Assembly (NCBI GenBank): GCA_043815445.1
Contig: JBDRIY010000054.1
Location: forward strand, 527-64,526
Direction of reading: 5' to 3'
Source: Candidatus Omnitrophota bacterium
GTDB lineage: Bacteria > Omnitrophota > Gorgyraeia > Duberdicusellales > 4484-171
Length of the DNA: 64,000 bases
Shown here: piece after piece, positions 1 through 64,000 of the stretch
Position numbering within the stretch: position 1 is the stretch's first letter
How the letters are laid out: the number at the start of each line of letters is the position of its first letter
Program-made: the position numbers and the translations under genes
Notes under the pieces: generated by a model
What the model was told of the DNA's origin: nothing
The model's input: only the letters and a program-made list of their open reading frames with translations
Database searches by the model: none

Positions 1-1021
1 AAACACATCTCTTTTCTAATGCTTTTAAAGCTTTGAGTACTTCCGCGGACTCTTTGTGCCCTTCTATATCTACAAAGAAATAATATTCCCAAGCTTTTCT
101 TTTAGAGGGCCGAGATTCTATCTTGGTAAGGTTAACACCACAGCCTTTAAAAGACGAAAGAACATGATAAAGCGCCCCTACTTTATCTTTTACTGCAAAC
201 AAAAGAGAAGTCTTATCATGCCCTGAAGCAGGGCTATCATTCTTAGCAATTATTAAAAATCTTGTATAGTTAGAAGCAGAATCCTCAATGGCTGGACTAA
301 GAATTTTTAAACCATAAAGATTAGCCAGAATTTTATTTCCTATACAGGCGCCCCCGAGATCTTTTTTAGCTTCTTGAGCGGCTTTGGCAGTTGAAAGAGT
401 AGGAACAAGCTCTACCCCCTTTAAAAAACGTGAAATCCATTTTCGGCATTGAGGAAATACTTGAGGGTGAGAATATACTCTTTTTATATCCTTTAAAGAT
501 GTACCTATTAGAACATGAGAAATACTTAAAGTTACTTCGGCGCATATGTTTAAAGGCGAAGAAAAAAACATATCTAAAGTATAGTTAACAACACCTTCTA
601 TAGAATTTTCTATCGGCACAACTCCATAATCAGCTTCACCTCTATCAACTTTATCAAATACATCGCTAATACTTTCAGCAGAAATATAATTAGGCTTTTT
701 ACCGAACTTTTTTATTGCCGCTAAATGAGTAAATGTTCCTTCAGGCCCTAAATAAGCTATAGCTAAGGTTGTCCTTTGCGATCGGCAAATAGATAAAATC
801 TCTCTAAAAACATCTTCTACATCCCAGGAACTAAAAGGCCCGTTATTAATCTTTTTAAGGCGCTTAAGCATGCTTGCTTCTCTTTCCGGAGAATATGTAG
901 AAATTTTATTGGCCTTCTTAACCTTACCAACCTTTATAACCTCTTGAGCTCTTTGGTTAAGAAGAGCCAAAATACCTTCGTCTATCTTATCAATCTTGCC
1001 TCTCAGCTTCTTCAACTCCAT
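1..1021 (-). CDS. pheA: bifunctional chorismate mutase / prephenate dehydratase, C-terminus cut by window edge
   Basis: Manual minus-strand translation: starts MELKKLRGKIDKIDEGILALLNQRAQE (chorismate mutase). Then TLAIAYLGPEGTFTHLAA (prephenate dehydratase) and an ACT-like C-terminal region. No stop before coordinate 1. Confidence 0.75.
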   Translation of the reverse strand, partial: MELKKLRGKIDKIDEGILALLNQRAQEVIKVGKVKKANKISTYSPEREASMLKRLKKINNGPFSSWDVEDVFREILSICRSQRTTLAIAYLGPEGTFTHLAAIKKFGKKPNYISAESISDVFDKVDRGEADYGVVPIENSIEGVVNYTLDMFFSSPLNICAEVTLSISHVLIGTSLKDIKRVYSHPQVFPQCRKWISRFLKGVELVPTLSTAKAAQEAKKDLGGACIGNKILANLYGLKILSPAIEDSASNYTRFLIIAKNDSPASGHDKTSLLFAVKDKVGALYHVLSSFKGCGVNLTKIESRPSKRKAWEYYFFVDIEGHKESAEVLKALKALEKRCV

Positions 1022-1051
1022 CTCCTTCTCCTCTAATCTCGATTCTAGATA

Positions 1052-1786
1052 CTAATCCCGAAACATTTCCCCTGCCTTCCTCAAAGAATCCAAATGCCCT
1101 ATATCAATCCATCTGCCTTCAAACGTCCATCCAAATACTTTGTCTTTTTCGGAAAGCCATTCTATATATTTACCTGAAGCATCCACACCCGCGTTAGCGT
1201 GAATAAATAGCTTTAATAAATTTAAAGACTGCTCAGGAAAAAAATACACACAAGACGCGGCTAAAGTTGATGGAGGATTTTTAGGCTTTTCTAAAAATTC
1301 AACTACTCTCTTTTTTTTGTTCAATTTAACTATCCCAAACCGCGCCGCTTTTTTCTTAGTTCGGACATCATAAAGCCCTAAAGATGAATGAGGCTTATTT
1401 TTTAAGGCGAATCGGACAAAATTTATTAAATTATCGTCAAAAAGATTATCCCCTCCTAAAACTAACCAATCCGTTTTTATATTTTTTATGGCAAATTTAA
1501 TATCTCCTACCGCGCCCCGCCTATCATCAGGGTTAGCTGAACCATCATTAATGATTTTTGCTTGAACCTTATATTTCTTTTTCCACTTTAAAAAACTTCC
1601 ATAAAATTTATCATTAACTACAATTCTAATCTCTTCTATAGGAAAATGCTTTTTTAAAACCTCTATTTTATCAATTAAATAATTAATCATGGGCTTTTTA
1701 TTCACCGGCAATAAAGGTTTAGCTATCCTTAAAGTCAAAGGATAAAGCCTTGTCCCATAACCAGCCGCTAAAATTACTACCTTCAT
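1052..1786 (-). CDS. sugar-phosphate nucleotidyltransferase (NTP_transferase family)
   Basis: N-terminus MKVVILAAGYGTRLYPLTLRIAKPLLPV matches the G-x-G-T-R nucleotidyltransferase signature. Confidence 0.6.
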   Translation of the reverse strand: MKVVILAAGYGTRLYPLTLRIAKPLLPVNKKPMINYLIDKIEVLKKHFPIEEIRIVVNDKFYGSFLKWKKKYKVQAKIINDGSANPDDRRGAVGDIKFAIKNIKTDWLVLGGDNLFDDNLINFVRFALKNKPHSSLGLYDVRTKKKAARFGIVKLNKKKRVVEFLEKPKNPPSTLAASCVYFFPEQSLNLLKLFIHANAGVDASGKYIEWLSEKDKVFGWTFEGRWIDIGHLDSLRKAGEMFRD

Positions 1787-1802
1787 GATATATATCCGCG
1801 TC

Positions 1803-3563
1803 TCAAATCATTAACGAATGATAAAGTTCTTCTTTCAAGAGCTTTTTTAATTCGTCATGCAAAACCTTTTCCACTTCTTTAGCGGTAGAAAGCTGCAAAA
1901 TATTTTCAACGATATTCTCAGTATCCTTAAAACTAATGTTATTTATCAACTCTTTTATTTTAGGAACATTAGGGGCGGGCATACTAAAGTTGTCTAACCC
2001 CATTCTCAAAAGTAAAAAGGCAAAAATAGGTTCTCCGGACATCTCTCCGCACATCCCTACAGAAATATCGTTACGATGAGCAGCGTCAACTATACCTTTT
2101 ATCAACTTTAAAACTGCTGGATGGCCGGGCTCATAAAGATAGGCAACTTTTTCATTGGTTCTATCCACGGCTAAAGAATACTGAATTAAATCATTGGTTC
2201 CGATACTAAAAAAATCGCTTTCTTTAGCCAAAGTATCCGCTGTCAAGGCGGCAGAAGGAACTTCAATCATCGTCCCCACAGGAATATTCTCATCAAAATC
2301 CACACCCTCTTTTTTTAACTCCGCCTTACACTCTTTTAAAAGTATTTTTGCTTCTCTAAGCTCTTCTATCCCCGAAATCATAGGAAACATCAATTTTACA
2401 TTTTTGCCGACAGATGACCTTAGAATGGCTCTTAACTGCGTTTTAAAAACTTCCGGCCGGGCCAAGCAAAATCTAATTGCCCTCCAACCTAAAAAAGGGC
2501 TAATTTCTTTGGGAACCTGAGGCTGAGAAAGAAACTTATCTCCTCCAATATCAATTGTTCTAAAAATTACTGAATGGCTCTTTATGCCTTTTGCTACTTT
2601 AGAATAAGCCTTATACTGCTCCTCTTCCGAAGGCAGCTCTTTTCTTCCTAAAAAAATATACTCTGTCCGATAAAGGCCTATTCCCTCTGCTCCATATTTC
2701 TTAACTAAAGGAATTTCTTCAGGAAGCTCTATATTCGCGGAAACCATTCTTTCTACCCCGTCAGTAGTACAAGCTCTAAGAGCTTTAGGCATATAGATTG
2801 CTTCTATTTCCTTGGTATATATTGTCGATTTTTTTCTATATTCTTTCAATATTTTATCGATAGGGTTAACCATAACTTTACCTGAGGAACCATCAACTAT
2901 AACCTTATCCCCGGTTTTTATATTTATGGTAGCAGTTTCAACCCCCACAACCGCGGGAATTCCTAAACTACGGGCGATGATCGCGGTATGAGAAGTTCTT
3001 CCTCCTACGTCGGTGATAAAACCTAAAATATTTTCCTTAGGAAGAGACGCGGTTTGAGAAGGAGCAAGGTCATGAGCGACAATAATCACTTTTTCTTTTA
3101 AACCGCTTAAGCTTATTGATTTTTCCTTAAGCATTGTCTTTAAAACCCTTCGGGAAATATCTTCAATATCTACCACCCTTTCTCTTAAATATTCATCATC
3201 AAGCTTAAGTAGAGTATCTACATATTTTTCAATACTTCTTGAAAAAGCGCATTCAACGTTTATCTTATCATTCTTAATTTGTTTGATAACATCTTCTATC
3301 AAAACTCTATCTTCTAAAACAAGAAAGTGGGCTTCAAATATTCTCGCGTGGTCAAAACCTATATCCTGAGAAACTTTCTTTTGAAGCTCTGAAATCTGGC
3401 GCCGAGTATCAATCAAGGCTTCTTCAAAGCGGTAAATCTCCCGAGAAATCTCATCATGAGCAATTTTGCGTTTTGGAACAGAAAGCTCATCCTTTCTCAG
3501 AAGTAAAACTCTTCCTATGCCAACTCCTCCGGAAACCGCGATACCTTTTAGTTTAATCATCAT
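1803..3563 (-). CDS. ptsI: phosphoenolpyruvate-protein phosphotransferase (PTS enzyme I)
   Basis: 586 aa. GGRTSHTAIIARSLGIPAVVG active-site His region and PEP-utilising C-terminal domain. Followed by HPr. Confidence 0.9.
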   Translation of the reverse strand: MMIKLKGIAVSGGVGIGRVLLLRKDELSVPKRKIAHDEISREIYRFEEALIDTRRQISELQKKVSQDIGFDHARIFEAHFLVLEDRVLIEDVIKQIKNDKINVECAFSRSIEKYVDTLLKLDDEYLRERVVDIEDISRRVLKTMLKEKSISLSGLKEKVIIVAHDLAPSQTASLPKENILGFITDVGGRTSHTAIIARSLGIPAVVGVETATINIKTGDKVIVDGSSGKVMVNPIDKILKEYRKKSTIYTKEIEAIYMPKALRACTTDGVERMVSANIELPEEIPLVKKYGAEGIGLYRTEYIFLGRKELPSEEEQYKAYSKVAKGIKSHSVIFRTIDIGGDKFLSQPQVPKEISPFLGWRAIRFCLARPEVFKTQLRAILRSSVGKNVKLMFPMISGIEELREAKILLKECKAELKKEGVDFDENIPVGTMIEVPSAALTADTLAKESDFFSIGTNDLIQYSLAVDRTNEKVAYLYEPGHPAVLKLIKGIVDAAHRNDISVGMCGEMSGEPIFAFLLLRMGLDNFSMPAPNVPKIKELINNISFKDTENIVENILQLSTAKEVEKVLHDELKKLLKEELYHSLMI

Positions 3564-3819
3564 TACTCTCTAGAAAATTCTTTAACTCACTCATAGCAAC
3601 GCTTGCGTCGCTGCCTTCTATAGATACTTTTACCGCCATACCGTTATTAATCCCTAAACTTAATATTGCTATTATTGATTTTCCGTCAACAATCTCCCCA
3701 TCTTTCTCCAGCCAGACAGAAGAATTAAATTTATTGGCCCGCTGAACAAAAATAGTAGCTGGCCGGGCATGCAGGCCATGTGCTTTATTGACAATTACTA
3801 GTTCTTCAATTCTTTCCAT
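3553..3819 (-). CDS. ptsH: phosphocarrier protein HPr
   Basis: 88 aa. GLHARPA His15 motif, and Ser46-region SIIAILSLG. Confidence 0.85.
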   Translation of the reverse strand: MERIEELVIVNKAHGLHARPATIFVQRANKFNSSVWLEKDGEIVDGKSIIAILSLGINNGMAVKVSIEGSDASVAMSELKNFLESNDD

Positions 3820-5060
3820 TTTCTTTTATTATAATAATTATAAATATTCATGATTTCTTTAGCTGTCTTTTTTGAATCATGACGTAAATAATTTTCCTTA
3901 CTTACAACATCAGCTTCAAAAACTTTTATGCCCATTGTTTTTAATCTTTCCCGGTCAAAAACAATAGGAAACGACTTCTCCTTGGCGTAATTAACAAGCA
4001 AACGATATTTAAGCCGGCCGGAACTCACTAAACAACTGTTAACAACTCTTTTTTTAGCATGTTTCATAATCATATTAAGATGATCAGAGGCTGTAAAACC
4101 ATCGGTTTCGCCATGCTGAGTCATAACATTACAAAGATACAATTTAATACTGTTATGCTGAGCAATAGTTTCGCTGATCTCTTCTATAAGAAGATTAGGG
4201 AGAATGCTGGTAAACAAGCTTCCCGGGCCGAAAATTATTATTTCCGCTTTTTTTATGGCCTCAATAACCTCCGGATTAGGTTGAACATCTTCGGGAAGCA
4301 AATATAGTTTTTTAATGAATTTTCCCTCATCAGGAATTTTATCTTCTCCTATCTTAGCTGTTCCATCGCTATATTCAGCCTTAAGCCTAACCTTATCCAA
4401 ACTTGAAGGCAAAACTCTTCCCCTTATAGCTAAAACTATGCTGGATTCTTCTACCGCGGCTTTAAAACTTCCGGTAACTTGAGTCATTGCCGTGATAAAA
4501 AGATTACCGAAACTATGGCCTTTGATTCCGTTGCCTTCTTTAAAGCGGTACTGGAATAAATCCCTCATCAGCTGAGGCGCCTCAGCTAAAGAAACAAGGC
4601 AATTCCTTATATCCCCCGGAGGTAAAATTCCAAACTCCTCTCGAATACGCCCTGAAGAACCCCCTTCATCAGCAACAGCAACTACCGCGGTTATATTGGC
4701 GGTATATTCTTTTAATCCTTCTAAAATTGTAGAAAGCCCTGTTCCTCCTCCGATAGCAACTACTCTCGGCCCCTTAGAAAGAAATCTTTTCTCATAAATT
4801 ACATCTATAAACCCTTTATTTTTACCGGGAAAAATAACTTCAGAAAAGCTTCTAGTAAGAGATTTTATTCCCGCTATAAACCCTACGAAAGAAAGAACAA
4901 ATATAAAAATATCAAATATCTTTAAAACTAAATAAGTATCATAAAAAAATCTTATGGCTGAGAAAACTACAAAAAAGAAACTTAGGGATAATAAGATAAC
5001 CCACCTTTTTATCTTTAATCCGGGATAAAACCATTTTATAACTTTTAGAATTTTTTTCAT
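3798..5060 (-). CDS. YvcK/CofD-family (UPF0052, gluconeogenesis factor) protein with N-terminal membrane segment
   Basis: VVAIGGGTGLSTILEGLK ... AVVAVADEGGSSGRIREEFGILPPGDIRNCLVSLAE signature. ~90 aa hydrophobic N-terminal extension. Confidence 0.75.
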   Translation of the reverse strand: MKKILKVIKWFYPGLKIKRWVILLSLSFFFVVFSAIRFFYDTYLVLKIFDIFIFVLSFVGFIAGIKSLTRSFSEVIFPGKNKGFIDVIYEKRFLSKGPRVVAIGGGTGLSTILEGLKEYTANITAVVAVADEGGSSGRIREEFGILPPGDIRNCLVSLAEAPQLMRDLFQYRFKEGNGIKGHSFGNLFITAMTQVTGSFKAAVEESSIVLAIRGRVLPSSLDKVRLKAEYSDGTAKIGEDKIPDEGKFIKKLYLLPEDVQPNPEVIEAIKKAEIIIFGPGSLFTSILPNLLIEEISETIAQHNSIKLYLCNVMTQHGETDGFTASDHLNMIMKHAKKRVVNSCLVSSGRLKYRLLVNYAKEKSFPIVFDRERLKTMGIKVFEADVVSKENYLRHDSKKTAKEIMNIYNYYNKRKWKELKN

Positions 5061-5596
5061 CGAACTGCCTGTTGCTGCTTATCCAATAAAGCTAAAACCT
5101 CTTCTTCATTTTTGGCGTTTTTTAATCTCTGAATAAGGTATTTATCACGCAGTATGCGCGCTAAAAGCGCTAACATCTTAAGGTGCAAACCTGCCTCTTT
5201 CTGATTAGAAAGGAGAAAAGCAACAATATTAACCGGTTCTTGATCTAAGGAATCAAAATCAAGCCCTTCCGGAGATATACCTAAACAAATTATGATATCT
5301 TTAACTGAGTCAATTCGGGCATGAGGAAAAGCTATGTGCTTACCGATAGCGGTAGAGCCCATATCTTCTCTTTGTAAAACGACTTTTAAAATTTCTTTTT
5401 TCTTTTCTTTAGCTATTTTCTTATTTTGAACAAGATGGTCGAGAATGGTAGAAATAACATTTTTTTTGCTCTTTGGCTTTAAACCTAAAATAACACTTTT
5501 TTTATCTAAATAATTTAAAACGTTTATATCCATACAATAAATTGTTGTTTGTAGTTTGTTGTTTGTGATTCGTGGTTTTTTCTCCTTCTTCCCCAA
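5057..5596 (-). CDS. PTS EIIA(Ntr)-like regulatory protein
   Basis: HIAFPHAR phospho-His motif of the fructose/mannitol-family EIIA fold. Linked to ptsI, ptsH and yvcK, as in ptsN loci. Confidence 0.6.
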   Translation of the reverse strand: MGKKEKKPRITNNKLQTTIYCMDINVLNYLDKKSVILGLKPKSKKNVISTILDHLVQNKKIAKEKKKEILKVVLQREDMGSTAIGKHIAFPHARIDSVKDIIICLGISPEGLDFDSLDQEPVNIVAFLLSNQKEAGLHLKMLALLARILRDKYLIQRLKNAKNEEEVLALLDKQQQAVR

Positions 5597-5640
5597 CTAA
5601 CTACAAGCTGCTAACTACAAACTACTATTTTGGAGCGGAG

Positions 5641-5717
5641 GAAGGGAATCGAACCCTCAACCTTCACGTTGGCAACGTGACGCTCTAGCCAATTGAGCTA
5701 CCCCCGCAAAGAAAAAT
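5641..5717 (-). tRNA. tRNA-Gly (anticodon GCC)
   Basis: Reverse complement folds as a cloverleaf. Acceptor stem GCGGGGG, D-arm GCTCAATTGGCTAGAGC, anticodon loop TTGCCAA, T-arm GAGGGTTCGATTCCCTT. Confidence 0.8.
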
Positions 5718-5856
5718 GCAAATCATTTCAAATTGCAAATTTAGCATTTAAAATTTTAAGAAGATTTTCCCGCTTCGCTGTCAATCCCGAAGAATTTCAT
5801 AGAAGATTTATTTCTCAAGCTATATGTTTTACTTTCAAAAAATACTGTTTCCTCTA

Positions 5857-5938
5857 TGCGGACGGGGAGAGTTGAACTCCCACCTCTTTCGAGATATGAT
5901 CCTAAGTCATACGCGTCTGCCAATTCCGCCACGTCCGC
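5857..5938 (-). tRNA. tRNA-Leu (anticodon TAG), long variable arm
   Basis: Reverse complement: acceptor stem GCGGACG, anticodon stem-loop TATGA-CTTAGGA-TCATA, variable hairpin TCTCGAAAGAGG, T-arm GGGAGTTCAACTCTCCC. Confidence 0.75.
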
Positions 5939-6031
5939 GCCTTACCCTAAATTATGAATCCTATATAAATATTTTTAAAAAACTATATCCAGCATCCAGT
6001 ATCGAGTATCTCGTATCGAGTATCGAAAAAA

Positions 6032-6104
6032 TGAGCCGCCCGAGGGTCGAACTCGGAACACCCGCCTTAAAAGGGCGATGCTCTACCAACTGAGCTAGCG
6101 GCCC
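6032..6104 (-). tRNA. tRNA-Lys (anticodon TTT)
   Basis: Reverse complement GGGCCGCTAGCTCAGTTGGTAGAGC..CTTTTAA..CCGAGTTCGACCCTCGG..GCGGCTCA gives a canonical cloverleaf. Confidence 0.8.
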
Positions 6105-6105
6105 A

Positions 6106-6666
6106 TTAAAATTCTTTTAATTCTTTTTCTTTTTCTTCTAAAATTTTATCTATTAGGCTAATATGTTTATCGGTAAGCTTCTGTAAATCTTCTTCGGAAT
6201 TAAAACGTTGGTCTTCAGCAATCTTTTTATCTTTTTCTAATCCTTTTATTTTATCTTTTCCATCTTTGCGAACTGTCCTAATTGATACTTTCCCTTCCTC
6301 AGTAATCTTTTTAACTATTTTTGCTAAATCACACCTTCTCTCTTCCGACAAAGGGGGCACTATTAATCTAATAATTTTTCCATCATTGATAGGAGTAATG
6401 CCTAATTCAGACTGCAATATAGCTTTTTCAATTTCCTTTAAAGACGTAGGGTCATAAGGGCTTATTACTATCATTCTTGCTTCAGGAATTCCTATTGTTG
6501 CCAGTTCTTTAAGCAAAGTAGGCGTTCCATAATAATTAACCCTAACACCCTCAATCATCTTCGGGTTAGCCCTACCCGAACGAAGTTCAGCCAGCTCCCT
6601 TTTAATAGCCTCGATAGTCTTCTTCATACTTTCTTCTATCTCTTTAAGAACAATTTTGCTAACCAT
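6106..6666 (-). CDS. frr: ribosome recycling factor
   Basis: Matches the RRF family throughout. The ORF-track N-terminal extension (MFRISIFGFRIYFGG) is translation of the upstream repeat element. Start is more likely at MVSKIV. Confidence 0.85.
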   Translation of the reverse strand: MVSKIVLKEIEESMKKTIEAIKRELAELRSGRANPKMIEGVRVNYYGTPTLLKELATIGIPEARMIVISPYDPTSLKEIEKAILQSELGITPINDGKIIRLIVPPLSEERRCDLAKIVKKITEEGKVSIRTVRKDGKDKIKGLEKDKKIAEDQRFNSEEDLQKLTDKHISLIDKILEEKEKELKEF

Positions 6667-6883
6667 AAATCCTCCAAAGTAAATCCGAAATCCGAATATC
6701 GAAATCCGAAACAAATTCGAATGACCAAAATCCTAATAACCGAAACAATATTCCCCGTTTTGCCTGTCCGCCGTGGCGGGAAAATTTGAACATTCGAATT
6801 TAGAATTTGTTTCGAATTTCGTGCTTCGTATTTCGAATTTATTCATTTTTCTGATTTCGTGCTTCGAATTTATTATTCTTTAG
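6667..6883. repeat. MITE-like intergenic repeat, copy 1. Inverted arms aaatccgaaacaaat / atttgtttcg(a/g)attt flank a ~75 bp core. This copy has a GC hairpin insert and an internal tandem duplication.
   Basis: ~130 bp align with 14884..15027. Confidence 0.6.
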
Positions 6884-7597
6884 TTATTTAATAACCGTTC
6901 CTATACTTCCCCCGCAAACTACTTTTTTCAAATTTCCTTCTTTCATAAAATTAAAAACTATAATAGGCAGTTTATTTTCCATACATAGGCTAATGGCTGT
7001 AGCATCCATTATTTTTAACTTTTTATTCATCACTTCCATATAGCTCATTTGTTTAAACATCTTAGCATTTTTATTTTTAAAAGGGTCGCAGGAGTAAACC
7101 CCATCCACTTTTGTGCCTTTAAGTAAGATATCAACCCCCACCTCAATACTTCTTAAGGCCGCGGCCGTATCTGTAGTAAAGTAAGGATTGCCTGTGCCGG
7201 CAACAAAAATTACCACTCTTTTTTTCTCCATATGCCGCACCGCCCGCCTACGAATATAAGGCTCAGCAATCCTCTGCATTCCAATAGCCGTCATAACCCT
7301 GCTGGGAACACCTTGATTTTCTAAAGCGTTCTGAAGAGCTAAACCGTTTATAACTGTCGCTAACATCCCCATATAATCAGCAACAGTTCTTTGCATCTGA
7401 AAATCTTTAGAACGAGAGGCTCCTCTAAAAATATTACCGCCGCCAACAACTAAAGCCATTTCAACACCCGGTTGAATAACCTCTTTAATTTGTTTTGCTA
7501 AATGAGCGCATACTGACGTGTCGATTCCATGAGAATGCTTGCCTAAAAAAGCTTCTCCGCTTAGTTTAAGAAGAACTCTTTTGTATCTGGCTTTCAT
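6884..7597 (-). CDS. pyrH: UMP kinase
   Basis: 237 aa. [11 protein letters not shown] and [10 protein letters not shown] amino-acid-kinase motifs. Confidence 0.9.
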
Positions 7598-7619
7598 GCT
7601 TCTCCCTTTTTAGAGCTTA

Positions 7620-8144
7620 TTAATGCTCTTCTCCCAAAGAAAAACGCGTGAATCTTCTTATCACGATATTTTCTCCGGTTTGAGACACTATCTCCCGCAA
7701 ACAATCTTCTACAGTATTTTTACTATCTTTTATAAAAGGCTGGTTCAAAAGACAATACTGTTTAACGTACTCATCAGGATTTTTTACACTATTTAAAACA
7801 TCCGCGGGAATATCCTCTTTCTTAATATACTCAGGATTAGCCGCGGCTATTTGCATAGCTACATCCTTAACGAACTTTTTAAATTTTTCTGTGCGGGCAA
7901 CAAAATCAGTCTCACAATTTATTTCTACTAATACGCCAAGATTACCTCCGAAATGAACATAAGACTCTACCAAGCCTTGGCTGGCTAATCTTGAGCCTTT
8001 TTTTTGAAGCATCTGAATTCCTTTATTTTTAAGTATTTTTAAGGCTTGGTTAAAATCGCCTTTTGTTTCGCTTAAAGCCTTTTTGCAGTCATTAATGCCT
8101 AAAGAAGTTACTTCTCTTAATTTCTTAATATCACTCAAACCCAT
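7620..8144 (-). CDS. tsf: translation elongation factor Ts (short form)
   Basis: LREVTSLGINDCKKALSETKGDFNQALKILKNKG UBA-like N-terminus plus EF-Ts core. Sits between rpsB and pyrH as usual. Confidence 0.8.
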   Translation of the reverse strand: MGLSDIKKLREVTSLGINDCKKALSETKGDFNQALKILKNKGIQMLQKKGSRLASQGLVESYVHFGGNLGVLVEINCETDFVARTEKFKKFVKDVAMQIAAANPEYIKKEDIPADVLNSVKNPDEYVKQYCLLNQPFIKDSKNTVEDCLREIVSQTGENIVIRRFTRFSLGEEH

Positions 8145-8215
8145 CTTATTCCTCCTCTCATATTGAAATTCCCATAAAGACTTATTAGGATTTAACTATT
8201 AAATATTGGAATTTA

Positions 8216-8986
8216 TTATTTATCATTTGGAGTTTCATTATTTTCTGAAATCTCCTTTTCATTTATTTTTTCATCTACTGTTTCTTCATCTGTTTTTTCT
8301 TCTATCGATAGGCCCTCATTAATAGCTTCTATAATAGAAGAAGTTATATATTTTACTGACTTTATAGAATCATCATTTCCCGGAATAGGGTAATTAATGA
8401 TATCCGGATTAGCGTCAGTATCAATCAAAGCTATAATAGGTATATCGAGTTTATTCAGCTCCCGAACGCAAGCAACTTCTTTTTTGGGGTCAACGAGATA
8501 AACACAGCTCGGAAGGCTATCTAAAGCAATGACTCCGCTATAGTTCTTCTCCATTCTTTCTATTTCTCGATTAAGCCGAACCACCTCTTTCCTGGGCCTC
8601 TTATCAAATTCACCCTTTTCTCTTTGATCCAAAAGGTTTATGTATCTGTTTACTCTGCTCCTTATGGTAGAAAAATTAGTGAGCAGGCCCCCGACCCACC
8701 TTTCTACTATATAAGGCATACCACAAGAAACCGCCAACTCTTTTATTTCGCCGCGAAGCTGTTTCTTGGTAGCGACGAAAAGAATTTTCTCTCCGGATTT
8801 TGCCTTTTCCTTAACAAAATCCTTAGCTTCCTGCAATTTTTGAGCTGTTTTTTCCAAATCAATAATATAAACATTCTTCTTCTTACCAAAGATAAACCTT
8901 TTCATTTTAGGATTCCAATGTTTGCTTAAATGCCCAAAGTGAACCCCATTTTCTAACAATTCTCTAATAACTTCAGGTAACGCCAT
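8216..8986 (-). CDS. rpsB: 30S ribosomal protein S2 with acidic C-terminal tail
   Basis: LLENGVHFGH ... VYIIDL ... ILFVATKKQ S2 motifs. Confidence 0.9.
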   Translation of the reverse strand: MALPEVIRELLENGVHFGHLSKHWNPKMKRFIFGKKKNVYIIDLEKTAQKLQEAKDFVKEKAKSGEKILFVATKKQLRGEIKELAVSCGMPYIVERWVGGLLTNFSTIRSRVNRYINLLDQREKGEFDKRPRKEVVRLNREIERMEKNYSGVIALDSLPSCVYLVDPKKEVACVRELNKLDIPIIALIDTDANPDIINYPIPGNDDSIKSVKYITSSIIEAINEGLSIEEKTDEETVDEKINEKEISENNETPNDK

Positions 8987-9077
8987 AGTCTTTATTCCTC
9001 CTTTCTAATTAATAAAGTATATCATATATCTTAATATTTTCAATGAGGCCATTAAAAGGCCTCTGTTTTCAGAGCTC

Positions 9078-10901
9078 TCAGGCATAAAATTGTAAATCAT
9101 GCAGCTTTTTATACATGCTATCCCCTGCTAAAAGTTGAGAATGTGTGCCTATTTCAATGATTGAACCTCTGTCCAAAACAACTATCTTATCAGCTTTCTG
9201 CACTGTAGAAAGCCTATGGGCGATAACAAAAGCGGTTTTACCCTTTAAAAGATTATGTAAAGCATCTTTTATCAACTGTTCTGACTCAGAGTCAAGCTGA
9301 CTGGTAGCTTCATCTAATATTAAAATAGGAGAATTTTTAAGGATTGCCCGAGCAATAGCAATCCTCTGCTTTTGCCCTCCTGAAAGCCGCAAACCCCTAT
9401 CTCCAATAACAGTAGCAAAGCCATTAGGCAATTCTTTGATAAACTCAAAAGCATGGGCTTTTTTGGCCGCCTCAATGATTTCTTCCTCACTAGCGTCTAT
9501 TTTTCCATAAGCAATGTTATCCTGAACAGTGGTATTAAAAAGAACCATTTCTTGGGAAACTATAGCTATGAGAGATCTTAAATCTTTTAAAGCGATATCT
9601 TTGATATTCATCCCATCAATAAGAATCAGTCCTTTTTGGGGGTCGTAAAACCGAACAAGTAAGCTTACTAAAGTTGATTTTCCCGCGCCTGAAGGGCCGA
9701 CCAAGGCGATTACTTCTCCCTTTTTTGCTTTAAAATTAATATCTTTTAACACAGAGTCTTCTTCTTTGGCGTACTTAAACCAAACTTTATTAAAATCTAT
9801 CTCTTGCTTAAATTCTTTTAAAGTTAAAGGGTTGCTTATATTCATTACCTTTGGTTTCTCTTCTAAAACATCGTAAATTCTATCTGAAGCAACCATAGCT
9901 TGCTGATTAATAGCATGTACATTAGATAATTTTTTAAGCGGCCGAATCATAGACAAAAGGAAAGCTAAAAAAATACCAAAAACGCCAAAAGATAAATTAC
10001 CTGAAATCACTTCTTTCCCTATGATCCATAGAATCACAACCGCCCCGGAAGCTCCGACAAACTCAGTAAAAGGAGATAAAACTAACATTCTTTTAGCAGT
10101 TTTTAAGGTAAACCGGTAATACTGATGATTAATATTGTTAAACCTGCCTAATTCATAATCCTCACGGCAAAAAGCCTTTACAATATAAGCGCCCTGAATA
10201 GTTTCGGCCATAAGTGAGTTCAAATCAGCCATTTTATTTTGCACCTGAAGAGCAAACTTTTTAATTCTTTTGCCCAGCCTAACCACCGGATACATTATCA
10301 AAGGAAAAATAACAAAAGCAATTAAAGGTAATTTCCAGGAAATTTTAAAACCTATATAAAAGGCTAAAAAAGCAAAAAAGGCCGTTTTCATTGATTCAAA
10401 GATAAGATCCTTTAAGGCATAAGAAATCGCGTTAGTGATGACAGCCACATCATTAGTTATCCTGGACATTAACTCTCCAGTTCTTTTTTTACCGTAAAAA
10501 TCCATAGATAATTCCTGAAACTTAGCGTAAAGCTTACTCCGGACGTCCTTCACAACCCCCTGGCCAACCATATTCACAAGATATTCCTGAAAAAAGATAG
10601 ATATTCCTTTAATAAGAAACAAAGCCGGCATAAAAATAAGCATAAATTTAAGAAATAGCAAAGGTTCTGTCGAATTCAACTTTTCAATTATTGAAGCTAG
10701 AAATTGAGGAAGTTCTCCGGGAATAATTATTTGTTTATTAGTAAGCACCCTGTCTGAAAGAGGCATAATCATCCCTAAGCTGGCGCCTTCAAAAATAGTA
10801 GACACCCCCATACAGAGAGCTGCTAAAAATAAAAATCCCCTATAAGGATAAACGAATTGAAGAAGTTTTAAATATTCTCTAATATACTTTTTCATAACCA
10901 A
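9078..10901 (-). CDS. ABC transporter permease/ATP-binding protein, MsbA-like lipid exporter
   Basis: 607 aa with six N-terminal TM helices. Walker A GPSGAGKST, signature LSGGQKQRIAIARA, Walker B ILILDEATS. Next to lpxB. Confidence 0.85.
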   Translation of the reverse strand: MVMKKYIREYLKLLQFVYPYRGFLFLAALCMGVSTIFEGASLGMIMPLSDRVLTNKQIIIPGELPQFLASIIEKLNSTEPLLFLKFMLIFMPALFLIKGISIFFQEYLVNMVGQGVVKDVRSKLYAKFQELSMDFYGKKRTGELMSRITNDVAVITNAISYALKDLIFESMKTAFFAFLAFYIGFKISWKLPLIAFVIFPLIMYPVVRLGKRIKKFALQVQNKMADLNSLMAETIQGAYIVKAFCREDYELGRFNNINHQYYRFTLKTAKRMLVLSPFTEFVGASGAVVILWIIGKEVISGNLSFGVFGIFLAFLLSMIRPLKKLSNVHAINQQAMVASDRIYDVLEEKPKVMNISNPLTLKEFKQEIDFNKVWFKYAKEEDSVLKDINFKAKKGEVIALVGPSGAGKSTLVSLLVRFYDPQKGLILIDGMNIKDIALKDLRSLIAIVSQEMVLFNTTVQDNIAYGKIDASEEEIIEAAKKAHAFEFIKELPNGFATVIGDRGLRLSGGQKQRIAIARAILKNSPILILDEATSQLDSESEQLIKDALHNLLKGKTAFVIAHRLSTVQKADKIVVLDRGSIIEIGTHSQLLAGDSMYKKLHDLQFYA

Positions 10902-10966
10902 ACCGCCATTATTTATGATTTAACTGGGTAGAATTTTACCACATCAATTGACTTTTCACAAGAGAT

Positions 10967-11896
10967 TTGATAAAATACGCGATAATGAGAGTAGGGGTAG
11001 TAGGAATAGGAAAATTAGGGAGCATTCATTTCCGTATCTATAAGGAAATAAAAGAGATAACGGAAATCTACCTTGCCGATACCTGTACGGAAAGGCTTTC
11101 CAGCCTTATTGGCGCGGCTGCCTGTTTCCAAGATTATAAACAGCTGAAAGGAAAAGTCGAACTGGTAAGTATTGCTGTCCCTACTTCGGCTCATTTTGAA
11201 GTTGCTAAGTTTTTCCTTGAAAACAAAATTCCTGTGCTGGTAGAAAAACCTCTTACTCAAAACACAAAAGAAGCTCAAAAATTAATAAATCTTGCTAAAA
11301 AGAATAAAACTCTTCTTTTTGTAGGCCACGTAGAAAGATATAACAGCGCTTATCTGGCTGTCCAAAAAATTATTAAAAATCCTTTATTTATAGAATGTCA
11401 CCGCTTAAGCCCTTATCCTCATCGGTCATTAGACGTAAGCGTTGCCCTGGATTTAATGATCCATGATTTGGATATAATTTTAGGCCTTTTAGGGGATAAA
11501 GTTACAAAAATTGACGCTAAGGGCGTCCGCGTGCTCTCTAAGACTGATGATATAATTAACGCCCGTATTACTTTTAAGAAAGGCTGTGTTGCCAACATAA
11601 CGTCTTCGCGCATTTCAGCAAAAACAGAACGAAAAATTAGAATATTTATGCGCAACTGTTATATTTCCTTAGATTTCGCCCAACAAAACGTAGAAATATA
11701 CAAAAAATTTAAAGGCGAAATTACCCGAAAACAGCTCTGTATAAATAAAGAAGAACCGCTAAAAAAAGAAATTGTTGATTTCGTAAATTTAGTACGTAAA
11801 GGCGTTTTTGATATAAGCTACGCCCAAAAAGCCAAAGAAGCTTTAAGCCTCGCTTTGAAAATCCATAAACTTGTAAATATGGATACACGCGGATAA
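10967..11896 (+). CDS. Gfo/Idh/MocA-family NAD(P)-dependent oxidoreductase
   Basis: MRVGVVGIGKLGSIH Rossmann N-terminus, then the EKP (VEKPL) motif. Confidence 0.75.
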   Translation: MIKYAIMRVGVVGIGKLGSIHFRIYKEIKEITEIYLADTCTERLSSLIGAAACFQDYKQLKGKVELVSIAVPTSAHFEVAKFFLENKIPVLVEKPLTQNTKEAQKLINLAKKNKTLLFVGHVERYNSAYLAVQKIIKNPLFIECHRLSPYPHRSLDVSVALDLMIHDLDIILGLLGDKVTKIDAKGVRVLSKTDDIINARITFKKGCVANITSSRISAKTERKIRIFMRNCYISLDFAQQNVEIYKKFKGEITRKQLCINKEEPLKKEIVDFVNLVRKGVFDISYAQKAKEALSLALKIHKLVNMDTRG

Positions 11897-11922
11897 CAGC
11901 GTGAAAATGCATAGAAATTTAT

Positions 11923-13051
11923 ATGAAAAATATTGTAATTGTAGCTGGAGATTCTTCGGGTGATTTATACGGAGCAAAATTAGCTGAGAATCTAACACAA
12001 AAATTCTCTAACCTTAAAATATTCTCCTTTGCCGGCCCCCACTTAGCCCGACACTCCTCCCAACAAATAAATCTTATCGAACATTCCGTATCAGGAATAG
12101 TTGAAGTGTTTTCTAATCTAAAAGAAATACTTAATATTTTTAAAGAAACTGAAAATCGGATACAAAAAATAAAACCCCGACTTAGTAATCCTTATTGATT
12201 TCCCCGATTTCAATTTAAGGCTGGCAAAAACTCTTAATAAAAAATTTCCTATTTTTTATTATATAAGCCCTCAGATATGGGCTTGGAGAAAAAAACGAAT
12301 AGAATCAATAAAACGCTACATAGAAAAAATGATTGTAATCTTTAAGTTTGAACAAGATTTTTACAAAAAAGAAGGAGTAGATGTTCTTTATTTCGGCCAT
12401 CCCTTACTTGAAATAATCAACAAGCCAGAAAACTCCTCCACCCGTCATCCTGAGGAGTGGAACAACGAAGGATCTCAAAAAAACATAATCTCTTTCCTCC
12501 CCGGCTCCAGAAAAAATGAAGTGAAAAAACACCTGCCTATAATGCAAAAAACAAAAGAAATCCTTGAAAAAGAGTTACCAGATTATCACTTTCAAGTGAT
12601 AAGGCCCAAAAATTTAGATGAGAATTTTTACCAAAGCTTGTCCTCAAATATGAATATAATTGAACACTCCTATCAAGCAATTCAAGATTCAAAGTTCATA
12701 ATCACCTCCTCGGGAACCGCGACCGTTGAAATTTCAATATTGGAAGTTCCTTATATTATAATCTACAAGATGAACCCGCTTACATGGCAAATTTTAAAAA
12801 GAATTGTAAATACTAATTTTGTGGGTATGGCTAATATTTTATCGGGGAAAAAAATAGTTGATGAACTCCTGCAAAGAGAAGCTTGCCCTAAGCAAATAGC
12901 AGCCTTAACTCTCAAATACTTAAAAGACAAAGATAAATACCGCGAGCTAAAAGAAGAGCTGAAGAAAATAAAAGACAAGCTTTTACCGGACGGCGCGACA
13001 GATAAATTAGCGAGCTACATAGGAAATTATCTACGTTTAATAAAATTATAA
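11923..13051 (+). pseudogene. lpxB: lipid-A-disaccharide synthase, disrupted by a +1 frameshift in a C4 run (12175..12178). Could also be a homopolymer sequencing error.
   Basis: ORF 11923..12198 has the LpxB N-terminus (IVIVAGDSSGDLYGAKL). ORF 12329..13051 has the C-terminal domain (SFLPGSRKNEV ... ITSSGTATVEI). The shifted frame reads NPDLVILIDFPDFNLRLAK ... YYISPQIWAWRKKR, the missing middle of LpxB. Deleting one C restores a single reading frame. Confidence 0.65.
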
Positions 13052-14883
13052 ATATTTAATATTGCCGCGGGGGTAATGCCGCTTATTTTTAGGGCTTGGG
13101 CTAGAGTTTTGGGCTTGAATTTTTCTAATTTTTCCTGAACTTCTCTGGATAAAGAAGGAACTTGGAAAAAATCTATTTTAGGTATTTTTATTTTATCAAT
13201 ATTTCGTAATTCTTTCAGCCAGGATTGTTCCCGGCGTAAAAATCCCTCATATTTCGCCAATATTTCTATTTCTCTTTGTATTTCTAAATCATCTATTTTT
13301 TCTTTTAAATATTTTTTTATATCTTTAAAGCTAACCTTAGGCCTTTTAAGGGCTTCAGAAATAAGAATTTTGCGGCCTTTAAAAATAATTCTTTGAGTTT
13401 TAACTTTCTTCATTTCTTCATCTAAGCGGTTCTTCTTATCTACGATTACCTCATAATCACTCTTATTTATTAATCCTAATTTATAGCCTATGCCAGCCAA
13501 CCTCATACTGGTATTACTTTCGCGCAAAGTTAGCCGAAACTCGCAGCGGGAAGTAAACATCCGGTAAGGCTCATCAACCCCTTTGGCAGTTAAGTCATCG
13601 ATTAAAACTCCAATATAAGCTTGGCTTCTTTCTAAGATAAAAGGACTTTTTTTCTTAACTCTTAAAGCCGCGTTTATTCCGGCTATCAATCCTTGAGCCG
13701 CGGCTTCTTCGTAACCGGTTGTCCCGTTAACTTGGCCGGCAAAATAAAGGCCGCTTATTTTTTTTGATTCTAAGCTTCGATCCAACTGACAAGGGTTAAT
13801 CAAACCATGCTCAATACCATAGCCGGGACGTAAAACTAAAGTTTTTTCCAGCCCCTCAATTGTCCGTATAAACTTTAATTGAACATTCAAAGGCAAAGAC
13901 GTTGATATTCCGTTAGGGTAAACTTCAATGCAGTTTAATCCCTGAGGCTCTATAAAAACCTGATGCCTGTCTCTTTGAGAGAATCTTATGACTTTATCCT
14001 CTAAAGAAGGGCAATAGCGGACTCCGGTAGAATGAATTTTTCCCGTATATAAAGGTGAGTATTTTAAATTATTTAGAATAACTTTGTGAGTCTTTTTATT
14101 AGTGTGAGTTATAAAACAGCTTAAACTTTTTTTATTTACCCCGTTAGAAATTTTATGGCCATCTAAAGATAACCTATTTCTATCGGGGTTTATCTTTTTA
14201 TTATGAAAAGAAAAAGGCACTACGTCTTTATCCGGCTTTTGCTCAATCATTTTCGAAAAATCAATTGTGCGTTTATCTAAACGGGCGCAAGTCCCGGTTT
14301 TAAAATGTTTAACTTCAAAACCTAAATTTTTTATATTGTCAAAAAGGCTATCACTGGATTCCTCATAAAGCCTGCCTCCGGGAAAACTATTTAAACCAAT
14401 ATGAATTTTGCTCTTAAGAAAAGTTCCGGCACAAATAACTATTGCCTTAGTTTCAAAAATTTCTCCAAAATTAGTTTGAACTCCGTAAACTTTCTTATTT
14501 TTTACTAATATTCTCTCTACTTTTGCCTGCAAAATTTCAATATTATCAGTGCTTTCAAGAAAACAACGGGCAACTTTTGGATAAGTATACATATCAACCT
14601 GAGCTCTTGTTGACCAGACAGCTTTACCTTTGCTTCTATTTAGAATTCTATAGCCCAGCGCGCTTTGATCAGTAATTCTAGCTATTAAACCGCCCAAAGC
14701 ATCAACTTCTCTAACTAAATGCCCTTTAGAAACTCCGCCCACGGCCGGATTACAAGACAATTTTCCAATCCCGTCAATATCAATAGTCAAAAGCAAAACA
14801 GAACAGCCCAATTTAGCCGCCGAATACGCCGCCTCAATCCCCGCATGTCCCGCGCCAATTACAACAATATCATACTTCTTCAT
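13027..14883 (-). CDS. mnmG: tRNA uridine-5-carboxymethylaminomethyl modification enzyme MnmG (GidA)
   Basis: 618 aa. FAD site YDIVVIGAGHAGIEAA, GidA family throughout. Confidence 0.9.
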   Translation of the reverse strand: MKKYDIVVIGAGHAGIEAAYSAAKLGCSVLLLTIDIDGIGKLSCNPAVGGVSKGHLVREVDALGGLIARITDQSALGYRILNRSKGKAVWSTRAQVDMYTYPKVARCFLESTDNIEILQAKVERILVKNKKVYGVQTNFGEIFETKAIVICAGTFLKSKIHIGLNSFPGGRLYEESSDSLFDNIKNLGFEVKHFKTGTCARLDKRTIDFSKMIEQKPDKDVVPFSFHNKKINPDRNRLSLDGHKISNGVNKKSLSCFITHTNKKTHKVILNNLKYSPLYTGKIHSTGVRYCPSLEDKVIRFSQRDRHQVFIEPQGLNCIEVYPNGISTSLPLNVQLKFIRTIEGLEKTLVLRPGYGIEHGLINPCQLDRSLESKKISGLYFAGQVNGTTGYEEAAAQGLIAGINAALRVKKKSPFILERSQAYIGVLIDDLTAKGVDEPYRMFTSRCEFRLTLRESNTSMRLAGIGYKLGLINKSDYEVIVDKKNRLDEEMKKVKTQRIIFKGRKILISEALKRPKVSFKDIKKYLKEKIDDLEIQREIEILAKYEGFLRREQSWLKELRNIDKIKIPKIDFFQVPSLSREVQEKLEKFKPKTLAQALKISGITPAAILNIYNFIKRR

Positions 14884-15027
14884 AACAAATAAAATCCGAA
14901 TATCGAAATCCGAAACAAATCCTAATGACCAAAATTCTAATGATCAAAACAATATTCTCTATTTTGAAAATTTGAACATTCGAATTTCGAATTTGTTTCG
15001 GATTTCGGATTTCGTGCTTCGGATTTA
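14884..15027. repeat. MITE-like intergenic repeat, copy 2 (same family as 6667..6883)
   Basis: Perfect 15-bp inverted arms aaatccgaaacaaat / atttgtttcggattt. High identity to copy 1. Confidence 0.6.
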
Positions 15028-15795
15028 CTACTTCTTAGTTTGTTTAGCAACAGAATCAATTGCCTTTTTTATTACTTCAGGGTCGCCTAGATAATAATGT
15101 TTGAGAGCTTTAAGATTTTCGTCAAGCTCATATACCAGGGGAATTCCCGTAGGAATATTAAAGCTGACGATATCTTCATCCGAAACATTATCGAGATATT
15201 TGACTAGGGCTCTTAAACTATTTCCATGAGCGGCAATGATAACTTTCTTGCCCTGCTTAAGGCTGGGCACAATAGTCTGCTGCCAGTAAGGAAGGAATCT
15301 ATCAACTGTATCTTTGAGACATTCAGCAAGAGGTAGTTCTTTTTCCCTTAACTCTTTATATCGGGGGTCATTTCCGGGGAAACGAGGATCGTCTTTAGTT
15401 AAAACTGGAGGCGGAATATCATAGCTCCTCCTCCAAGCCAAAACCTGCTCATCCCCATACTTTTGAACAGTTTCTACCTTATTTAAGCCCTGTAAGGCGC
15501 CATAATGCCTTTCATTAAGCCTCCATGAGCGATAAACCGGAATCCACATTAAATCCATATCTTCTAAAACTATCCAAAGAGTTGAAATTGCCCTTTTAAG
15601 AACCGAAGTATAAGCAATATCAAAGGTAAAACCCTGTTTTTTAAGGCTTTGGGCTCCGCTATGAGCCTCTTGGACACCTTTCTCAGACAACCCAACATCA
15701 GTCCAGCCGGTAAACCTATTTTCCAAATTCCAAGTACTCTCTCCGTGTCTCAATAAAACTAACTTAACCATTTTTTCTCCCTTTCCATTTAACAA
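15028..15795 (-). CDS. gpmA: 2,3-bisphosphoglycerate-dependent phosphoglycerate mutase
   Basis: [20 protein letters not shown] catalytic-His motif, 255 aa. Confidence 0.9.
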
Positions 15796-15836
15796 TTTAA
15801 AATGCTAATTGCTAATTTTTAATTTTGCATTAAGGT

Positions 15837-18800
15837 TTAGCACTTCGAGTATCCACAAGCATCACAAACCAAGCACCCTTCCTGATGCCGCAGGGCAAAC
15901 CCGCATTCTATACATACTCCCACAACGTTGTTTGAATTATTTTTATTAACCTTAATAGGGCTGGCATACTTGTGTCCACTGGGGTGCTCGCCGCCTACGA
16001 CTGCTCCTACCGGCGCTTCTTCTTGGACAAATGAAACTTTAACCTTCATCTCTTCTTTTTGGCCGGATGCTCTTTTTTCTAAAACTCTGGCAATGGCGTC
16101 AGCACAGGAAAAAATCTTTTTTCCCTTATCCCAAGAAGGAGAAGGGCACCTGATGCCTTTAAGCTGTTCAACAATAACTTTTACGTCAATGCCTCCTCTT
16201 AAAGCAAGAGAAACCAACCTTCCTACTGCTTCAAGCTGAGAAGCAGCACAACCGCCGGCTTTTCCCATTTGAGTAAAAACTTCAAAGAAATTTCCCTCTT
16301 CATCTTGATTAACCGTAATGTAAAGATTGCCGCAGCCAGTGTTAACTTTAGTAGTAGTCCCTAAAATTACTTCCGGCCTAGGCTTAGGGTAAGGCACAGT
16401 TAAGGAATAGCTTTCAATTTCTTTATTTTCCATACTTTTATCCCCTTCCTTTTTTTTATCTATTGTAAGAACTTGCACTTTTCGACTCCCATCCCTATAC
16501 ACTGTTATACCCTTACAATTAACCTTATAAGCAAGCAAATAAGCTTCTTTTATGTCTTCTACTTTAGCATCATTAGAAAAATTAATGGTTTTAGAAACAG
16601 CATTATCCGTATATTCCTGAAAAACTCCCTGCATTTTTATATGCCAAAATGCTGAAATGTCCATTGCTGTTCTAAAAATTCTTTTTACCTTGTCAGGTAC
16701 CTCTTTCATCCCCTGAATGCTTTCTCCTGAAGCTACCCTTTTCATCAGCTCTTTAGAGTAAAAACCTTGTTTTTTTGCTGTCCATTCAAAAGCAAGATCT
16801 GCTTCTAAAAGCTTTTCGCCGTCTAAAACATTACGAAAATAACATAAAGAAAAGTTAGGTTCAACTCCTGAAGAAGTTGGCCCGGCAATAATACTTATTG
16901 TTCCCGTAGGCGCAATCGTAGTCAAGGTCGCGTTACGCATCTTCATATTTTTTTTATGCCAAGTACTCCCTTCCCACGCCGGAAATACTCCTCTTTCTTT
17001 TGCTAATTCTAAAGAAGCGCCGCGCGCGATATCTTGAATAAAACTCATAACTTTTTTTGCTAAATTTATAGCTTCTTCGCTGTCATAAGGAATACCTAAG
17101 AATCCCAGCATTGTTGCCCAGCCCATAACTCCTAAGCCAATTTTACGAGTTTTCAAAGTACTAGTTTCAATTTGAGAAAGAGGAAACTTATTGCAATCAA
17201 TAACATTATCTAAGAACCTCACTGATTGAATAGTAACTCTCTTAAGCCTATCCCAATCTGTCTCAAACTTACCATTAATTTCTTTAATCATTTTTGATAA
17301 ATTTATAGACCCAAGATTACAACTTTCGTAAGGGAGCAAAATTTGTTCGCCGCATGGATTTGTTGACTCATATTTCCCTAACGCCGGCGTCGGATTATGC
17401 TTGTTCATCTTATCAATAAATATTATTCCCGGCTCTCCGTTTCTATGGGCGTAAACTGCTATAAGATCAAAGACTTCTTTAGCATCAAGCTCGCCAACAA
17501 CTTTATCTGAGCGGGGATCGCGTAACTCATATTTTTCTTCTCTTAAAACTTTCTCCATAAAATCATCAGTCAAAGCGATAGAAATATTAAAATTAGAAAT
17601 ATCGCCTTCTTTTTCTTTACACTTAATAAATTCTAAAATATCAGGATGATCCACACTTAATATTCCCATGTTCGCGCCGCGCCTCATTCCCCCTTGAACC
17701 ACAGCGTGCGTAGCAGCATCAAAAACTTTCATAAATGAAACTGGGCCTGAAGCTACTCCTCCGGTTGATTTAACAATACTATTTTTTGGGCGAAGGCGGG
17801 AAAAGCTAAAACCTGTTCCGCCGCCACTTTGATGAATTAAGGCGGTAGATTTAATAGCGTCAAAAATAGACTCCATGCTGTCAGCGACAGGGAGCACGAA
17901 ACAATTATGCACAGCCACTCCATTAGCTAAATAGCTATGGTCTTCTTCCACTTCTAAATTATACACATCTCCATCGAATGGCTTGCATTCTATTCTATCA
18001 ATTGGCCTCAATATTACATTTCCCGTCTTAATATATCGAGGAAATATTTTTCTTTCTCTGTATTTTCCTTTCTTTATCGCCTCTACTAATTGTTTACACT
18101 CGCTAGGGGCCGCACCAATTCTATATGCTTCTTCCGTTGCGCCTCTTGGCCTTCTATGAGTGATATTAAAATTATATCTGAGCCTTAATAGGACATTCCA
18201 TACATCATTTGCTAATTTTTCATTTGATAAGCTAACAAAAATTCTATCTTGTCTTTTCTCTTTTGAATAGCAACCATCTCCTCTAAATAACCCGACTAGC
18301 AAATTAAATTGTTTTTCTAATGGTAAAGTAATAACCCATGCGGGCAGCCTCTTTCCGTTGAAGCCTTTTCCAAATAATTTGTAGAACAACTCTGCTACTA
18401 TTATTGAACTAAATCTTATTTGAATTGTTTTTTGCTTCTCTGTGAATTCTTCCTTTGCTGTCAAATTAAATTTCTTCTTCATTGTCCTTCTAATTTCTTC
18501 ACAGAATTCTTTCTCTTTCAAATTAAATGTAAATCTTATCACGCTATATTTATCATATCTCTTGCTTAACGAACCGTCAGCTAACCACTGACCGATTAGT
18601 CTCAAGAAATCATTATCAATTCCTATCCTATTAGGTATATTTTTCCCTTCATTCGGTCTTCCTTTAGCTATTAAACAATCTCCTTTTTTTAAATAGATAT
18701 TATCCTTGAGATAATCTTCAATCTTTATCTCTTTTATGTCTTTTATTTCTCTATTTGTATTTACCACAACAAAATCGCCTTTTTCTAATTTTTTTACAGG

Positions 18801-19430
18801 TATCCATTTTGGTTCAAAGAATTGGCCGATAAACTCGCAATTTCTTTTATATTCCCCGGGTATTTTTAGACAATACTTTTTTATAAATCCATTACATTTT
18901 TTATTTTTCATTCTCTTACATACTAAATTTTCCTTTTTTACAGCGAGTATTGGGTGTTCTTCTGTAACACTCAAGCCAGGCCTCATAAGTCCCTGAATAT
19001 CTATAGCATAAAGCTTACCTCTATATTTTCTTTGATGCAACTCTAATACTTCTTTTGCTCTTCCCCGATCTGTTATTACTTTATCTCCTACTTCTATTTG
19101 GTCTATATTTTTATATCCAAGATTTGATAGAATCTTTTGCTCTTTTATAAAACAAGCAGATAACTGTCCTAGGTCTTTTCCGGCGTTCATTAGAGTAGGT
19201 GAGTTCGGCATAAACTCTAACTCTCTCATCATTTCAAAAAAATCTTTTTCTACTTTTTTTAAAGCCTCTTCATTAGCGCCGTATTTTTTTTCAATAGAAG
19301 CAATCGCGCCGGAAACTCTCTTTAAAAGTTCTTCTGGAGTTTCAATAACTTCTCCGGCGTTATTCTTTTTAAGATAACGTTTTTGTAAAACAATAAGAGC
19401 ATTAGACGAAAATTTTAACGAAGACTTCAT
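15837..19430 (-). CDS. nrdJ: class II (adenosylcobalamin-dependent) ribonucleotide reductase with an inserted intein and a Cys-rich zinc-ribbon tail
   Basis: The extein sequence SPTLMNAGKDLGQLSA|CFVLPVADSMESIFDAIKSTALIHQSGGGTGFSFSRLRP is split by a 417-aa insertion. The C-terminus is CIECGF...CLVCDACGYSKC. Confidence 0.9.
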   Translation of the reverse strand: MKSSLKFSSNALIVLQKRYLKKNNAGEVIETPEELLKRVSGAIASIEKKYGANEEALKKVEKDFFEMMRELEFMPNSPTLMNAGKDLGQLSACFIKEQKILSNLGYKNIDQIEVGDKVITDRGRAKEVLELHQRKYRGKLYAIDIQGLMRPGLSVTEEHPILAVKKENLVCKRMKNKKCNGFIKKYCLKIPGEYKRNCEFIGQFFEPKWIPVKKLEKGDFVVVNTNREIKDIKEIKIEDYLKDNIYLKKGDCLIAKGRPNEGKNIPNRIGIDNDFLRLIGQWLADGSLSKRYDKYSVIRFTFNLKEKEFCEEIRRTMKKKFNLTAKEEFTEKQKTIQIRFSSIIVAELFYKLFGKGFNGKRLPAWVITLPLEKQFNLLVGLFRGDGCYSKEKRQDRIFVSLSNEKLANDVWNVLLRLRYNFNITHRRPRGATEEAYRIGAAPSECKQLVEAIKKGKYRERKIFPRYIKTGNVILRPIDRIECKPFDGDVYNLEVEEDHSYLANGVAVHNCFVLPVADSMESIFDAIKSTALIHQSGGGTGFSFSRLRPKNSIVKSTGGVASGPVSFMKVFDAATHAVVQGGMRRGANMGILSVDHPDILEFIKCKEKEGDISNFNISIALTDDFMEKVLREEKYELRDPRSDKVVGELDAKEVFDLIAVYAHRNGEPGIIFIDKMNKHNPTPALGKYESTNPCGEQILLPYESCNLGSINLSKMIKEINGKFETDWDRLKRVTIQSVRFLDNVIDCNKFPLSQIETSTLKTRKIGLGVMGWATMLGFLGIPYDSEEAINLAKKVMSFIQDIARGASLELAKERGVFPAWEGSTWHKKNMKMRNATLTTIAPTGTISIIAGPTSSGVEPNFSLCYFRNVLDGEKLLEADLAFEWTAKKQGFYSKELMKRVASGESIQGMKEVPDKVKRIFRTAMDISAFWHIKMQGVFQEYTDNAVSKTINFSNDAKVEDIKEAYLLAYKVNCKGITVYRDGSRKVQVLTIDKKKEGDKSMENKEIESYSLTVPYPKPRPEVILGTTTKVNTGCGNLYITVNQDEEGNFFEVFTQMGKAGGCAASQLEAVGRLVSLALRGGIDVKVIVEQLKGIRCPSPSWDKGKKIFSCADAIARVLEKRASGQKEEMKVKVSFVQEEAPVGAVVGGEHPSGHKYASPIKVNKNNSNNVVGVCIECGFALRHQEGCLVCDACGYSKC
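17904..19154 (-). mobile_element. intein with LAGLIDADG homing-endonuclease domain inside nrdJ
   Basis: Begins with Cys right after LGQLSA. Ends VAVHN and is followed by extein Cys. Two LAGLIDADG-like motifs: LIGQWLADGS and LVGLFRGDGC. Confidence 0.8.
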
Positions 19431-19475
19431 ACCCCCCCTTTTTTTCCAATATTAAATAATATCTAATTTAATAAT

Positions 19476-19555
19476 CGTAGGGACCGGCCTTGCGTCGGCC
19501 CGAAACAAAATAATGAATTATTAAGCAACGGGCGGAGGCAAGCCCCGCCTCTACG
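19476..19555. repeat. GC-rich palindromic element, copy 1: cgtagggaccggccttgcgtcggcccg ... AT-rich palindrome aataatgaattatt ... cgggcggaggcaagccccgcctctacg
   Basis: The two ~27 bp GC arms are reverse complements of each other. A homologous element lies at 30433..30520. Confidence 0.55.
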
Positions 19556-19726
19556 TATTTTTTATACTACCCGTTCAGAGAAATGTCAAGGAAAAATACT
19601 ATATCTTGTAGTTCTTAATCATTAAAGATACAACATATTGTTAAAAAGTAAAAAGATCTAACTCACTGAATATCGGAAGATTTCAAATTGCTGAAAATTC
19701 AGCTTTGAGGAAATTGAAACTGAACT

Positions 19727-20719
19727 TTAGATAAAGCTTACTGTGTCTCTAATGATAAGTTCGGTATCCAAAACAATCTTTTGAGGAGATTTTGTTCTTT
19801 CTGTGATTTCTTTCAATATTTTTATGGCTTGATGAACCATTTCTTTTAAAGGCTGGCGGACAGTTGTGAGCATTAATTTATCATAAAGGCACTGAGGATT
19901 ATCATCAAATCCAATAACACTTAAATCTTTAGGTATATTTATTCCTTTTTCTTTAGCAAAATTTAAAACTTCAATCGCGACTTCATCGCTACAACAAAAT
20001 ACAGCTGTAGGCGCCTTTTCTAAAGAAAATAACTCTTCTAAAGCTGCTCTGGCCCGTTTACGGGAAAAATCAATAACTTTGACATAATCTTGAGAAACCT
20101 TTATCCCTTTTTTTTCTAAAACTGACTTATAGCCCTCAAGCCTTTCTTGAGAACACTGAACCCGTAAATCTCCGGCAAGATGAGCTATACGCTTATGGCC
20201 ATGATGGACTAAAAACTCTATAGCTTTAGAAGCGCCTTTAAAATTATCTATAGCTACTGAGCTAACATCATACTCTTTTGCTCTGTTGTTTATTACTACC
20301 AGAGGGATTTCTTCCTTTATCAATCTTTTAAGCTGATCTTCATTTCTTATAATATCAGCCATTAAAACCGCGTCAATGAGTGAAGTTTTAAAATCATCTT
20401 TATCCCAGAAAACATTAAGATGCAAGTCAATGTCTTGAGAACTTAAATCAGCAGCGACTTCACGCATTATTTCAATGGCATAATAAGAATAAAAAATATC
20501 CTCATAGCCGGGAATAATCAGGCCGAAGGTGCCAAGCTTTCCTCCGGCAAGGCGCCGGGCATAAAGAGAGGGCTGATAGCCAAGTTCTTTTATAACCTCT
20601 TCTATCTGTTTTTGGTTTTTTTCTTTTAACGAAGTTTTATTGAGAAATCGCGAAACTGTAGCAGTAGAAACTCCAGCTTTTCTTGCTACTTCTTTAATGG
20701 TGATTTTAGATGAAGACAC
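19727..20719 (-). CDS. LacI-family transcriptional regulator
   Basis: N-terminal HTH ITIKEVARKAGVSTATVSRFLN, then a periplasmic-binding-like sugar-binding domain. Confidence 0.85.
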   Translation of the reverse strand: MSSSKITIKEVARKAGVSTATVSRFLNKTSLKEKNQKQIEEVIKELGYQPSLYARRLAGGKLGTFGLIIPGYEDIFYSYYAIEIMREVAADLSSQDIDLHLNVFWDKDDFKTSLIDAVLMADIIRNEDQLKRLIKEEIPLVVINNRAKEYDVSSVAIDNFKGASKAIEFLVHHGHKRIAHLAGDLRVQCSQERLEGYKSVLEKKGIKVSQDYVKVIDFSRKRARAALEELFSLEKAPTAVFCCSDEVAIEVLNFAKEKGINIPKDLSVIGFDDNPQCLYDKLMLTTVRQPLKEMVHQAIKILKEITERTKSPQKIVLDTELIIRDTVSFI

Positions 20720-20847
20720 TAGCTTGCCCTATTACGTTTTGATGTTTTAATAAAAATAAAACGGTAAGAAAAATTACTACACGTCTAAAATATAACCCCT
20801 AAAAGCCTTATATCACGTATTACGTATCCAACATCCAGCATCCAGCA

Positions 20848-22053
20848 TCATTTACTTACGACTGTATCGCCTTCCTGAATAATCCATCCGCTAATAGTCT
20901 CTTTTATGTCCGCGGCAGATATTTCTTTTCTTGTTTCAATAACCTCTACTTCACCTATTTCTTCACCAGCGCGTGTAACCCTCAGTAAAACTCCCGGGCG
21001 TATGCCGGAATTTTCCCCTATATCCACAACAATGAATTTTTCTTCGGTGTTAATGGCGATAACCTCTCCCTGGACTCCCTGTAAACCTAAAGTGTCAGGC
21101 TTTACTACAATCGCCGGCAACTCAACCGATACTGAGTTATTAGGTGTCTCCCCTCTTGTAATCACTTGCTCCAACTGGCTCTGCAGCTGTTCAAAAGCTG
21201 AAGACTTTTCTTTTAAAATATTCTCTATATCTATAATCCTATTCTCAACCTCAATTTTTTTATCCCTAATCTCTTTATAGCTTTTCTGCAGATCCATTTT
21301 ATCTCTACTGGCTAATACAAGCTCTCTCTTGAGGCTCAAATTAGTGGTTTGCGCGCTCTTTAACTTTGACAGGACGCTATTCCTTTCTTCTCTTTCATTA
21401 ATTAAATCAATACTCATAATACGCATAGCTTTTTCTTTAAAAATTACATCTTCTTGAAGTTTCTGTTTATCCTTAGCTATCTGATCTATTTTAACGCTTA
21501 ATTCTTTATTATAATTCTGAAGCTCGGCTATTTTGGTTTTCGCGTCAAGAACTTCTGAATTCAAATCACTTAGGCTTGCCTCTAGCATCGCTTTCTTTTC
21601 AATAAAATCTATCCAATGTTCATCCGCGGCCTGCTGCTCTGGAAGCGGTTGTTGTGTTACAATGCTTATCTTACTTGTTGAGATTTTTTTAATTTTTTCC
21701 GTTAATTCCTCTTTTTGCCGTGAAGCCTCTTCCCATTTTTCCCGCCATTCTTCTCTTTCTTCTTGAAGATCAGCAAAGGCTTCCTGAACCGCGAGTATTT
21801 TCTTTTCCGCGCTGTCTAACTCTTCTTTTGCTCTATCGTATCTATCTGTCAAATTAGCATTATTTTTGATTAAAACCGCTTTTTCCTGTTTAACTTTTTT
21901 ATTATCTTCAAGCAAAGATTGCTTTTCGTCGTAAAAAGTAAAAGCAATAAAGCCTATTCCTAATATCACTACCAATAATATAATGGAAATTATTTTAGAC
22001 TTATCCATTACCCCCCCCTTATTTTTAGATATTTTTAAAAAAATAACTTTCAA
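20848..22053 (-). CDS. membrane-anchored coiled-coil protein
   Basis: One N-terminal TM helix, ~250 aa of heptad-rich E/K/Q sequence, and a small C-terminal beta-rich domain. Confidence 0.4.
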   Translation of the reverse strand: MKVIFLKISKNKGGVMDKSKIISIILLVVILGIGFIAFTFYDEKQSLLEDNKKVKQEKAVLIKNNANLTDRYDRAKEELDSAEKKILAVQEAFADLQEEREEWREKWEEASRQKEELTEKIKKISTSKISIVTQQPLPEQQAADEHWIDFIEKKAMLEASLSDLNSEVLDAKTKIAELQNYNKELSVKIDQIAKDKQKLQEDVIFKEKAMRIMSIDLINEREERNSVLSKLKSAQTTNLSLKRELVLASRDKMDLQKSYKEIRDKKIEVENRIIDIENILKEKSSAFEQLQSQLEQVITRGETPNNSVSVELPAIVVKPDTLGLQGVQGEVIAINTEEKFIVVDIGENSGIRPGVLLRVTRAGEEIGEVEVIETRKEISAADIKETISGWIIQEGDTVVSK

Positions 22054-22187
22054 CCTAATTATAACATCCGGCTTAACTCTGTAAAGTTCTTTTTAGGATT
22101 TCTTTTAGAAATTTCTAATTACAAAGATTGTTTTGCTAAAAGCAGAACTATGTAATTTATTCTTAATTTTTTAATCGGAAAACTCTC

Positions 22188-25142
22188 TCAAAACTTTTTA
22201 GAATAATAAAGTTTGACGATATGTTGGGTATCGAGAGTGGGAGAAGCAGTGCCAAAAGGAGTATAACTGGAAAGAGCAACATCAACCGAAGGAACAATAC
22301 CATATTGAATAGCGAATTCACTGTCTTCTTTTATCTTTAATTGAATTTCAGAAAAAAGAGTGTGATGAGATGATTTAATTGTCCGTGAATTATCCTGTAG
22401 TTCAGCAATATCATTAGCCCGGGAATAAACATACCTAAAATAAAAGCCTAACTTTTCAGAAAATAAATATCTCACATCAAACCCGATATGATTTATGTTG
22501 TCATCAACAAGCTGAGCCCAGCCATACTCGTTGCGGGTATAATCTAAACGTAACCTTAAATTATCTTGAGGCCTTAGATTTATTCCCAGTTTAAATATAT
22601 CAAAATCCGGATAAGGCGGGACATAAAAAGCGTTGGTGCTGCTTAAACCTGATGTTTCTTGACGAACTGTATGGTTGTATTCATTAAATGTAGTCATCCA
22701 TGTTGACCCAAATAAATCTCTGGGAAAATCGCCATAAGCTAAAGTACAGTCATTAGTGCGCTCCCAGATAAAATTCGTATCTAACCACTTAAAAAAATCA
22801 TATTGGAAACCTAAGGACATAGTTTTTAAGGTAGGGTCTTTATCCGCGTCCACTGAAGCATTTTTGTAAAAATCACCGCTATTGGGGTCAATAATAAAAG
22901 GATCTATCCCCTGATCAGTTTTTGGTAAATCCTGATAAATCCCTAAAAACTTTGTAGTTAATTTAGGCGTAGTTTTGTGTGTAAGCTCTAAACGGCTTAC
23001 ATTTTCAATATACTCTCCATCAGTATTATGAACATTTCTTATGTCAAATAAAGCGTCTAACTTATCCATAGGAAGATTTTTCGTCTCATATCTAAAACTA
23101 ATAACATCCCGTCCATAATCAATGCCATCACCAATCCTAAAATCCTTAACATCATTCCAGCTTATCGCCGGATCAGTAATGCTTGGCAAATGATTTTCAA
23201 AAGGCTGCTTAAAAGTAAGGTGCCGGGACCAAAACATATCATCTCTTGTTTCTCTAAAACTGGCTAAAGCAGTTTCAAAGCCTTGATCCATATGGGTAAA
23301 AGATAATTTTAATTTATAAAAAGGATTTTCTTGTTCTTTTTCTGTTGGTTCAAGAGCAAAGTAATTTTCCCCAAAGGCTTGTTTAGAAGAATTAACTAAA
23401 CTAAGATGAAAAGCATTTCCTCTTTTCTTAGTTTTATAATCAGCTGAAGCTTTGTCCTGTTCGCCTCTTGAAGCAGACACCTCGGTAAAAATCTGAGTAT
23501 TATCATCTAAACCTAAATTAAAATCAAAACCAAAAAAGTTATTATAAACATCTAAAGCCCTATCATTATATCCTAATTTAGAACCCTGTAAAAAACCTAA
23601 AGTTAAATTATCTAAATAAAAATATTTAAATCTGGAAACAGCCGCGAAAGTATCAAAACTTTCATAATTCTGCCAAAGTTCTTTAGGCGAAGCTGTAGTA
23701 AAGTCAAAAAGAGTTTTTTCCGAATCTAATTTAAAAGAAAGCCCTCTTAAGGAAGTTAACCTTTCACCTTTTGAATCACGGGTAAAAAAAGCCGAAGAAT
23801 CATCCCACCAGCCTTTTAAAAAATCCTGAGCAGCTCCGCCAGTATTAAAATGCCCTGGGCGCCAGTTAACCAGCCATTGAGATTCTTCCCAGTAAATATG
23901 GCGGTTGCTAAGATTTAAGGGATCATCGGAATTATAAGCTAAATTGTCTTTTGCTACCGGAAGAATTTTCAAAGTTAAATCGTCTTTATTATAACCAAAC
24001 CAAAATTCTCTTGCCGGCCAAAACTGCTGGTAAATTTCGGCCTCAGGAATATTAAAAGTATCAAAACTTCCATTACCCCAGACAATGCCTCTTTGACCGG
24101 AAGCAATAACCTTATTATCTTTTACTTTCATTTCAGGAGTAGAAAAAAAGTTCCCTAATTTTTCAGAATAAAAAGTTTCATTAACAGTACGGCCGGTATT
24201 AGACCAGTATTTTAAAACAATATTAGCTATATCGCCATTCTCACTAGTAACATTAATTACACTAGATTTACCAATAAAACTCCAGGGGCTGATATCAAAA
24301 TCACTGCCAAAGCCCCAGCCATTTTCAACCGGCTTTTCTATTTTAATCCGGAAACGGTCAAAAATATCTATATTAGATGTATTGTCTTTACGGTTATGAG
24401 CCGCGCCGGAAAGCATCCGCCAGTTTTTCTCATTCATATCCATATTAGACCTTTTCCAAACAAGCCCATCATCACTATCCACGCCAAAACTGGCATGAGC
24501 TGTACCGGAAATTTTTATTTTAGAATCTGCTTCAAGATCTTCTTCAATATATTCAGGATATATCGGCGTCCTCTCTCCCCCAGATCTTTTTTTAGTTATT
24601 GTTTCTGAAGATATTTTTGTTTTAGGCTGGATTACTTTTATTTCTTTTACTTGAGGCGCTCTGGCAAATTCTTTTGAAGAAAAAGCCTCTACAGTTTTCT
24701 TTTCAGGCTCAATCTTAGGCTGGACTGCCTTAGTTTCTCTTACCTTAAGAACCTTTGCCGGCTCTTCTGAAAAAAAATCTTGTTTTGATTTCTCTAAATC
24801 TTTTAAAGATACAGCCATTGCCGGCTTTGGGCTTAACTTTAGTTTTGTTTTTGTCTTGCTTAATAAAGTAAATGAATCCAAGCTATTCTTTACTTCCTTT
24901 TGGCGGGTTTGAGCTAAATACGCGCGGGCTTCTTGATTACAAGAATCAGCTAAAAGAACTTTTCTAAATTCTTCTTTAGCCTCTCGCGGACAATCCTTTT
25001 CTAAAAGAGCCCTGCCTCTTTCAATTAAATATTCACTTGCTGAGCTGCAAAACCCATTAATAGGCAAAAAAACTCCCAAAACTAAAACTAAAATAACCTT
25101 TTTCATCATAAAGATTTTAACAAAAGCCCTCAACAATTGCAA
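22188..25142 (-). CDS. large secreted / outer-membrane protein, probable C-terminal beta-barrel
   Basis: Signal-peptide-like N-terminus (MMKKVILVLVLGVFLPINGFCSSA). TPR-like start, aromatic-rich alternating C-terminal half, terminal Phe. Confidence 0.45.
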   Translation of the reverse strand: MQLLRAFVKIFMMKKVILVLVLGVFLPINGFCSSASEYLIERGRALLEKDCPREAKEEFRKVLLADSCNQEARAYLAQTRQKEVKNSLDSFTLLSKTKTKLKLSPKPAMAVSLKDLEKSKQDFFSEEPAKVLKVRETKAVQPKIEPEKKTVEAFSSKEFARAPQVKEIKVIQPKTKISSETITKKRSGGERTPIYPEYIEEDLEADSKIKISGTAHASFGVDSDDGLVWKRSNMDMNEKNWRMLSGAAHNRKDNTSNIDIFDRFRIKIEKPVENGWGFGSDFDISPWSFIGKSSVINVTSENGDIANIVLKYWSNTGRTVNETFYSEKLGNFFSTPEMKVKDNKVIASGQRGIVWGNGSFDTFNIPEAEIYQQFWPAREFWFGYNKDDLTLKILPVAKDNLAYNSDDPLNLSNRHIYWEESQWLVNWRPGHFNTGGAAQDFLKGWWDDSSAFFTRDSKGERLTSLRGLSFKLDSEKTLFDFTTASPKELWQNYESFDTFAAVSRFKYFYLDNLTLGFLQGSKLGYNDRALDVYNNFFGFDFNLGLDDNTQIFTEVSASRGEQDKASADYKTKKRGNAFHLSLVNSSKQAFGENYFALEPTEKEQENPFYKLKLSFTHMDQGFETALASFRETRDDMFWSRHLTFKQPFENHLPSITDPAISWNDVKDFRIGDGIDYGRDVISFRYETKNLPMDKLDALFDIRNVHNTDGEYIENVSRLELTHKTTPKLTTKFLGIYQDLPKTDQGIDPFIIDPNSGDFYKNASVDADKDPTLKTMSLGFQYDFFKWLDTNFIWERTNDCTLAYGDFPRDLFGSTWMTTFNEYNHTVRQETSGLSSTNAFYVPPYPDFDIFKLGINLRPQDNLRLRLDYTRNEYGWAQLVDDNINHIGFDVRYLFSEKLGFYFRYVYSRANDIAELQDNSRTIKSSHHTLFSEIQLKIKEDSEFAIQYGIVPSVDVALSSYTPFGTASPTLDTQHIVKLYYSKKF

Positions 25143-25258
25143 CCTCTTTTTTCTTCCCGCGAATACCGCAATAAATATTACGGGTTAGATCTAATGTGAG
25201 TCAATTCGGGTTAAAAGTATTTGTTTTTGGCTAAATCTTAGGTTATAATGCGGCTAAT

Positions 25259-26497
25259 ATGTTTATCAGCTCAATTATTCAGAAATTTATTCTTGGCTAT
25301 ATTTTACTTTTTCCCCTTCTGCCGGCATTGACTTCTGAAAGAATAAACTTGGCGGTTAATTTAATTTTTTTATGCTTAGGAACAGTTTATGTATTTATTT
25401 TACGCGAAAATATTAAAAAAAGCCTGCTAAATCCCATAATCATACTTTTTTTCTCAATTCTTATATTTTCAGCATTCTTCTCCCATGGTATAGCTGCTGG
25501 CTTAGAACAAGCCTATCGCTGGCTTCCTTTTCTCATTCTATTTTATATAGTAAAAGTTTCTAATGAAGATAAGAAAAAATGGCTGTTACGAATACTGCTT
25601 CTAAGCGCTTGCTTAGTTTCCCTTTACAGCCTGCGGGCTTTTTTTATTATATCAGGATATATTTCTTCCTATCTTCAACAACACAATATAAATTACTATT
25701 TTGCTCAAGAATTCTTAGCCCGAAAAAGAGCCTTTGCCCCTTTTATTACCCCTAACCTGCTGGCAGGATATCTAACAATGGTAATATTTATTGCCGTAGG
25801 AATATTTTTAAAAAATAAACATAAAACCGACAGGCTAATAGCGCTTAGTTGTTTAACCCTATCTTTACCTGTATTTTTCCTTACTAAATCTATCGGCGGA
25901 TGGCTTTCAATGCTTTCAGCTCTATGTTTCTTTCTGTTTTTTAATAAAAAAATAAACCCCGTTAGAGATAGCTCATTTTTAAATAAATATAAAATCTCTA
26001 ACGGGGTAAATAAAAAAGTTACTGTTTCTATTCTTATGGCTATTTTAATCCTAACTATAATCTTTATCGCAAGAGTTAAGGAGGCGCGGGAGATAACTGC
26101 TCCCTTATTTTCCTTGCAGCAAAGAATTTCCTATTGGGCTCAAACTATTGAAATAATTAAACAGCACCCTTTAATCGGAGTAGGCGCGGGAAACCTTTCA
26201 TTAAAAGGTTCTCTAAGCTCTCACAACTCCTACCTTCAAATCTGGGCTGAAACAGGAATAGCGGGGCTAATAGGCTGGCTGGCAATTGTTTTCATCTTTA
26301 TAAAAAGAAGTGTAGGAGTGCTTCAATATTCAAAAAGAAAGGCTTTTTGGGCCGGAACTTTTTGCGCGGGTTTATCGTTTCTATTCCACAACTTAATAGA
26401 TTTTTCCTTTTTTATTCCCCAAGCAGCCTTTTTATGGTGGATAGTTTTAGCTCTGGCAACGGCAAGCCCTACCCCTGCCAGCTCCGATAATCATTAA
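25259..26497 (+). CDS. O-antigen ligase / Wzy-like polymerase family membrane protein
   Basis: ~11 TM helices and an H-N-x-Y-L-Q-x-W-A-E-x-G Wzy_C-type periplasmic-loop motif (HNSYLQIWAETGIAG). Confidence 0.65.
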   Translation: MFISSIIQKFILGYILLFPLLPALTSERINLAVNLIFLCLGTVYVFILRENIKKSLLNPIIILFFSILIFSAFFSHGIAAGLEQAYRWLPFLILFYIVKVSNEDKKKWLLRILLLSACLVSLYSLRAFFIISGYISSYLQQHNINYYFAQEFLARKRAFAPFITPNLLAGYLTMVIFIAVGIFLKNKHKTDRLIALSCLTLSLPVFFLTKSIGGWLSMLSALCFFLFFNKKINPVRDSSFLNKYKISNGVNKKVTVSILMAILILTIIFIARVKEAREITAPLFSLQQRISYWAQTIEIIKQHPLIGVGAGNLSLKGSLSSHNSYLQIWAETGIAGLIGWLAIVFIFIKRSVGVLQYSKRKAFWAGTFCAGLSFLFHNLIDFSFFIPQAAFLWWIVLALATASPTPASSDNH

Positions 26498-27493
26498 TAT
26501 TGTTGCCAATAGAGAACTGCTTAACAAAATCCAAAATCCCGCGCTTATTCCATTTAATAAAAATACTCCGCTTAAAGGCCATAAAACAGCAATAAAATAT
26601 ATTCCTGCCAACATTTTCTTTTGAGAATATCCCTGGGATAAAAATTTTAAAATTATGTGATCATTACTCTTTCTCAAAGGAGAAACTTTTTTTAGGGCAC
26701 GTGCCGTAATAAGATAAAGTGTATCTATAATAGGTAAGCCTAAAACCAACACCGGAATCAGTAATGCCCAAGGGCTGCGTAAAACAGCATAATCTCCATA
26801 TATACTTAAAGCCGCGAATAAAAACCCTAAAAAATGACTCCCTGAATTTCCCATAAAAACCTTAGCTTTAGGCCTGCCCCGATGTTCTAATCGGGGTAGA
26901 TTAAAAAACATAAAAGCAAAAAGCGCTCCGCTTAAACCGGCAAAAACAAATGCTAAGAAACTGGCTGTTTTAAGAAATATTACCAGAAATGCTAAACTAA
27001 TAATCAAAGAAATTCCGCCGCAAGCGCCGTCAGCTACATCTAAATGATTAAAAGCGTTAGTAATTCCCGCTATCCATAAAAAAGAAACAATATAGTTTGC
27101 CCATCCCGGCAAAAAATAAATTTGAATTTTTTTGGCGAAAATAAGAAATAAAAAAATAAAGGCCAACTGAGCTGCTACTTTTGTTTTTAAAGAAAATTCC
27201 TTTAAATCATCTACAAACCCTATTGCTAATAGTATAAAAGAAAAAATAATTATCCAAAGAAACTGAAAAGGCAAAATAACTCCTCTAATAATAAAGGATA
27301 AATACAAGCACAAAATAAAGGCCAAAGAAAAACCTATTCCTCCAATATAAGGAACTCCTTTTTTTCTTATAAAAAGATTATGTTTTAAAGAAAACCTGCG
27401 CAAAAAACTAGTTAAAAACACAGCTAAAATAAAAGCGCAGGAAAAAATAAAAATAAGATTTAATATTCTACAGTTGAGCATAAATACCTTCAA
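26447..27493 (-). CDS. polyprenyl-phosphate N-acetylhexosamine-1-phosphate transferase (MraY/WecA family)
   Basis: DDxxE-type motif IGFVDDLKEF and NxxNxxDGxDG-like motif NAFNHLDVADGACGG. Multi-TM. Confidence 0.7.
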   Translation of the reverse strand: MKVFMLNCRILNLIFIFSCAFILAVFLTSFLRRFSLKHNLFIRKKGVPYIGGIGFSLAFILCLYLSFIIRGVILPFQFLWIIIFSFILLAIGFVDDLKEFSLKTKVAAQLAFIFLFLIFAKKIQIYFLPGWANYIVSFLWIAGITNAFNHLDVADGACGGISLIISLAFLVIFLKTASFLAFVFAGLSGALFAFMFFNLPRLEHRGRPKAKVFMGNSGSHFLGFLFAALSIYGDYAVLRSPWALLIPVLVLGLPIIDTLYLITARALKKVSPLRKSNDHIILKFLSQGYSQKKMLAGIYFIAVLWPLSGVFLLNGISAGFWILLSSSLLATILMIIGAGRGRACRCQS

Positions 27494-28592
27494 TCTCCTT
27501 AATCATTCTTTTCTCAGACCAATAGCTCAAATTAATTCTATTACGGTTAACTTCTATTACCCTACTCCAATCTTCAGAGCTTTTCAATATCTGCCAACAT
27601 TTTTCTTTAACTATCTTTGAATCACCCGGCTGGACAATAAACCCCTGCTGTTTATCTTTTACTAAATCTCTCAAGCCTTCTGTATCAGAAACTACAATCG
27701 GAACCCCGGAGCTAACTGCTTCAATTAAAGATATCGGCAAACCCTCCCATAAAGAAGTAAGCACAAAAACCGACGCTTTTTTAAATAATTCCTCAATATT
27801 ATCAACCCAGCCTTCAAGCCGCACTTTATTGCTAAGCCCCAGCAATCTTATTCTTTTTTCAATCTTTTTTTTAAAAGGCCCGGCGCCGGCTATTATAAAA
27901 TTAAGCTTAGGATTTTCTTTTAAAAGCATTTTGGCCGCGCCTAAAAAATAAAAAAGGCCTTTTTGAGGCTTTAAGGCTGAAATAGTTAAAATTGTATTTT
28001 TGGGCTTTAGCTTCTTTCTTTCTTTATAAACATTTTCAAACTTATCTATATCTATTCCATAATGAATAAGAGAAAATTTTTCAGCCTTAGCTATTTTATT
28101 TTTAACTCCCTTTTGTAAATCAGAATTTGAAACAACAATGATTTTTTTGGTAATTTTCGCGGTAATTTTTTCCAAAACAAGATATAAATAATAACCTGCC
28201 GAATTCATAAACCCATGAAAAGGCCAGCCATGAACAGTATAAACAATATTTTTAACCCCGGCAAAATAAGCCGCCCACCTTCCTAAAATAGAAGCCTTAG
28301 GCGAATGAGTATGCACGATATAAAATTTGTTTTTCCTAATATAAAAGTACAATTTCAAAAAAGCAATAAAATCATATACCGGATTAATATTTCTCACCAG
28401 TTGAGGAATTAACCTTACTTGAAAGAAGGAAGATTTTAAAAATTTTTCTTGGAGATAACCTTGTTTCCCCGCGAATAAACACACTAGATATTGGCTGTTA
28501 TCTAAACCATTTACAATTGAAAGCAGCTGTTTCTGCGCCCCTCCTAATTCCAAATGAGTAATAATAAAAAGTATTTTCTTCTTTTTTATCAT
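27468..28592 (-). CDS. GT4-family glycosyltransferase
   Basis: C-terminal EGLPISLIEAVSSGVPIVVSDTEGL (E-x7-E) motif. Confidence 0.8.
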   Translation of the reverse strand: MIKKKKILFIITHLELGGAQKQLLSIVNGLDNSQYLVCLFAGKQGYLQEKFLKSSFFQVRLIPQLVRNINPVYDFIAFLKLYFYIRKNKFYIVHTHSPKASILGRWAAYFAGVKNIVYTVHGWPFHGFMNSAGYYLYLVLEKITAKITKKIIVVSNSDLQKGVKNKIAKAEKFSLIHYGIDIDKFENVYKERKKLKPKNTILTISALKPQKGLFYFLGAAKMLLKENPKLNFIIAGAGPFKKKIEKRIRLLGLSNKVRLEGWVDNIEELFKKASVFVLTSLWEGLPISLIEAVSSGVPIVVSDTEGLRDLVKDKQQGFIVQPGDSKIVKEKCWQILKSSEDWSRVIEVNRNRINLSYWSEKRMIKEIEGIYAQL

Positions 28593-28608
28593 CCGCGAAA
28601 AATATCTT

Positions 28609-30375
28609 TCAGGCGCTGGCGCTATTATGCGACAGTGCCTCTATTTGCCCGGCAAATAACTCTGAAAATTCCCGAACTTCCGCTATGAGCTTTCGGGGAG
28701 CGCCGGCAAGAATATTATTTGGGCTTTTTAAAAAATAAACTGAATCACAGGCCATTATTGTTGATAATCTATGAGAAACAACTATTACAATATCTATAGG
28801 CAAGCTCCGTATATTGCTCATTATTTTTTCCTCGCTGTAAGAATCCATAGAAGACATTGCTTCGTCCAAAATTAAAATTTTAGGTTTATTTATTAAAGCT
28901 CTGGCAATAGCAATTTTTTGCTTTTGGCCTTCAGAAAGTTTACAAGCATTTTCACCGATAACTGTCTCATACCCTTGAGGTAAACTCTTAACAAACTCAT
29001 CTACGCCGGCTAAAGCCGCGGTTTCAACTACTTCATTTCTTGAAGCGTTTTTTTTAGCGTACTTAATATTATTCTCTATACTATCATTCCATAAAAACGG
29101 CTCTTGTAGGGCTACGCTGATTTGCTGTTTTAAAAAAACCTTATCTAATTCTTCTATATTGCGCCCCTGAATAAGCACCTTGCCTTTGCCCGGTTTATAT
29201 ATGCCTAAGATTAAATTTAAAATTGTAGTCTTACCGCACCCGGAAAGTCCGGCTAAAGAAATAACTCCTTTTTCTAAATTAAATTCTATATCCCTTAAAA
29301 CATCTTCCCCTTCACAATAACCAAAACGGACTTTTTTAAACTCTATTCGAGGATTATCAAATATTATTCTTACCTTTGGTTTACCTATTTCAGGCGCCAG
29401 CGAATTTTCTTGCAAAACTTCATTTAAACGGTTGCAGGAAACAAGCCCCATCACTACTCTTTGAAAAAAGAAAGCAACACTGTTTTGTAAGCCAATTAAC
29501 TGGCCTAAATAAATCATTATTGCCGCTAAAGTTCCGGCTGTCATCTGCTCTTTTATCACTAAATAACCGCCGAAAAGAGTAATTAAACCTATAATTATCC
29601 GTTCACAGCTTCCTCCGGCAAAACTGCCAAAAACCTCCAGCCGAACATTTCTTAACCTTATTTTTATCCGGGCAATCAACGCCTTTAAATAACTCCTTGT
29701 TTCCGCTTTTTCTTTTCCCAAGGCTTTGACTAAATGAATATGAGAAAACACCTCTTCCATACGCTTAAAAATATCCTGAGAATTAGTCAATAATTCTTCT
29801 AATATTTTACGCATCCTAAAAGTAACATAATGAACCGGCAAATACATAATCGGCGCCAGAACAAGAGCAAAAAGCGCCATTTGCCAATTAAGATAAAAGA
29901 TAATTGCCAGAATAAAAAGCATTCTGGGAAAAATTTTAATAATTTCCTCGGGAATAGAAACAACCAAATCCACGACTCTATCTATATCATAGTTAACCCT
30001 AAACATATGCTCGCCGGTTGACCTATTTTGAAAAAAATTAAGAGGAAGGTTTTGCAAATGGCTGAATACTTTTTTATTTAAATCAAAATTTACTCTTAGA
30101 TTAACGCTTCTTTTAAACAAAGCTGACACCGCGTTAACAAGGCCGTTAATAATAAATAACCCTGTACCGATTGCCCCAAAAATAATAAAACTCTTTAACT
30201 CCTTGCCTATTATCCCCTTATCTACCGCCAACTTGCTAAGATAAGGCAGAGCTACCCCCAGCAAAACACTTACCCCGCTTAAAAAAAGTATAATAATTCC
30301 TTTTTTACGGTAAGGCAGGAGATATTTTAAGAATTTGAGGAATAACCTGAATTCTTGTTTGTTTATTTTTTTCAT
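28609..30375 (-). CDS. ABC exporter (fused permease + ATPase), candidate peptide exporter
   Basis: Six TM helices, Walker A GLSGCGKTT, LSEGQKQKIAIARAL, ILILDEA. Immediately downstream of the PqqD/HprK/rSAM operon. Confidence 0.8.
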   Translation of the reverse strand: MKKINKQEFRLFLKFLKYLLPYRKKGIIILFLSGVSVLLGVALPYLSKLAVDKGIIGKELKSFIIFGAIGTGLFIINGLVNAVSALFKRSVNLRVNFDLNKKVFSHLQNLPLNFFQNRSTGEHMFRVNYDIDRVVDLVVSIPEEIIKIFPRMLFILAIIFYLNWQMALFALVLAPIMYLPVHYVTFRMRKILEELLTNSQDIFKRMEEVFSHIHLVKALGKEKAETRSYLKALIARIKIRLRNVRLEVFGSFAGGSCERIIIGLITLFGGYLVIKEQMTAGTLAAIMIYLGQLIGLQNSVAFFFQRVVMGLVSCNRLNEVLQENSLAPEIGKPKVRIIFDNPRIEFKKVRFGYCEGEDVLRDIEFNLEKGVISLAGLSGCGKTTILNLILGIYKPGKGKVLIQGRNIEELDKVFLKQQISVALQEPFLWNDSIENNIKYAKKNASRNEVVETAALAGVDEFVKSLPQGYETVIGENACKLSEGQKQKIAIARALINKPKILILDEAMSSMDSYSEEKIMSNIRSLPIDIVIVVSHRLSTIMACDSVYFLKSPNNILAGAPRKLIAEVREFSELFAGQIEALSHNSASA

Positions 30376-30432
30376 TATTAATCACGGGATGGAATAAACG
30401 TTTGTCCGTTACAATTATCAAAATATTTTGAT

Positions 30433-30520
30433 CCGTAGGGGCGGGCCTTGCGTCCGCCCGTTATTGAATGATTGATATTATTTGACAATCATTTCGGGCG
30501 CAGGCAAGCAGCGCCCCTAC
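30433..30520. repeat. GC-rich palindromic element, copy 2: cgtaggggcgggccttgcgtccgcccg ... AT-rich nested palindrome ... cgggcgcaggcaagcagcgcccctacg
   Basis: Same architecture and arm sequence as 19476..19555. Confidence 0.55.
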
Positions 30521-30531
30521 GTATTTTTAAT

Positions 30532-30813
30532 TTATTTAATCGCCTTTATTTCTTTTAGGTCTTTGAGGAATTTTTTCATTTCTTTTTCAGCTTCTTCTTC
30601 AGTAGTATCAAACTTTTCTAAAACTATTTTTTTGATTGCGGCAAGGCTTTTTTTGCCATCAATTAGCTTCCAAACCTCTGACGCTACCTTATTCAAGGTA
30701 TAAATACAATTTATCTCATCCGAGGTTTTATAAATAGGCATTAAAATAGTTTCATCATCAATTACCCTTGTAACCATATCCGGATTTTTGCGTAAAACTC
30801 CCGCTTTTGCCAT
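30532..30813 (-). CDS. PqqD-family protein (RiPP recognition element-like peptide chaperone)
   Basis: 93 aa. ETILMPIYKTSDEINCIYTLNKVASEVWKLIDGKKSLAAIKKIVLEKFDTTEEEAEKEMKKFLKDLKEIKAI fits the PqqD pattern (LN..a..IW.l.DG...l.eI...l...y ... FL..L). Confidence 0.75.
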   Translation of the reverse strand: MAKAGVLRKNPDMVTRVIDDETILMPIYKTSDEINCIYTLNKVASEVWKLIDGKKSLAAIKKIVLEKFDTTEEEAEKEMKKFLKDLKEIKAIK

Positions 30814-30888
30814 AATTCTACCCTCCTTTTCTAAGCTATCTCTTTGTCATTATCCGGCTTGACCGGATAATCCAGAACCTTTCAATCC

Positions 30889-31857
30889 CTATACTCTCCT
30901 AACAAAATCAATCACTTTTTTATCATTCACAAACCCCATACTATAACAAGGCACCGCGCTGATTAAATCCTGGCAAAAAGATACAATATTTTCTAAACAC
31001 TGCTTATCCCAAAAAGTAGGAAAAAGCGCGGGATATAGTTTGTTAAAGGCTTCCTTTTTAGAAATTTTCTCCACAATATTTTTTTTGGCGTGGCGAATAA
31101 AGAATAATTTTTTCAAAGGCGCTGAATCTATTCGCGAAGTAAGGTAATCGTTAAAATCACCATGCCAGGGAGAACCGTGAATGGAAAAGCCTTTTCTATC
31201 CTTACGCACAATAATACGATCATCATTCAAAACCATTGCCTTTGTATGTTTATGCCAAATTCGGGCTGTAGTGCTTTTCCCAGCTCCGGATTCACCGGCA
31301 AAAACCAAGCCTTGCCCGTTTAAATCCTTTATCCCAATAGCATGGGTAAAAATCCCTTCCCGCCTTTGAGCAAAATAATTTATTAACAATACCTGTAAAA
31401 AATCATAGATAATATCTCCGGTGCTCCAAACAAATCCTTTGTTTTTTTTAAATAACTCCCGATCTTCTTCTCCAAACATATCTTTTTCTTTTTTAGGCAG
31501 AATAAAAGCTTCTATTTTATCAAAACTTTTGTTTACAAACATTATCTGCTTTTTATCTTCAAGAGGGCTTTTATAAATATAACTATCACCTTTTTTAAGC
31601 AAACGCCAGTTTTCGCTTCCATCCTGAAAATGATAAGTAACAAACAGAGGTTTTGCCTTAAAAACTTGAGGTAATTTATCCACTATTTCTATATCAATTA
31701 AGATATCAGTTTTTTTCTTTCCCTGATAAAAAAAATTATCAAACCTTTCTTCTATTTGAAGCTCTTTCTCTATCTTTGTGAATTGCTTAAGAGGAAACCG
31801 GCTTTGCATTTGAATAACTACGTCCGCAATTTTTAATTTAATTGTTGCTTTTTTCAT
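30889..31857 (-). CDS. HPr kinase/phosphorylase-related P-loop kinase (HprK C-terminal-domain-like)
   Basis: GLVFAGESGAGKSTTARIW aligns to the HprK Walker A (GvLitGdSGvGKSetAL). Size and context resemble the HprK-like kinases found in peptide-modification clusters. Confidence 0.65.
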   Translation of the reverse strand: MKKATIKLKIADVVIQMQSRFPLKQFTKIEKELQIEERFDNFFYQGKKKTDILIDIEIVDKLPQVFKAKPLFVTYHFQDGSENWRLLKKGDSYIYKSPLEDKKQIMFVNKSFDKIEAFILPKKEKDMFGEEDRELFKKNKGFVWSTGDIIYDFLQVLLINYFAQRREGIFTHAIGIKDLNGQGLVFAGESGAGKSTTARIWHKHTKAMVLNDDRIIVRKDRKGFSIHGSPWHGDFNDYLTSRIDSAPLKKLFFIRHAKKNIVEKISKKEAFNKLYPALFPTFWDKQCLENIVSFCQDLISAVPCYSMGFVNDKKVIDFVRRV

Positions 31858-31907
31858 TTAATCTCCTAATTTTTTTAATAACGGCCGCAAAATATTGCGG
31901 CTCTACA

Positions 31908-33074
31908 CTATATGAATTCTTTAATACGCTTTTGCGCTGTTTTTGCCAACTCACAAAAATATTCTACTTCCTTATGCATATCTCCTGTCTCAAGATAAGC
32001 TTTGCCCGGGCACAATAAACAAAAATCAATCATATCACAGTTATAACACTTAGAATCCGTCTTGATCTTTACTCCGGCTATATTTTGAAATACAGAAAAC
32101 ATTTTTCTTATATCTTCCGGCTCTGCCTTTAATAAATCTATCCCTGGCTCGCGAATACAAGAACACATAAACATCTTCCCGTAAGGATCAATATTAACCC
32201 CGTCTAAACTGCCTGCCGCGCACCTAAAAAGCCTTTTATCACTAATAGTATTTTTCGTCATTCCTACGCCACTTTCATCATTCCCATATTTTTTGTCATT
32301 CCCGCGTTCCCTTTTGTCATTGCCCGGCTTGACCGGGCAATCCAGAAACATATTAATTCCGCCTTCGTCTTCTTCCACGCTTTGGACTTCAAACAACTTA
32401 TCTAATTCTACAATCTGTTCAGGCTTAAGCCGCAGACTGCACGGCGTGGTATCGCCGTCTAACCCCGCCTGCAATAATAAACCAGGCCTGAATTCCAAAC
32501 CTCTACTCTCCAAAAATTCTTTTATTTTCGGCAATTCTTCTAAATTCTGCTGAGTTGCCATAGTCTTTACTTTTAAGGGCAGATTTCTTTTTAAAATCAT
32601 ATCTAAACCTGCCATTGCCTTTTTATATGAACCTTTAACCCTAGTTATATTTTCATAAGTATTCTTGGTTACACCGTTAATAGTTATTTCAATGGCAAAA
32701 GGAGGCCTTTTTGCTAAATAGTCCGCGGCTTGTTCCGTTAAAGAATATCCTGTAGTAAATATAGTTATCAAAAAACCTTTATCTTTAGCATACTCATATA
32801 TTTCTAAAAAATCGTTTCTTTCTAAAGGGTCTCCGCCGGTAAAACAAAGCCAGATAACACCTAATTTATATATTTTATCAATGATAAGCTTAATCTGTTC
32901 AGTATTTAACTCTTTTTTAATATAAGAAGGCTTATTGTAACAATCACAATAACAATGCCCACAATGCAGGCCGCACTTAAAAGTAAGCTCAAACTGACAA
33001 ACATTCTGCTTACTAATCCGCCAGTTTTTTTTATGAGTATTTAAACTAAAATCCTTATATTGAATTGTCTTCAC
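31908..33074 (-). CDS. radical SAM / SPASM-domain peptide-modifying enzyme (paralog B)
   Basis: CGLHCGHCYC (CxxxCxxC), GGDPL, C-terminal Cys-rich SPASM block (CAAGS...CSCI...CYNC...CLLCPG). Contains a low-complexity insertion. Confidence 0.85.
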   Translation of the reverse strand: MKTIQYKDFSLNTHKKNWRISKQNVCQFELTFKCGLHCGHCYCDCYNKPSYIKKELNTEQIKLIIDKIYKLGVIWLCFTGGDPLERNDFLEIYEYAKDKGFLITIFTTGYSLTEQAADYLAKRPPFAIEITINGVTKNTYENITRVKGSYKKAMAGLDMILKRNLPLKVKTMATQQNLEELPKIKEFLESRGLEFRPGLLLQAGLDGDTTPCSLRLKPEQIVELDKLFEVQSVEEDEGGINMFLDCPVKPGNDKRERGNDKKYGNDESGVGMTKNTISDKRLFRCAAGSLDGVNIDPYGKMFMCSCIREPGIDLLKAEPEDIRKMFSVFQNIAGVKIKTDSKCYNCDMIDFCLLCPGKAYLETGDMHKEVEYFCELAKTAQKRIKEFI

Positions 33075-33075
33075 T

Positions 33076-34179
33076 TTAAACCTTTAATGATAGTGACTCT
33101 GCTTTACGTTTACTTTCCGAATCACAACTTGTAAAATCTTTATTATTAAGCCAAGCCTTAGCAGGGCACCACTTGCAATAATCTTCTAATTCACACTCCG
33201 AACATTGATAATTGTCATCAGGCTTTATATCTTTTACCGCCTTTTTCATCTTATCCCAGGCGCTTCTTAAACCCATTTTCAATATATTATATTTTAAATA
33301 ATCAATCATCAAACACATTTTTAATTCACCAAAAGGCGTAATAGCCGCCTGAGCCTGCCCCACCCCGCATTTAAAAAGACTATTCACGCTGCAAGCCGCA
33401 GGCTGCAGGCTACAGGCTTCTCCCCTTTCTCTTCCCTCTCTCTTGCTCCCTTCCTCATTGCTAACTGCTAATTGATAATTGCTAATTGATAATTCCCCCT
33501 TCTCCGTTCCCCCTTCATCCTTCGTTAACACCCCTCTATACTCAAACGGCTCCCTTGAACCGTCTAATCGCGGCAGAAGCATATCATCTAAACGGTGCAA
33601 CGCGCCTAATGAAGCGGCAAAATCTTGTATCTTTTTTATTTCCTTTTCATTTTCTTTTAAAACACAAGTTTTAAATCCCAAGCTAACCTCATTTTTACGT
33701 AAAAGTTCTATTGCCTTAAATACTTTATCCCTTGAACCGTTTGCTCCGCTAATAAGCTCAAACGCTTTTTTACTCATCCCGGGAATTGTAATATCCACTT
33801 TATTCGGACGCAGGCTCCCGAGTTGAGCCGCGATTTTCGCGTTAATCAAAGAACCATTGGTATAAATAATAATCTCGAAACCGGATTTCTTAGCATAACT
33901 AAGAATTTTTATTATATCCTTCCTCATAAAGGGCTCGCCTCCAGTAAACCCTAAATAAAAACAGCCTAAGTCTTTCAATTGGTCTAAAATAATACATATC
34001 TCTTTTGTCTTAAGCTCTTTTTTCTTATTTTTGTAACTCTGCGGAACATAACAATGCCGGCATTTAAAATTACACTCATAAGTCAACTCAAACATCACCC
34101 GTAAAGGAAAAAGTTTCTCGCGCGCCTGTTTATGCAATTTCGCGTAAAATTCCTGATTAATGTCGGTTTTTATCGCCAT
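33076..34179 (-). CDS. radical SAM / SPASM-domain peptide-modifying enzyme (paralog A)
   Basis: CNFKCRHCY, GGEPF, SPASM Cys block (CGVGQ...CLMI...CSEC...CKWCPA). Ends 2 nt before the paralog B start. Low-complexity insertion at the equivalent position. Confidence 0.85.
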   Translation of the reverse strand: MAIKTDINQEFYAKLHKQAREKLFPLRVMFELTYECNFKCRHCYVPQSYKNKKKELKTKEICIILDQLKDLGCFYLGFTGGEPFMRKDIIKILSYAKKSGFEIIIYTNGSLINAKIAAQLGSLRPNKVDITIPGMSKKAFELISGANGSRDKVFKAIELLRKNEVSLGFKTCVLKENEKEIKKIQDFAASLGALHRLDDMLLPRLDGSREPFEYRGVLTKDEGGTEKGELSISNYQLAVSNEEGSKREGRERGEACSLQPAACSVNSLFKCGVGQAQAAITPFGELKMCLMIDYLKYNILKMGLRSAWDKMKKAVKDIKPDDNYQCSECELEDYCKWCPAKAWLNNKDFTSCDSESKRKAESLSLKV

Positions 34180-34308
34180 TATTTTCCTAAATCATTTACG
34201 TCTGAAGCGATTATCTAAAATTAGCTTCCCTGCCCTAAAAATTCATACAACAGAACCACAAAGAATAAGTTTTAAAAAATGGCGCAATCAAGCATTTTAT
34301 GCCTATTG

Positions 34309-35358
34309 CTAATTTTTTGCCCCAATAGCCAGCGCCCAATAAAAATACGCTTCCGGAATAACAGCCTGAAGCCTCTCAAGAATTTTATATTCCTTCGGAA
34401 ATGTCATTCCCTGAGTTAAGGATAAATCTATATTTTTTATAAGCCGCGGGTTTTCTTTATTTTTAAACATACTCGCCATATATACAATTTTAGCATAAGC
34501 AATTTTTATATCTTGTTTGTTTACCTTTTTCCCTAAATGATTGGTAACTTTAGCCAGGCCATCATCAATAAGCGCAATCTCCGAAAATGAATTATCAGCG
34601 CCTTTAAGTAATGCTTGTGAATATTTAAACGCGATATCTATAACATCATTGAGAACCTCATCCATAGAATAAGCTGTCCCGCGAAAATCATTCTCTTGTT
34701 GTACAGTATTCAGAAAACTCTGCTTCATGTCGTTGATGTCGCTTGCGATATTAAAAAGCTCATTTAAATCAATAATTTGCTTTACGCACTCCATTGACCG
34801 TTTTTCATTTAAAGGAATACCTATAGTCTTAGGCGAAATTGCTGTCATTTTATCGCCTAATAAGCCTTCCGGAGTTGGGATACTGACAACTGCATTTGAA
34901 TTGAAGAATACCAGCGGAAATTTTGATATGTTTTTCTCAACTAGTTTCTTATATGGATACTTTGTAAAAACAACGTCTAAAAGTATATACTGCTGTTCTT
35001 TTGAGAAATGTGATGTAAACTGAAATTTATAATGCGCTTTTGGTATCTTACTGCCGCGAATATTCTCTTTTACGATATTGAACCACTGTGATGTTGATAT
35101 CATCTTGACAAGCGCGCCTTTCAACCCTGCCCGCTCTTCCAGCGGCAAAAGAATATCAATATCTATAGATAGCCGGGCTGGCGGAAAAATATGTAAAAGG
35201 ATAGATGTCCCGCCCTTAAATACCAGCTTCGAATAAACGCCAAGTAATTCATCCAATAAATTAAAGGCATAAACTGTCTTTTCGAAAATTCCACGGTCGC
35301 TAAACCCAAGCTCTTTTCTTAAAGATTCCAACTGATTAATATCTATCTGTTTCTTCAT
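34309..35358 (-). CDS. nucleotidyltransferase AbiEii/AbiGii-family toxin (type IV TA / abortive infection)
   Basis: FKGGTSILLHIFPPARLSIDIDILL (GGT ... R.S.DID motifs). Confidence 0.75.
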   Translation of the reverse strand: MKKQIDINQLESLRKELGFSDRGIFEKTVYAFNLLDELLGVYSKLVFKGGTSILLHIFPPARLSIDIDILLPLEERAGLKGALVKMISTSQWFNIVKENIRGSKIPKAHYKFQFTSHFSKEQQYILLDVVFTKYPYKKLVEKNISKFPLVFFNSNAVVSIPTPEGLLGDKMTAISPKTIGIPLNEKRSMECVKQIIDLNELFNIASDINDMKQSFLNTVQQENDFRGTAYSMDEVLNDVIDIAFKYSQALLKGADNSFSEIALIDDGLAKVTNHLGKKVNKQDIKIAYAKIVYMASMFKNKENPRLIKNIDLSLTQGMTFPKEYKILERLQAVIPEAYFYWALAIGAKN

Positions 35359-35382
35359 AAAAACTACTTTTCTCTTGGTTAT

Positions 35383-36114
35383 CTATGGCAGTAAATTATA
35401 CTTATTGCCATAGATACCATTGTTAAGTCCAAGTTTATCAATGAGTTGTGAAATTAGCTTTCGGAGGTTTCTCCGTCTAACAGCATAATCAAAAACCGCA
35501 GCAAAATTTATCCTGTAAAGATCGTAAATAAATCCCCATAGCTCCCAATAATCAGCTTCCGGCATTATTCTGTATTTATCTTTAATAACATAAAGATCTA
35601 CCATCATCTTTTCAAGATCCGGCTTATGCCCATTTCTTGGTGACCGGTTAATAAGGGAACGCGCAATAATTGGATTTTTTGTAATGTCAAATCCCGCGGG
35701 AGAATCCTTACTTTTAGTTTCCACGAACACATAGCGGTAAAACTGAGATATTCTATCAGTTACAGGATGAACGCCGTCATATTCAACCTCTACAAAAGTG
35801 ATGTGGTGTGTTTGCTGATGATGATAATAAGGCTGAAAATATAATGTATTCCAAATAAGAAAATCAAGATCAGGAAATTCCTTTTTGATAAGCTGACGAA
35901 TTTTAATAACACGGTTATTTTTCGGACAAATAAATTCCTTTGAAACAGAAGTATATAGACCGCGCCCAGCAGAAAAAACAATTTTTTCGTCTTTAAACGA
36001 CTGTAGATAATTAAGTAACGTCTGCCTTCCAAGCCTCGTATCCTTAACAATCTGCGCTAAAGAAAAATAACGATGATTTCTTATGTATTCTCTAATTAAT
36101 TCTTTTTTATCCAA
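35383..36114 (-). CDS. AbiEi-like antitoxin / transcriptional regulator paired with AbiEii
   Basis: Co-oriented with and immediately upstream of the AbiEii gene. Winged-helix-like N-terminus IREYIRNHRYFSLAQIVKDTRLGRQTLLNYL. Confidence 0.5.
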   Translation of the reverse strand: MDKKELIREYIRNHRYFSLAQIVKDTRLGRQTLLNYLQSFKDEKIVFSAGRGLYTSVSKEFICPKNNRVIKIRQLIKKEFPDLDFLIWNTLYFQPYYHHQQTHHITFVEVEYDGVHPVTDRISQFYRYVFVETKSKDSPAGFDITKNPIIARSLINRSPRNGHKPDLEKMMVDLYVIKDKYRIMPEADYWELWGFIYDLYRINFAAVFDYAVRRRNLRKLISQLIDKLGLNNGIYGNKYNLLP

Positions 36115-36315
36115 AGCTCACCTCGATTTTGATAATTCAAGCTTCTTTGCTCTACACTGGCTATTATAACATTGGGAATTTGAAAAATGAAGAGGCTATT
36201 ACAATGGCCCCCGAAGCCTGCCCTGATTATTATATCGGGATTCCACAAGGATAATGCTAAAGGATAAACAGATATATTTACGGCAAATAACTGGGTCCTC
36301 TTTCCTCTGGTTTGC

Positions 36316-36434
36316 TTGATTAATATCAGTTTTTATCGCCATTGCCTTCCTAAATCATTCGCGCCTGAAGCGATTATCTAAAATTAGCTTCCCTACCTTA
36401 AGAATGTCTACCACAGAGTCACAAAGACACAAAG
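36316..36434. repeat. duplicated copy of the upstream region + first 8 codons of rSAM paralog A (original at 34154..34272)
   Basis: ~110 nt near-identical. Includes atggcgataaaaactgatattaat (MAIKTDIN), with no downstream continuation. Confidence 0.6.
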
Positions 36435-36460
36435 TAGAAACAAACCCCTGTATCTGTCCG

Positions 36461-36895
36461 TTATAGAACCATTCTCTTTACGCCGTTTTTCATTAAATCA
36501 GTATTAAAATTCAAAATTAACCCTATGCTTAATCCTGTTAATTTTAAATAGGTTAGCAATTGCGCTTGATGAACAGGTAAAATATTTTCTACACATTTCA
36601 TTTCAACTATCACTATATTTTCTACAATTAAATCAATCCTGTATTTTTCCGCTAACTTTATGTTTTTGTAAACGATAGGGATCTCTTTTTGCCTTAGATA
36701 CTTAACTTTATTTAATTCAAATTCCTTACATAAACATTCCTCATAGATAGATTCTAATAATCCATGGCCTAAGTGTTTATGAACTTCTATAGCACATTTT
36801 ATTATTTTTTCCGATATTCTATTCCTTAACTCTAATTTATCCATTGTATTCCTCTGTGCCTCCGTGACTCTGTGGTTTAAAGTTTTCATACCCAC
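36461..36895 (-). CDS. GxxExxY-family protein (PD-(D/E)XK-like)
   Basis: HGLLESIYEECL (G-x-x-E-x-x-Y) motif. 144 aa. Confidence 0.65.
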   Translation of the reverse strand: MGMKTLNHRVTEAQRNTMDKLELRNRISEKIIKCAIEVHKHLGHGLLESIYEECLCKEFELNKVKYLRQKEIPIVYKNIKLAEKYRIDLIVENIVIVEMKCVENILPVHQAQLLTYLKLTGLSIGLILNFNTDLMKNGVKRMVL

Positions 36896-36922
36896 TTATG
36901 TATTTTCGCGTAAAATTCCTGA

Positions 36923-38068
36923 TTAATGCCGGTTTTCATCGCCATTTTTCTGTTTATTTTCTAACTCTTCATTTAACGCCCGCGCTAATTCGCAATAATA
37001 AGGAACTGGGGCTTCTTCATCGCCTGTTTCTAAATAGGCTCTGGCCGGGCAGTGATAACAAAGCGCGCGTAACTTACAATCCCTGCATTTTGAGTCAGTT
37101 TTAAATTTCTCGCTTAATAATTTAGGAAATGCTTTATAAAACCCTTCCGCGAACGATACTTTCTTTAAATCCACGCTAAACTTATCAGAAAAAGCGCAAA
37201 ACTTAAGCCGGCCATAAGGATTAATAAAAAACTGGCTCATCCAGGCATTACAGCGGTAAAGAAATTGCCTGTCTCTCTCTAAATCAGGAAAATCATTGTC
37301 TAATCCTTTTTGATACTGCTTCCAAATATCAGAATCCTGCTTTTTCGCCTCTATCAATTCTTGGGCAGAAAGCCTATACTGACAAGGAGTTTTATCTCCA
37401 TTAAACCGGGGGTATATCATTGGATCATATTTAAAATAGTATTTATTCTTTGCCGGTTTTCCCAGAAGTTCTTCAGTAAATTCTTTTATCTTACCGACTT
37501 CATTTTTATTCTGCTTAAGACAATTTGTTTTTAGTATTAAGGGGAGTTTTTTCTTTGCTAATAATTTAACAGTTCTCATCACCTTAGAAAAAGAGCCCTG
37601 AACCTGAGTAATCGCTTCATAAGTTCTTTGGGTTATGCCATTTAAGGTAATTTCTATAGAACAAGGCGGGGATTTAACCAGATAAGAAATGATTTCTTTT
37701 GTAAATTTTTGGCCATTGGTAAAAACAGTTATAATAAATCCTTTTTCTTTAGCATAAGCGTATATCTCTAAAAAATCCTTTCTGATTAAAGGGTCTCCGC
37801 CGGTAAGAGCCAGCCAAAGGCATCCTTGCTTGTGAATTTCATCAAGAATTGTCTTCCATTGCTTTGCGGTTAATTCTTCACCCCTATTTTCGCTCCCTTT
37901 GCAGTAGCAGTGGCCGCAGTTCAAATTGCAGCGATAGGTAAGCTCAATATGCGCGCTCCAAGGATAATGTTCTTTCTTGTTTTGCAGTTTATTATAAAAA
38001 CGGCCGGAGTTTTGAACTTTCATATAAAAAGTTTTTCCTTTATAGACAAACTTAATCTGCGCGCCCAA
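36923..38068 (-). CDS. radical SAM / SPASM-domain peptide-modifying enzyme (paralog C), directly downstream of precursor peptide 1
   Basis: CNLNCGHCYC, GGDPL, SPASM Cys block (CNAW...CAFS...CRDC...CYHCPA). No low-complexity insertion. Confidence 0.85.
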   Translation of the reverse strand: MGAQIKFVYKGKTFYMKVQNSGRFYNKLQNKKEHYPWSAHIELTYRCNLNCGHCYCKGSENRGEELTAKQWKTILDEIHKQGCLWLALTGGDPLIRKDFLEIYAYAKEKGFIITVFTNGQKFTKEIISYLVKSPPCSIEITLNGITQRTYEAITQVQGSFSKVMRTVKLLAKKKLPLILKTNCLKQNKNEVGKIKEFTEELLGKPAKNKYYFKYDPMIYPRFNGDKTPCQYRLSAQELIEAKKQDSDIWKQYQKGLDNDFPDLERDRQFLYRCNAWMSQFFINPYGRLKFCAFSDKFSVDLKKVSFAEGFYKAFPKLLSEKFKTDSKCRDCKLRALCYHCPARAYLETGDEEAPVPYYCELARALNEELENKQKNGDENRH

Positions 38069-38116
38069 GAGATTTTACTATTTTCTACTTTAATCGCCCC
38101 TATTTTTAAAAAGAGT

Positions 38117-38326
38117 TTAAGAATTAGCGGATGTCAGCGACCAGTTATTACTGTTCCCTCTATGGCCCTTCCCACTGTAACATATATCGGCCCGTAGAGG
38201 CCAGTTAGTCTCACCCCTAAGCGGGTAGATTTTACCAAGATCCCAACAATCGCACATTAGCACCGCCTGTTCCGCATTAAGTTTTACCCGTGTAATTTCC
38301 GGCTTAAATTTTGGTTTTCTAAGCAT
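38117..38326 (-). CDS. candidate RiPP precursor peptide 1 (69 aa from Met17 of the ORF-track entry)
   Basis: MLRKPKFKPEITRVKLNAEQAVLMCDCWD leader shared with two other peptides. Core has 1 further Cys and ends ...TSANS. AGGAGG lies 7 nt upstream of the ATG. Confidence 0.6.
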   Translation of the reverse strand: MLRKPKFKPEITRVKLNAEQAVLMCDCWDLGKIYPLRGETNWPLRADICYSGKGHRGNSNNWSLTSANS

Positions 38327-38366
38327 TCCCGTGACCTCCTTTCGTTTTTTATTTTTTATAATAAAA

Positions 38367-39965
38367 CTACTCAATTATAAATATCTGAATTGCTTCAAGG
38401 CCGTTAGGGTAATAAATCGTTTTGATTGGGACTTTATGAGAATATTCTTTTTTAAAAGAAACATATTTATAAATAAACAAATCACCCCAATAATCCTGAG
38501 AATGAGATTCCGGCGCCCAAAGAACATAAATTCTTTTTTTTTGTTCTTTTTCGCCTTGAACTAAACGAAAATCATAATATTTATCTATTTTGCCTTTTTC
38601 CCAAAGGTAATAATTAAGGTAAAAATCCGTTGTCATTCTGCTATCTTGAATTATAACATAATCTTTAATGTTATCCAATTGGCTTAAATATTCCCCGGCC
38701 TCTTGACAGCCATAACTATTATGCCGGCACTGGCCTAAATCCAGAGGCGCGGCGTAACAAAACTTTGTCCATTGCACTGCCTCCGTAATTATTAAACTAA
38801 AGCAAAATGTACCCGTAATAATCAAAATGAACGCTTTTGTAAAGCCTTGTTTTTGCAAGCCATAGTTAAATATCTGCGCAATGAACTTAGCAATTAAAAT
38901 TATTATCGGCGGCAAAATAATAAGAGCGTATCTTGGCTGAAAAAAATTCACTCCGCCTAAAACTCCTATCAACCCTAAAATCAGCCAGGTTAAAAGAATT
39001 TTATCCGCTGTTTTCCTTTGAAAAAAAGAAGTAATACAAGAGGTGAATAAAAGAAAAAATGCTATTGGGTGAGCTAATAATGGCGCTTTCAAAGCCTTGC
39101 CGTAAAGCAAAGATGAGCTTTTAAAGTTAAAAAACAACTCTTTAAAGGTAAATAACGTATTATTTTTAATATTTACCCAAATATTAGCAAATAAATTACC
39201 TTTAAAAATGTTTTCCTGATACGCGCGGTAGAAACTTTGCCCGAATTCATCTCCCCTTATCATACTTTTATAGATAAAAGGCAAGCTGAATAAACCCGCG
39301 ATTAATAATAAAATAACAGTTATCTTGGAATTTAAAAGATATCTCGCATCTTTTTTAGCCCATATTAACGATATAAAAAATATAGGGGCAAAAAGGGCCG
39401 CGGACTCATAACTTACTAAAGATTTTTGCATAAAAAAACAAGATAATATAAACCATAGCCCAATCCCTATTTTTTCTTTATTCTCAATTGCTTTAAAAGC
39501 CTTGAACAAACTTAAAAAAATTAAACAGCCGAAAAAAGGAACCCAAATTACCCTGCCCATAATCCGGCTATGAATTAAATGCCAGGGAAGAAAACATAGC
39601 AAAAGTGAAGATATTAGAGCTGTTTTACGGCCATACATACACTTTGCTAATATATACAGCAATACAACTGTCCCCGCCCCTATGATTATCGGCTCAAAGC
39701 GGCAATGAATCATAAAATTGTTTAGGGTAAATACTTCCGGCGAAGATATACGTGAAATCAAAAAAAAACGCAGAGAATAGGGGATAAAAAAAATTATAGG
39801 TATACCTATGATTTCTTTAATTAATTCCGGCCAGATCAGTAAAATCCTTGCCCAATTAGCTTCATCATGATTTACGGGCAACATCTTTATATTATAAAAT
39901 CTTATAATAAACGCGCCGATGAAAATAACAATAATTAATAAAATATCCGGCAGTAATCGCTTCAT
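38367..39965 (-). CDS. GT-C-fold membrane glycosyltransferase (PMT/ArnT-like), paralog 1, 40 nt upstream of peptide 1
   Basis: Multi-TM. First-loop acidic motif NHDEANWAR. PMT_2-like block LLCFLPWHLIHSRIMGRVIWVPFF. ~150 aa C-terminal soluble domain. Start set at MKRLLPDILL by homology to the paralog (ORF-track start 40010). Confidence 0.55.
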   Translation of the reverse strand: MKRLLPDILLIIVIFIGAFIIRFYNIKMLPVNHDEANWARILLIWPELIKEIIGIPIIFFIPYSLRFFLISRISSPEVFTLNNFMIHCRFEPIIIGAGTVVLLYILAKCMYGRKTALISSLLLCFLPWHLIHSRIMGRVIWVPFFGCLIFLSLFKAFKAIENKEKIGIGLWFILSCFFMQKSLVSYESAALFAPIFFISLIWAKKDARYLLNSKITVILLLIAGLFSLPFIYKSMIRGDEFGQSFYRAYQENIFKGNLFANIWVNIKNNTLFTFKELFFNFKSSSLLYGKALKAPLLAHPIAFFLLFTSCITSFFQRKTADKILLTWLILGLIGVLGGVNFFQPRYALIILPPIIILIAKFIAQIFNYGLQKQGFTKAFILIITGTFCFSLIITEAVQWTKFCYAAPLDLGQCRHNSYGCQEAGEYLSQLDNIKDYVIIQDSRMTTDFYLNYYLWEKGKIDKYYDFRLVQGEKEQKKRIYVLWAPESHSQDYWGDLFIYKYVSFKKEYSHKVPIKTIYYPNGLEAIQIFIIE

Positions 39966-40140
39966 TTTTTTATGAAACTTTAACTTTCCCATTTTTCGCG
40001 CAGTCCTCAAAGGGTGCTACATTCTTCAATTATCCAAAATTATAAATTCCTGTTTTTACATAATGGCAGCTATAGGGAAAAATGCCTGTGGACGCCTGTC
40101 AACCGATAAACTATAATTAATGTAGATTACAAAGATTAAA

Positions 40141-41547
40141 CTATTCAATGCTATTCTTATTTCTTCTAAACTTAACTCCGCGAATAATCTTATCTGCCTC
40201 TTTATTAAATAACTTTATTTTTCCTGCTTTTTTGTAACATTTCATAAGAGCAAGGCTAACGCGATTATCATTCAAATTCATTTCTTTTGCTTTTATCAAT
40301 GCTTCTATAGCTTTTTTATAATGCCTTAAAGCCTCATAACAAAGGCCTAAAATTAGATAGGCTTTGCCCCCTTTGTAATTTAATTTGAAAACCCTTCTTA
40401 TATTTTTAATAGCTTCCTTATGTTTATGTAACTTCAAATATGCCTCACCAAGTTTTAAATAAGCTAAAATTTTATTCCCATCATCACAAGCGCTCTTTAA
40501 TTCATTTTTATATATTCTTATGGCTTTTCTTTCATCGCCTTTATCTCTTTTAATCGAATTATTCCTTTTTATTAAGACTGCTTTCTTAAATAATGATTCA
40601 CAATAACCGCAGGTATCGCATTTTAAATTACAATTAAGCATTTTCTTAAAAAAATAATTTTTAACCAGAATATCATAATCTATATATTCAAAATAAGAAA
40701 GGCCCGGACAGTCCAGTATTTCCAAAAGATTACCTCTAAAATGTTTACTAATATAAGCCTTGAGGCATAATTCAATTCTCTTTGTAGAAAAAACTCTCGT
40801 TGATAACTTATAATGATTTACAAATTTATCATAACAATCTAATGCGTCTGGCGGTATAAAAGGTACACGGAATACTTTTAAGGAGTTTTTTAAATATACT
40901 TCAATGCAAAATTTATCAGGAAAAACACCTTCTATGATTTTTCCTCGAGATTTTTCTCTATGTGATAAATAATTATAATGATTAACCCTATAAGGACAGT
41001 TGCCCAAACAACCCTCATTAAGCATTACTCGTATTTGAAGGCCGGTTCTCTTCTTTATCTCTTTTATTAAATTAATACTACGATTTATATCCCTATCAAT
41101 GGTTAATACATCTACGCCTAAATCTTTAAGATATAAGGCATGCTCAACGGTTTTCATATAACAGTTAACGGACGACTCTATTATTATACCGCTAATTTCC
41201 TTTTTGATTTTACTAATATAAATAGGGTTCGTAACTACCACAGAGCTAAGCCCTTTATCTCTCAATCTTTTTACATAATCCAATATATTATTAAAAAAAG
41301 TTCCGCTTAATCCAATAACGCCTTCACAGGTCGCGTTTAATAAAAGCTGTGGCCTGATATTTAAAGTATTACATTTTCTTATAATTTTCGGAATCTGTCT
41401 TGTATATGACTTTGGCTCCTGTTGATCCCTTCCAGAACCCAAATATAGCTGCGGTATAGGAAAATAAAAAGCTTCTATATTATCCTTATATGCGCCAATA
41501 AGGTCTAACATTTTAATATCATAGTTATATCCTATAGAGAATTTCAT
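40141..41547 (-). CDS. peptidase-U32-family protein (collagenase-like TIM barrel, Cys cluster) with C-terminal TPR repeats
   Basis: IEAFYFPIPQLYLGSGR ... VVVTNPIYI ... SVNCYM ... IRVMLNEGCLGNCPYRVNHYNYLS follows the U32 block order. CDTCGYCE, then TPR-like helices. Confidence 0.55.
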   Translation of the reverse strand: MKFSIGYNYDIKMLDLIGAYKDNIEAFYFPIPQLYLGSGRDQQEPKSYTRQIPKIIRKCNTLNIRPQLLLNATCEGVIGLSGTFFNNILDYVKRLRDKGLSSVVVTNPIYISKIKKEISGIIIESSVNCYMKTVEHALYLKDLGVDVLTIDRDINRSINLIKEIKKRTGLQIRVMLNEGCLGNCPYRVNHYNYLSHREKSRGKIIEGVFPDKFCIEVYLKNSLKVFRVPFIPPDALDCYDKFVNHYKLSTRVFSTKRIELCLKAYISKHFRGNLLEILDCPGLSYFEYIDYDILVKNYFFKKMLNCNLKCDTCGYCESLFKKAVLIKRNNSIKRDKGDERKAIRIYKNELKSACDDGNKILAYLKLGEAYLKLHKHKEAIKNIRRVFKLNYKGGKAYLILGLCYEALRHYKKAIEALIKAKEMNLNDNRVSLALMKCYKKAGKIKLFNKEADKIIRGVKFRRNKNSIE

Positions 41548-41565
41548 TATCTTAAAATTAATAAA

Positions 41566-41790
41566 TTATGAATTTGAACATCTAGCAGTGCAGTTCTCTT
41601 GGGTAGGTCCAGGCACAGATCTGCAGTATCCGCTTCCCTTTGACGTACAAATCTTCTCCATCCCATCGACAGTACGGAGAGCACCGCCGTCAAGCCAGCC
41701 ATCATCGTAACAGTCACAACTTAATACTGCTTGTTCAATATTAAGTTTTACTTTTGTTATTTCCAGCTTAAATTTTAGTTTTTTAGGCAT
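41566..41790 (-). CDS. candidate RiPP precursor peptide 2
   Basis: MPKKLKFKLEITKVKLNIEQAVLSCDCYD leader. Core has 4 further Cys and ends CSNS. AGGAGGTG RBS. Confidence 0.6.
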   Translation of the reverse strand: MPKKLKFKLEITKVKLNIEQAVLSCDCYDDGWLDGGALRTVDGMEKICTSKGSGYCRSVPGPTQENCTARCSNS

Positions 41791-42048
41791 TTCTCACCTC
41801 CTTGTAATAGAATCACACTACTTTGTTAAAGACTCAAAACATATCCCTTTAAACCTTAAATTCTATAAAACTCAAAATGAATTCCCTTGAGGTAAATATG
41901 ATTTAAAATTTAGATCTAAGCTTAATTTTGCTAAAAAACTTGTTGATGAAATATAACATAAGGTGTCAGCTTTTCTTATCAGCACAATTAGATTAGATAT
42001 TCTAAATCCTAAAAAAATAAATCTCCAAATCGATAAATACAAAAGAGT

Positions 42049-42255
42049 TTAAGATGTGTGACAAGATGAATCGCACTGCGTCCTCCTCGTCATCGTACGA
42101 GTAGCCGGATCGCACACCATTAAATTTGGCAGTCTCGCACGATGTGAACTTCCCTCCCTGCCACTCCATTGGTAACAACCGCAATATAACACTGCCTGCT
42201 CCACTTTGAGTTTTATCTGTATAATTTCCGGCTTAAATTTTAGCTTTCTAAACAC
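42049..42255 (-). CDS. candidate RiPP precursor peptide 3
   Basis: MFRKLKFKPEIIQIKLKVEQAVLYCGCYQW leader. Core has 3 further Cys and ends SCHTS. GGGAGGT RBS. Confidence 0.6.
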   Translation of the reverse strand: MFRKLKFKPEIIQIKLKVEQAVLYCGCYQWSGREGSSHRARLPNLMVCDPATRTMTRRTQCDSSCHTS

Positions 42256-42289
42256 TTCTTACCTCCCTTTTTAAACCTCTACTATTTAT

Positions 42290-43894
42290 TTATCTAAGTA
42301 TAAATATCTGAATTGCCTCAAGCCTATTGGGGTAATAAATAGTTTTGATTGGCCTTTCATCTGGATATTCTTTTTTAAAAAAATTAAACTGCCGAGCAAA
42401 TAAACCGCCCCAATAATCCTGATGATGAGATTCCGGGGCCCAAAGAACATAAATTCTTTTTTTTTGTTCTTTTTCGCCTTGAACTAAACGAAAATAATAA
42501 TATTTATCTATTTTTCCTTTTTCCCAAAGGTAATAATTAAGGTAAAAATCCGTTGTCATTCTGCTATCTTGAATTATAACATAATCTTTAATATCATCCA
42601 ACTGGCTTAAATACTCCGCGGCCTGTTGACAGCCATAACTGTTATGCCGGCACTGATTTAAATCCAAAGACGCGGCATAACAAAATCTTGTCCATTGCGT
42701 CATCTCAGTAACGATTAAACTAAAACAAAGCGCGCCCGCGGTAATCAGGATAAACGCTCTCCTAATTCCTTGTTTTTGGAAACTATAACTAAACATTTGA
42801 GAAATAAATTTAGCGACAATAATTACCATCGGCGGTAAAATAATAAGGACGTATCTTGGTTGGAAAAAACTCACTCCGCTTAGAACTCCCGCAAACCCTA
42901 AAATCAGCCAAATTAAAAGAAGCTTATCCGCTGTTTTCCTTTGGAAAAAAGAAATAATACAAGATACAGTTAGAAGAAAAAATACTATCGGGTGCGCCAG
43001 TAAAGGAGCTTTTAATGCCCGGCCGTAAAGCAAAGATGAACTTTTAAAGTTAAAGAATAAATCTTTGAAGGCAAAGGCAGTATTATTTGTAATATTTGCC
43101 CAAATGTTAGCGAATAGGTTGCTTGTAAAGATATTCACCTGATACCCGCGGTAAAAGTCTCTCCAAAATTTATCTCCTATTGTTATAATTTTATAAATAA
43201 AAGGCAGGATAAATAAAGAAACAATTAGCAATAATGCAATGCCTGTTTTGGGGCTTAAAAAGCTTTTTCTTTCTCCCATAATCCAAAATAATGACACAAA
43301 AAGTATCGGAATAAAAATAATCGCGGATTCATAGCTTGTCAAAGACCCTTGCAGAGAAAAACAAGATAGCAAAAACCATAATCCGGCCCATATTTTTTCT
43401 TTATTCTTGATTGCCTGCAAGGCTTTAAATAAACTTAAAAAAATCAAACAGCCAAAAAAGGGAATCCAGATCACCCTGCCCATAGTCCTGCTATGAATTA
43501 AATGCCAAGGAAGAAAGCATAATAAAAGTGAAGATATAAGGGCTGTTGGACGGCCATACATATATCTTGCCAATATATATAACAATACAACTGTGGCCGC
43601 CCCTATGATTATTGGTTCAAAACGGCAATGGACTATAAAGTTATTTAGGGTAAATGTTTCCGGCACAGATACGCGCAGAGCTAAAAAAACCCGTAAAAAA
43701 TAAGGTAGAAAGGGAAAGGAAATTACAGGAATACCTATAATTTCCTTAATAAATTCCGGCCTTTTCAGCAAAAACCTTGCCCAATTCGCTTCATCATGAT
43801 TTATAGGTAGTATTTCTATATTGTAAAATCTTATAATAAACGCGCCGATAAAAATACTAGTAATTAATAAAATATCCGGCAGCGATCGCTTCAT
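42290..43894 (-). CDS. GT-C-fold membrane glycosyltransferase (PMT/ArnT-like), paralog 2, 34 nt upstream of peptide 3
   Basis: ~75-80% identical to paralog 1 by eye. Same NHDEANWAR and PWHLIHSR blocks. Confidence 0.55.
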   Translation of the reverse strand: MKRSLPDILLITSIFIGAFIIRFYNIEILPINHDEANWARFLLKRPEFIKEIIGIPVISFPFLPYFLRVFLALRVSVPETFTLNNFIVHCRFEPIIIGAATVVLLYILARYMYGRPTALISSLLLCFLPWHLIHSRTMGRVIWIPFFGCLIFLSLFKALQAIKNKEKIWAGLWFLLSCFSLQGSLTSYESAIIFIPILFVSLFWIMGERKSFLSPKTGIALLLIVSLFILPFIYKIITIGDKFWRDFYRGYQVNIFTSNLFANIWANITNNTAFAFKDLFFNFKSSSLLYGRALKAPLLAHPIVFFLLTVSCIISFFQRKTADKLLLIWLILGFAGVLSGVSFFQPRYVLIILPPMVIIVAKFISQMFSYSFQKQGIRRAFILITAGALCFSLIVTEMTQWTRFCYAASLDLNQCRHNSYGCQQAAEYLSQLDDIKDYVIIQDSRMTTDFYLNYYLWEKGKIDKYYYFRLVQGEKEQKKRIYVLWAPESHHQDYWGGLFARQFNFFKKEYPDERPIKTIYYPNRLEAIQIFILR

Positions 43895-43984
43895 TTTGAA
43901 AAGTTTTTCTCTTTTTTGCTAGTTAAAACACGTTAGGTATATATCCTGGACTTTTTCATTGACCTTATTTACATTCTTATGATA

Positions 43985-44158
43985 TAATCTCTTTATGCCA
44001 AATATATTATGGACTGTTTCTTCAAAGTTTGGTAAATCTATTAGGTTAACTTCGAAAGTTTGGTTTGAAAAAATTCTTTTAGAGCATCCTGAATTCTCTA
44101 TTTTACCTGAATATTCAGATGAATTACGAAAAACCAGGGAAGTAAAATGGCGCAAATA
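43985..44158 (+). CDS. small ORF (57 aa), possible toxin partner of the DUF2283-like gene
   Basis: Found by hand, not in the ORF track. MPNILWTVSSKFGKSIRLTSKVWFEKILLEHPEF... Overlaps the downstream ATG by 11 nt (AAATGGCGCAAATAA). Confidence 0.3.
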
Positions 44159-44362
44159 AATATTGTAAAAAGAACTAAGCTGAATTATGACTCGGAAAGC
44201 GATGTGCTTTATATTAATTTTGATCAGCCTCAATCTGCTGATGACAGCGATATCACTGACGAAGGAGTAATTATTCGCCTCAGGGAAAATAAAATTGTCG
44301 GGCTGACTATTCTTAATGCCGCTAAGGCGCTGGTAAGTCATCCTAAACATAAACACTCCTAA
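44147..44362 (+). CDS. DUF2283-like small protein (putative antitoxin-type partner)
   Basis: 71 aa. KLNYDSESDVLYINFDQP...EGVIIRLRENKIVGLTILNA matches the DUF2283 pattern (Y D xxx D xLYI). Confidence 0.5.
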   Translation: MAQINIVKRTKLNYDSESDVLYINFDQPQSADDSDITDEGVIIRLRENKIVGLTILNAAKALVSHPKHKHS

Positions 44363-45843
44363 CTCGCGCTAAACCGGGGATATAAAATTCTCAACTTTTC
44401 CTCTATAATCATCATTTTCTTCTCAATTTTATACAACCCCCTATCTCTTCCATTTTTCTTCTGCCGCAGTCTTTTTGTTTTCAAAAATCCTTTTTTAAAT
44501 TCCTGATATCTATCGCTTATATATTGAATAAGCTCAAATTTGTTTTTAAGATATGGCAAAACCTTGAAAAGCCGCGATAGAACTTCTAGATTACTATAGC
44601 CTGTTCTAATAGCATCCTTATAAAAACCAGCGGCATCATCATATTTTTCTTCATACTCAAAGACGTGGCCTAAAAAATAATAGCTTTGCGCTTGTAAAGG
44701 TTCCAAAGCGCAGTATCGCAGTAACAATTTCTTGGCCTTATTAAAATTTTTTAAATTAAACTCTGTTTTTGCCAGTCCAAACATACTTTCTTTTTGGGCC
44801 TTACTAAATAAACTATCTTTTGTTAAATTTAAAGGTAAAGAAAAATATTTTTTTGCTTTTTTGAAATCTTTTCTTTCTAAAGCAATATTACCTACGCCCC
44901 ATAGTGAGGCTGGATTTTTAGGGTCAACCCGCAATATTTTCAAGAATTCCTTTTCAGCAAGGATAAACTTTCTTAAGGATAAATAAAGCGGGCCGTAATT
45001 ATTATCTTCCGCCCTATAACCGGAATTTATTTCTACTGCTTTACGATAATACTCTTTCTTTCCTGTGGAATAAAAAAGGTTAAAATATTCAGCGGCCTTA
45101 GTATTAATCGAATATCTTTTTTTAAACTTCTCGGGAAAAAAATAATAAGCGATTTCATCCCCTAAATGTTTATATTTCATTGGGGTATAACCGCCATTTA
45201 CTGAATAAGCAATGGTAGTAACTACAGGCCGCCGGACTTTGTCTTTAAGGATATTTACCAATTCCTGAGGTAGAATCCAAGGCCGCCTTTTGCCTATTTT
45301 TATGGTATTATTCGCGTTTAAAAGGCTGTCCACAACTAAAAAATCCGTATCGATGTCCAATAGAATAGGCTGTTCTAAGAATGGTAATTTATCCAACACA
45401 CAAACAATAAACTTTCTTCCTAAAATTTCAGCTGACGCCCAACCGTCTTTTACTATGAGAGATTTTTTATTCTCTTTTTTTATGAAATTTTTGAGGCTAT
45501 TCTTAACAATTTTTAAGGACATTTTAAATTCCTTTAATTCGCCGGGGATAACCCAATAAAAATTCTTAACAATACCTTCTTGAATTGCTGGATAAATATA
45601 ATTTCCGATATTAGTTTGCTTATCAAAGTTTTTTTCATAACGTGTAAAAGCAAGGCTGTATTCTAAATTTCTTTTTAACTCCCGCAAACTTTTTGCCTGG
45701 CTAAATACCTCTTTTATTGGTTTTGCTGGACAAAAACCAAAGTCCATATGAGCGTCAATGTGCACTAAATCAAGGTTTTTAACCCCTCTTTTCCGCCATA
45801 CCGCTAATGCTTGATCGTGATCTTCAATAATATTAATATCCAC
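44359..45843 (-). CDS. protein with arginase/deacetylase-fold-like N-domain (LVHIDAHMDFG) and C-terminal TPR repeats
   Basis: D-A-H-x-D metal-site-like motif. TPR-like helices in the last 200 aa. Confidence 0.35.
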   Translation of the reverse strand: MDINIIEDHDQALAVWRKRGVKNLDLVHIDAHMDFGFCPAKPIKEVFSQAKSLRELKRNLEYSLAFTRYEKNFDKQTNIGNYIYPAIQEGIVKNFYWVIPGELKEFKMSLKIVKNSLKNFIKKENKKSLIVKDGWASAEILGRKFIVCVLDKLPFLEQPILLDIDTDFLVVDSLLNANNTIKIGKRRPWILPQELVNILKDKVRRPVVTTIAYSVNGGYTPMKYKHLGDEIAYYFFPEKFKKRYSINTKAAEYFNLFYSTGKKEYYRKAVEINSGYRAEDNNYGPLYLSLRKFILAEKEFLKILRVDPKNPASLWGVGNIALERKDFKKAKKYFSLPLNLTKDSLFSKAQKESMFGLAKTEFNLKNFNKAKKLLLRYCALEPLQAQSYYFLGHVFEYEEKYDDAAGFYKDAIRTGYSNLEVLSRLFKVLPYLKNKFELIQYISDRYQEFKKGFLKTKRLRQKKNGRDRGLYKIEKKMMIIEEKLRILYPRFSAS

Positions 45844-45992
45844 AATGTTTTAAACTATCTTTACGTAATTGTTCTGAAAATCAATCCATAACTATCTTTA
45901 CTGCAATAAGCTAACTTTTCCTTTTTATTCTTTCAAAAAATTCATTATAATTAATCTTTTTAAAACTATCAATGTTGCTGTTTGGGCTTACA

Positions 45993-46661
45993 TTATATAT
46001 ACTTTTTTTTATTCCGATAAATATTAAAAACATTCACTCCCTTTTTAGGAATAATAAGCGCCTTTTCCTTAGGAAGAATGACTTGTCTGCCGTTTACATT
46101 TACCTTACGAACAAGACAAACCCATGAATCTACGCGGCCAACCCCGTAAGACATATAAGATATTTTACCTTCATAAAAATGAGTTTTCTTTTGCGTTGGA
46201 TGACAAATGCCAAAATCATATCCTAATAAATAAATTTCATCGCGCTCCTCCTTCATTGCTATGGAAAGCGCGAAAATTCCAACATTAGTTACTTGCCTGT
46301 AATACACTTTATCCTTTTGCTTTCTCTTAGAATAAGTGTAAGCATAAAGCTTTACTTTTGCCAAAAATGGATATTTCTTTACTGTTTTTTGTTCAAAATG
46401 CCCTTGAACGCTATGCAGGCTCACGCCCTGTCTGCTTAATTCCTGCATATAATTAATATTATTCTTAAGAAAAAACCAATCAGTCCATATTTGCCGTTTA
46501 GGTAAGTAGGGCATAGCGCGAACAGCATAATTCAGAGACCATATTTCTTCATTTTCTATTTTCTTCCATAAATCCTTCTTTAACCCTTCAGTCACACTAT
46601 AACCTCCCCCGATTAATATCACTCGTCTTCGTTTACTTTTGCTTTTATTTCTATTTTCCAT
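45993..46661 (-). CDS. hypothetical protein
   Basis: Coherent ORF with a basic N-terminus. No confident family. Confidence 0.3.
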   Translation of the reverse strand: MENRNKSKSKRRRVILIGGGYSVTEGLKKDLWKKIENEEIWSLNYAVRAMPYLPKRQIWTDWFFLKNNINYMQELSRQGVSLHSVQGHFEQKTVKKYPFLAKVKLYAYTYSKRKQKDKVYYRQVTNVGIFALSIAMKEERDEIYLLGYDFGICHPTQKKTHFYEGKISYMSYGVGRVDSWVCLVRKVNVNGRQVILPKEKALIIPKKGVNVFNIYRNKKKYI

Positions 46662-46706
46662 TGCATTTTTCTGCTATGCAGATCCAATAAGTTATGAAAA
46701 GTTTAC

Positions 46707-48292
46707 TCAGTGTATAAAAAATTTATATATTTTAGCTCCTGAACTAACTAAAGGAGCAATTATGCTAATAAACCGGTTAATAAGCCTTGTCTTAACGCTC
46801 TCAAAACTAATTATTTTTTTATTTTTTATAATACCCATAACCTTACCTAAAAACATTTCCTCAGGGACAAGCTGAGCCGCTGATATAGAATTATCTCCAC
46901 GAATATAAAACAACTGTTTATTGCCTTGTTTACTTTTTTTACCAGGCGGTGGCAAACCTTTTGATTATCTTCCTGATATAAAATAATATCTCCTATTTTC
47001 AAACTTTCAGGCAAAATCTTTTTAATTATAAGCTTTTGACCTTGTTTTATGAACGGCCACATACTAAAGCCAGATGTTTCGAAAAAGGATAAATCATTGT
47101 CTAAATCTTTTTCTTTAGCTTTAAACGCTTTAACATTGGCTGTGAACGAGCTTATTACTTTAAAAAACATATAAAATAGGCGGCTTTTATAGAAAAAGTT
47201 AGCTTTTCGGCTATAAGCGTTAAGGCCGTAATAATTAGCAAATTGTTCCTGAGGAATGTTTAAAATATAATTTGCCGGCTCTTTAAACGTATCGTATAAC
47301 AAAAAATGCGATTTAAGATAAAGTTTTTTACGTTGAGTTTGCGCGTCCGGTAAAAAAGTGTATTTTTCTATAAAATTTTGAATTAATTTCTTTTTATATT
47401 TAGAAACATTCAATTCTTTCATCAAACGCTGATAAAAATTCAGGCCGCTAAGAAATTCTACCTGATAAAGAATAAAAAATAAAGCTGAGCAAAGCTCATA
47501 TTTCTTGCTGACATTTAGACAGTATTCCCAATCAAAAGTTTTTTCATACTTATTCAATAATAACGCGGCATCATAAACGTTTTTTAAGGATAATACCTTA
47601 CCAAATCTTCGCGCGTGCAAGGCTAAGCTAAAAAGAGTATCTTCCGGCGAAAGTAGTTTTATCGCCCTGCCTTCTCTATTAACTTCTCGAACCCTGTCCC
47701 AAATTTCCGGCAATATCGCCCTGCCTTTTCGCTTAAAATCAATACCCCAGTGAAGTTCAGTAACACATAATTTATTTTCTTTTTTAAAAACAAAAGTAAT
47801 ATGGCACTGATCTTGTTTCCAATATTCTTCAGTAAAACCGCCTAACTGTTTCTTATACCCTGCATCATATAATATTGACGCCCCCTTTTCAACATCCCCC
47901 TCTTTAACCAAAAAATCTATATCCGTCATCAGCCGCAAAGGCATCCGGATATATATATCCTCAAGCAATGCCGCGCCTTTAAGAGGTAAAAGCATAACTT
48001 CTGCCTGCTCAAAAGCAGTTAATATCCGCAAAAACTCCTGCCGGATACCTTGACAACGAACCAAAGCGCAATAATGGTTATTTTTCAAAAACTCTATTAA
48101 ATCCAAAGGCAACAACGAGCTAAAATCCTTAACTAAAGAATAAACAAAAGGCGTTAATTCATGATAATTAATAAACTCTTTAAATCTTTCCCAATTGATA
48201 GATTGAGAGTTCAATAATGTTTCAATATTATCTTCTTCTACACCAACTAATTTTCTGACAACAGCTTTAATAAACTCTATTTCAGGAATCAT
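46707..48292 (-). pseudogene. PF14907-type nucleotidyltransferase fused to an S24/S26-like peptidase domain, split by a frameshift in an A7/T7 run (~46932..46938)
   Basis: N-terminus LLPLKGAALLEDIYIRMPLRLMTDIDFLV (NTP_transf_5-like). The C-terminus of the 481-aa ORF has GFSMWPF ... IGDIILY ... CHRLVKKV. The overlapping 82-aa ORF continues YIRGDNSISAAQLVPEEMFLGKV (signal-peptidase boxes D and E). Confidence 0.5.
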
Positions 48293-48322
48293 TTTTTAAT
48301 AATAGTTAAGAACAAAATAATT

Positions 48323-48589
48323 TTAGAAAGTATCTTCATGCTTTGCTATAGTAAGAATAAAAGCGCTATCGCCCATACGCCGATAAACACATCTATAATT
48401 CATAGTTATACTGAATTCCCAGTGGTCTATAGTTCCTTTTATGGGTTTGTGCCTAAGGGAAGGATGACGGGGATTCTTCATAAGAGTATCAAGGCACCAA
48501 TAGAACTTTTCTCTTATTTGCTTTGATAACCCCTTCTTGTTTTTAAGCTTCTTTTTTAAAGGGCCGGGGATATAAATTTCTCTGATCAT
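48323..48589 (-). CDS. RelE/ParE-family toxin
   Basis: 88 aa. ...NPRHPSLRHKPIKGTIDHWEFSITMNYRCVYRRMGDSAFILTIAKHEDTF matches the RelE/ParE fold pattern. Confidence 0.6.
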   Translation of the reverse strand: MIREIYIPGPLKKKLKNKKGLSKQIREKFYWCLDTLMKNPRHPSLRHKPIKGTIDHWEFSITMNYRCVYRRMGDSAFILTIAKHEDTF

Positions 48590-48882
48590 CCTTCAATGTC
48601 TTTTTTCAAATCCTCAACTGATTTATAGGTTGAAAAATCTCCCTTTTTAAAGGCCTCTTCCGACTCTTTAATTTCTTTTTGACATTCCGGACTGAAAAAA
48701 TATCTCTGGTCCTTGTTAACAAAAACTAAAGGTGTTACCACTATCTGGCCATTCCGGACAGCAAGCTTTACAAAATCTCCGTCTTTAATTCCCAAAAGTT
48801 TCCGGATTTCTCTGGGAATGGTAAAATGTCCATTTCTTGCAATTTCTCTCACTATTTGCTTCATCTTCTCTTTCACCTCCAC
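48586..48882 (-). CDS. AbrB/MazE/SpoVT-family antitoxin
   Basis: HFTIPREIRKLLGIKDGDFVKLAVRNGQIVVTP swapped-hairpin motif. 4-nt overlap with the toxin gene. Confidence 0.6.
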   Translation of the reverse strand: MEVKEKMKQIVREIARNGHFTIPREIRKLLGIKDGDFVKLAVRNGQIVVTPLVFVNKDQRYFFSPECQKEIKESEEAFKKGDFSTYKSVEDLKKDIEG

Positions 48883-48933
48883 TTAATATATAACATAAAT
48901 TTAGAAATATGTCAATGTGTAATTTACATAATC

Positions 48934-50457
48934 TCAATTCAATAAACTCTGCTTCAAAAATTGTTTTCTTATATACTTATATATTATTGCCCCATCAATA
49001 TTCTTAACTAATTTAAGTTTAAAGTTTTTATCTAAATATTCCTTAATAGATTGGGAATTTTCGTCTATTTTTCCGCTTCTTGCCCAGTCGCAATAAATAA
49101 CCCATAAGCTCTTAAATTTAAGCTTATTTATCTTATTGAACGATATTTGATATCCGCCCTCCCGCATCGGCCTTTGCCAACTGCCGTCAAGAAATCGCGG
49201 GTCAAAAAAGTAATAAAAACTCAGCTTTTTTTTCATATAAAACCCTGCTGAAGGCATAATTGATTCATTGGTAAAAGCAATTATATCCCGCTCTCCTGTA
49301 TTCTCATCTAAAAACCGCGCTATAGGCTTAATCGGCTTTTTTATGTAAGCGCCGGTATGATGTTCCAACGGCACAAACATCTTATCGGTAAAATACATAA
49401 AATTAGTTGTAAAAAGTAGTGAAATCAATACCCCTGTCAAGATTCTCCTTATTAGCGCTCCTTTCAAAGAAACTATCCCTAAAGATAAAATAATATAGAA
49501 ATAAGGGCTGAAAATGATGAAACCCCTGTCTAAATAAATAGAAAAAAAAATCTTAGAAAAAAGAAAAGCCGCGGCAATAGGAATAAAAAATAAAAATAAA
49601 CAAAACAAAAAGTTTTTTCGTAATTCTTTTTTTTTGTAAATAGCGCTAAGGACGGATAAAAAAAGTGTTCCGGCTATTAAATTTCCAACAAAATATAAGG
49701 CTGGAAAACCATTATATCCGGTTATAAAATTTTCCAGAGTAATCAGCAAAGACTTCCACTGAGGCTCGGGAATCCAAAACCCTCTCCAAATATAATAAAA
49801 TTTATCTAAAAATCGGCTTAAATAAAAACAAAATCCGAAAATAATAGTTAAAAAACAAACTATTTCCTTAAAGCGTAGTCGCGCTCTTCTAATAAATATT
49901 AAATATAAGCATTGAGATAAGAATAAAAATATATAAAAATAATTAGTATAAAGTCCAGCTATAGACGCTAGTATAAAATATATCCATAACCTAAGTTTAT
50001 CTTCCCGCATCGCCTTATAAAATAACCAGCTTGAAAGCAGGCCTAAGAATAAAACCATACTGTAATCACGAGCCTCCTGGGCGTACCAGATATGAAAAGG
50101 AGACAAGCCCATAAAAATTCCGGCGATAAAGCCTGTCTTTCTATTAAATAGGGCCTTCCCTAAAACATAAACTAAAATAACTGAAAAAAAACTAAACATT
50201 ACGGAAGGAAAACGTAAACTGAATTCTGAAATACTAAACAGTTTTACCCAAAAATGCAGAAATATCCAGTAAAGCGGAGCATTCCAAGCATACCATGGAA
50301 AACGAGCATAATCGATTGTGCCCAGCTCATCATACCACAAATCATGATAACCCAAATGATACAAGCGTAGAAAAAAGAAAAAACCAAAAATAAGGCTAAT
50401 CCCTATAATCTGTTTCTTCGCGCTTATACTTTCAAAAATCCTTTTAAAATAAGCCAT
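48934..50457 (-). CDS. GT-C-fold membrane glycosyltransferase (PMT/ArnT-like, third member)
   Basis: LWYDELGT acidic loop motif, ~12 TM helices, C-terminal soluble domain. Confidence 0.6.
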   Translation of the reverse strand: MAYFKRIFESISAKKQIIGISLIFGFFFFLRLYHLGYHDLWYDELGTIDYARFPWYAWNAPLYWIFLHFWVKLFSISEFSLRFPSVMFSFFSVILVYVLGKALFNRKTGFIAGIFMGLSPFHIWYAQEARDYSMVLFLGLLSSWLFYKAMREDKLRLWIYFILASIAGLYTNYFYIFLFLSQCLYLIFIRRARLRFKEIVCFLTIIFGFCFYLSRFLDKFYYIWRGFWIPEPQWKSLLITLENFITGYNGFPALYFVGNLIAGTLFLSVLSAIYKKKELRKNFLFCLFLFFIPIAAAFLFSKIFFSIYLDRGFIIFSPYFYIILSLGIVSLKGALIRRILTGVLISLLFTTNFMYFTDKMFVPLEHHTGAYIKKPIKPIARFLDENTGERDIIAFTNESIMPSAGFYMKKKLSFYYFFDPRFLDGSWQRPMREGGYQISFNKINKLKFKSLWVIYCDWARSGKIDENSQSIKEYLDKNFKLKLVKNIDGAIIYKYIRKQFLKQSLLN

Positions 50458-51584
50458 TACTCATTATTCTCCAACAAAGAAATAATCTTATTTTTATACT
50501 CAGAAAATGATAATGCCTGAGGGATAAAAAGTTCTTTTAAGCTGCTCTTTTCTGAATACTCAAAATTAGAAACTACCTCTATAATTTTGGACATATCTAA
50601 TTTATTACCTCTTTGAAAAATTCGCCGGACTTCAACCAACCCTCCTTTAAAAGTAAAAAACGTTTGCTTTCCAAAAGCTAAGGCCTCAGCTACGGCAATG
50701 CCAAAAGGCTCTGGACGCCTGAAAGGAAAAACACAAATATCAGCCGCGCAAATAACTTTACTGATATCATTTATATAGCCAAGAAAAAAAATATTTCTTA
50801 AGCCTTCTTTCTTGATCAATTTTTTAATTTTTCTTTTATACTTTCGGCTTTTCAAACTATTAACTGTTATATCTCCGGCAATTACTAAGGCTAAATTTTG
50901 AGATTTTTTCAAAACATCTTTTACAACTCTTATAAACTCATACTGGCCTTTTGAAGGATGGATACGGGAAATCAAAGCAATAACTTTTGCTCCAACAGGA
51001 ATATTCAGCTCTTTTTTCGCGATATCAGAATCGTATATTGTATAATTAGCCTTATCCAAAGGCTCATAAATCACTTTTACTTTATTCCTAATATTTAATT
51101 CTTCTTTTATAGCCTCTGACTGACAAATAACGGTATCGGAAAGTTTCTCAACGCACCAGCCCCGAATTCTATTTAACGGCCTATAAGGAAAAAATTCTCT
51201 GATAAACCATATATTTTTTCTGCCGGTAAGTTTAGCCACCGCGGCCGGAAAACTTAATAAAAGGCTGTTAGAACAAACTATGTTTATTTTTTTAAAAATA
51301 ACAAAAAAAGAAAAATAAAAGACATTTACAATCAAAAGAAAAGTAAGACTAAAATAATAAAACGGCGATAAGGAAAACTTTAAAATTGCTAAGGGAAATA
51401 TCTTTATACTTACCTCGGGATAAACCTCTCTTACCTCTTTCTCCAGCGGCCCGGGGTTGGGTAAAACTACAATAACTTCAAATTTATCTTTAACTACTTT
51501 AACAAAATTAACCAAGCCCCTTTCCGCTCCATAAATAAAAAAGCCTGAACTAAAAATAATTATCTTCTTTTTCATGTTAAACAT
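50457..51584 (-). CDS. GT4-family glycosyltransferase
   Basis: EPFGIAVAEALAFGKQ (E-x7-E). Confidence 0.75.
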   Translation of the reverse strand: MFNMKKKIIIFSSGFFIYGAERGLVNFVKVVKDKFEVIVVLPNPGPLEKEVREVYPEVSIKIFPLAILKFSLSPFYYFSLTFLLIVNVFYFSFFVIFKKINIVCSNSLLLSFPAAVAKLTGRKNIWFIREFFPYRPLNRIRGWCVEKLSDTVICQSEAIKEELNIRNKVKVIYEPLDKANYTIYDSDIAKKELNIPVGAKVIALISRIHPSKGQYEFIRVVKDVLKKSQNLALVIAGDITVNSLKSRKYKRKIKKLIKKEGLRNIFFLGYINDISKVICAADICVFPFRRPEPFGIAVAEALAFGKQTFFTFKGGLVEVRRIFQRGNKLDMSKIIEVVSNFEYSEKSSLKELFIPQALSFSEYKNKIISLLENNE

Positions 51585-51636
51585 CTAAATAATAGACTAT
51601 CTCGTAATGCTATCGTTTGTTTCGGGCTTTCTTTCT

Positions 51637-51738
51637 TTGTCATTTCGAACGAGCAAAGCGAAGTGAGAAATCTTTATAATTAATGGGCCGCATAGAAAGA
51701 TTTCTCGTCACTTTGTTCCTCGAAATGACATTGTATAA
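51637..51738. repeat. long imperfect palindrome: ~40-bp arms (tgtcatttcga ... gagaaatcttt) around a 16-nt loop
   Basis: Arms are reverse complements except for the middle section. Begins with the tttgtcatt word seen in other elements. Confidence 0.45.
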
Positions 51739-51752
51739 GGCTTAAAATAACA

Positions 51753-52562
51753 CTAGTGGCATAATCCATAAACTAACCGTGGTAAATCATAACATAATAC
51801 CGGGAAAATCTTTAAAGCATATTTGATAAAACCTTCATTTTTAGCTATAGAATAAAATCTATTACACCAGCAAAGATATTGCCGTAACTTTTTGCTGGTT
51901 TTAGAACTATTGCCTTTATGCCAACAGGAAATCCGCGGCATAAATAAAGCTTTATAGCCTCTTTTCTGAGCCCGCCAGGCTAAATCAACATCTTCAACTA
52001 AAAAGAAAAACCTCTGATCAAAATACCCGGTTTTCTCTTTTAACTCCTCAAGCATTTCTCTGTTATAAAAAGCTGCTGCTGAGCAGGCTCCAAAAACATA
52101 CTCAGGCTTACTAAATTTTAAACAATCTTTCTTATTCTTACCAATATCAAAGAACCTCCTGGCCCAAGAAAGGCGCAAGCCGCAAGAATAAATTGTTTTC
52201 TTATCATAATTAAAAATCTTCGGCTGTCCTATTCCTATGTCTAAAGACGCTTTGCCGATTTCCTCTACCGCCTTCAATAAAAAATCTCTCTCCAAAACCA
52301 CATCACAATCTAAAGTCAAAATCCAATCCCCTTTGCTTGCCTCTATCCCCTGATTTCTTCCCCTACAAGCGCCAAGATTTTCTTTGTTCTTAATTAAGAT
52401 AACCTTAGGGTATTTTCCGATTAAATCCGGCGTACCATCACCAGAAGCATTATCTACAACAACTACCTCAAAATTCCGATACCCCTCTTGGCTAAATACC
52501 GAATCCAAACAAGGCTTTATGAACTCTCTGCTATTATGAGTTAAAATTACTACTGAAATCAT
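51753..52562 (-). CDS. GT2-family glycosyltransferase
   Basis: MISVVILTHNSREFIKPCLDSV ... VVVVDNASGDGT. Confidence 0.75.
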   Translation of the reverse strand: MISVVILTHNSREFIKPCLDSVFSQEGYRNFEVVVVDNASGDGTPDLIGKYPKVILIKNKENLGACRGRNQGIEASKGDWILTLDCDVVLERDFLLKAVEEIGKASLDIGIGQPKIFNYDKKTIYSCGLRLSWARRFFDIGKNKKDCLKFSKPEYVFGACSAAAFYNREMLEELKEKTGYFDQRFFFLVEDVDLAWRAQKRGYKALFMPRISCWHKGNSSKTSKKLRQYLCWCNRFYSIAKNEGFIKYALKIFPVLCYDLPRLVYGLCH

Positions 52563-52840
52563 TTTTTAAATAATATTATTGCTATATAGTCCAATCTCTA
52601 AGCAAATTATTTAGTATACTTCTATTTTGTCTATTTATAATAAACAATTATACTCTGCTTTAAACTACCATCAACCTTTTTAAACTATTTGTCAAAATAA
52701 TAACGTAAAACAAAGTGCGCAAGCCAAACACCTACGAGGCGCGGATAAAAAACTTACCCTAACCGCCTCGTAGGCGGCGAAGCGGAAAATAAACACCTTG
52801 ACAAGAAAAATAACAGTTGTATACTCATTTTAGTGAGTAA

Positions 52841-53434
52841 ATGCTTGTTTTAATGAGTGGTAATATAATGACTACGAAATATCTTATTTCCAGCAACTGT
52901 CAAAAAATTTTAAAATACCTCCTTTTAAACTCCGGTAAATCTTGTTATGAACGGGAAATTGCCAGAGGATCCGGGGTTAGCTACGGATCTGCAAACCGCC
53001 TTTTAAACGACTTGTATAAAAAAAGAATTGTTGAAAGAAAAATAGAAGGAAAAATGAATTATTATACAGTAGCCTCATCAAACCCTTATCTTCAAGAATT
53101 TAAAATTCTAATCAATTTATTGCTTCTAGAGCCTTTGATTGAAAAACTTAAACCGTATACCCGTAAAATAGTACTTTTTGGCAGCTGTACCACTGGTGAG
53201 AATACACAAGAAAGTGATATAGACCTTTTTATCTTAACTACCGGAGAAGATATAGTTCGTTCGATAATCAGCAAATATTCTTATTCTCCCAAAATTGCTA
53301 ACAAGAAAATACAGGCTATAATAGAATCACCTGCTGATATGGCAAAAACAGCTAAAGAAAGCAAAGTATTTATAGAGCAAGTAAAAAAAGGGAAAATCCT
53401 TTGGGAAAGTGAAATCAATGAAGATTACCTTTAA
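52841..53434 (+). CDS. minimal nucleotidyltransferase (MNT) with N-terminal winged helix, antitoxin-type partner of HEPN
   Basis: LFGSCTTGENTQESDIDLFIL (GS-x9-11-DxD). Confidence 0.6.
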   Translation: MLVLMSGNIMTTKYLISSNCQKILKYLLLNSGKSCYEREIARGSGVSYGSANRLLNDLYKKRIVERKIEGKMNYYTVASSNPYLQEFKILINLLLLEPLIEKLKPYTRKIVLFGSCTTGENTQESDIDLFILTTGEDIVRSIISKYSYSPKIANKKIQAIIESPADMAKTAKESKVFIEQVKKGKILWESEINEDYL

Positions 53435-53900
53435 AGACTGTTTGGCCCGAAAAAGAATTTTTATTTTTGAAGCGGCAAAACATTTAACTGATCTTGAGAT
53501 TAAAGATGCCGAAGACGATTTACAATCAGCAAAACAAGAGTTTGCTAACTCCGGTTTTAAATGGGCAACCATAAAAGGCTACTACGCGATGTTTCACACT
53601 GCAAGGGCTCTTCTTTATTCCAAAGGATATAGAGAACGCGGCCATTACTGTCTTTATTTAGCAACAAAAGAACTTTTCGTGAAAGACGGCGCCCTTGAAA
53701 ATAATTTAGCCGAAGCCTTCCAACAATCTATGATTTTGCGTGAAGACGCTGACTATAAACGAAACTTCTCAAAAAAGAATGCCTCAGCCGTAATTAAAAA
53801 CGCGAAAAAGCTCCTTAAAGCGGCAAAAGCTATTTTAAAAATAAATAATAAAAAGAAACAGACATTAAAAAAGAAAAAAATCTCTCCTTCCAATCAGTAG
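53409..53900 (+). CDS. HEPN-domain protein (toxin-type partner of MNT)
   Basis: Helical. FHTARALLYSKGYRERGHY R-x-H-type region. 26-nt overlap with the MNT gene. Confidence 0.5.
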   Translation: MKSMKITFKDCLARKRIFIFEAAKHLTDLEIKDAEDDLQSAKQEFANSGFKWATIKGYYAMFHTARALLYSKGYRERGHYCLYLATKELFVKDGALENNLAEAFQQSMILREDADYKRNFSKKNASAVIKNAKKLLKAAKAILKINNKKKQTLKKKKISPSNQ

Positions 53901-53925
53901 ATAAATCCTTATAAACTCTCTACTA

Positions 53926-55281
53926 TTATGCGTTAAAATTATTATCGAGAACAATTCTTATCCTCTCTAATTCACCACTGCTTAAATCTGGTGTTTGGAC
54001 AACACACTTATAATTACCGTCATAACTCTGCCAATCTTCTGAGATGAGCTCTCCTCTATTCTTTAAATATTCAAAATATTCTGTTCCCGGAAAAGGAGTA
54101 GCAAGAGAAAATTGTGATGAATCCGGTTGAACGTCTCTAATAAACTTAACTGTCCTGCGAATAGTTTGTTTTGTTTCTCCGGGTAAGCCTAAACAAAAGG
54201 TCAAATGAACCTTTATGCCAAACTGTTTAGTAAGCCTAATCGCTTGATAAGCTTTATCTAAATCCATATCTTTCCCGCAAGAATTCAATATATTCTGGTC
54301 CCCTGATTCTATTCCATATTTAACCGCGTACAGCCCGGCGCCGGACATAACTTTTAACAAAGATTTATCCATAAGGTCAACTCTGGCCATAATTGCCCAA
54401 GGTATCTTAATTTTTCTTTTTACTATCTCATTACAAATATTTAAAACATAATCTTTATTAATATTAAATACATCATCATCAAAGTATACTGCTTTAAATT
54501 TAAAATTATTAAGTAAATATTCCATTTCATCCACAACATCTACGGGATTTCTCTTTCTATATTTACGTTCTTTATAGATTGTTTGAGGCCAAAGACAAAA
54601 ATTGCATTGGAAGGGGCACCCCCGGCTGGCGCAGATTTGAACATTTGGCACAGGCAAGCCGGCAAAACCATCATTATATTTATAGATATTCATATCCTCT
54701 CTTTCCGGCCAAGGCAAACTGTCAAGGTTATCAATGGCCGGCTGCGAAAAATTGATTTTAATCTCGCCGTCTTCTCGATAAGCTAAGCCTGATACGGATT
54801 TTAAATTTATCTTCTTTTCTAAACAATTTATTAGATTCAATAAAATATATTCATATTCTCCCAATAGTATATACTTAATAATGCTATATTCTCTTAAGAT
54901 TTTTTCGGGAAATACACTGGCTTGAGGCCCGCTTAAGGCTATTTGACAGTCAGGCAAGATATCCCTAATTTTGTGAATAATTCTTAAATCATTCTTAAAC
55001 GACGGGCATGAAGTTTCCACAAGAATAAATTCCGGATTAAAACAGTAAATTTTTTTAAAAAAATTCTCCTCGCTAACGCCTTCGGCAATAGCGTCAAATA
55101 ATTTAACTGATTTCCCTTCTCTTTTCAAAACAGCCGCGGCATAAGCAAGAAAAAAGGGGAAAGGAACATAATGAATACGCCCGTCTTTTTCAGGTAAGGA
55201 GGTAAACGGCCAGCGTGAACCCGCCCTTACTCCCAAACGCTGTTCTTCTCTCCATGGAAGGTTTAATAAAAGTGCCCGCAT
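53926..55281 (-). CDS. B12-binding radical SAM enzyme (class B)
   Basis: N-terminal cobalamin-binding-like domain. ASRGCPFQCNFCLWP (CxxxCxxC). Confidence 0.8.
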   Translation of the reverse strand: MRALLLNLPWREEQRLGVRAGSRWPFTSLPEKDGRIHYVPFPFFLAYAAAVLKREGKSVKLFDAIAEGVSEENFFKKIYCFNPEFILVETSCPSFKNDLRIIHKIRDILPDCQIALSGPQASVFPEKILREYSIIKYILLGEYEYILLNLINCLEKKINLKSVSGLAYREDGEIKINFSQPAIDNLDSLPWPEREDMNIYKYNDGFAGLPVPNVQICASRGCPFQCNFCLWPQTIYKERKYRKRNPVDVVDEMEYLLNNFKFKAVYFDDDVFNINKDYVLNICNEIVKRKIKIPWAIMARVDLMDKSLLKVMSGAGLYAVKYGIESGDQNILNSCGKDMDLDKAYQAIRLTKQFGIKVHLTFCLGLPGETKQTIRRTVKFIRDVQPDSSQFSLATPFPGTEYFEYLKNRGELISEDWQSYDGNYKCVVQTPDLSSGELERIRIVLDNNFNA

Positions 55282-55282
55282 T

Positions 55283-55930
55283 TTATTTCTTAAAATCTAA
55301 ATGCCTTTCGATTTCTTCAAAAAAAACTTTTATTTGATGAATACTTTGATTTATATCTCTCAAATCACAATTCATCTGCTCAAGAATTTGACTTAATTCC
55401 TTCTTCTGATTTTGAGAGCTTCTACCAAGACTAATAAAACCATTCCTTAAAACCTCTTCGGTTTCTTTTGCCTGACTCTGAAAACTTCGGTTGAGGTTGA
55501 TAAAACCGTTCCTTAAGGTTTCTCTGATTTCTTCTGCCTGACTCCCAAGGCTGCCTAAGGCTTTTTTGGTTTCTTCTACCTGATCCTGAGAGCTTTGCTT
55601 GAGGTTGATAAAACCATTCCTTAAGGTTTCTCTGATTTCTTTAATGTTTTGAAAAAACATTTTATCAAAATCATGCATAAAAAAATTCTTAAAATCACAA
55701 AGTATCTGGCCAATATTTCCAAACATCCTAATTGCACAAGCCAATAATAATCCACCCAGTAGTATTGAAATACCCTTTATTAACGAATAAACATCGCCAA
55801 ACTTAAAAATAAAAAAATAAACGGCTATAGAAAACGCTGAAATCGCGGCTATCCACGAAAAAGCTAATAAAATAATGGTTACCGGCATTTTATCTGTCTT
55901 CATTATCACACCTCTCTTTTTTTTATTCAC
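55283..55930 (-). CDS. membrane-anchored tandem-repeat protein (three ~33 aa repeats EIRETLRNGFINL..S.Q.Q)
   Basis: N-terminal TM helix then repeats. Repeat unit homologous to those in 60301..60714. Confidence 0.45.
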   Translation of the reverse strand: MNKKKRGVIMKTDKMPVTIILLAFSWIAAISAFSIAVYFFIFKFGDVYSLIKGISILLGGLLLACAIRMFGNIGQILCDFKNFFMHDFDKMFFQNIKEIRETLRNGFINLKQSSQDQVEETKKALGSLGSQAEEIRETLRNGFINLNRSFQSQAKETEEVLRNGFISLGRSSQNQKKELSQILEQMNCDLRDINQSIHQIKVFFEEIERHLDFKK

Positions 55931-57206
55931 CCATATTTTCCGCGGAAGACTGAATCATCCGGATTGCCTCAGGATGATCAAAGGCTAAACTATTTAGCCA
56001 TTTTTTAAAATCAAAAGATAGTTTTCTTAAAAATATATTGTTAAGATTAGAATGGTTGACCTTGTAAAACCGGCTCCAATCATAACGCGATTCTGTTAAA
56101 TCTAATAATTTATCCAAAAAAATATTATCTGTTATTGAATAAACTGAAAATAATAAGTGCCTGTATAATATTTTTTTGAATTTACGGCTCACAAATTTTT
56201 CCCGAATAATTTTCCCTAAAACTAAATTTAAAGCAAAAAAATTCTGTAAAAACATATTGGCTTTGGGCATCAAGGTAACAATTTCTTTTTTCTCAAGGCT
56301 GAAACGATAAAACAAAGATAAATCTATTAAAGAAAACCAAAAAGATGAGATAGAATAATTTGGTTTTTGAATTTTTTGATAAGTGAAGTATTCTAAATCC
56401 TTTAAGGAATTATGCAGGCCTAATAAAAAATCTAAATAAAGTAACTGATGTTGATTGGAAATGATATCTTCATGTATATAGCGGTTTGCTAAACCAACAT
56501 TCTCTCTTAACTTACGAGAAAACCCTTTGGGGCTGGAATAACACCCCTTTTTTTGATGAAAAGCTAAATTCCACTTCCAATAATTATTTAAAACCGAACA
56601 AACATTATCGCGTTTTAAATGCTTGACCGTTGCCTTAGGCTCATAAACTAAACTATACCCTTTTTTCTTAAGACGCTCGCAAATATCAACATCCTCATAG
56701 TTATCCCTAAAATTTTCACTATAAACCCCAACCTCTGTTAAAGCTTGACGGCGAAAAACTGTATTAGAGCCAAATAAAAAAGGAGGAGCTGACTCTCCTT
56801 CTGCCCAATATTGTTTCATATGCACTGCGCGCCATAAATCAAATGTTGTAGAAAGATTCTTTTCTAAAAGCTTTCCTCCTGTTCCTGCTATATCTGAAGA
56901 AGTAAATCTTTTCATCAGCGTCTCCAGCCAGCCGGGCTCAGGGGCGCAATCAGCGTCTAAAGAAGCGATGTATTTAGAATCTATATTTTTTACTGCTGTA
57001 TTTCTGGCAACAGCTAAACCTCTATTATGCTTATGCCTTATAAGCTTTATCGGGTAAGGTGAAACCTTTTCAACTGTCCTGTCACTTGAATTATCATCTA
57101 CGATAACAACCTCATCAGGCTTAAGAGTTTGACTAAATACTCCTTTAAGAGTATCTTCTATATAGCTTTCAGCGTTAAAACAGGGGATATACAGACTGAT
57201 TTTCAT
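55923..57206 (-). CDS. GT2-family glycosyltransferase with C-terminal extension
   Basis: MKISLYIPCFNAESYIEDTL ... VVIVDDNSSDRT ... DADC. Confidence 0.7.
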   Translation of the reverse strand: MKISLYIPCFNAESYIEDTLKGVFSQTLKPDEVVIVDDNSSDRTVEKVSPYPIKLIRHKHNRGLAVARNTAVKNIDSKYIASLDADCAPEPGWLETLMKRFTSSDIAGTGGKLLEKNLSTTFDLWRAVHMKQYWAEGESAPPFLFGSNTVFRRQALTEVGVYSENFRDNYEDVDICERLKKKGYSLVYEPKATVKHLKRDNVCSVLNNYWKWNLAFHQKKGCYSSPKGFSRKLRENVGLANRYIHEDIISNQHQLLYLDFLLGLHNSLKDLEYFTYQKIQKPNYSISSFWFSLIDLSLFYRFSLEKKEIVTLMPKANMFLQNFFALNLVLGKIIREKFVSRKFKKILYRHLLFSVYSITDNIFLDKLLDLTESRYDWSRFYKVNHSNLNNIFLRKLSFDFKKWLNSLAFDHPEAIRMIQSSAENMGE

Positions 57207-58438
57207 TTCAATTTAGCTATTTCCTTATTCAACCTTTTCTTTAATAAGCTAATTTCTTCAAGAGATTTCTCAATTTGACCTTTATTGTTTATATTTCTAA
57301 CACTCATTTTTCTTTGAACATTTTTAAATATCCTATTAAAAATATTTCTAAACGAACCTCGGTAAGAATTATAAAACTTGCACCTTAATTTTAATTGCAC
57401 AGTTCTTTTTCTTAAATACCGTGTAAGTTTATCAATTAACTTTTGAGCGGAAATATTTTTTATTTTTCTGAATAAATTAAGAAAATACTTCTCTTCTCTA
57501 TTTTGGCCAAACACACCGTCATAACAACTCATCATACAGCTGCGGCACCCTTCATCAACTATTAACTCTCTTATGCCGCTATGTTCTCTTGAATACCATA
57601 ATTCAAAAAAGCTATTTTTCCCCACATTACCAATCTGTTTCTTCTTATCTATAATAGCCCAGCAGGGAAAAATATCACCGCAGGCGTTTATAGGGCAAGA
57701 AGTCCAAAGAGCGTTACAGCCATTTCGAAAAGCTATTTTTTTACCGCTTAGGTAAAAAGGAATAGCTCTAAGATAATTTGTGGGGTTGGTGGAAATTTTA
57801 TATTTTTTACTTAATTCAATAACTTTTTCAAATATTGCCTCTACTTTTTTTATCTGTTTCTTATTTATAAAAAAACTGCTCTTTAAAGATTCATTATCCA
57901 TAAAAATTACGCTAAAAGGTTGAAATCTTATAGTGCTTGCCCCGTATTTTTTTGCTAATTCTACAATATAAGGCATAGAGTTGTAATTATGTTTTGATAC
58001 CATAACCGCTATGGTAGATTCAACCCCATATTTCCTTAAATTTTCTAAAGCCTTAACTGCTCTTTTAAAGGTTCCTTGCCCTCTTAAATAATTATGAATT
58101 TCTTCAGGCCCCTCTAAAGAAACATTAACCACATTAACCCCTGACGCGGCAAGCTTACCAGCGGCTTTTTCATCTAATAAATAACCGTTAGAAGTAAGGC
58201 AGGCATTCATCCGGTTATCTTTTGCCGCCGTAATAAGCTCAAATATGTCCTCTCTTAATAAAGGCTCCCCGCCGCTGAATACTATAGTTTCCGCGCCGAT
58301 TAAAGAAGCTTCCTCAATAACCTGCTTCCATTGAAAAGTATCCAGTTCCTCCATAAGATTAACCGGAATATCACACATCTTACATTTTAAATTACAACGG
58401 TTAGTTATTGATATAATAACTTCTTTTAGCCTAAGCAT
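57203..58438 (-). CDS. radical SAM / SPASM-domain enzyme
   Basis: CNLKCKMC, GGEPLL, C-terminal CNALWTSCPINACGDIFPCW. Confidence 0.8.
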   Translation of the reverse strand: MLRLKEVIISITNRCNLKCKMCDIPVNLMEELDTFQWKQVIEEASLIGAETIVFSGGEPLLREDIFELITAAKDNRMNACLTSNGYLLDEKAAGKLAASGVNVVNVSLEGPEEIHNYLRGQGTFKRAVKALENLRKYGVESTIAVMVSKHNYNSMPYIVELAKKYGASTIRFQPFSVIFMDNESLKSSFFINKKQIKKVEAIFEKVIELSKKYKISTNPTNYLRAIPFYLSGKKIAFRNGCNALWTSCPINACGDIFPCWAIIDKKKQIGNVGKNSFFELWYSREHSGIRELIVDEGCRSCMMSCYDGVFGQNREEKYFLNLFRKIKNISAQKLIDKLTRYLRKRTVQLKLRCKFYNSYRGSFRNIFNRIFKNVQRKMSVRNINNKGQIEKSLEEISLLKKRLNKEIAKLK

Positions 58439-59570
58439 CCTTGTAACCCTTTACCTTATCTTCATATCTCTCTAATATCTTCAAAGCCTGTTTTAAAAAT
58501 TCACCTTTATCTTTATTGTTTTTTACACTGTCTATAAAATTATCTATTATCTCGGGCAAAGAATCAGACTCGGGATGAGCCCAGCAAGTTTGTAGGCAGG
58601 GCTTAGGGCAAGACTTCATTAGTTTTCTGGCCTTAAACGCTTCTTCCGTGTTTAAACAACTTTTCATATCCATTTCTTTTATATTACCGAAGCTGGCCCC
58701 GCAGCTTCTCATTTCAGCGTCAGGGCCTACATTTATAAAGGCAAAAGGGTTACACTTCCAATCCTTTTTAGTCAAGTTTCCTCTAAAATATTTAATCCAA
58801 AGATAAGGATTATGCAAAAAAGCTACCAGCCCATTCTTTCTTTTATAAGCAATGATTTTATCAATTTGTTTCTCTAAAAATTTTAACCCCTCTTCCTTTA
58901 TCCAAAAAGGCGCGCTGGAAGAGGTATTTTGCATATCAGCCTGAGCTACGATTACCGGATGATAAACAAGACACTCTACCCCTAAATCTCTAACCAAATA
59001 AATAATATCAGATAGCTCATCCATGTTTTCCTTCATTATTGTCGTCCAAACTGATATTTGAGGCCCAGACTTTATCTTTTGTTTTACCTCTACAAGATTT
59101 TTGATGGCCTTTACAGCTTTTTTAAAACTTCCTTTTTCTCTTATAAAATCATGGGTATCCTCTTTTGCTCCATCTAAAGAAATAGCGATATTTCCTAATC
59201 CCGACGAAATAATCTTAAAAGCTAATTCTTCATTTATTAACGCTCCGTTAGAAACCGCCTCAGTTTCTATCCCTTTGATGACAGAAGAATTTATTATTTC
59301 AAAAATATCTTTCCGCAAAAAAGGCTCTCCTCCAGTAATAACTACTGTGCGATTACGCGGCCACAGAGCAATCTGCTCAAAAGCTCTTTCCAATACCTCT
59401 TTAGACAATTCATAACCCTTTAAAGTTTTAACAACCATACACATTCGGCAATTATAAGTGCAGTTATGGCTTAAGCTAATATACACCCATCGAGGCTGAA
59501 CCAGCGGCTGTTCCAAAACCTCGGAAAAATGATAAGCCAAATTAACCTCAAATTCCTTAAGATAATTCAT
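58431..59570 (-). CDS. radical SAM / SPASM-domain enzyme
   Basis: CTYNCRMC, GGEPFL, C-terminal CGASFG ... CPKPCLQTCW. Confidence 0.8.
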   Translation of the reverse strand: MNYLKEFEVNLAYHFSEVLEQPLVQPRWVYISLSHNCTYNCRMCMVVKTLKGYELSKEVLERAFEQIALWPRNRTVVITGGEPFLRKDIFEIINSSVIKGIETEAVSNGALINEELAFKIISSGLGNIAISLDGAKEDTHDFIREKGSFKKAVKAIKNLVEVKQKIKSGPQISVWTTIMKENMDELSDIIYLVRDLGVECLVYHPVIVAQADMQNTSSSAPFWIKEEGLKFLEKQIDKIIAYKRKNGLVAFLHNPYLWIKYFRGNLTKKDWKCNPFAFINVGPDAEMRSCGASFGNIKEMDMKSCLNTEEAFKARKLMKSCPKPCLQTCWAHPESDSLPEIIDNFIDSVKNNKDKGEFLKQALKILERYEDKVKGYKDA

Positions 59571-60272
59571 TTATTTCCTTGCCAAAAAGGTAATTGCTGG
59601 GCTACCTTTATGATTTTCTTTCCGGATTACTTCAATCTTTTTAAAGCCTACATTTCTTACCATTGTAAGCATATCATCCTCTAACATCCGAAACGAGTTC
59701 TGATGCAAACCAGAAAGGCAATTTTGAAGGTCTTCTTTTACATGCTTGCCTCGATAAACACAGCCTTGATAATCCATCTCTATTATGGGGCCGTGAGGGT
59801 CATCTCTAACAGCGTAATGCGTCCAGACAAATAAATTATCAGTAAGCTGAGCAACGCGGGAAAGAACAGAAACGGGATTCTCCAAATGGTAAAGAATACC
59901 TGAGGCAAAACATAAGCCAAACGGTCCGGATAAAACCGGCAATATATCATTTAAATCTCCTAATAAAAATTTGCACTTATCTAAAGATAAAGCATTCTTT
60001 ACGATTAAACACTTTAAGAAATTTTCTATTCTTCCTTCAATGGCAATAACCTCTTTTGCTCCTAAAGCTTGAAGCATAGAAGAATGTGACCCCTCTAAAC
60101 AGCCTAATTCTAAAACCCGAAAACCTTTCAAACTTATTCTTTTAGCTAATTCATTAATTCGAGATTCAGGATCAAGGTTTAAATGCCCGCCTTCAATAGC
60201 TAATTGTTCTAAACGCAGCTTACAAAACCAATCTTTATAAATTTGAAAACCATACAATTCCCTTATATCCAT
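59571..60272 (-). CDS. class I SAM-dependent methyltransferase
   Basis: VLELGCLEGSHS (motif I). Confidence 0.55.
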   Translation of the reverse strand: MDIRELYGFQIYKDWFCKLRLEQLAIEGGHLNLDPESRINELAKRISLKGFRVLELGCLEGSHSSMLQALGAKEVIAIEGRIENFLKCLIVKNALSLDKCKFLLGDLNDILPVLSGPFGLCFASGILYHLENPVSVLSRVAQLTDNLFVWTHYAVRDDPHGPIIEMDYQGCVYRGKHVKEDLQNCLSGLHQNSFRMLEDDMLTMVRNVGFKKIEVIRKENHKGSPAITFLARK

Positions 60273-60300
60273 TGTTCTCTCCTACTCCTGCACTCCAAGT

Positions 60301-60714
60301 TTATTTTATGCTTTTAGAGCTTTGATCGGAAATCTTAACTATCTTCTGCGTTTGACTAATATAAGTCTGAGTATTCTTATCTATTATATCTGACAAAATC
60401 GCTAAATCTCTGCTTAAGTTTCTGGCGACTTTCTCTAAAATCTTGAATTGAACCTCCATAGATTCTCTTAATTCTTTTGTGTGTACCCTTAAAAGATGAA
60501 TTATCTGCTTTTCTATCCTGTCACTACAAGAATTAATAGTAATATTTAACTGCTCAAATTGAACATCGAGACATTCCCTTAATTCCTTCGTATGCGCCCC
60601 TGCAAGGTGAATTATCTGATCTTCCAACCTATTATTACAAGAATTAATATTACTGTTTAATGCCTCAAATTGAACCTCAATGCATTTTTCTAATTCTCTC
60701 TGCGCTCTACCCAT
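60301..60714 (-). CDS. small tandem-repeat protein (three ~38 aa repeats ELREC(L/M)DVQFEQLN.TINSC...QIIHL..HTK)
   Basis: Repeats visible by eye. Paralogous to the 55283..55930 repeats. Confidence 0.45.
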   Translation of the reverse strand: MGRAQRELEKCIEVQFEALNSNINSCNNRLEDQIIHLAGAHTKELRECLDVQFEQLNITINSCSDRIEKQIIHLLRVHTKELRESMEVQFKILEKVARNLSRDLAILSDIIDKNTQTYISQTQKIVKISDQSSKSIK

Positions 60715-60716
60715 TT

Positions 60717-62129
60717 TTAACTCTCCTTTAATCTAATTAAATTATTAAAAGGTATCTTAACTTTATCACCCAAAGATTCCCTAATAAATTCTAACTTCTC
60801 TAACCTTGCTTGAAAATAATTTTTTTCACCCTCAATTAACCAGCCATTGGTTCTGTTTCTGTTTAAAATAAAGATTCCAAAAGTCTTCCTTTCCCGATAA
60901 AGAAGAGAAGAAGGCATTAACACTAAAGAATGGAGATAAACTGTATCTATAAATTCAAGATTTCTTTTTAGAAAATTCACTGTTAAATTAATATCTTCCC
61001 ATGTTTCTTCGGGGAACCCAACGATTATATTAATACTTGAAGAAATCCCCGCTTTTTTTGTATTTTGAATTACTTCTTCGGCTAAGATAGTAGAAAAATT
61101 CTTTCTCATTAATTTTAAAATCTTAGGGCTGGCGCTCTCCAAGCCATAACTTACCGATGAAAAACCAGCTTTTTTCATTTTTTTTAAAAATTCAAAATTC
61201 ATTCCTTCTCTAATCATTGCCTGGCCGCTCCAGGTAAACTTTGTATTTTTCTCTATAATTAAATCAACTAACTTACATAAATTTTTCATATCGCCGTTAA
61301 CAAGAGAGTCATTAAAAAAGAAATATTCAGCTTGATGGTTATTCTTTAACTGATAATCTATCTCCGCGTAAATATTGGCAGCCTCTCTTCTTCTATATTT
61401 TCCCCATAATATTGATTCCTCGCAAAAAGAACAACAATTAATACACCCCCTGCTGGTAGAAATAGGCACCCCAGTTTCATCATATAACCGTAAATCAAAA
61501 TCCTTAAAATCAGCAAAAGGCAAAGAATCAAGATTATCAACAAGATCTTGCTTGCCGCAATTTATAATTTTACCATTACTGTCCTTATATATAAATCCCG
61601 GGCAATAGCCAATGCGGCCTTTATTATCTTTAATAGTATTTACTAAATTATTAAAAACTACTTCTCCTTCCTGAAGGCATACAGCATCAACATTATGATT
61701 TTGTAAAAATTCAATGGCAAAATTTTCCCTAAAACAACTTATCCCCCCAGCTACTGTCTTTACTGCCGGAGATTTCTCCTTAATTCTGGAAGCAATTTCC
61801 CCGCTAAACCACCGGGAAGTGTCATAAATAGTAAACCCTGCTATTTGGATATCTTTTTCTAAAACTTCATCTATCAGTTGATTAATATAATAATCATATT
61901 CTTTTATAAATCTTAATACCGAATCTCTATCATACCAATCTATATCCTCATTCTCTGCTCCAGAGGAAGATGATTTCTTTTTAAATTCAGAATACCTTTG
62001 CAATTTGACATTAAAATCATAACACAAAACGCTATGACCTTCTTTTTTTAAACATGCCGACAACAAAGCTATGCTATAGGGCGGTGTCATTACGCTCCAA
62101 AAAGGGCATTGAATTAAAGCTATATTCAT
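60717..62129 (-). CDS. B12-binding radical SAM enzyme (class B)
   Basis: N-terminal B12-binding-like domain. TSRGCINCCSFCEE. Confidence 0.8.
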   Translation of the reverse strand: MNIALIQCPFWSVMTPPYSIALLSACLKKEGHSVLCYDFNVKLQRYSEFKKKSSSSGAENEDIDWYDRDSVLRFIKEYDYYINQLIDEVLEKDIQIAGFTIYDTSRWFSGEIASRIKEKSPAVKTVAGGISCFRENFAIEFLQNHNVDAVCLQEGEVVFNNLVNTIKDNKGRIGYCPGFIYKDSNGKIINCGKQDLVDNLDSLPFADFKDFDLRLYDETGVPISTSRGCINCCSFCEESILWGKYRRREAANIYAEIDYQLKNNHQAEYFFFNDSLVNGDMKNLCKLVDLIIEKNTKFTWSGQAMIREGMNFEFLKKMKKAGFSSVSYGLESASPKILKLMRKNFSTILAEEVIQNTKKAGISSSINIIVGFPEETWEDINLTVNFLKRNLEFIDTVYLHSLVLMPSSLLYRERKTFGIFILNRNRTNGWLIEGEKNYFQARLEKLEFIRESLGDKVKIPFNNLIRLKES

Positions 62130-62144
62130 TTTTAATTTTGCTTT

Positions 62145-64000
62145 TTAGCTAACCAGCTTATAGTTTACATACCAAGCTTGGAACATCAAGTAAGTTCTTA
62201 TTTTTTTTCTATTGTCTCTCTTACCTGACAGGTGCTCATTAAATAAATAGTTGACATAATCATAGTTAAAAATATTTTGTTTAATTATAAAATTCTTATT
62301 AAAAAATTCTTCCACAATTCCAAAGAATTTTTTATCTCTAAGCCAATCAGAAAAAGGAATAGGAAAGCCTTTTTTTGGCCGAGATAAGATTTGTTTCGGT
62401 AGAATTCCGGCCATAGCTTCCTTTAATAGCTTTTTTTGATATATAAATTCAGGCCTAAGGCTTAAAGTAAATTCAACCAATTGATGATCTAAGTAAGGCA
62501 CCCTCACTTCTAAAGAAGAAAACATACCGGCTCTATCAGATTTAACCAGTAAATCATCACAAAGATAAGTGGAGATATCTAAATGCTGAATAATTCGGCT
62601 GCAAGAACTGGATTCTAAATCTCTAAAGCTCTTAGCAAAATCATCAACAGTCTCACAACCTATACTTCTATTAAAAAGACACTCCTTCTCACTGCTTGAA
62701 AATGCCCCCATCCATAAAAGATGCCTTAAAATAAGGTCTTGAATATTCGCTCCTCTAATGAACTGTTTTAATTTAAAATCTATGCTGAAATATTTATCAG
62801 AAGCTGGCAATAAATCTATTAAGCGTTTGCTTATTTTTTGAAACATCTGAGGAAATTTATTGAATAATTTTATGTACTTGTGGGCAATGTAAGTTGGATA
62901 TCCCATAAATAATTCATCCGCGCCTTCTCCGGATAAAGCAACCTTTATGTGTTTACGGGAAAATTTAGAAAGAAAGTAGGTAGGAAATATGGACATATCA
63001 GCGAATGGTTCATCTAAAAGGCTTGTTACTTCATGAAAACTACCTATAAAGTCATCTATAGTAAAAGTATACGCGTAATGGCTGGTTCCCAGGTATTTTG
63101 CCGCAAGAAAAGCATATCTTGACTCATCAAATGTTTTTTCTTTAAAGCCTATAGAAAAAGTAGAGAGACGCTGGGCGCGCGATTTCTTTGCTAATACCGC
63201 TAAACTGATAGAATCTATTCCTCCGCTTAAAAATACCCCTAAAGGAACGTCACTTATAAGATGCTCTTTTACTGAATTGTAAAGAAGGTTCTTCAGCTCT
63301 TCTTTTGCCTCATAAAAAGATATTTTATTATTAACAGCGCATTCGCCTAAATTCCAATAACGTTGAACTTCAACATTATTGTCTTTACAGAAAATATAAT
63401 GAGCCGGCTTAAGTTTATGGATATTTTTAAAAATAGAATAAGGACAGGGAACATACTCTAAAGAAAAATATAAGTCTAAAGCCTTACTGTCTAATTTTTT
63501 CTCTATAAAAGGCAGCTTTAGTAAAGCTTTTAGCTCTGAAGAAAAGGCGAATATTCCATCTTTATTATAATAATATAAAGGTTTAATCCCAAATCTATCC
63601 CTTGCTATAAAAAGGCGCTTCTTAACCTTATCCCATAAAGCAAAAGCAAACATTCCTTTTATATATTTAAGACAGTTTGGGCCGTACTCTTCATAAAGAT
63701 GAACTAATACTTCAGAATCAGTATCAGTGTAAAAAATATGACCTTTCTTTATTAAGTTATCTTTTAACAGATAAAAATTATACAGCTCTCCATTGCATAC
63801 TACTGCTAAACTTTTATCTTCATTAAATATCGTCTGGGAACCCATTTTTAAACCTATAATACTCAGCCTTCTTATACCCAACGAAATGTTTTCATCAAGA
63901 TGCTTCCCTTTTTCGTCAGGACCGCGATGGTATAAAATACCAAGCATATCATCTATAAACCTGTTTCTTTTCTCTAAACTTAATCCTTTTATCCCGCAAA
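62145..64000 (-). CDS. asparagine synthase (glutamine-hydrolysing) family amidotransferase, N-terminus beyond window end
   Basis: Reading frame is open to the window edge (..CGIKGLSLEKRNRFIDDMLGILYHRGPDEKG). Class-II glutaminase Cys-Gly-Ile and HRGPD motifs. SGGIDSS PP-loop. Confidence 0.85.
   Translation of the reverse strand, partial: CGIKGLSLEKRNRFIDDMLGILYHRGPDEKGKHLDENISLGIRRLSIIGLKMGSQTIFNEDKSLAVVCNGELYNFYLLKDNLIKKGHIFYTDTDSEVLVHLYEEYGPNCLKYIKGMFAFALWDKVKKRLFIARDRFGIKPLYYYNKDGIFAFSSELKALLKLPFIEKKLDSKALDLYFSLEYVPCPYSIFKNIHKLKPAHYIFCKDNNVEVQRYWNLGECAVNNKISFYEAKEELKNLLYNSVKEHLISDVPLGVFLSGGIDSISLAVLAKKSRAQRLSTFSIGFKEKTFDESRYAFLAAKYLGTSHYAYTFTIDDFIGSFHEVTSLLDEPFADMSIFPTYFLSKFSRKHIKVALSGEGADELFMGYPTYIAHKYIKLFNKFPQMFQKISKRLIDLLPASDKYFSIDFKLKQFIRGANIQDLILRHLLWMGAFSSSEKECLFNRSIGCETVDDFAKSFRDLESSSCSRIIQHLDISTYLCDDLLVKSDRAGMFSSLEVRVPYLDHQLVEFTLSLRPEFIYQKKLLKEAMAGILPKQILSRPKKGFPIPFSDWLRDKKFFGIVEEFFNKNFIIKQNIFNYDYVNYLFNEHLSGKRDNRKKIRTYLMFQAWYVNYKLVS

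Follow-up and report, generated by a model that had tools for sequence, protein, structure and literature searches.

An interrupted gene for a nucleotidyltransferase-S26 peptidase fusion in a RiPP-like locus of Candidatus Omnitrophota

The gene analyzed here spans positions 46707..48292 on the minus strand of the window (the whole analyzed stretch of 64,000 nucleotides) and belongs to a same-strand RiPP-like locus of approximately 35 kb in a Candidatus Omnitrophota MAG. It encodes, in interrupted form, a PF14907 nucleotidyltransferase (NTase), a helical domain, an S26B-type peptidase domain and a C-terminal helix. The locus further encodes, also on the minus strand, an ABC exporter that combines membrane and ATPase domains in one protein (28609..30375), a PqqD-family peptide-binding protein (RRE; 30532..30813), a ScmC-family P-loop protein with a PEPCK/HprK-type phosphotransferase fold that is a putative peptide kinase (30889..31857), at least five radical SAM/SPASM enzymes, glycosyltransferases and three Cys-rich precursor peptides. 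The radical SAM enzymes include two of the peptide-maturase type (31908..34179; 31908-33074 and 33076-34179), one directly downstream of precursor 1 (36923..38068), and a group at 57203..59570 that comprises a radical SAM/SPASM enzyme (57203-58438) and another radical SAM enzyme (58431-59570). A UPF0489 + TPR protein (44359..45843, minus strand) is a conserved neighbor, encoded directly downstream of the S26 gene in the orthologous loci L008 and L011/L044. PMT_2 and GT genes are abundant in the locus.

The earlier note on this DNA remarked that the PF14907 family recurs next to PqqD and HprK-like systems, which holds both for the relatives and for the window, where PqqD and the HprK-like ScmC are encoded in the same locus. 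In most relatives, PqqD is located directly beside the S26 domain; in this window, it is relocated next to ScmC. The PqqD protein matches lasso_PqqD_Bac (E 1.5e-7) and PQQ_PqqD (2e-8), in both cases below the cutoffs, and its counterparts in orthologous loci belong to PF05402. ScmC matches NCBIfam HprK_rel_B at E 4.7e-7 (29 bits against a cutoff of 200); in a fold search with its predicted structure, the closest fold is that of PEPCK (E 6e-8), which it resembles more than HprK, and sequence and profile comparison with the PDB yielded P-loop matches only, with HprK at E ~0.7.

The precursor-like peptides, all encoded on the minus strand, are Cys-rich and have in common a leader and an invariant C-terminal Ser. 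Precursor 1 (69 aa, 38117..38326) has the conserved leader KFKPEITRVKLNAEQAVLMCDC and ends in Ser; precursor 2 (74 aa) is encoded at 41566..41790 and precursor 3 (68 aa, GTG start) at 42049..42255. The family alignment contains 11 invariant positions and is characterized by the leader KFKPEITRVKLNPEQAVL, three invariant Cys in the core and a C-terminal Ser found in 19 of the 19 members. None of the three peptides matched an NCBIfam model, and a cleavage site could not be assigned, the end of the leader (AVLxCxC) showing no obvious small -3/-1 motif.

The interrupted gene consists of two overlapping open reading frames in different frames, as the earlier note described: a long one (46847..48292, minus strand, 481 aa), which encodes the PF14907 NTase half followed by half an S26 peptidase domain, and a short one (46707..46955, minus strand, 82 aa) in the -1 frame relative to it. 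Frame 0 encodes the NTase and helical region (residues 1-385; 47138..48292) and the first half of the S26 domain (46941..47107), which includes the nucleophile box GFSMWPF (Ser410 codon, 47063-47065) and the HR box (His448 codon, 46949-46951), whereas the second half of the domain with the RGDNS box (Asp467 codon, 46893-46895) and the C-terminal helix are encoded in the -1 frame (46707..46933). All the motifs that had been read from these frames were recovered: frame 0 contains GFSMWPF, GDIILY and HRLVKKV, and the -1 frame contains YIRGDNSISAAQL...GKV. The A7 homopolymer in which the two frames were said to meet, at approximately 46932..46938, is present 2 nt away, at 46934..46940 (minus strand), and forms the slippery heptamer A_AAA_AAA when read in frame 0. 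One restored base (e.g., A7 -> A8) joins both frames into a protein of 528 aa; as assembled, the GDN-box residues G466-D467 are outside the frame-0 polypeptide. The missing base need not be located within the A7 run, however, since any 1-nt insertion between 46919 and 46941 on the minus strand, where homology moves from frame 0 to frame -1, works about equally well (183.5-186.2 bits). In the NCBI annotation, the 481-aa product is an intact 'nucleotidyltransferase family protein', so that current annotation does not reveal the peptidase half.

The N-terminal half, noted previously as NTP_transf_5-like, indeed matches Pfam PF14907 (NTP_transf_5) over residues 31-277 with E 7e-40 (137.6 bits against a gathering threshold of 31.2). 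Across 88 homologues, K105-G106, D124 and D126, which are residues of the catalytic type, do not vary, and, judging by these columns, this half keeps an intact G-G/DxD active-site signature, that is, the Gly-rich loop and DxD carboxylates of the Pol-beta type. Among the neighbors of the NTase fold are ANT(2'')-Ia, LnuA and TM1012, as well as the structure entries 5cfs and 4xje.

For the C-terminal part, which had been suggested to contain an S24/S26-type peptidase, the best family match of the joined domain is NCBIfam TIGR02228 (archaeal-type signal peptidase I). This match spans the junction and identifies a genuine S24/S26-clan domain that continues in the -1 frame; the joined C-terminal domain alone is detected at E 1.6e-14, with 54.1 bits for the repaired domain alone and 51.6 bits for the whole repaired protein, compared with a trusted cutoff of 51.85. 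Ser410 is invariant and aligns with the nucleophile box of 4nv4; H448-R449 are invariant as well and align with the K-R of bacterial SPase I, with His448 at the position of the general-base Lys. The catalytic pair, which had been looked for as Ser/Lys, is thus Ser/His, and by its motifs the peptidase would be of the ER/archaeal (S26B) type with Ser410, His448 and Asp467. With the S26B SPase I enzymes (SEC11A/C, archaeal SPase I, Bacillus SipW; TIGR02228), it shares the GxSMxP box, the HR box with His, the GDN box and the beta-barrel fold, human SEC11A/C being the closest among S26 structures. Unlike these enzymes, the peptidase examined here is unanchored (no hydrophobic segment was detected, the maximum 19-residue hydropathy, KD19, being 1.4), is fused behind a cytoplasmic NTase in the same protein and has its gene next to that of a PqqD RRE. 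The nickel-SOD maturation protease SodX (S26, TIGR02754) is similarly a small, soluble, dedicated S26 peptidase, which takes the N-terminal leader off one specific cytoplasmic substrate, but differs in substrate and context, and the match to TIGR02754 is weak (E 1e-4, 22.8 bits against a family cutoff of 63.25).

Several lines of evidence indicate that the two frames encode parts of one protein. The repaired 528-aa protein aligns end to end, without a gap at the junction, with 17 intact fusions from other Omnitrophota, which are the uninterrupted orthologs that the earlier note proposed to seek; G408, S410, M411, P413, G434, H448, R449, G466 and D467 are invariant throughout this alignment. 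With an HMM built from orthologous S26 domains, the repaired versions reach 184-186 bits but the unrepaired frame-0 product 102 bits, and the downstream frame is free of stops for 77 codons (chance P ~0.006 at the local base composition). Given the gapless alignment with homologues, the HMM gain and the stop-free downstream frame, the two-frame arrangement exceeds chance. Furthermore, in the predicted structure of the repaired protein (pLDDT 93.3, pTM 0.80), the residues after the junction form the remaining strands of the barrel. The locus 46707..48292 is one gene for a putatively bifunctional soluble protein that consists of an NTase, a helical linker domain and an S26 peptidase, with one base missing from the gene between 46919 and 46941. 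Profile scoring could not place the missing base in the A7 run, only 2.5 bits separating the alternatives; a repair just 3' of the run (KKVKQG) matches the orthologues slightly better than A7 -> A8 (KKSKQG). Nevertheless, an A8 -> A7 change is the most plausible event. The A7 run is the most mutable of the candidate sites.

The fusion of an NTase with a peptidase, considered unusual in the earlier note, is recurrent in this lineage: intact NTase-S26 fusions are found in 17 of the 120 homologues, and one more has the reverse domain order. NTase-leader-peptidase fusions are, moreover, already known from lasso-peptide clusters (PMC8498205). Among the relatives, the two domains are fused, encoded by two adjacent genes split at the domain boundary, or fused in the reverse order, and free peptidases are found beside PqqD; altogether, more than 12 loci have S26 as a fusion partner or neighbor of the NTase, or next to PqqD. 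The adjacency of S26 to PqqD persists even when S26 is not fused to the NTase (L014, L016, L039). Two separate genes, which the note would have taken as an argument against a fusion, do occur in L008 and L011/L044, but they are split at the domain boundary, where S26 has its own start codon, and such natural splits leave a break within the peptidase domain, between the HR and GDN boxes, unexplained. For the gene in this window, two separate genes were rejected as an explanation of the open reading frames because there is no stop or start at the NTase/S26 boundary and the break is inside a domain. The family tolerates decay: in L047, the nucleophile Ser is replaced by Asn, RGDN has lost 1 nt and the NTase is fragmented, and many loci contain an NTase without any S26 within 10 kb.

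Three explanations had been listed for the break: slippage-prone expression, a sequencing indel or a pseudogene. Under the first, programmed recoding, a -1 frameshift on A_AAA_AAA or transcriptional slippage would yield the 481-aa product, with the NTase alone active, and the 528-aa NTase-peptidase in a set ratio. A perfect X_XXY_YYZ heptamer, read in frame 0 at the very point where a -1 shift yields the homologous continuation, fits this possibility and resembles the A-rich slippery heptamer of dnaX-type programmed -1 frameshifts; two isoforms are also conceivable given that both NTase-only and NTase-peptidase forms occur naturally in the family. In contrast to the dnaX-type case, however, the site is unconserved, lacks a stimulatory stem-loop and lies inside a folded domain. 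The heptamer is conserved in no orthologue (L001 and L005 lack the A-run at the corresponding codons, and in L002/L004 it is displaced), and no other homologue among 120 proteins or 43 loci is broken at this point. The downstream RNA has an MFE of -15 kcal/mol (z -0.40), with 60 of 200 shuffled sequences folding at least as well, and an SD-like upstream stimulator is not evident in the sequence. A shift inside the peptidase fold rather than at the domain boundary would leave the frame-0 product with a useless half domain and a 28-residue out-of-frame tail. Seven A residues are short for efficient transcriptional slippage. With the break unconserved, no stimulatory RNA structure and no second frame break detected in the window, programmed recoding appears very improbable, and of the listed options slippage is the disfavored one, a sequencing indel and a young pseudogene being retained. 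Some full-length protein could nevertheless arise from frameshifting at a low level or from transcriptional slippage, since A_AAA_AAA has the formal makeup of a -1 slippery heptamer.

We infer that the cause is an ordinary, non-programmed loss of a single base. This loss could have occurred in the assembly, the gene of the organism being intact (A8, or one base just after the run) and encoding a 528-aa enzyme, with the base dropped from the MAG consensus. Consensus indels classically fall in homopolymers, the record is a single-contig MAG without an independent assembly, and the repaired spacing between the HR and GDN boxes is 11 residues, exactly as in L001, L005 and L008. There is no sign of secondary decay: the catalytic Ser, His and Asp have all been retained, the 77 codons of the downstream frame contain no stop and the identity to orthologues is normal. 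Such a pristine state is as compatible with an artefact as with a very young mutation. Against an artefact, the long open reading frames of the same window contain 117 other in-frame A/T runs of at least 7, 29 of them of 8-9 (24 of 8 and 5 of 9), and no further frame break was found over the ~27 kb covered by homologous probes, which argues that the assembly is not prone to homopolymer errors; in addition, the missing base may fall outside the homopolymer altogether. No independent copy was found when the 481-aa product, the 82-aa ORF and a 222-aa neighbor were looked up as exact proteins, the exact DNA pattern around the junction, with A6-A9 allowed, had no match in JGI metagenome contigs, and the contig was absent among the GTDB representative genomes returned. 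On balance, we consider an assembly or sequencing error to have somewhat less than an even chance, and judge a genuine, very recent loss-of-function allele to be slightly likelier, at about even. As assembled, the gene translated in frame 0 gives the 481-aa product with a complete NTase but only half a peptidase barrel; the GDN box is missing from it, as are four beta-strands and the C-terminal helix.

The best functional analogue appears to be the set of kinase, nucleotidyltransferase PsmN and leader peptidase that serves phosphorylated lasso peptides. In these systems, the C-terminal Ser of the precursor is phosphorylated by an HprK-type kinase, addition of hexose to the phosphate on this Ser requires PsmN, an 'uncharacterized NTP transferase' in which D134/D136 are essential and whose structural neighbors are 5cfs/4xje, and several clusters encode the NTase and the B2 leader peptidase as a fusion (PMC6993621, PMC8498205). 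The paeninodin and pseudomycoidin clusters resemble the present locus in combining an uncharacterized, DxD-containing NTase (the motif essential in PsmN) that has ANT(2'')-like neighbors (5cfs, 4xje) with a PqqD-type RRE, a P-loop protein of the HprK/PEPCK class (here a putative kinase), an ABC exporter and precursors ending in Ser. The lasso-cluster NTase may belong to PF14907, as suggested by its description as an 'uncharacterized nucleotidyltransferase' and by the shared structural neighbors. The clusters differ in the fused protease, an S26 Ser/His peptidase here and the transglutaminase-like Cys protease B2 in lasso clusters, and in that radical SAM/SPASM enzymes and Cys-rich cores of 40-60 aa replace the macrolactam chemistry. 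Among the window genes scanned, there was no transglutaminase-like B2 match, and the orthologous loci show neither a B2-type protease nor a lasso cyclase. An Asn synthase encoded in the window (62145-63947) was considered as a lasso cyclase and found unlikely because of its strong GATase domain, which is typical of AsnB.

The same component types are also found in the SynChlorMet cassette (ScmC, ScmD/PqqD and the radical SAM-SPASM enzymes ScmE/ScmF; TIGR04248-04251), and the Pfam ScmC family PF27840 takes in homologues of the ScmC from the window. Scores for the SynChlorMet equivalogs are, however, far below the NCBIfam cutoffs (ScmC 32 against 125, ScmD 33 against 100, ScmE 72-111 against 400), and the cassette as defined lacks the NTase, the S26 peptidase and the precursor family found here. 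A search of the literature on PF14907, ScmC/SynChlorMet, Omnitrophota RiPPs and S26 RiPP peptidases yielded nothing specific.

By analogy, a functional scheme can be outlined for the intact protein. PqqD would bind the conserved leader of the precursors (KFKPEITRVKLNPEQAVL) and hand them to the enzymes; the radical SAM enzymes would alter the core with its three invariant Cys; ScmC, a kinase with the PEPCK/HprK fold, would phosphorylate the invariant C-terminal Ser; the NTase domain would further decorate that Ser, as PsmN does in pseudomycoidin; and the fused S26 domain would remove the leader in the cytoplasm, before ABC export. We place roughly even confidence in this scheme together with the single gene, its break and the non-programmed base loss, as the joint best explanation of the data.

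The S26 domain could, alternatively, have a role other than RiPP leader removal, for example in processing proteins of the PMT_2/GT glycosylation machinery encoded nearby, or as a LexA-like self-cleaving regulatory module on the NTase. The abundance of PMT_2 and GT genes allows the locus to be read as serving surface glycosylation, LexA C-domains are among the structural neighbors of the modelled protein and, as noted, the precursors show no assignable cleavage motif. Yet S26 persistently adjoins the leader-binding PqqD, even when unfused, and co-occurs with a precursor family that has a conserved leader, and the His in place of Lys together with the TIGR02228 match indicates S26B and not S24; we therefore regard these other roles as unlikely.

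For leader removal by S26, the independent fusions in both orders, the natural splits and the adjacency to PqqD make a clear, testable hypothesis, and suggest that enzymes of the signal-peptidase type were co-opted as cytoplasmic RiPP proteases guided by an RRE. Tentatively, and with distinctly less confidence than in the joint explanation above, the Omnitrophota loci may represent an undescribed RiPP class defined by the KFKPEITRVKLNPEQAVL leader, three invariant Cys and an invariant C-terminal Ser in the precursors, a soluble S26 leader peptidase of the ER/archaeal Ser/His type with PqqD guidance, phosphorylation by ScmC and decoration of the C-terminal Ser by the NTase. If so, this would be the first RiPP leader peptidase from the signal-peptidase family, fused or adjacent to a PsmN-like nucleotidyltransferase, in a phylum almost without experimental biochemistry. 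The gene architecture outweighs the break in that it links two uncharacterized families, the large Pfam family PF14907 and ScmC, to a defined family of precursor peptides. The break is of local relevance only, determining whether this strain can process its own peptides.

The gene at 46707..48292(-), which the earlier note described as an interrupted nucleotidyltransferase (NTase)-peptidase fusion, indeed comprises two overlapping ORFs in different frames, one of 481 aa (46847..48292(-)) and one of 82 aa (46707..46955(-)). At the junction the minus strand reads ...CAC CGC CTG GTA AAA AAA GTA AAC..., with the A7 run at 46934..46940 and the downstream ORF in the -1 frame; addition of one A to the run yields a 528-aa product, and removal of one A an immediate stop. 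The N-terminal half matches, as proposed, PF14907 (Pfam, residues 31-277, E 7e-40). The peptidase part does run on in the other frame: the match to TIGR02228 (archaeal-type signal peptidase I; NCBIfam) crosses the junction, and the joined domain scores 54.1 bits (cutoff 51.85; E 1.6e-14), with lesser NCBIfam matches to SipW, bacterial SPase I and the Ni-SOD maturation protease. The 481-aa product corresponds to NCBI MFH1504505.1, whose annotation ('nucleotidyltransferase family protein') treats it as intact.

Uninterrupted proteins of 538-645 aa spanning both halves account for 17 of 120 database homologues, essentially all of which come from Candidatus Omnitrophota. The alignment is gap-free across the junction (window CHRLVKKSKQGNKQLFYIRGDNS versus homologue P0003 CHRLIRKIKRGESYLLYVRGDNS), and G408, S410, M411, P413, G434, H448, R449, G466 and D467 (numbering of the 528-aa product) are invariant among the fusions. 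The joined protein is real, and it is less unusual than the earlier note held, given these 17 homologues and the fusions of an NTase with a B2 leader peptidase in several lasso-peptide clusters (PMC8498205). Both domains are encoded in one ORF in the related loci L001, L002/3/4/7, L005, L006, L009, L013 and L026. The earlier note had treated separate genes in orthologues as evidence against a fusion. Such genes exist: L008, which with 57% NTase identity is the nearest relative among the genomic loci returned, has a 400-aa NTase gene and a 137-aa S26 gene with a 4-nt overlap, and in L011/L044 a PMT_2 fragment lies between the two. However, every natural split is located at the domain boundary, where the window has a true fusion with neither stop nor start codon, and its break falls within the peptidase domain. 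In addition, free-standing S26 genes adjoin the gene for PqqD, a peptide-binding RRE protein, in L014, L016 and L039, and the domain order is reversed in P0119 (S24/S26, then NTase). In a longer fusion subtype of about 615 aa (GWSMYPN; P0004, P0012, P0013, P0025 and related proteins), a third domain with weak similarity to GNAT follows at the C-terminus (Acetyltransf_7, E 0.003; motif YVKxxYRKLGxE).

The AlphaFold2 model of the joined protein (88 sequences) has a pLDDT of 93.3 and a pTM of 0.80, and the post-junction residues contribute four beta-strands and the C-terminal helix. In Foldseek, the N-terminal half resembles the ANT(2'')-Ia/LnuA/TM1012 nucleotidyltransferases, and the structural neighbors of the C-terminal domain are human SEC11A/C, LexA C-domains and bacterial SPase I. 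The fusion profile matched bacterial signal peptidase I in the PDB, with GwSMyP aligned to GKSMMP and HRlv to KRII, which places His448 at the position of the general-base Lys. Thus, of the Ser/Lys pair proposed for checking, the invariant S410 stands but the Lys is replaced. Given this His and the lack of a hydrophobic anchor in the joined protein (highest 19-residue hydropathy, 1.4), the protease is predicted to be a soluble Ser/His domain of the S26B type, neither a Ser/Lys enzyme nor a membrane signal peptidase. In S26-like paralogues beside PqqD in L016 (5904-7118) and L039 (9406-10437), the nucleophile Ser is replaced by Cys (GMCMYP, GTCMYP), and some 200 additional residues follow at the C-terminus.

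An HMM built from orthologous S26 domains was used to score the unrepaired and single-base-insertion variants. The frame-0 product scored 102 bits and every one-base insertion within 46919-46941 scored 183.5-186.2 bits, including A7 to A8 (KKSKQG, 183.7) and an insertion immediately following the run (KKVKQG, 186.2), which agrees with the hydrophobic residue present there in orthologues. Given these comparable scores, the homopolymer where the frames were thought to meet is the most mutable candidate, but a missing base anywhere in this interval fits. Programmed recoding, the slippage-prone expression raised earlier, appears very improbable. A_AAA_AAA does have the form of a -1 slippery heptamer, but L001 (AGG AAG ATT AAG) and L005 (GTG AAA AAG GTT) lack the run at the same position, and in L002/L004 it is displaced. 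Across 120 proteins and 43 genomic loci, the break recurs in no other homologue, the 84 nt downstream are no better folded than shuffles (z -0.40), and half a domain would be left on the frame-0 product. The downstream frame is open for 77 codons (P ~0.006 given the base composition), so the break is either recent or artefactual. An artefact, favored by the pristine state of the gene apart from this single break, is possible, with a chance somewhat short of even, given that the assembly is not prone to homopolymer errors: the long ORFs of the window contain, in frame, 88 A/T runs of 7, 24 of 8 and 5 of 9, and a tblastn search in which 833 proteins encoded by ORFs of related loci served as probes, covering ~27 kb of the window, detected a sole frame break, at ~46920-46950 (11 probes). 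A search for a second assembly or reads covering the broken gene found none. We put a genuine recent allele at about an even chance. This family does undergo natural decay, as another genome shows (L047, 10001-10673 and 13445-13950): the NTase is fragmented over three frames, and the S26 domain has Asn for the nucleophile Ser (GFNMWP) and has lost 1 nt from the RGDN Arg codon, with PqqD and the precursor still intact. Many loci have an NTase without a nearby S26. The frame break itself is ordinary.

In relatives, the fusion lies directly upstream of PqqD, among radical SAM/SPASM enzymes, the P-loop protein ScmC (a putative peptide kinase) and an ABC exporter. The window has the same gene set, all on one strand: the exporter (28609-30375), PqqD (30532-30813), ScmC (30889-31857), radical SAM enzymes (31908-34179, 36923-38068, 57203-59570) and B12-radical SAM enzymes (53926-55281, 60717-62129). 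The association of PF14907 proteins with PqqD/HprK-like peptide systems is thereby borne out. The locus also includes GT genes, three PMT_2 paralogues (GT-C membrane glycosyltransferases; 38367-40010, 42290-43894 and 48934-50457, all (-)) and a UPF0489-TPR neighbor, also kept in L008 and L011. A Walker A motif is present in ScmC, which weakly matches the ScmC and HprK-related kinase B models; by sequence, it matches only P-loop proteins in the PDB. The nearest fold to its model (pLDDT 86.7) is that of ATP-dependent PEP carboxykinases (E 6e-8), which form one phosphotransferase fold class with HprK, and the model places ScmC in this class. L014, L016, L039 and L046 encode ScmC as the C-terminal part of a radical SAM/SPASM fusion protein (ORFs of ~650 aa), suggesting a functional tie to the radical SAM step.

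Three unannotated ORFs of 68-74 aa (38117-38326, 41566-41790 and 42049-42255, all (-)) are precursor-like members of a peptide family adjoining PqqD or ScmC in 12 loci; none of the NCBIfam models searched matched them. In the 19-sequence alignment, K6, F7, L16, E19-Q-A-V-L23, C25, C27 and C49 are invariant, the remainder is hypervariable and all members end in Ser. The three in the window share the leader KFKPEITRVKLNxEQAVLxCxC, with the third invariant Cys further on. An ORF in L005 (5838-6386; 182 aa, ...PEISKVKLQPEQAVLACC...SGSS) joins PqqD to a C-terminus resembling the precursors and so combines RRE and substrate in one polypeptide. Two of the PMT_2 paralogues are immediately upstream of a precursor gene, a hint that the exported peptides might be glycosylated.

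The closest characterized logic is that of phosphorylated lasso peptides, in which an HprK homologue phosphorylates the C-terminal Ser of the precursor and PsmN, an 'uncharacterized NTP transferase' (D134/D136 essential; structural neighbors 5cfs/4xje), is needed for hexose addition to that Ser phosphate (PMC6993621, PMC8498205). The data presented here establish the identities of the domains, the conservation of their catalytic residues, the fusions and associations of the genes, and the family of precursors. By analogy, we infer the catalytic steps, the substrate and the order of events: PqqD would present the conserved leader, radical SAM enzymes would act on the Cys-containing core, ScmC would phosphorylate the terminal Ser, the NTase domain would decorate it, and the fused S26 domain would remove the leader before export. 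Unlike lasso clusters, this system would employ an S26B-type serine peptidase as leader peptidase, radical SAM chemistry and this precursor family in Omnitrophota, a combination for which our literature search found no report.

Several other genes lie in the locus. The gene directly downstream of precursor 2 (40141-41547(-)) encodes a weak Peptidase_U32-like domain and TPRs, and its product could likewise modify peptides; the L005 cluster, too, contains a U32 gene (3857-4900). At the upstream end is an AsnB-type asparagine synthase (62145-63947(-); PF00733 9e-89, GATase_7 3e-42). Although lasso cyclases are homologous to Asn synthetases, the strong GATase domain of this protein points to an ordinary amidotransferase. 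A 222-aa, weakly MptE-like (DUF115-type) gene (45993-46661(-)) separates the fusion from the UPF0489-TPR gene and is not at this position in L008 and L011. Toxin-antitoxin/defense cassettes (34309-36895, 43995-44362(+), 48323-48882, 52841-53900(+)) encode AbiEii with DUF6577, PDDEXK_3, a DUF2283 pair, MazE-like with ParE-like and MNT with HEPN; the MazE/ParE-like pair separates PMT_2 from the NTase, two genes that are immediate neighbors in L008 and L011.

Follow-up and report, generated by a model that had tools for sequence, protein, structure and literature searches.

Gene content of the locus

The interval 53926-64000 of the window, by which we mean the whole 64,000-nucleotide stretch of DNA analysed here, comes from an uncultured Omnitrophota bacterium and carries nine genes, all on the minus strand: an AsnB-type amidotransferase, a B12-binding radical SAM (rSAM) enzyme, the repeat protein RepA, a methyltransferase, two rSAMs with auxiliary-cluster Cys domains, a GT2 glycosyltransferase, the repeat protein RepB, and an HpnJ/AprD4-like B12-rSAM (Table 1). 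A first-pass annotation of the DNA had counted eleven genes. The ORFs lie head-to-tail with junctions of 0–28 nt, and each repeat protein adjoins a B12-rSAM, as that annotation had noted, across gaps of 2 nt and 1 nt. Both B12-rSAM genes encode the Pfam B12-binding and Radical_SAM domains.

The AsnB gene runs past the end of the window; its ORF is called at 62145-63947, and an in-frame peptide upstream of ATG 63947 (CGIKGLSLEK...) carries the N-terminal Cys. The protein scores 299 bits against Pfam Asn_synthase, matches GATase_7, and exceeds the TIGR01536 cut-off (464 against 267), while its top match, the EPS-associated amidotransferase family TIGR03108 (487), stays below the cut-off of 817. 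Because AsnB is absent at that position in the related locus L001, it is regarded as accessory and outside the core. At the other end of the interval, an MNT/HEPN pair is an opposite-strand insertion between B12rSAM_1 and a second GT2 gene, GT2b; it interrupts the module and lies outside it. A promoter-like site, matched at 11/12 positions, is found at 52798-52825.

Table 1. Coordinates of genes and features in and beside the interval
Feature	Coordinates	Strand	Basis or remark
GT2b, second GT2, core	51753..52562	-	PF00535 113.4; displaced here by MNT/HEPN insertion
MNT (nucleotidyltransferase)/HEPN gene pair	52841..53900	+	Polbeta/NTP_transf_2 and HEPN domains
B12rSAM_1, HpnJ/AprD4-like B12-binding-domain rSAM, core	53926..55281	-	TIGR03471 and 6fd2 matches
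RepB, 206-aa membrane protein	55283..55903	-	2-TM hairpin, repeat stalk, conserved C-terminal helix
RepB conserved C-terminal helix LEQMNCDLRDINQSIHQIKVFFEEIERHLDFKK, proposed docking tip	55286..55384	-	Near-invariant columns
RepB tandem-repeat stalk	55406..55642	-	63-nt core x3, spacings 66 and 108 nt
RepB TM hairpin (about aa 7-62) and juxtamembrane motif IRMFGNIGQxxxDF	55694..55885	-	Conserved columns; AF2 helices
GT2 glycosyltransferase, core	55923..57206	-	PF00535 118.9
rSAM_SPASM_4, radical SAM/SPASM enzyme, core	57203..58438	-	PF04055 100.6; SPASM 27.7 (cut-off 21.5)
rSAM_5, radical SAM enzyme, core	58431..59570	-	PF04055 84.1; CxxxCxxC at residues 37-44
Class-I SAM methyltransferase (Methyltransf_9/11-like), accessory	59571..60272	-	Pfam/NCBIfam domain calls
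RepA, 137-aa all-helical repeat protein	60301..60714	-	Repeat statistics; conserved C-terminal segment
B12rSAM_8, B12-binding radical SAM enzyme	60717..62129	-	PF02310 33.2 (cut-off 32.1); PF04055 68.7
AsnB-type glutamine-dependent amidotransferase, accessory	62145..64000	-	Extends beyond window end

A conserved module in the Omnitrophota

The genes, previously described as one operon, do form a conserved module resembling an operon: the order rSAM – rSAM/SPASM – GT2 – RepB – B12-rSAM – GT2b is repeated across 21 related Omnitrophota loci where contigs suffice. As far as the contigs reach, RepB has the expected neighbours in all 21 (the contig stops on one side in L013, L015, L018, and L022), and in 16 it lies between GT2 (upstream) and the HpnJ-like B12-rSAM (downstream), a count in which L019 and L020 enter once because they are two records of one sequence. 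Four loci were recovered through GT2, independently of RepB. Orthologues of GT2b (50–61% identity) directly follow the B12-rSAM in L002, L004, L005, L008, L010-L012, L014-L019, and L023; in all loci besides the window that have both genes, GT2b abuts or overlaps the B12-rSAM end, except in L006, where about 2.6 kb and another ORF separate the two, and in L021, where a PAPS-reductase-like gene occupies this position. Domain fusions join several of these functions. GT2-rSAM(/SPASM) proteins of 630–644 aa occur in L001, L006, L012, and L013, and a methyltransferase domain is fused to an rSAM/SPASM enzyme in L009; the single GT2-RepB fusion (P0098) is possibly a frameshift artefact.

The module sits inside a glycan island with Wzy_C, a WecA-like GT4, a GT1, three GT-C/PMT_2 genes, and an ABC exporter, which bears out the linked glycan pathway proposed earlier. 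Wzy_C often adjoins the module in related loci. No leader peptidase or dedicated exporter is present in the module core.

Of the two genes initially taken for SPASM-rSAMs, one, rSAM_SPASM_4, passes the Pfam SPASM threshold; rSAM_5 has no match to Pfam SPASM and only a SPASM/twitch-like layout of seven extra Cys, conserved in 11–12 of 12 orthologues. In rSAM_SPASM_4, seven extra Cys are conserved in 14/14 orthologues. The CxxxCxxC motifs, at residues 15-22 in rSAM_SPASM_4 and 37-44 in rSAM_5, leave no room for an N-terminal RRE, and a search of the rSAMs for RRE/PqqD domains gave no match. The closest solved relative of both enzymes is BlsE (7vob; E = 3.1e-10 for rSAM_5, whose cross-locus identity is 52–69%, and 6.7e-15 for rSAM_SPASM_4), with BtrN among the nearest solved relatives of the auxiliary domain. 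B12rSAM_1 matches TIGR03471 (HpnJ) over its full length and better than any other curated family (286.3 bits, E = 4.6e-85; below the cut-off of 577.6), and also matches AprD4 (6fd2) in the PDB (E = 1.7e-30); its cross-locus identity is 54–69%. GT2 combines a GT-A domain (residues 1-200) with a family-specific all-alpha C-terminal domain (residues 200-427), and among its 411 homologues the top 120 are full length. Its AF2 model (pLDDT 92.3) has only generic GT-A matches in Foldseek, and the enzyme is not ArnC/GtrB/DPMS-like by sequence or fold comparison.

RepB has conserved ends and a dispensable repeat stalk

The start of RepB is most likely ATG 55903, which has an upstream AGAGAGG Shine-Dalgarno site and is matched by the NCBI model (206 aa) and the family alignment, and the ORF can also be read from GTG 55930. 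With the ATG start, the 55923/55930 junction, earlier listed as an overlap, is probably a 19-nt spacer. The AF2 model (pLDDT 92.6) contains helices 7-33 and 38-201, predicting a TM hairpin followed by a single helix of about 140 residues, in agreement with the membrane anchor that had been assigned to this protein. Foldseek found no significant structural relative (best E = 0.88), and the ArnC TM hairpin recurs among the matches, all of them non-significant (E = 4–7). The unit E-I-R-E-T-L-R-N-G-F-I-N-L is present in three copies spaced 36 and 22 aa (self-diagonal score 96, compared with 28.7 ± 4.5 for shuffles).

RepB belongs to an unannotated family restricted to the Omnitrophota (138 clusters at 50% identity), whose members conserve a 2-TM hairpin and a 33-aa C-terminal helix and differ in the hypervariable tandem-repeat stalk between them (0 to ~300 aa). 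Invariant and near-invariant columns fall solely in the hairpin and juxtamembrane region (P7, S16, R59, Q66, and F69, with S16 and R59 invariant) or in the last 13 residues (F194, F195, I198, E199, H201, and L202), and the family alignment contains none within the repeats. Repeat units differ in length (11, 22/55, 51, and 36/22 aa), sequence, and number; the DNA repeats of some orthologues are 98–100% identical, and assemblies break within them. The stalk found in the window is swapped for unrelated repeats, or missing, in orthologues, and repeat-less members of 86–128 aa retain the same enzyme neighbours. The C-terminal helix is kept even in minimal members (86–106 aa), of which P0080 (86 aa) is almost nothing but hairpin. 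The range of stalk lengths is hard to square with a single fixed geometry, which speaks against a tether. The C-terminal helix of most members contains a Cys-X3-Asp motif (NCDSKD); the Cys is missing from L017, L018, L023, P0025, P0053, P0080, and P0082. Through their amphipathic repeats, 14, 13, and 7 of 40 RepB members weakly match DUF948, DUF1664, and apolipoprotein-like repeats, respectively, which are generic families of membrane-anchored helical repeats, but the matches of the window RepB are below gathering scores and involve the variable stalk only, never the hairpin or C-terminal motif.

RepA and the accessory enzymes

The repeats of both proteins are significant, and the three copies first counted in each hold for RepB, whereas RepA has two full 37-aa units and a partial third of ~14 aa (self-diagonal score 169 against 26.5 ± 3.7 for shuffles, period 37 aa; 111-nt DNA units, 76–80% identity). 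The paralogy of RepA and RepB that had been asserted is unproven: BLASTP gives E = 1.0, the cross-diagonal score is 38 against 30.6 ± 4.6, hhalign reaches 62% probability over the TM region only, and the unit PSSM yields p of about 0.02–0.07. RepA homologues are confined to P0002-P0004 and L024. An N-terminal 2-TM anchor, with a repeat number different from that of RepA, occurs in P0002, P0004, and L024; P0003 is a gene call shortened by an assembly gap in L001, where the TM segment was found in a separate upstream ORF. The window RepA has no TM anchor, and with this anchor lost, no membrane-tether role is possible for RepA here. Its Cys residues are not conserved among the homologues.

B12rSAM_8 is an accessory gene of the closest lineages only, with orthologues (56–59% identity) in L001, L003, and L024; its best NCBIfam match, TIGR03975 (140.6), is below the cut-off of 281.85. 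Methyltransferase orthologues (61% identity) come after RepA in L001-L003 and L024, and methyl-adding enzymes flank both repeat proteins. Because homologues of the repeat proteins co-occur with B12-rSAMs and none of the rSAMs reaches a curated equivalog cut-off, we found neither of the two outcomes that the first-pass annotation had named as counting against it, namely common coiled-coil proteins occurring without rSAM neighbours and rSAMs falling in known cofactor or lipid pathways.

A proposed membrane stalk in a probable surface-glycan module

AprD4, BlsE, and BtrN, the nearest solved relatives of the three core rSAMs, carry out radical chemistry on sugar rings in nucleoside/aminoglycoside pathways and, together with the GT2-rSAM fusions, point to a sugar as the rSAM target. 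Their similarity to the core enzymes is low (E 1e-10 to 1e-30, partial coverage), and they differ in acting on soluble antibiotic intermediates rather than surface-glycan precursors and in having no membrane stalk partner. In the HpnI-HpnK-HpnJ hopanoid pathway, a GT2 adds GlcNAc to lipid and the B12-type rSAM HpnJ rearranges the lipid-bound aminosugar (PMC12324291); the HpnJ-matching B12rSAM_1 is likewise paired with GT2 enzymes at the membrane. Its score, however, is half of the HpnJ equivalog cut-off (577.6), GT2 has no HpnI model match, and no SHC, HpnG, HpnK, or HpnH equivalog is found in the window or the conserved module.

We propose, at a probability of about one half, that RepB is a membrane tether or scaffold in an rSAM-tailored, lipid-linked surface-glycan module, with RepA as an analogous stalk protein. 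The interval holds one copy of a conserved Omnitrophota module (rSAM_5, rSAM/SPASM_4, GT2, RepB, the HpnJ/AprD4-like B12-rSAM, and GT2b), to which AsnB, B12rSAM_8, RepA, and the methyltransferase are added in this lineage. At the cytoplasmic face of the inner membrane, the module would make a sugar belonging to a lipid-linked surface glycan and tailor it. RepB itself would be neither enzyme nor substrate. Its two-helix TM hairpin would anchor it in the membrane, and TM2 would extend into one long cytoplasmic helix, probably a coiled-coil oligomer, whose length would be determined by the fast-evolving tandem repeats; the N-in/C-in topology is deduced from the positive-inside rule and from the enzymes being cytoplasmic. 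The amphipathic 33-aa C-terminal tip would dock at least one soluble partner, either GT2, which has its own all-alpha domain, or the neighbouring B12-rSAM, and so keep it near, or at a set distance from, the membrane-bound substrate. Cytoplasmic complexes that assemble and terminate glycans characteristically contain extended coiled coils (PMC11231755). By analogy, RepA is probably a tether or scaffold as well, serving as the stalk protein of the accessory B12-rSAM/methyltransferase pair.

The first-pass annotation held the repeat proteins to be substrates or scaffolds rather than enzymes. That they are not enzymes stands; that the adjacent rSAMs act on RepB and/or RepA as ribosomally made protein substrates, in a RiPP-like or other protein modification of the repeats (as multi-site cores) or of the conserved C-terminal peptide, we judge improbable. 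RepB strictly co-occurs with two auxiliary-cluster rSAMs and a B12-rSAM, an arrangement that recalls the small non-enzymatic ORFs beside SPASM and B12 rSAMs in RiPP systems (PapB ranthipeptides, proteusins, and sactipeptides), and a conserved end with a hypervariable middle resembles a leader or follower with a core. The CX3D motif of most RepB tips is also the one that PapB-type ranthipeptide maturases cross-link, and the top family match of B12rSAM_8, TIGR03975 (140 bits), is a RiPP C-methyltransferase family. All RiPP maturase matches, however, lie far under their cut-offs, and the module differs from those systems in that its core lacks an RRE/PqqD domain as well as a leader peptidase and a dedicated exporter, and in having no conserved modifiable residue: repeat residues and RepA Cys are unconserved, and the tip Cys is absent in L017, L018, and L023 despite the module being present. 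The repeats are dispensable, since repeat-less members retain all rSAM neighbours; a 2-TM anchored precursor of 200–385 aa is atypical; and the fusion of rSAMs to GT2 domains in sister loci points to sugars. It seems doubtful, too, that RepB is a small membrane subunit in which the hairpin is the part that matters, binding either the polyprenyl-phosphate carrier or a partner in the membrane, for instance Wzy or a flippase, with the cytoplasmic helix a largely neutral, drifting appendage. Conservation does peak in the hairpin, together with the IRMFxNIGQ motif beside the membrane, where S16 and R59 are invariant; minimal members such as P0080 are nearly all hairpin, Wzy_C is frequently beside the module, and ArnC hairpins recur among the non-significant Foldseek matches. 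Yet GT2 is unlike ArnC, GtrB, or DPMS, and the C-terminal FFExIExHLxLKK tip is conserved like the hairpin, also in minimal members, which indicates selection on the cytoplasmic end.

The tether model has a sharper form, in which RepB is a chain-length ruler of the WbdD/WbbB type and its stalk sets glycan length before an enzyme at the distal tip, with the B12-rSAM or the methyltransferase as candidates, caps or modifies the chain. RepB is possibly such a ruler, although we consider this unlikely. In ABC-transporter-dependent O-antigen assembly, extended coiled coils serve as rulers: the terminator is placed at the distal tip, and how the modules are divided among polypeptides varies (PMC11231755). 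WbdD and WbbB (E. coli O9a; Klebsiella O3/O4/O7/O12), like the predicted RepB stalk, are membrane-associated, cytoplasmic, extended coiled coils in a glycan cluster, and both systems are tied to glycosyltransferases and methyl-adding enzymes, with enzyme modules spread over separate polypeptides (PMC11231755). In-frame tandem repeats make RepB length highly variable, methyl-adding enzymes lie beside both repeat proteins, and the island includes an ABC exporter. This exporter, however, is of the MsbA/HlyB type, not Wzm/Wzt, and the Wzy_C genes that accompany the module suggest a Wzy- or ligase-type route. The known rulers all carry a terminator, whereas RepB lacks a fused catalytic domain; an N-terminal 2-TM hairpin anchors it where they use a C-terminal amphipathic helix, its stalk can be absent (in members of 86–106 aa) or reach ~300 aa, it is partnered by radical SAM enzymes, and it shares no sequence or fold similarity with the rulers. 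Should the RepB tether nonetheless measure chains in this way, gains and losses of repeats would adjust glycan length from strain to strain.

Gene content of the operon

The window derives from a Candidatus Omnitrophota MAG. Its interval 53926–64000 contains nine genes, rather than the eleven counted in the first-pass annotation, all on the minus strand and separated by junctions of 0–28 nt. The domain assignments originally given to them were borne out by Pfam and NCBIfam. The two small repeat proteins, here RepA (beside the B12-binding radical SAM enzyme B12rSAM_8) and RepB (between the glycosyltransferase GT2 and B12rSAM_1), match NCBI proteins ABIH08_03920 and ABIH08_03895, respectively, at 100% identity; exact-sequence look-ups with the window RepA and RepB returned no record. 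Translation of RepB most likely begins at ATG 55903, with an AGAGAGG ribosome-binding site ahead of it, so the 8-nt overlap previously proposed between GT2 and RepB (55923/55930) is probably a 19-nt spacer. AsnB scores 464 against TIGR01536 (cut-off 267.1) and has the N-terminal Cys nucleophile, GATase domain and Asn_synthase domain that define the asparagine synthase B (glutamine-hydrolysing) superfamily. Promoter and terminator scans revealed nothing exceeding background inside the operon.

Features of the window, including genes outside the operon
Feature	Position	Strand	Remarks
Ribonucleotide reductase large subunit	15837–19430		1197 aa; split by an intein that carries a LAGLIDADG homing endonuclease domain
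Two large ORFs	20848–25142		401 and 984 aa; no Pfam match; between a LacI-type regulator and Wzy_C, at the island edge
'First' modification operon (probable)	30889–38068
ScmC/HprK-related protein	30889–31857
Two adjacent rSAM enzymes	31908–34179
AbiEii / DUF6577 / PDDEXK_3 block	34309–36895
rSAM	36923–38068
NTP_transf_5 (uncharacterised nucleotidyltransferase)	46847–48292		weak signal-peptidase-I-like C-terminal stretch; among GT-C/PMT_2 and TPR genes
Promoter-like site	52798–52825		best of the region; 11/12 matches; ahead of the MNT/HEPN pair
MNT/HEPN pair	52841–53900	plus	between the HpnJ-like B12-rSAM and GT2b
B12-rSAM (B12rSAM_1)	53926–55281	minus
RepB	55283–55903	minus
GT2	55923–57206	minus
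rSAM/SPASM_4	57203–58438	minus
rSAM_5	58431–59570	minus
Class-I methyltransferase	59571–60272	minus
RepA	60301–60714	minus
B12-rSAM (B12rSAM_8)	60717–62129	minus
AsnB	62145–>64000	minus	exceeds window end; in-frame CGIKG upstream of listed ATG, at window edge

A conserved module in a glycan island

Scanning genomes with the RepB family as seed recovered 14 loci, all in Omnitrophota MAGs, some of which are labelled Planctomycetia. Where the contig is long enough, a blastp map of the RepB- and RepA-seeded loci gives the order rSAM_5, rSAM/SPASM_4, GT2, RepB, HpnJ-like B12-rSAM (B12rSAM_1 in the window) and a second GT2, GT2b, often followed by another GT2b paralogue and a Wzy_C gene. This fixed order upholds the original reading of the genes as one operon. 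Identities of the module enzymes across loci are 43–69%. Moreover, all four loci found through GT2 homologues, independently of RepB, carry an ORF of the RepB family at this position (GT2 has 411 homologues, the best 120 of them full length). No description of the module or the RepB family was found in the profile libraries and literature searched.

The surrounding 25–64 kb form a glycan island with Wzy_C, a WecA-like GT4, a GT1, an ABC exporter, three further rSAMs, three GT-C/PMT_2 genes and TPR proteins, and the proposed link to a glycan pathway holds. The HpnJ-like B12-rSAM and GT2b abut or overlap in most related loci, and the MNT/HEPN pair between them in the window therefore looks like an inserted toxin–antitoxin or defence cassette. 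Defence or toxin–antitoxin genes are again interspersed among rSAM genes in what is probably the 'first' modification operon.

RepA, the methyltransferase and B12rSAM_8 are confined to the window and a single sister lineage, and a metagenome scan for RepA returned nothing beyond this already known lineage. Sister-lineage RepA has a 2-TM anchor, whereas the RepA of the window has none.

Radical SAM enzymes

Four radical SAM (rSAM) genes lie in the operon and seven in the window. B12rSAM_1 and B12rSAM_8 have an N-terminal B12-binding domain (PF02310 scores of 34.5 and 33.2; cut-off 32.1) followed by a PF04055 core (68.7 in each) with CxxxCxxC, and are thus predicted Class B enzymes. As judged from sequence, the other two have the C-terminal Cys-rich auxiliary Fe-S domain of SPASM/twitch enzymes after the rSAM core: seven extra Cys are conserved in 14/14 orthologues of rSAM/SPASM_4 and in 11–12 of 12 orthologues of rSAM_5. 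Both had been annotated as SPASM enzymes; rSAM/SPASM_4 passes the Pfam threshold (PF13186, 27.7; cut-off 21.5) and rSAM_5, despite its conserved Cys, has no Pfam SPASM match.

None of the operon's rSAMs reaches a curated NCBIfam equivalog cut-off, and we therefore assign none to the known pathways for cofactors, lipids or RiPPs; the first-pass annotation had named membership in known cofactor or lipid pathways as grounds for its rejection. The nearest solved relatives of the core rSAMs are AprD4 (1.7e-30), BlsE (6.7e-15, 3.1e-10) and BtrN; AprD4, the closest to B12rSAM_1, is a dehydratase, not a methylase. The best family match of B12rSAM_1 is full length, to HpnJ (TIGR03471), an enzyme whose substrate is a lipid-bound aminosugar (PMC12324291). 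Its 286.3 bits fall below the equivalog cut-off of 577.6, and the hopanoid genes SHC, HpnG and HpnK are absent among the annotated window genes and from the conserved module; we rejected a hopanoid pathway on these grounds.

In several related loci, fusion genes lie upstream of the core module, at a distance of a few genes. A GT2 domain is fused to a radical SAM (+ SPASM) enzyme in L001 (1–1421), L006 (377–2287), L012 (3247–5181) and L013 (165–2057), giving proteins of 630–644 aa, and L009 (1988–3964) encodes a 658-aa fusion of an rSAM/SPASM enzyme and a class-I methyltransferase. Together, the solved relatives, the HpnJ match and both kinds of fusion favour sugar chemistry as the predicted activity of these rSAMs. 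The density of such genes is exceptional in L019/L020 (1–21323), two records of the same sequence, one labelled 'Patescibacteria group bacterium', where 15 radical SAM genes, six with B12-binding domains, surround the same GT2–RepB–B12-rSAM core.

Architecture of RepB and the repeats

Scanned in full with HMMER, a set of 1.84 billion representative proteins yielded 138 clusters of the RepB family, 87 of them below 1e-10. Family members have a three-part architecture in common. A conserved hairpin of two helices forms the N-terminal part and closes with IRMFxNIGQxxFD, EQINCDSKDINQNIHQIKTFFEQIERHLDLKK is the conserved tip, and the middle region between the two shows unlimited variation. The middle comprises, for instance, ten 11-aa units in P0014, 22/55-aa units in L002 and 51-aa units in L018, and no repeats in P0080 (86 aa) or L021 (106 aa). 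In a 40-sequence alignment, all invariant or near-invariant columns fall in the hairpin or the last 13 residues, and none in the repeats. AF2 models the window RepB as a helix (7–33), a four-residue turn and a single unbroken helix (38–201), with pLDDT 92.6. Foldseek found no significant relative of this model, and Pfam gave only sub-threshold coiled-coil or apolipoprotein-type matches, confined to the stalk. In a few members (P0008, P0011, P0016 and L011 5551–6129) the C-terminal 'NCDSKD...FFEQIE' motif is present in two or three copies; hence the tip, not only the stalk, can be duplicated.

At the DNA level, the stalks of RepB orthologues consist of tandem repeats 33, 66/165 and 153 nt long with up to 98–100% identity, and runs of N, marking scaffold gaps, fall exactly in the RepA/RepB repeat stalks (L001, ~9850–10000; inside the RepB gene of L012, L014, L016 and L017). 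From this near-identity and the gaps we infer that the stalk is continually expanded and replaced, and the gaps mean that published MAGs probably under-report repeat numbers.

RepA and RepB had been described as paralogues with three homologous repeats each. The repeats are real in both, and in RepB one unit does occur three times, with spacings of 36 and 22 aa (score 96 vs 28.7 ± 4.5 for shuffles). RepA, with a period of 37 aa (169 vs 26.5 ± 3.7), has two full copies and a partial third of ~14 aa; its DNA units are 111 nt long and 76–80% identical. Paralogy is unproven: BLASTP between the two gives E = 1.0, the cross-diagonal score lies inside the shuffle range, hhalign reaches 62% probability over TM segments only, a RepB-unit HMM finds no match in RepA, and an ungapped unit PSSM gives p ~0.02–0.07.

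What RepB might do

We put the probability that RepB is a tether or scaffold in an rSAM-tailored glycan pathway at about 0.5. Its hairpin would anchor it in the membrane, its cytoplasmic helix probably forms a coiled coil, and its conserved amphipathic tip would bind one of the module's soluble enzymes and so keep the module at the membrane, or a set distance away, where the lipid-linked glycan is built. Such an arrangement of module and RepB is in line with established principles of glycan assembly, the nearest precedent being the coiled-coil ruler in WbdD/WbbB-type O-antigen terminators (PMC11231755). A ruler, the sharper form of the tether, is an unlikely refinement. In its favour are the glycan context and the predicted helix behind the TM hairpin, which together would supply an extended coil, membrane association and a glycan cluster. 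Unlike WbdD/WbbB, however, RepB has a TM anchor, rSAM partners and a stalk that can be absent, and neither it nor RepA has a catalytic domain, in agreement with the first-pass view that the repeat proteins are not enzymes. RepA and the methyltransferase do not appear to form a split WbdD; the only methyltransferase fusion, in L009, has an rSAM/SPASM enzyme as its partner rather than a coiled coil.

It had also been suggested, from their position beside rSAMs, that the repeat proteins may be multi-site peptide substrates of these enzymes. This is now disfavoured and, of the readings discussed here, we give it the least credence. Repeat-less RepB orthologues retain every rSAM neighbour, the repeats have no conserved column, and the Cys residues of RepA are not conserved. 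None of the nine proteins has a PqqD/RRE match at E ≤ 0.01, and CxxxCxxC begins at residue 15 in rSAM/SPASM_4 and 37 in rSAM_5, which therefore have no N-terminal domain. A CX3D (PapB-like) thioether site was rejected as a general feature of the RepB tip; the motif is missing in L017, L018, L023, P0025, P0053, P0080 and P0082, and several members without the Cys keep the module. The predicted proteins thus show neither an RRE at the maturase nor conserved modifiable residues or repeats that obligatorily accompany maturases, features that a RiPP system would be expected to have.

A third reading centres on the conserved hairpin and makes RepB a membrane partner, a role we consider improbable. 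A separate idea, in which GT2 and RepB form a split polyprenyl-phosphate glycosyltransferase like ArnC, GtrB or DPMS, fails on sequence, fold and hairpin comparisons. GT2 combines a GT-A domain with a private all-alpha domain (AF2 pLDDT 92.3); its PDB sequence matches are generic (chondroitin synthase, 70 bits; DPMS, 34.5 bits), and its best 50 Foldseek matches are generic GT2s, ArnC and GtrB not among them. With only generic GT2 structural neighbours for GT2, we dropped the split ArnC-like enzyme; the RepB hairpin gives a non-significant Foldseek E of 4–7 against ArnC. P0098 (506 aa), in which GT2 and the RepB TM hairpin appear to be fused and the tail diverges after NIGQ, may be genuine or a frameshifted assembly; its junction and divergent tail resemble frameshifts between closely spaced genes, and we set it aside as Rosetta-stone evidence.

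Significance

The tailoring of cell-surface glycans by radical SAM enzymes has barely been explored. The six-gene core recurs in Omnitrophota with GT2–rSAM fusions and, at some loci, over a dozen rSAM genes; it marks out a pathway that is both widespread and tractable. For those annotating genomes, a small repeat ORF beside SPASM/B12 rSAMs is not automatically a RiPP precursor. RepB itself is an unannotated family with an unusually clear division between a conserved anchor, a conserved tip and a free-running repeat stalk. More tentatively, the module may represent an undescribed, phylum-wide Omnitrophota route to surface glycans, in which many rSAMs tailor sugars while organised on the stand-alone, TM-anchored, putative coiled-coil RepB, and slippage-prone repeats set the stalk length of a detachable, evolvable ruler or tether. 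We think this unlikely; if true, it would be the first such ruler to lack an enzyme domain and to serve radical SAM chemistry. If the tether or ruler reading of RepB proves right, the principle of coiled-coil rulers in O-antigen assembly would extend to a non-catalytic, separately encoded component.
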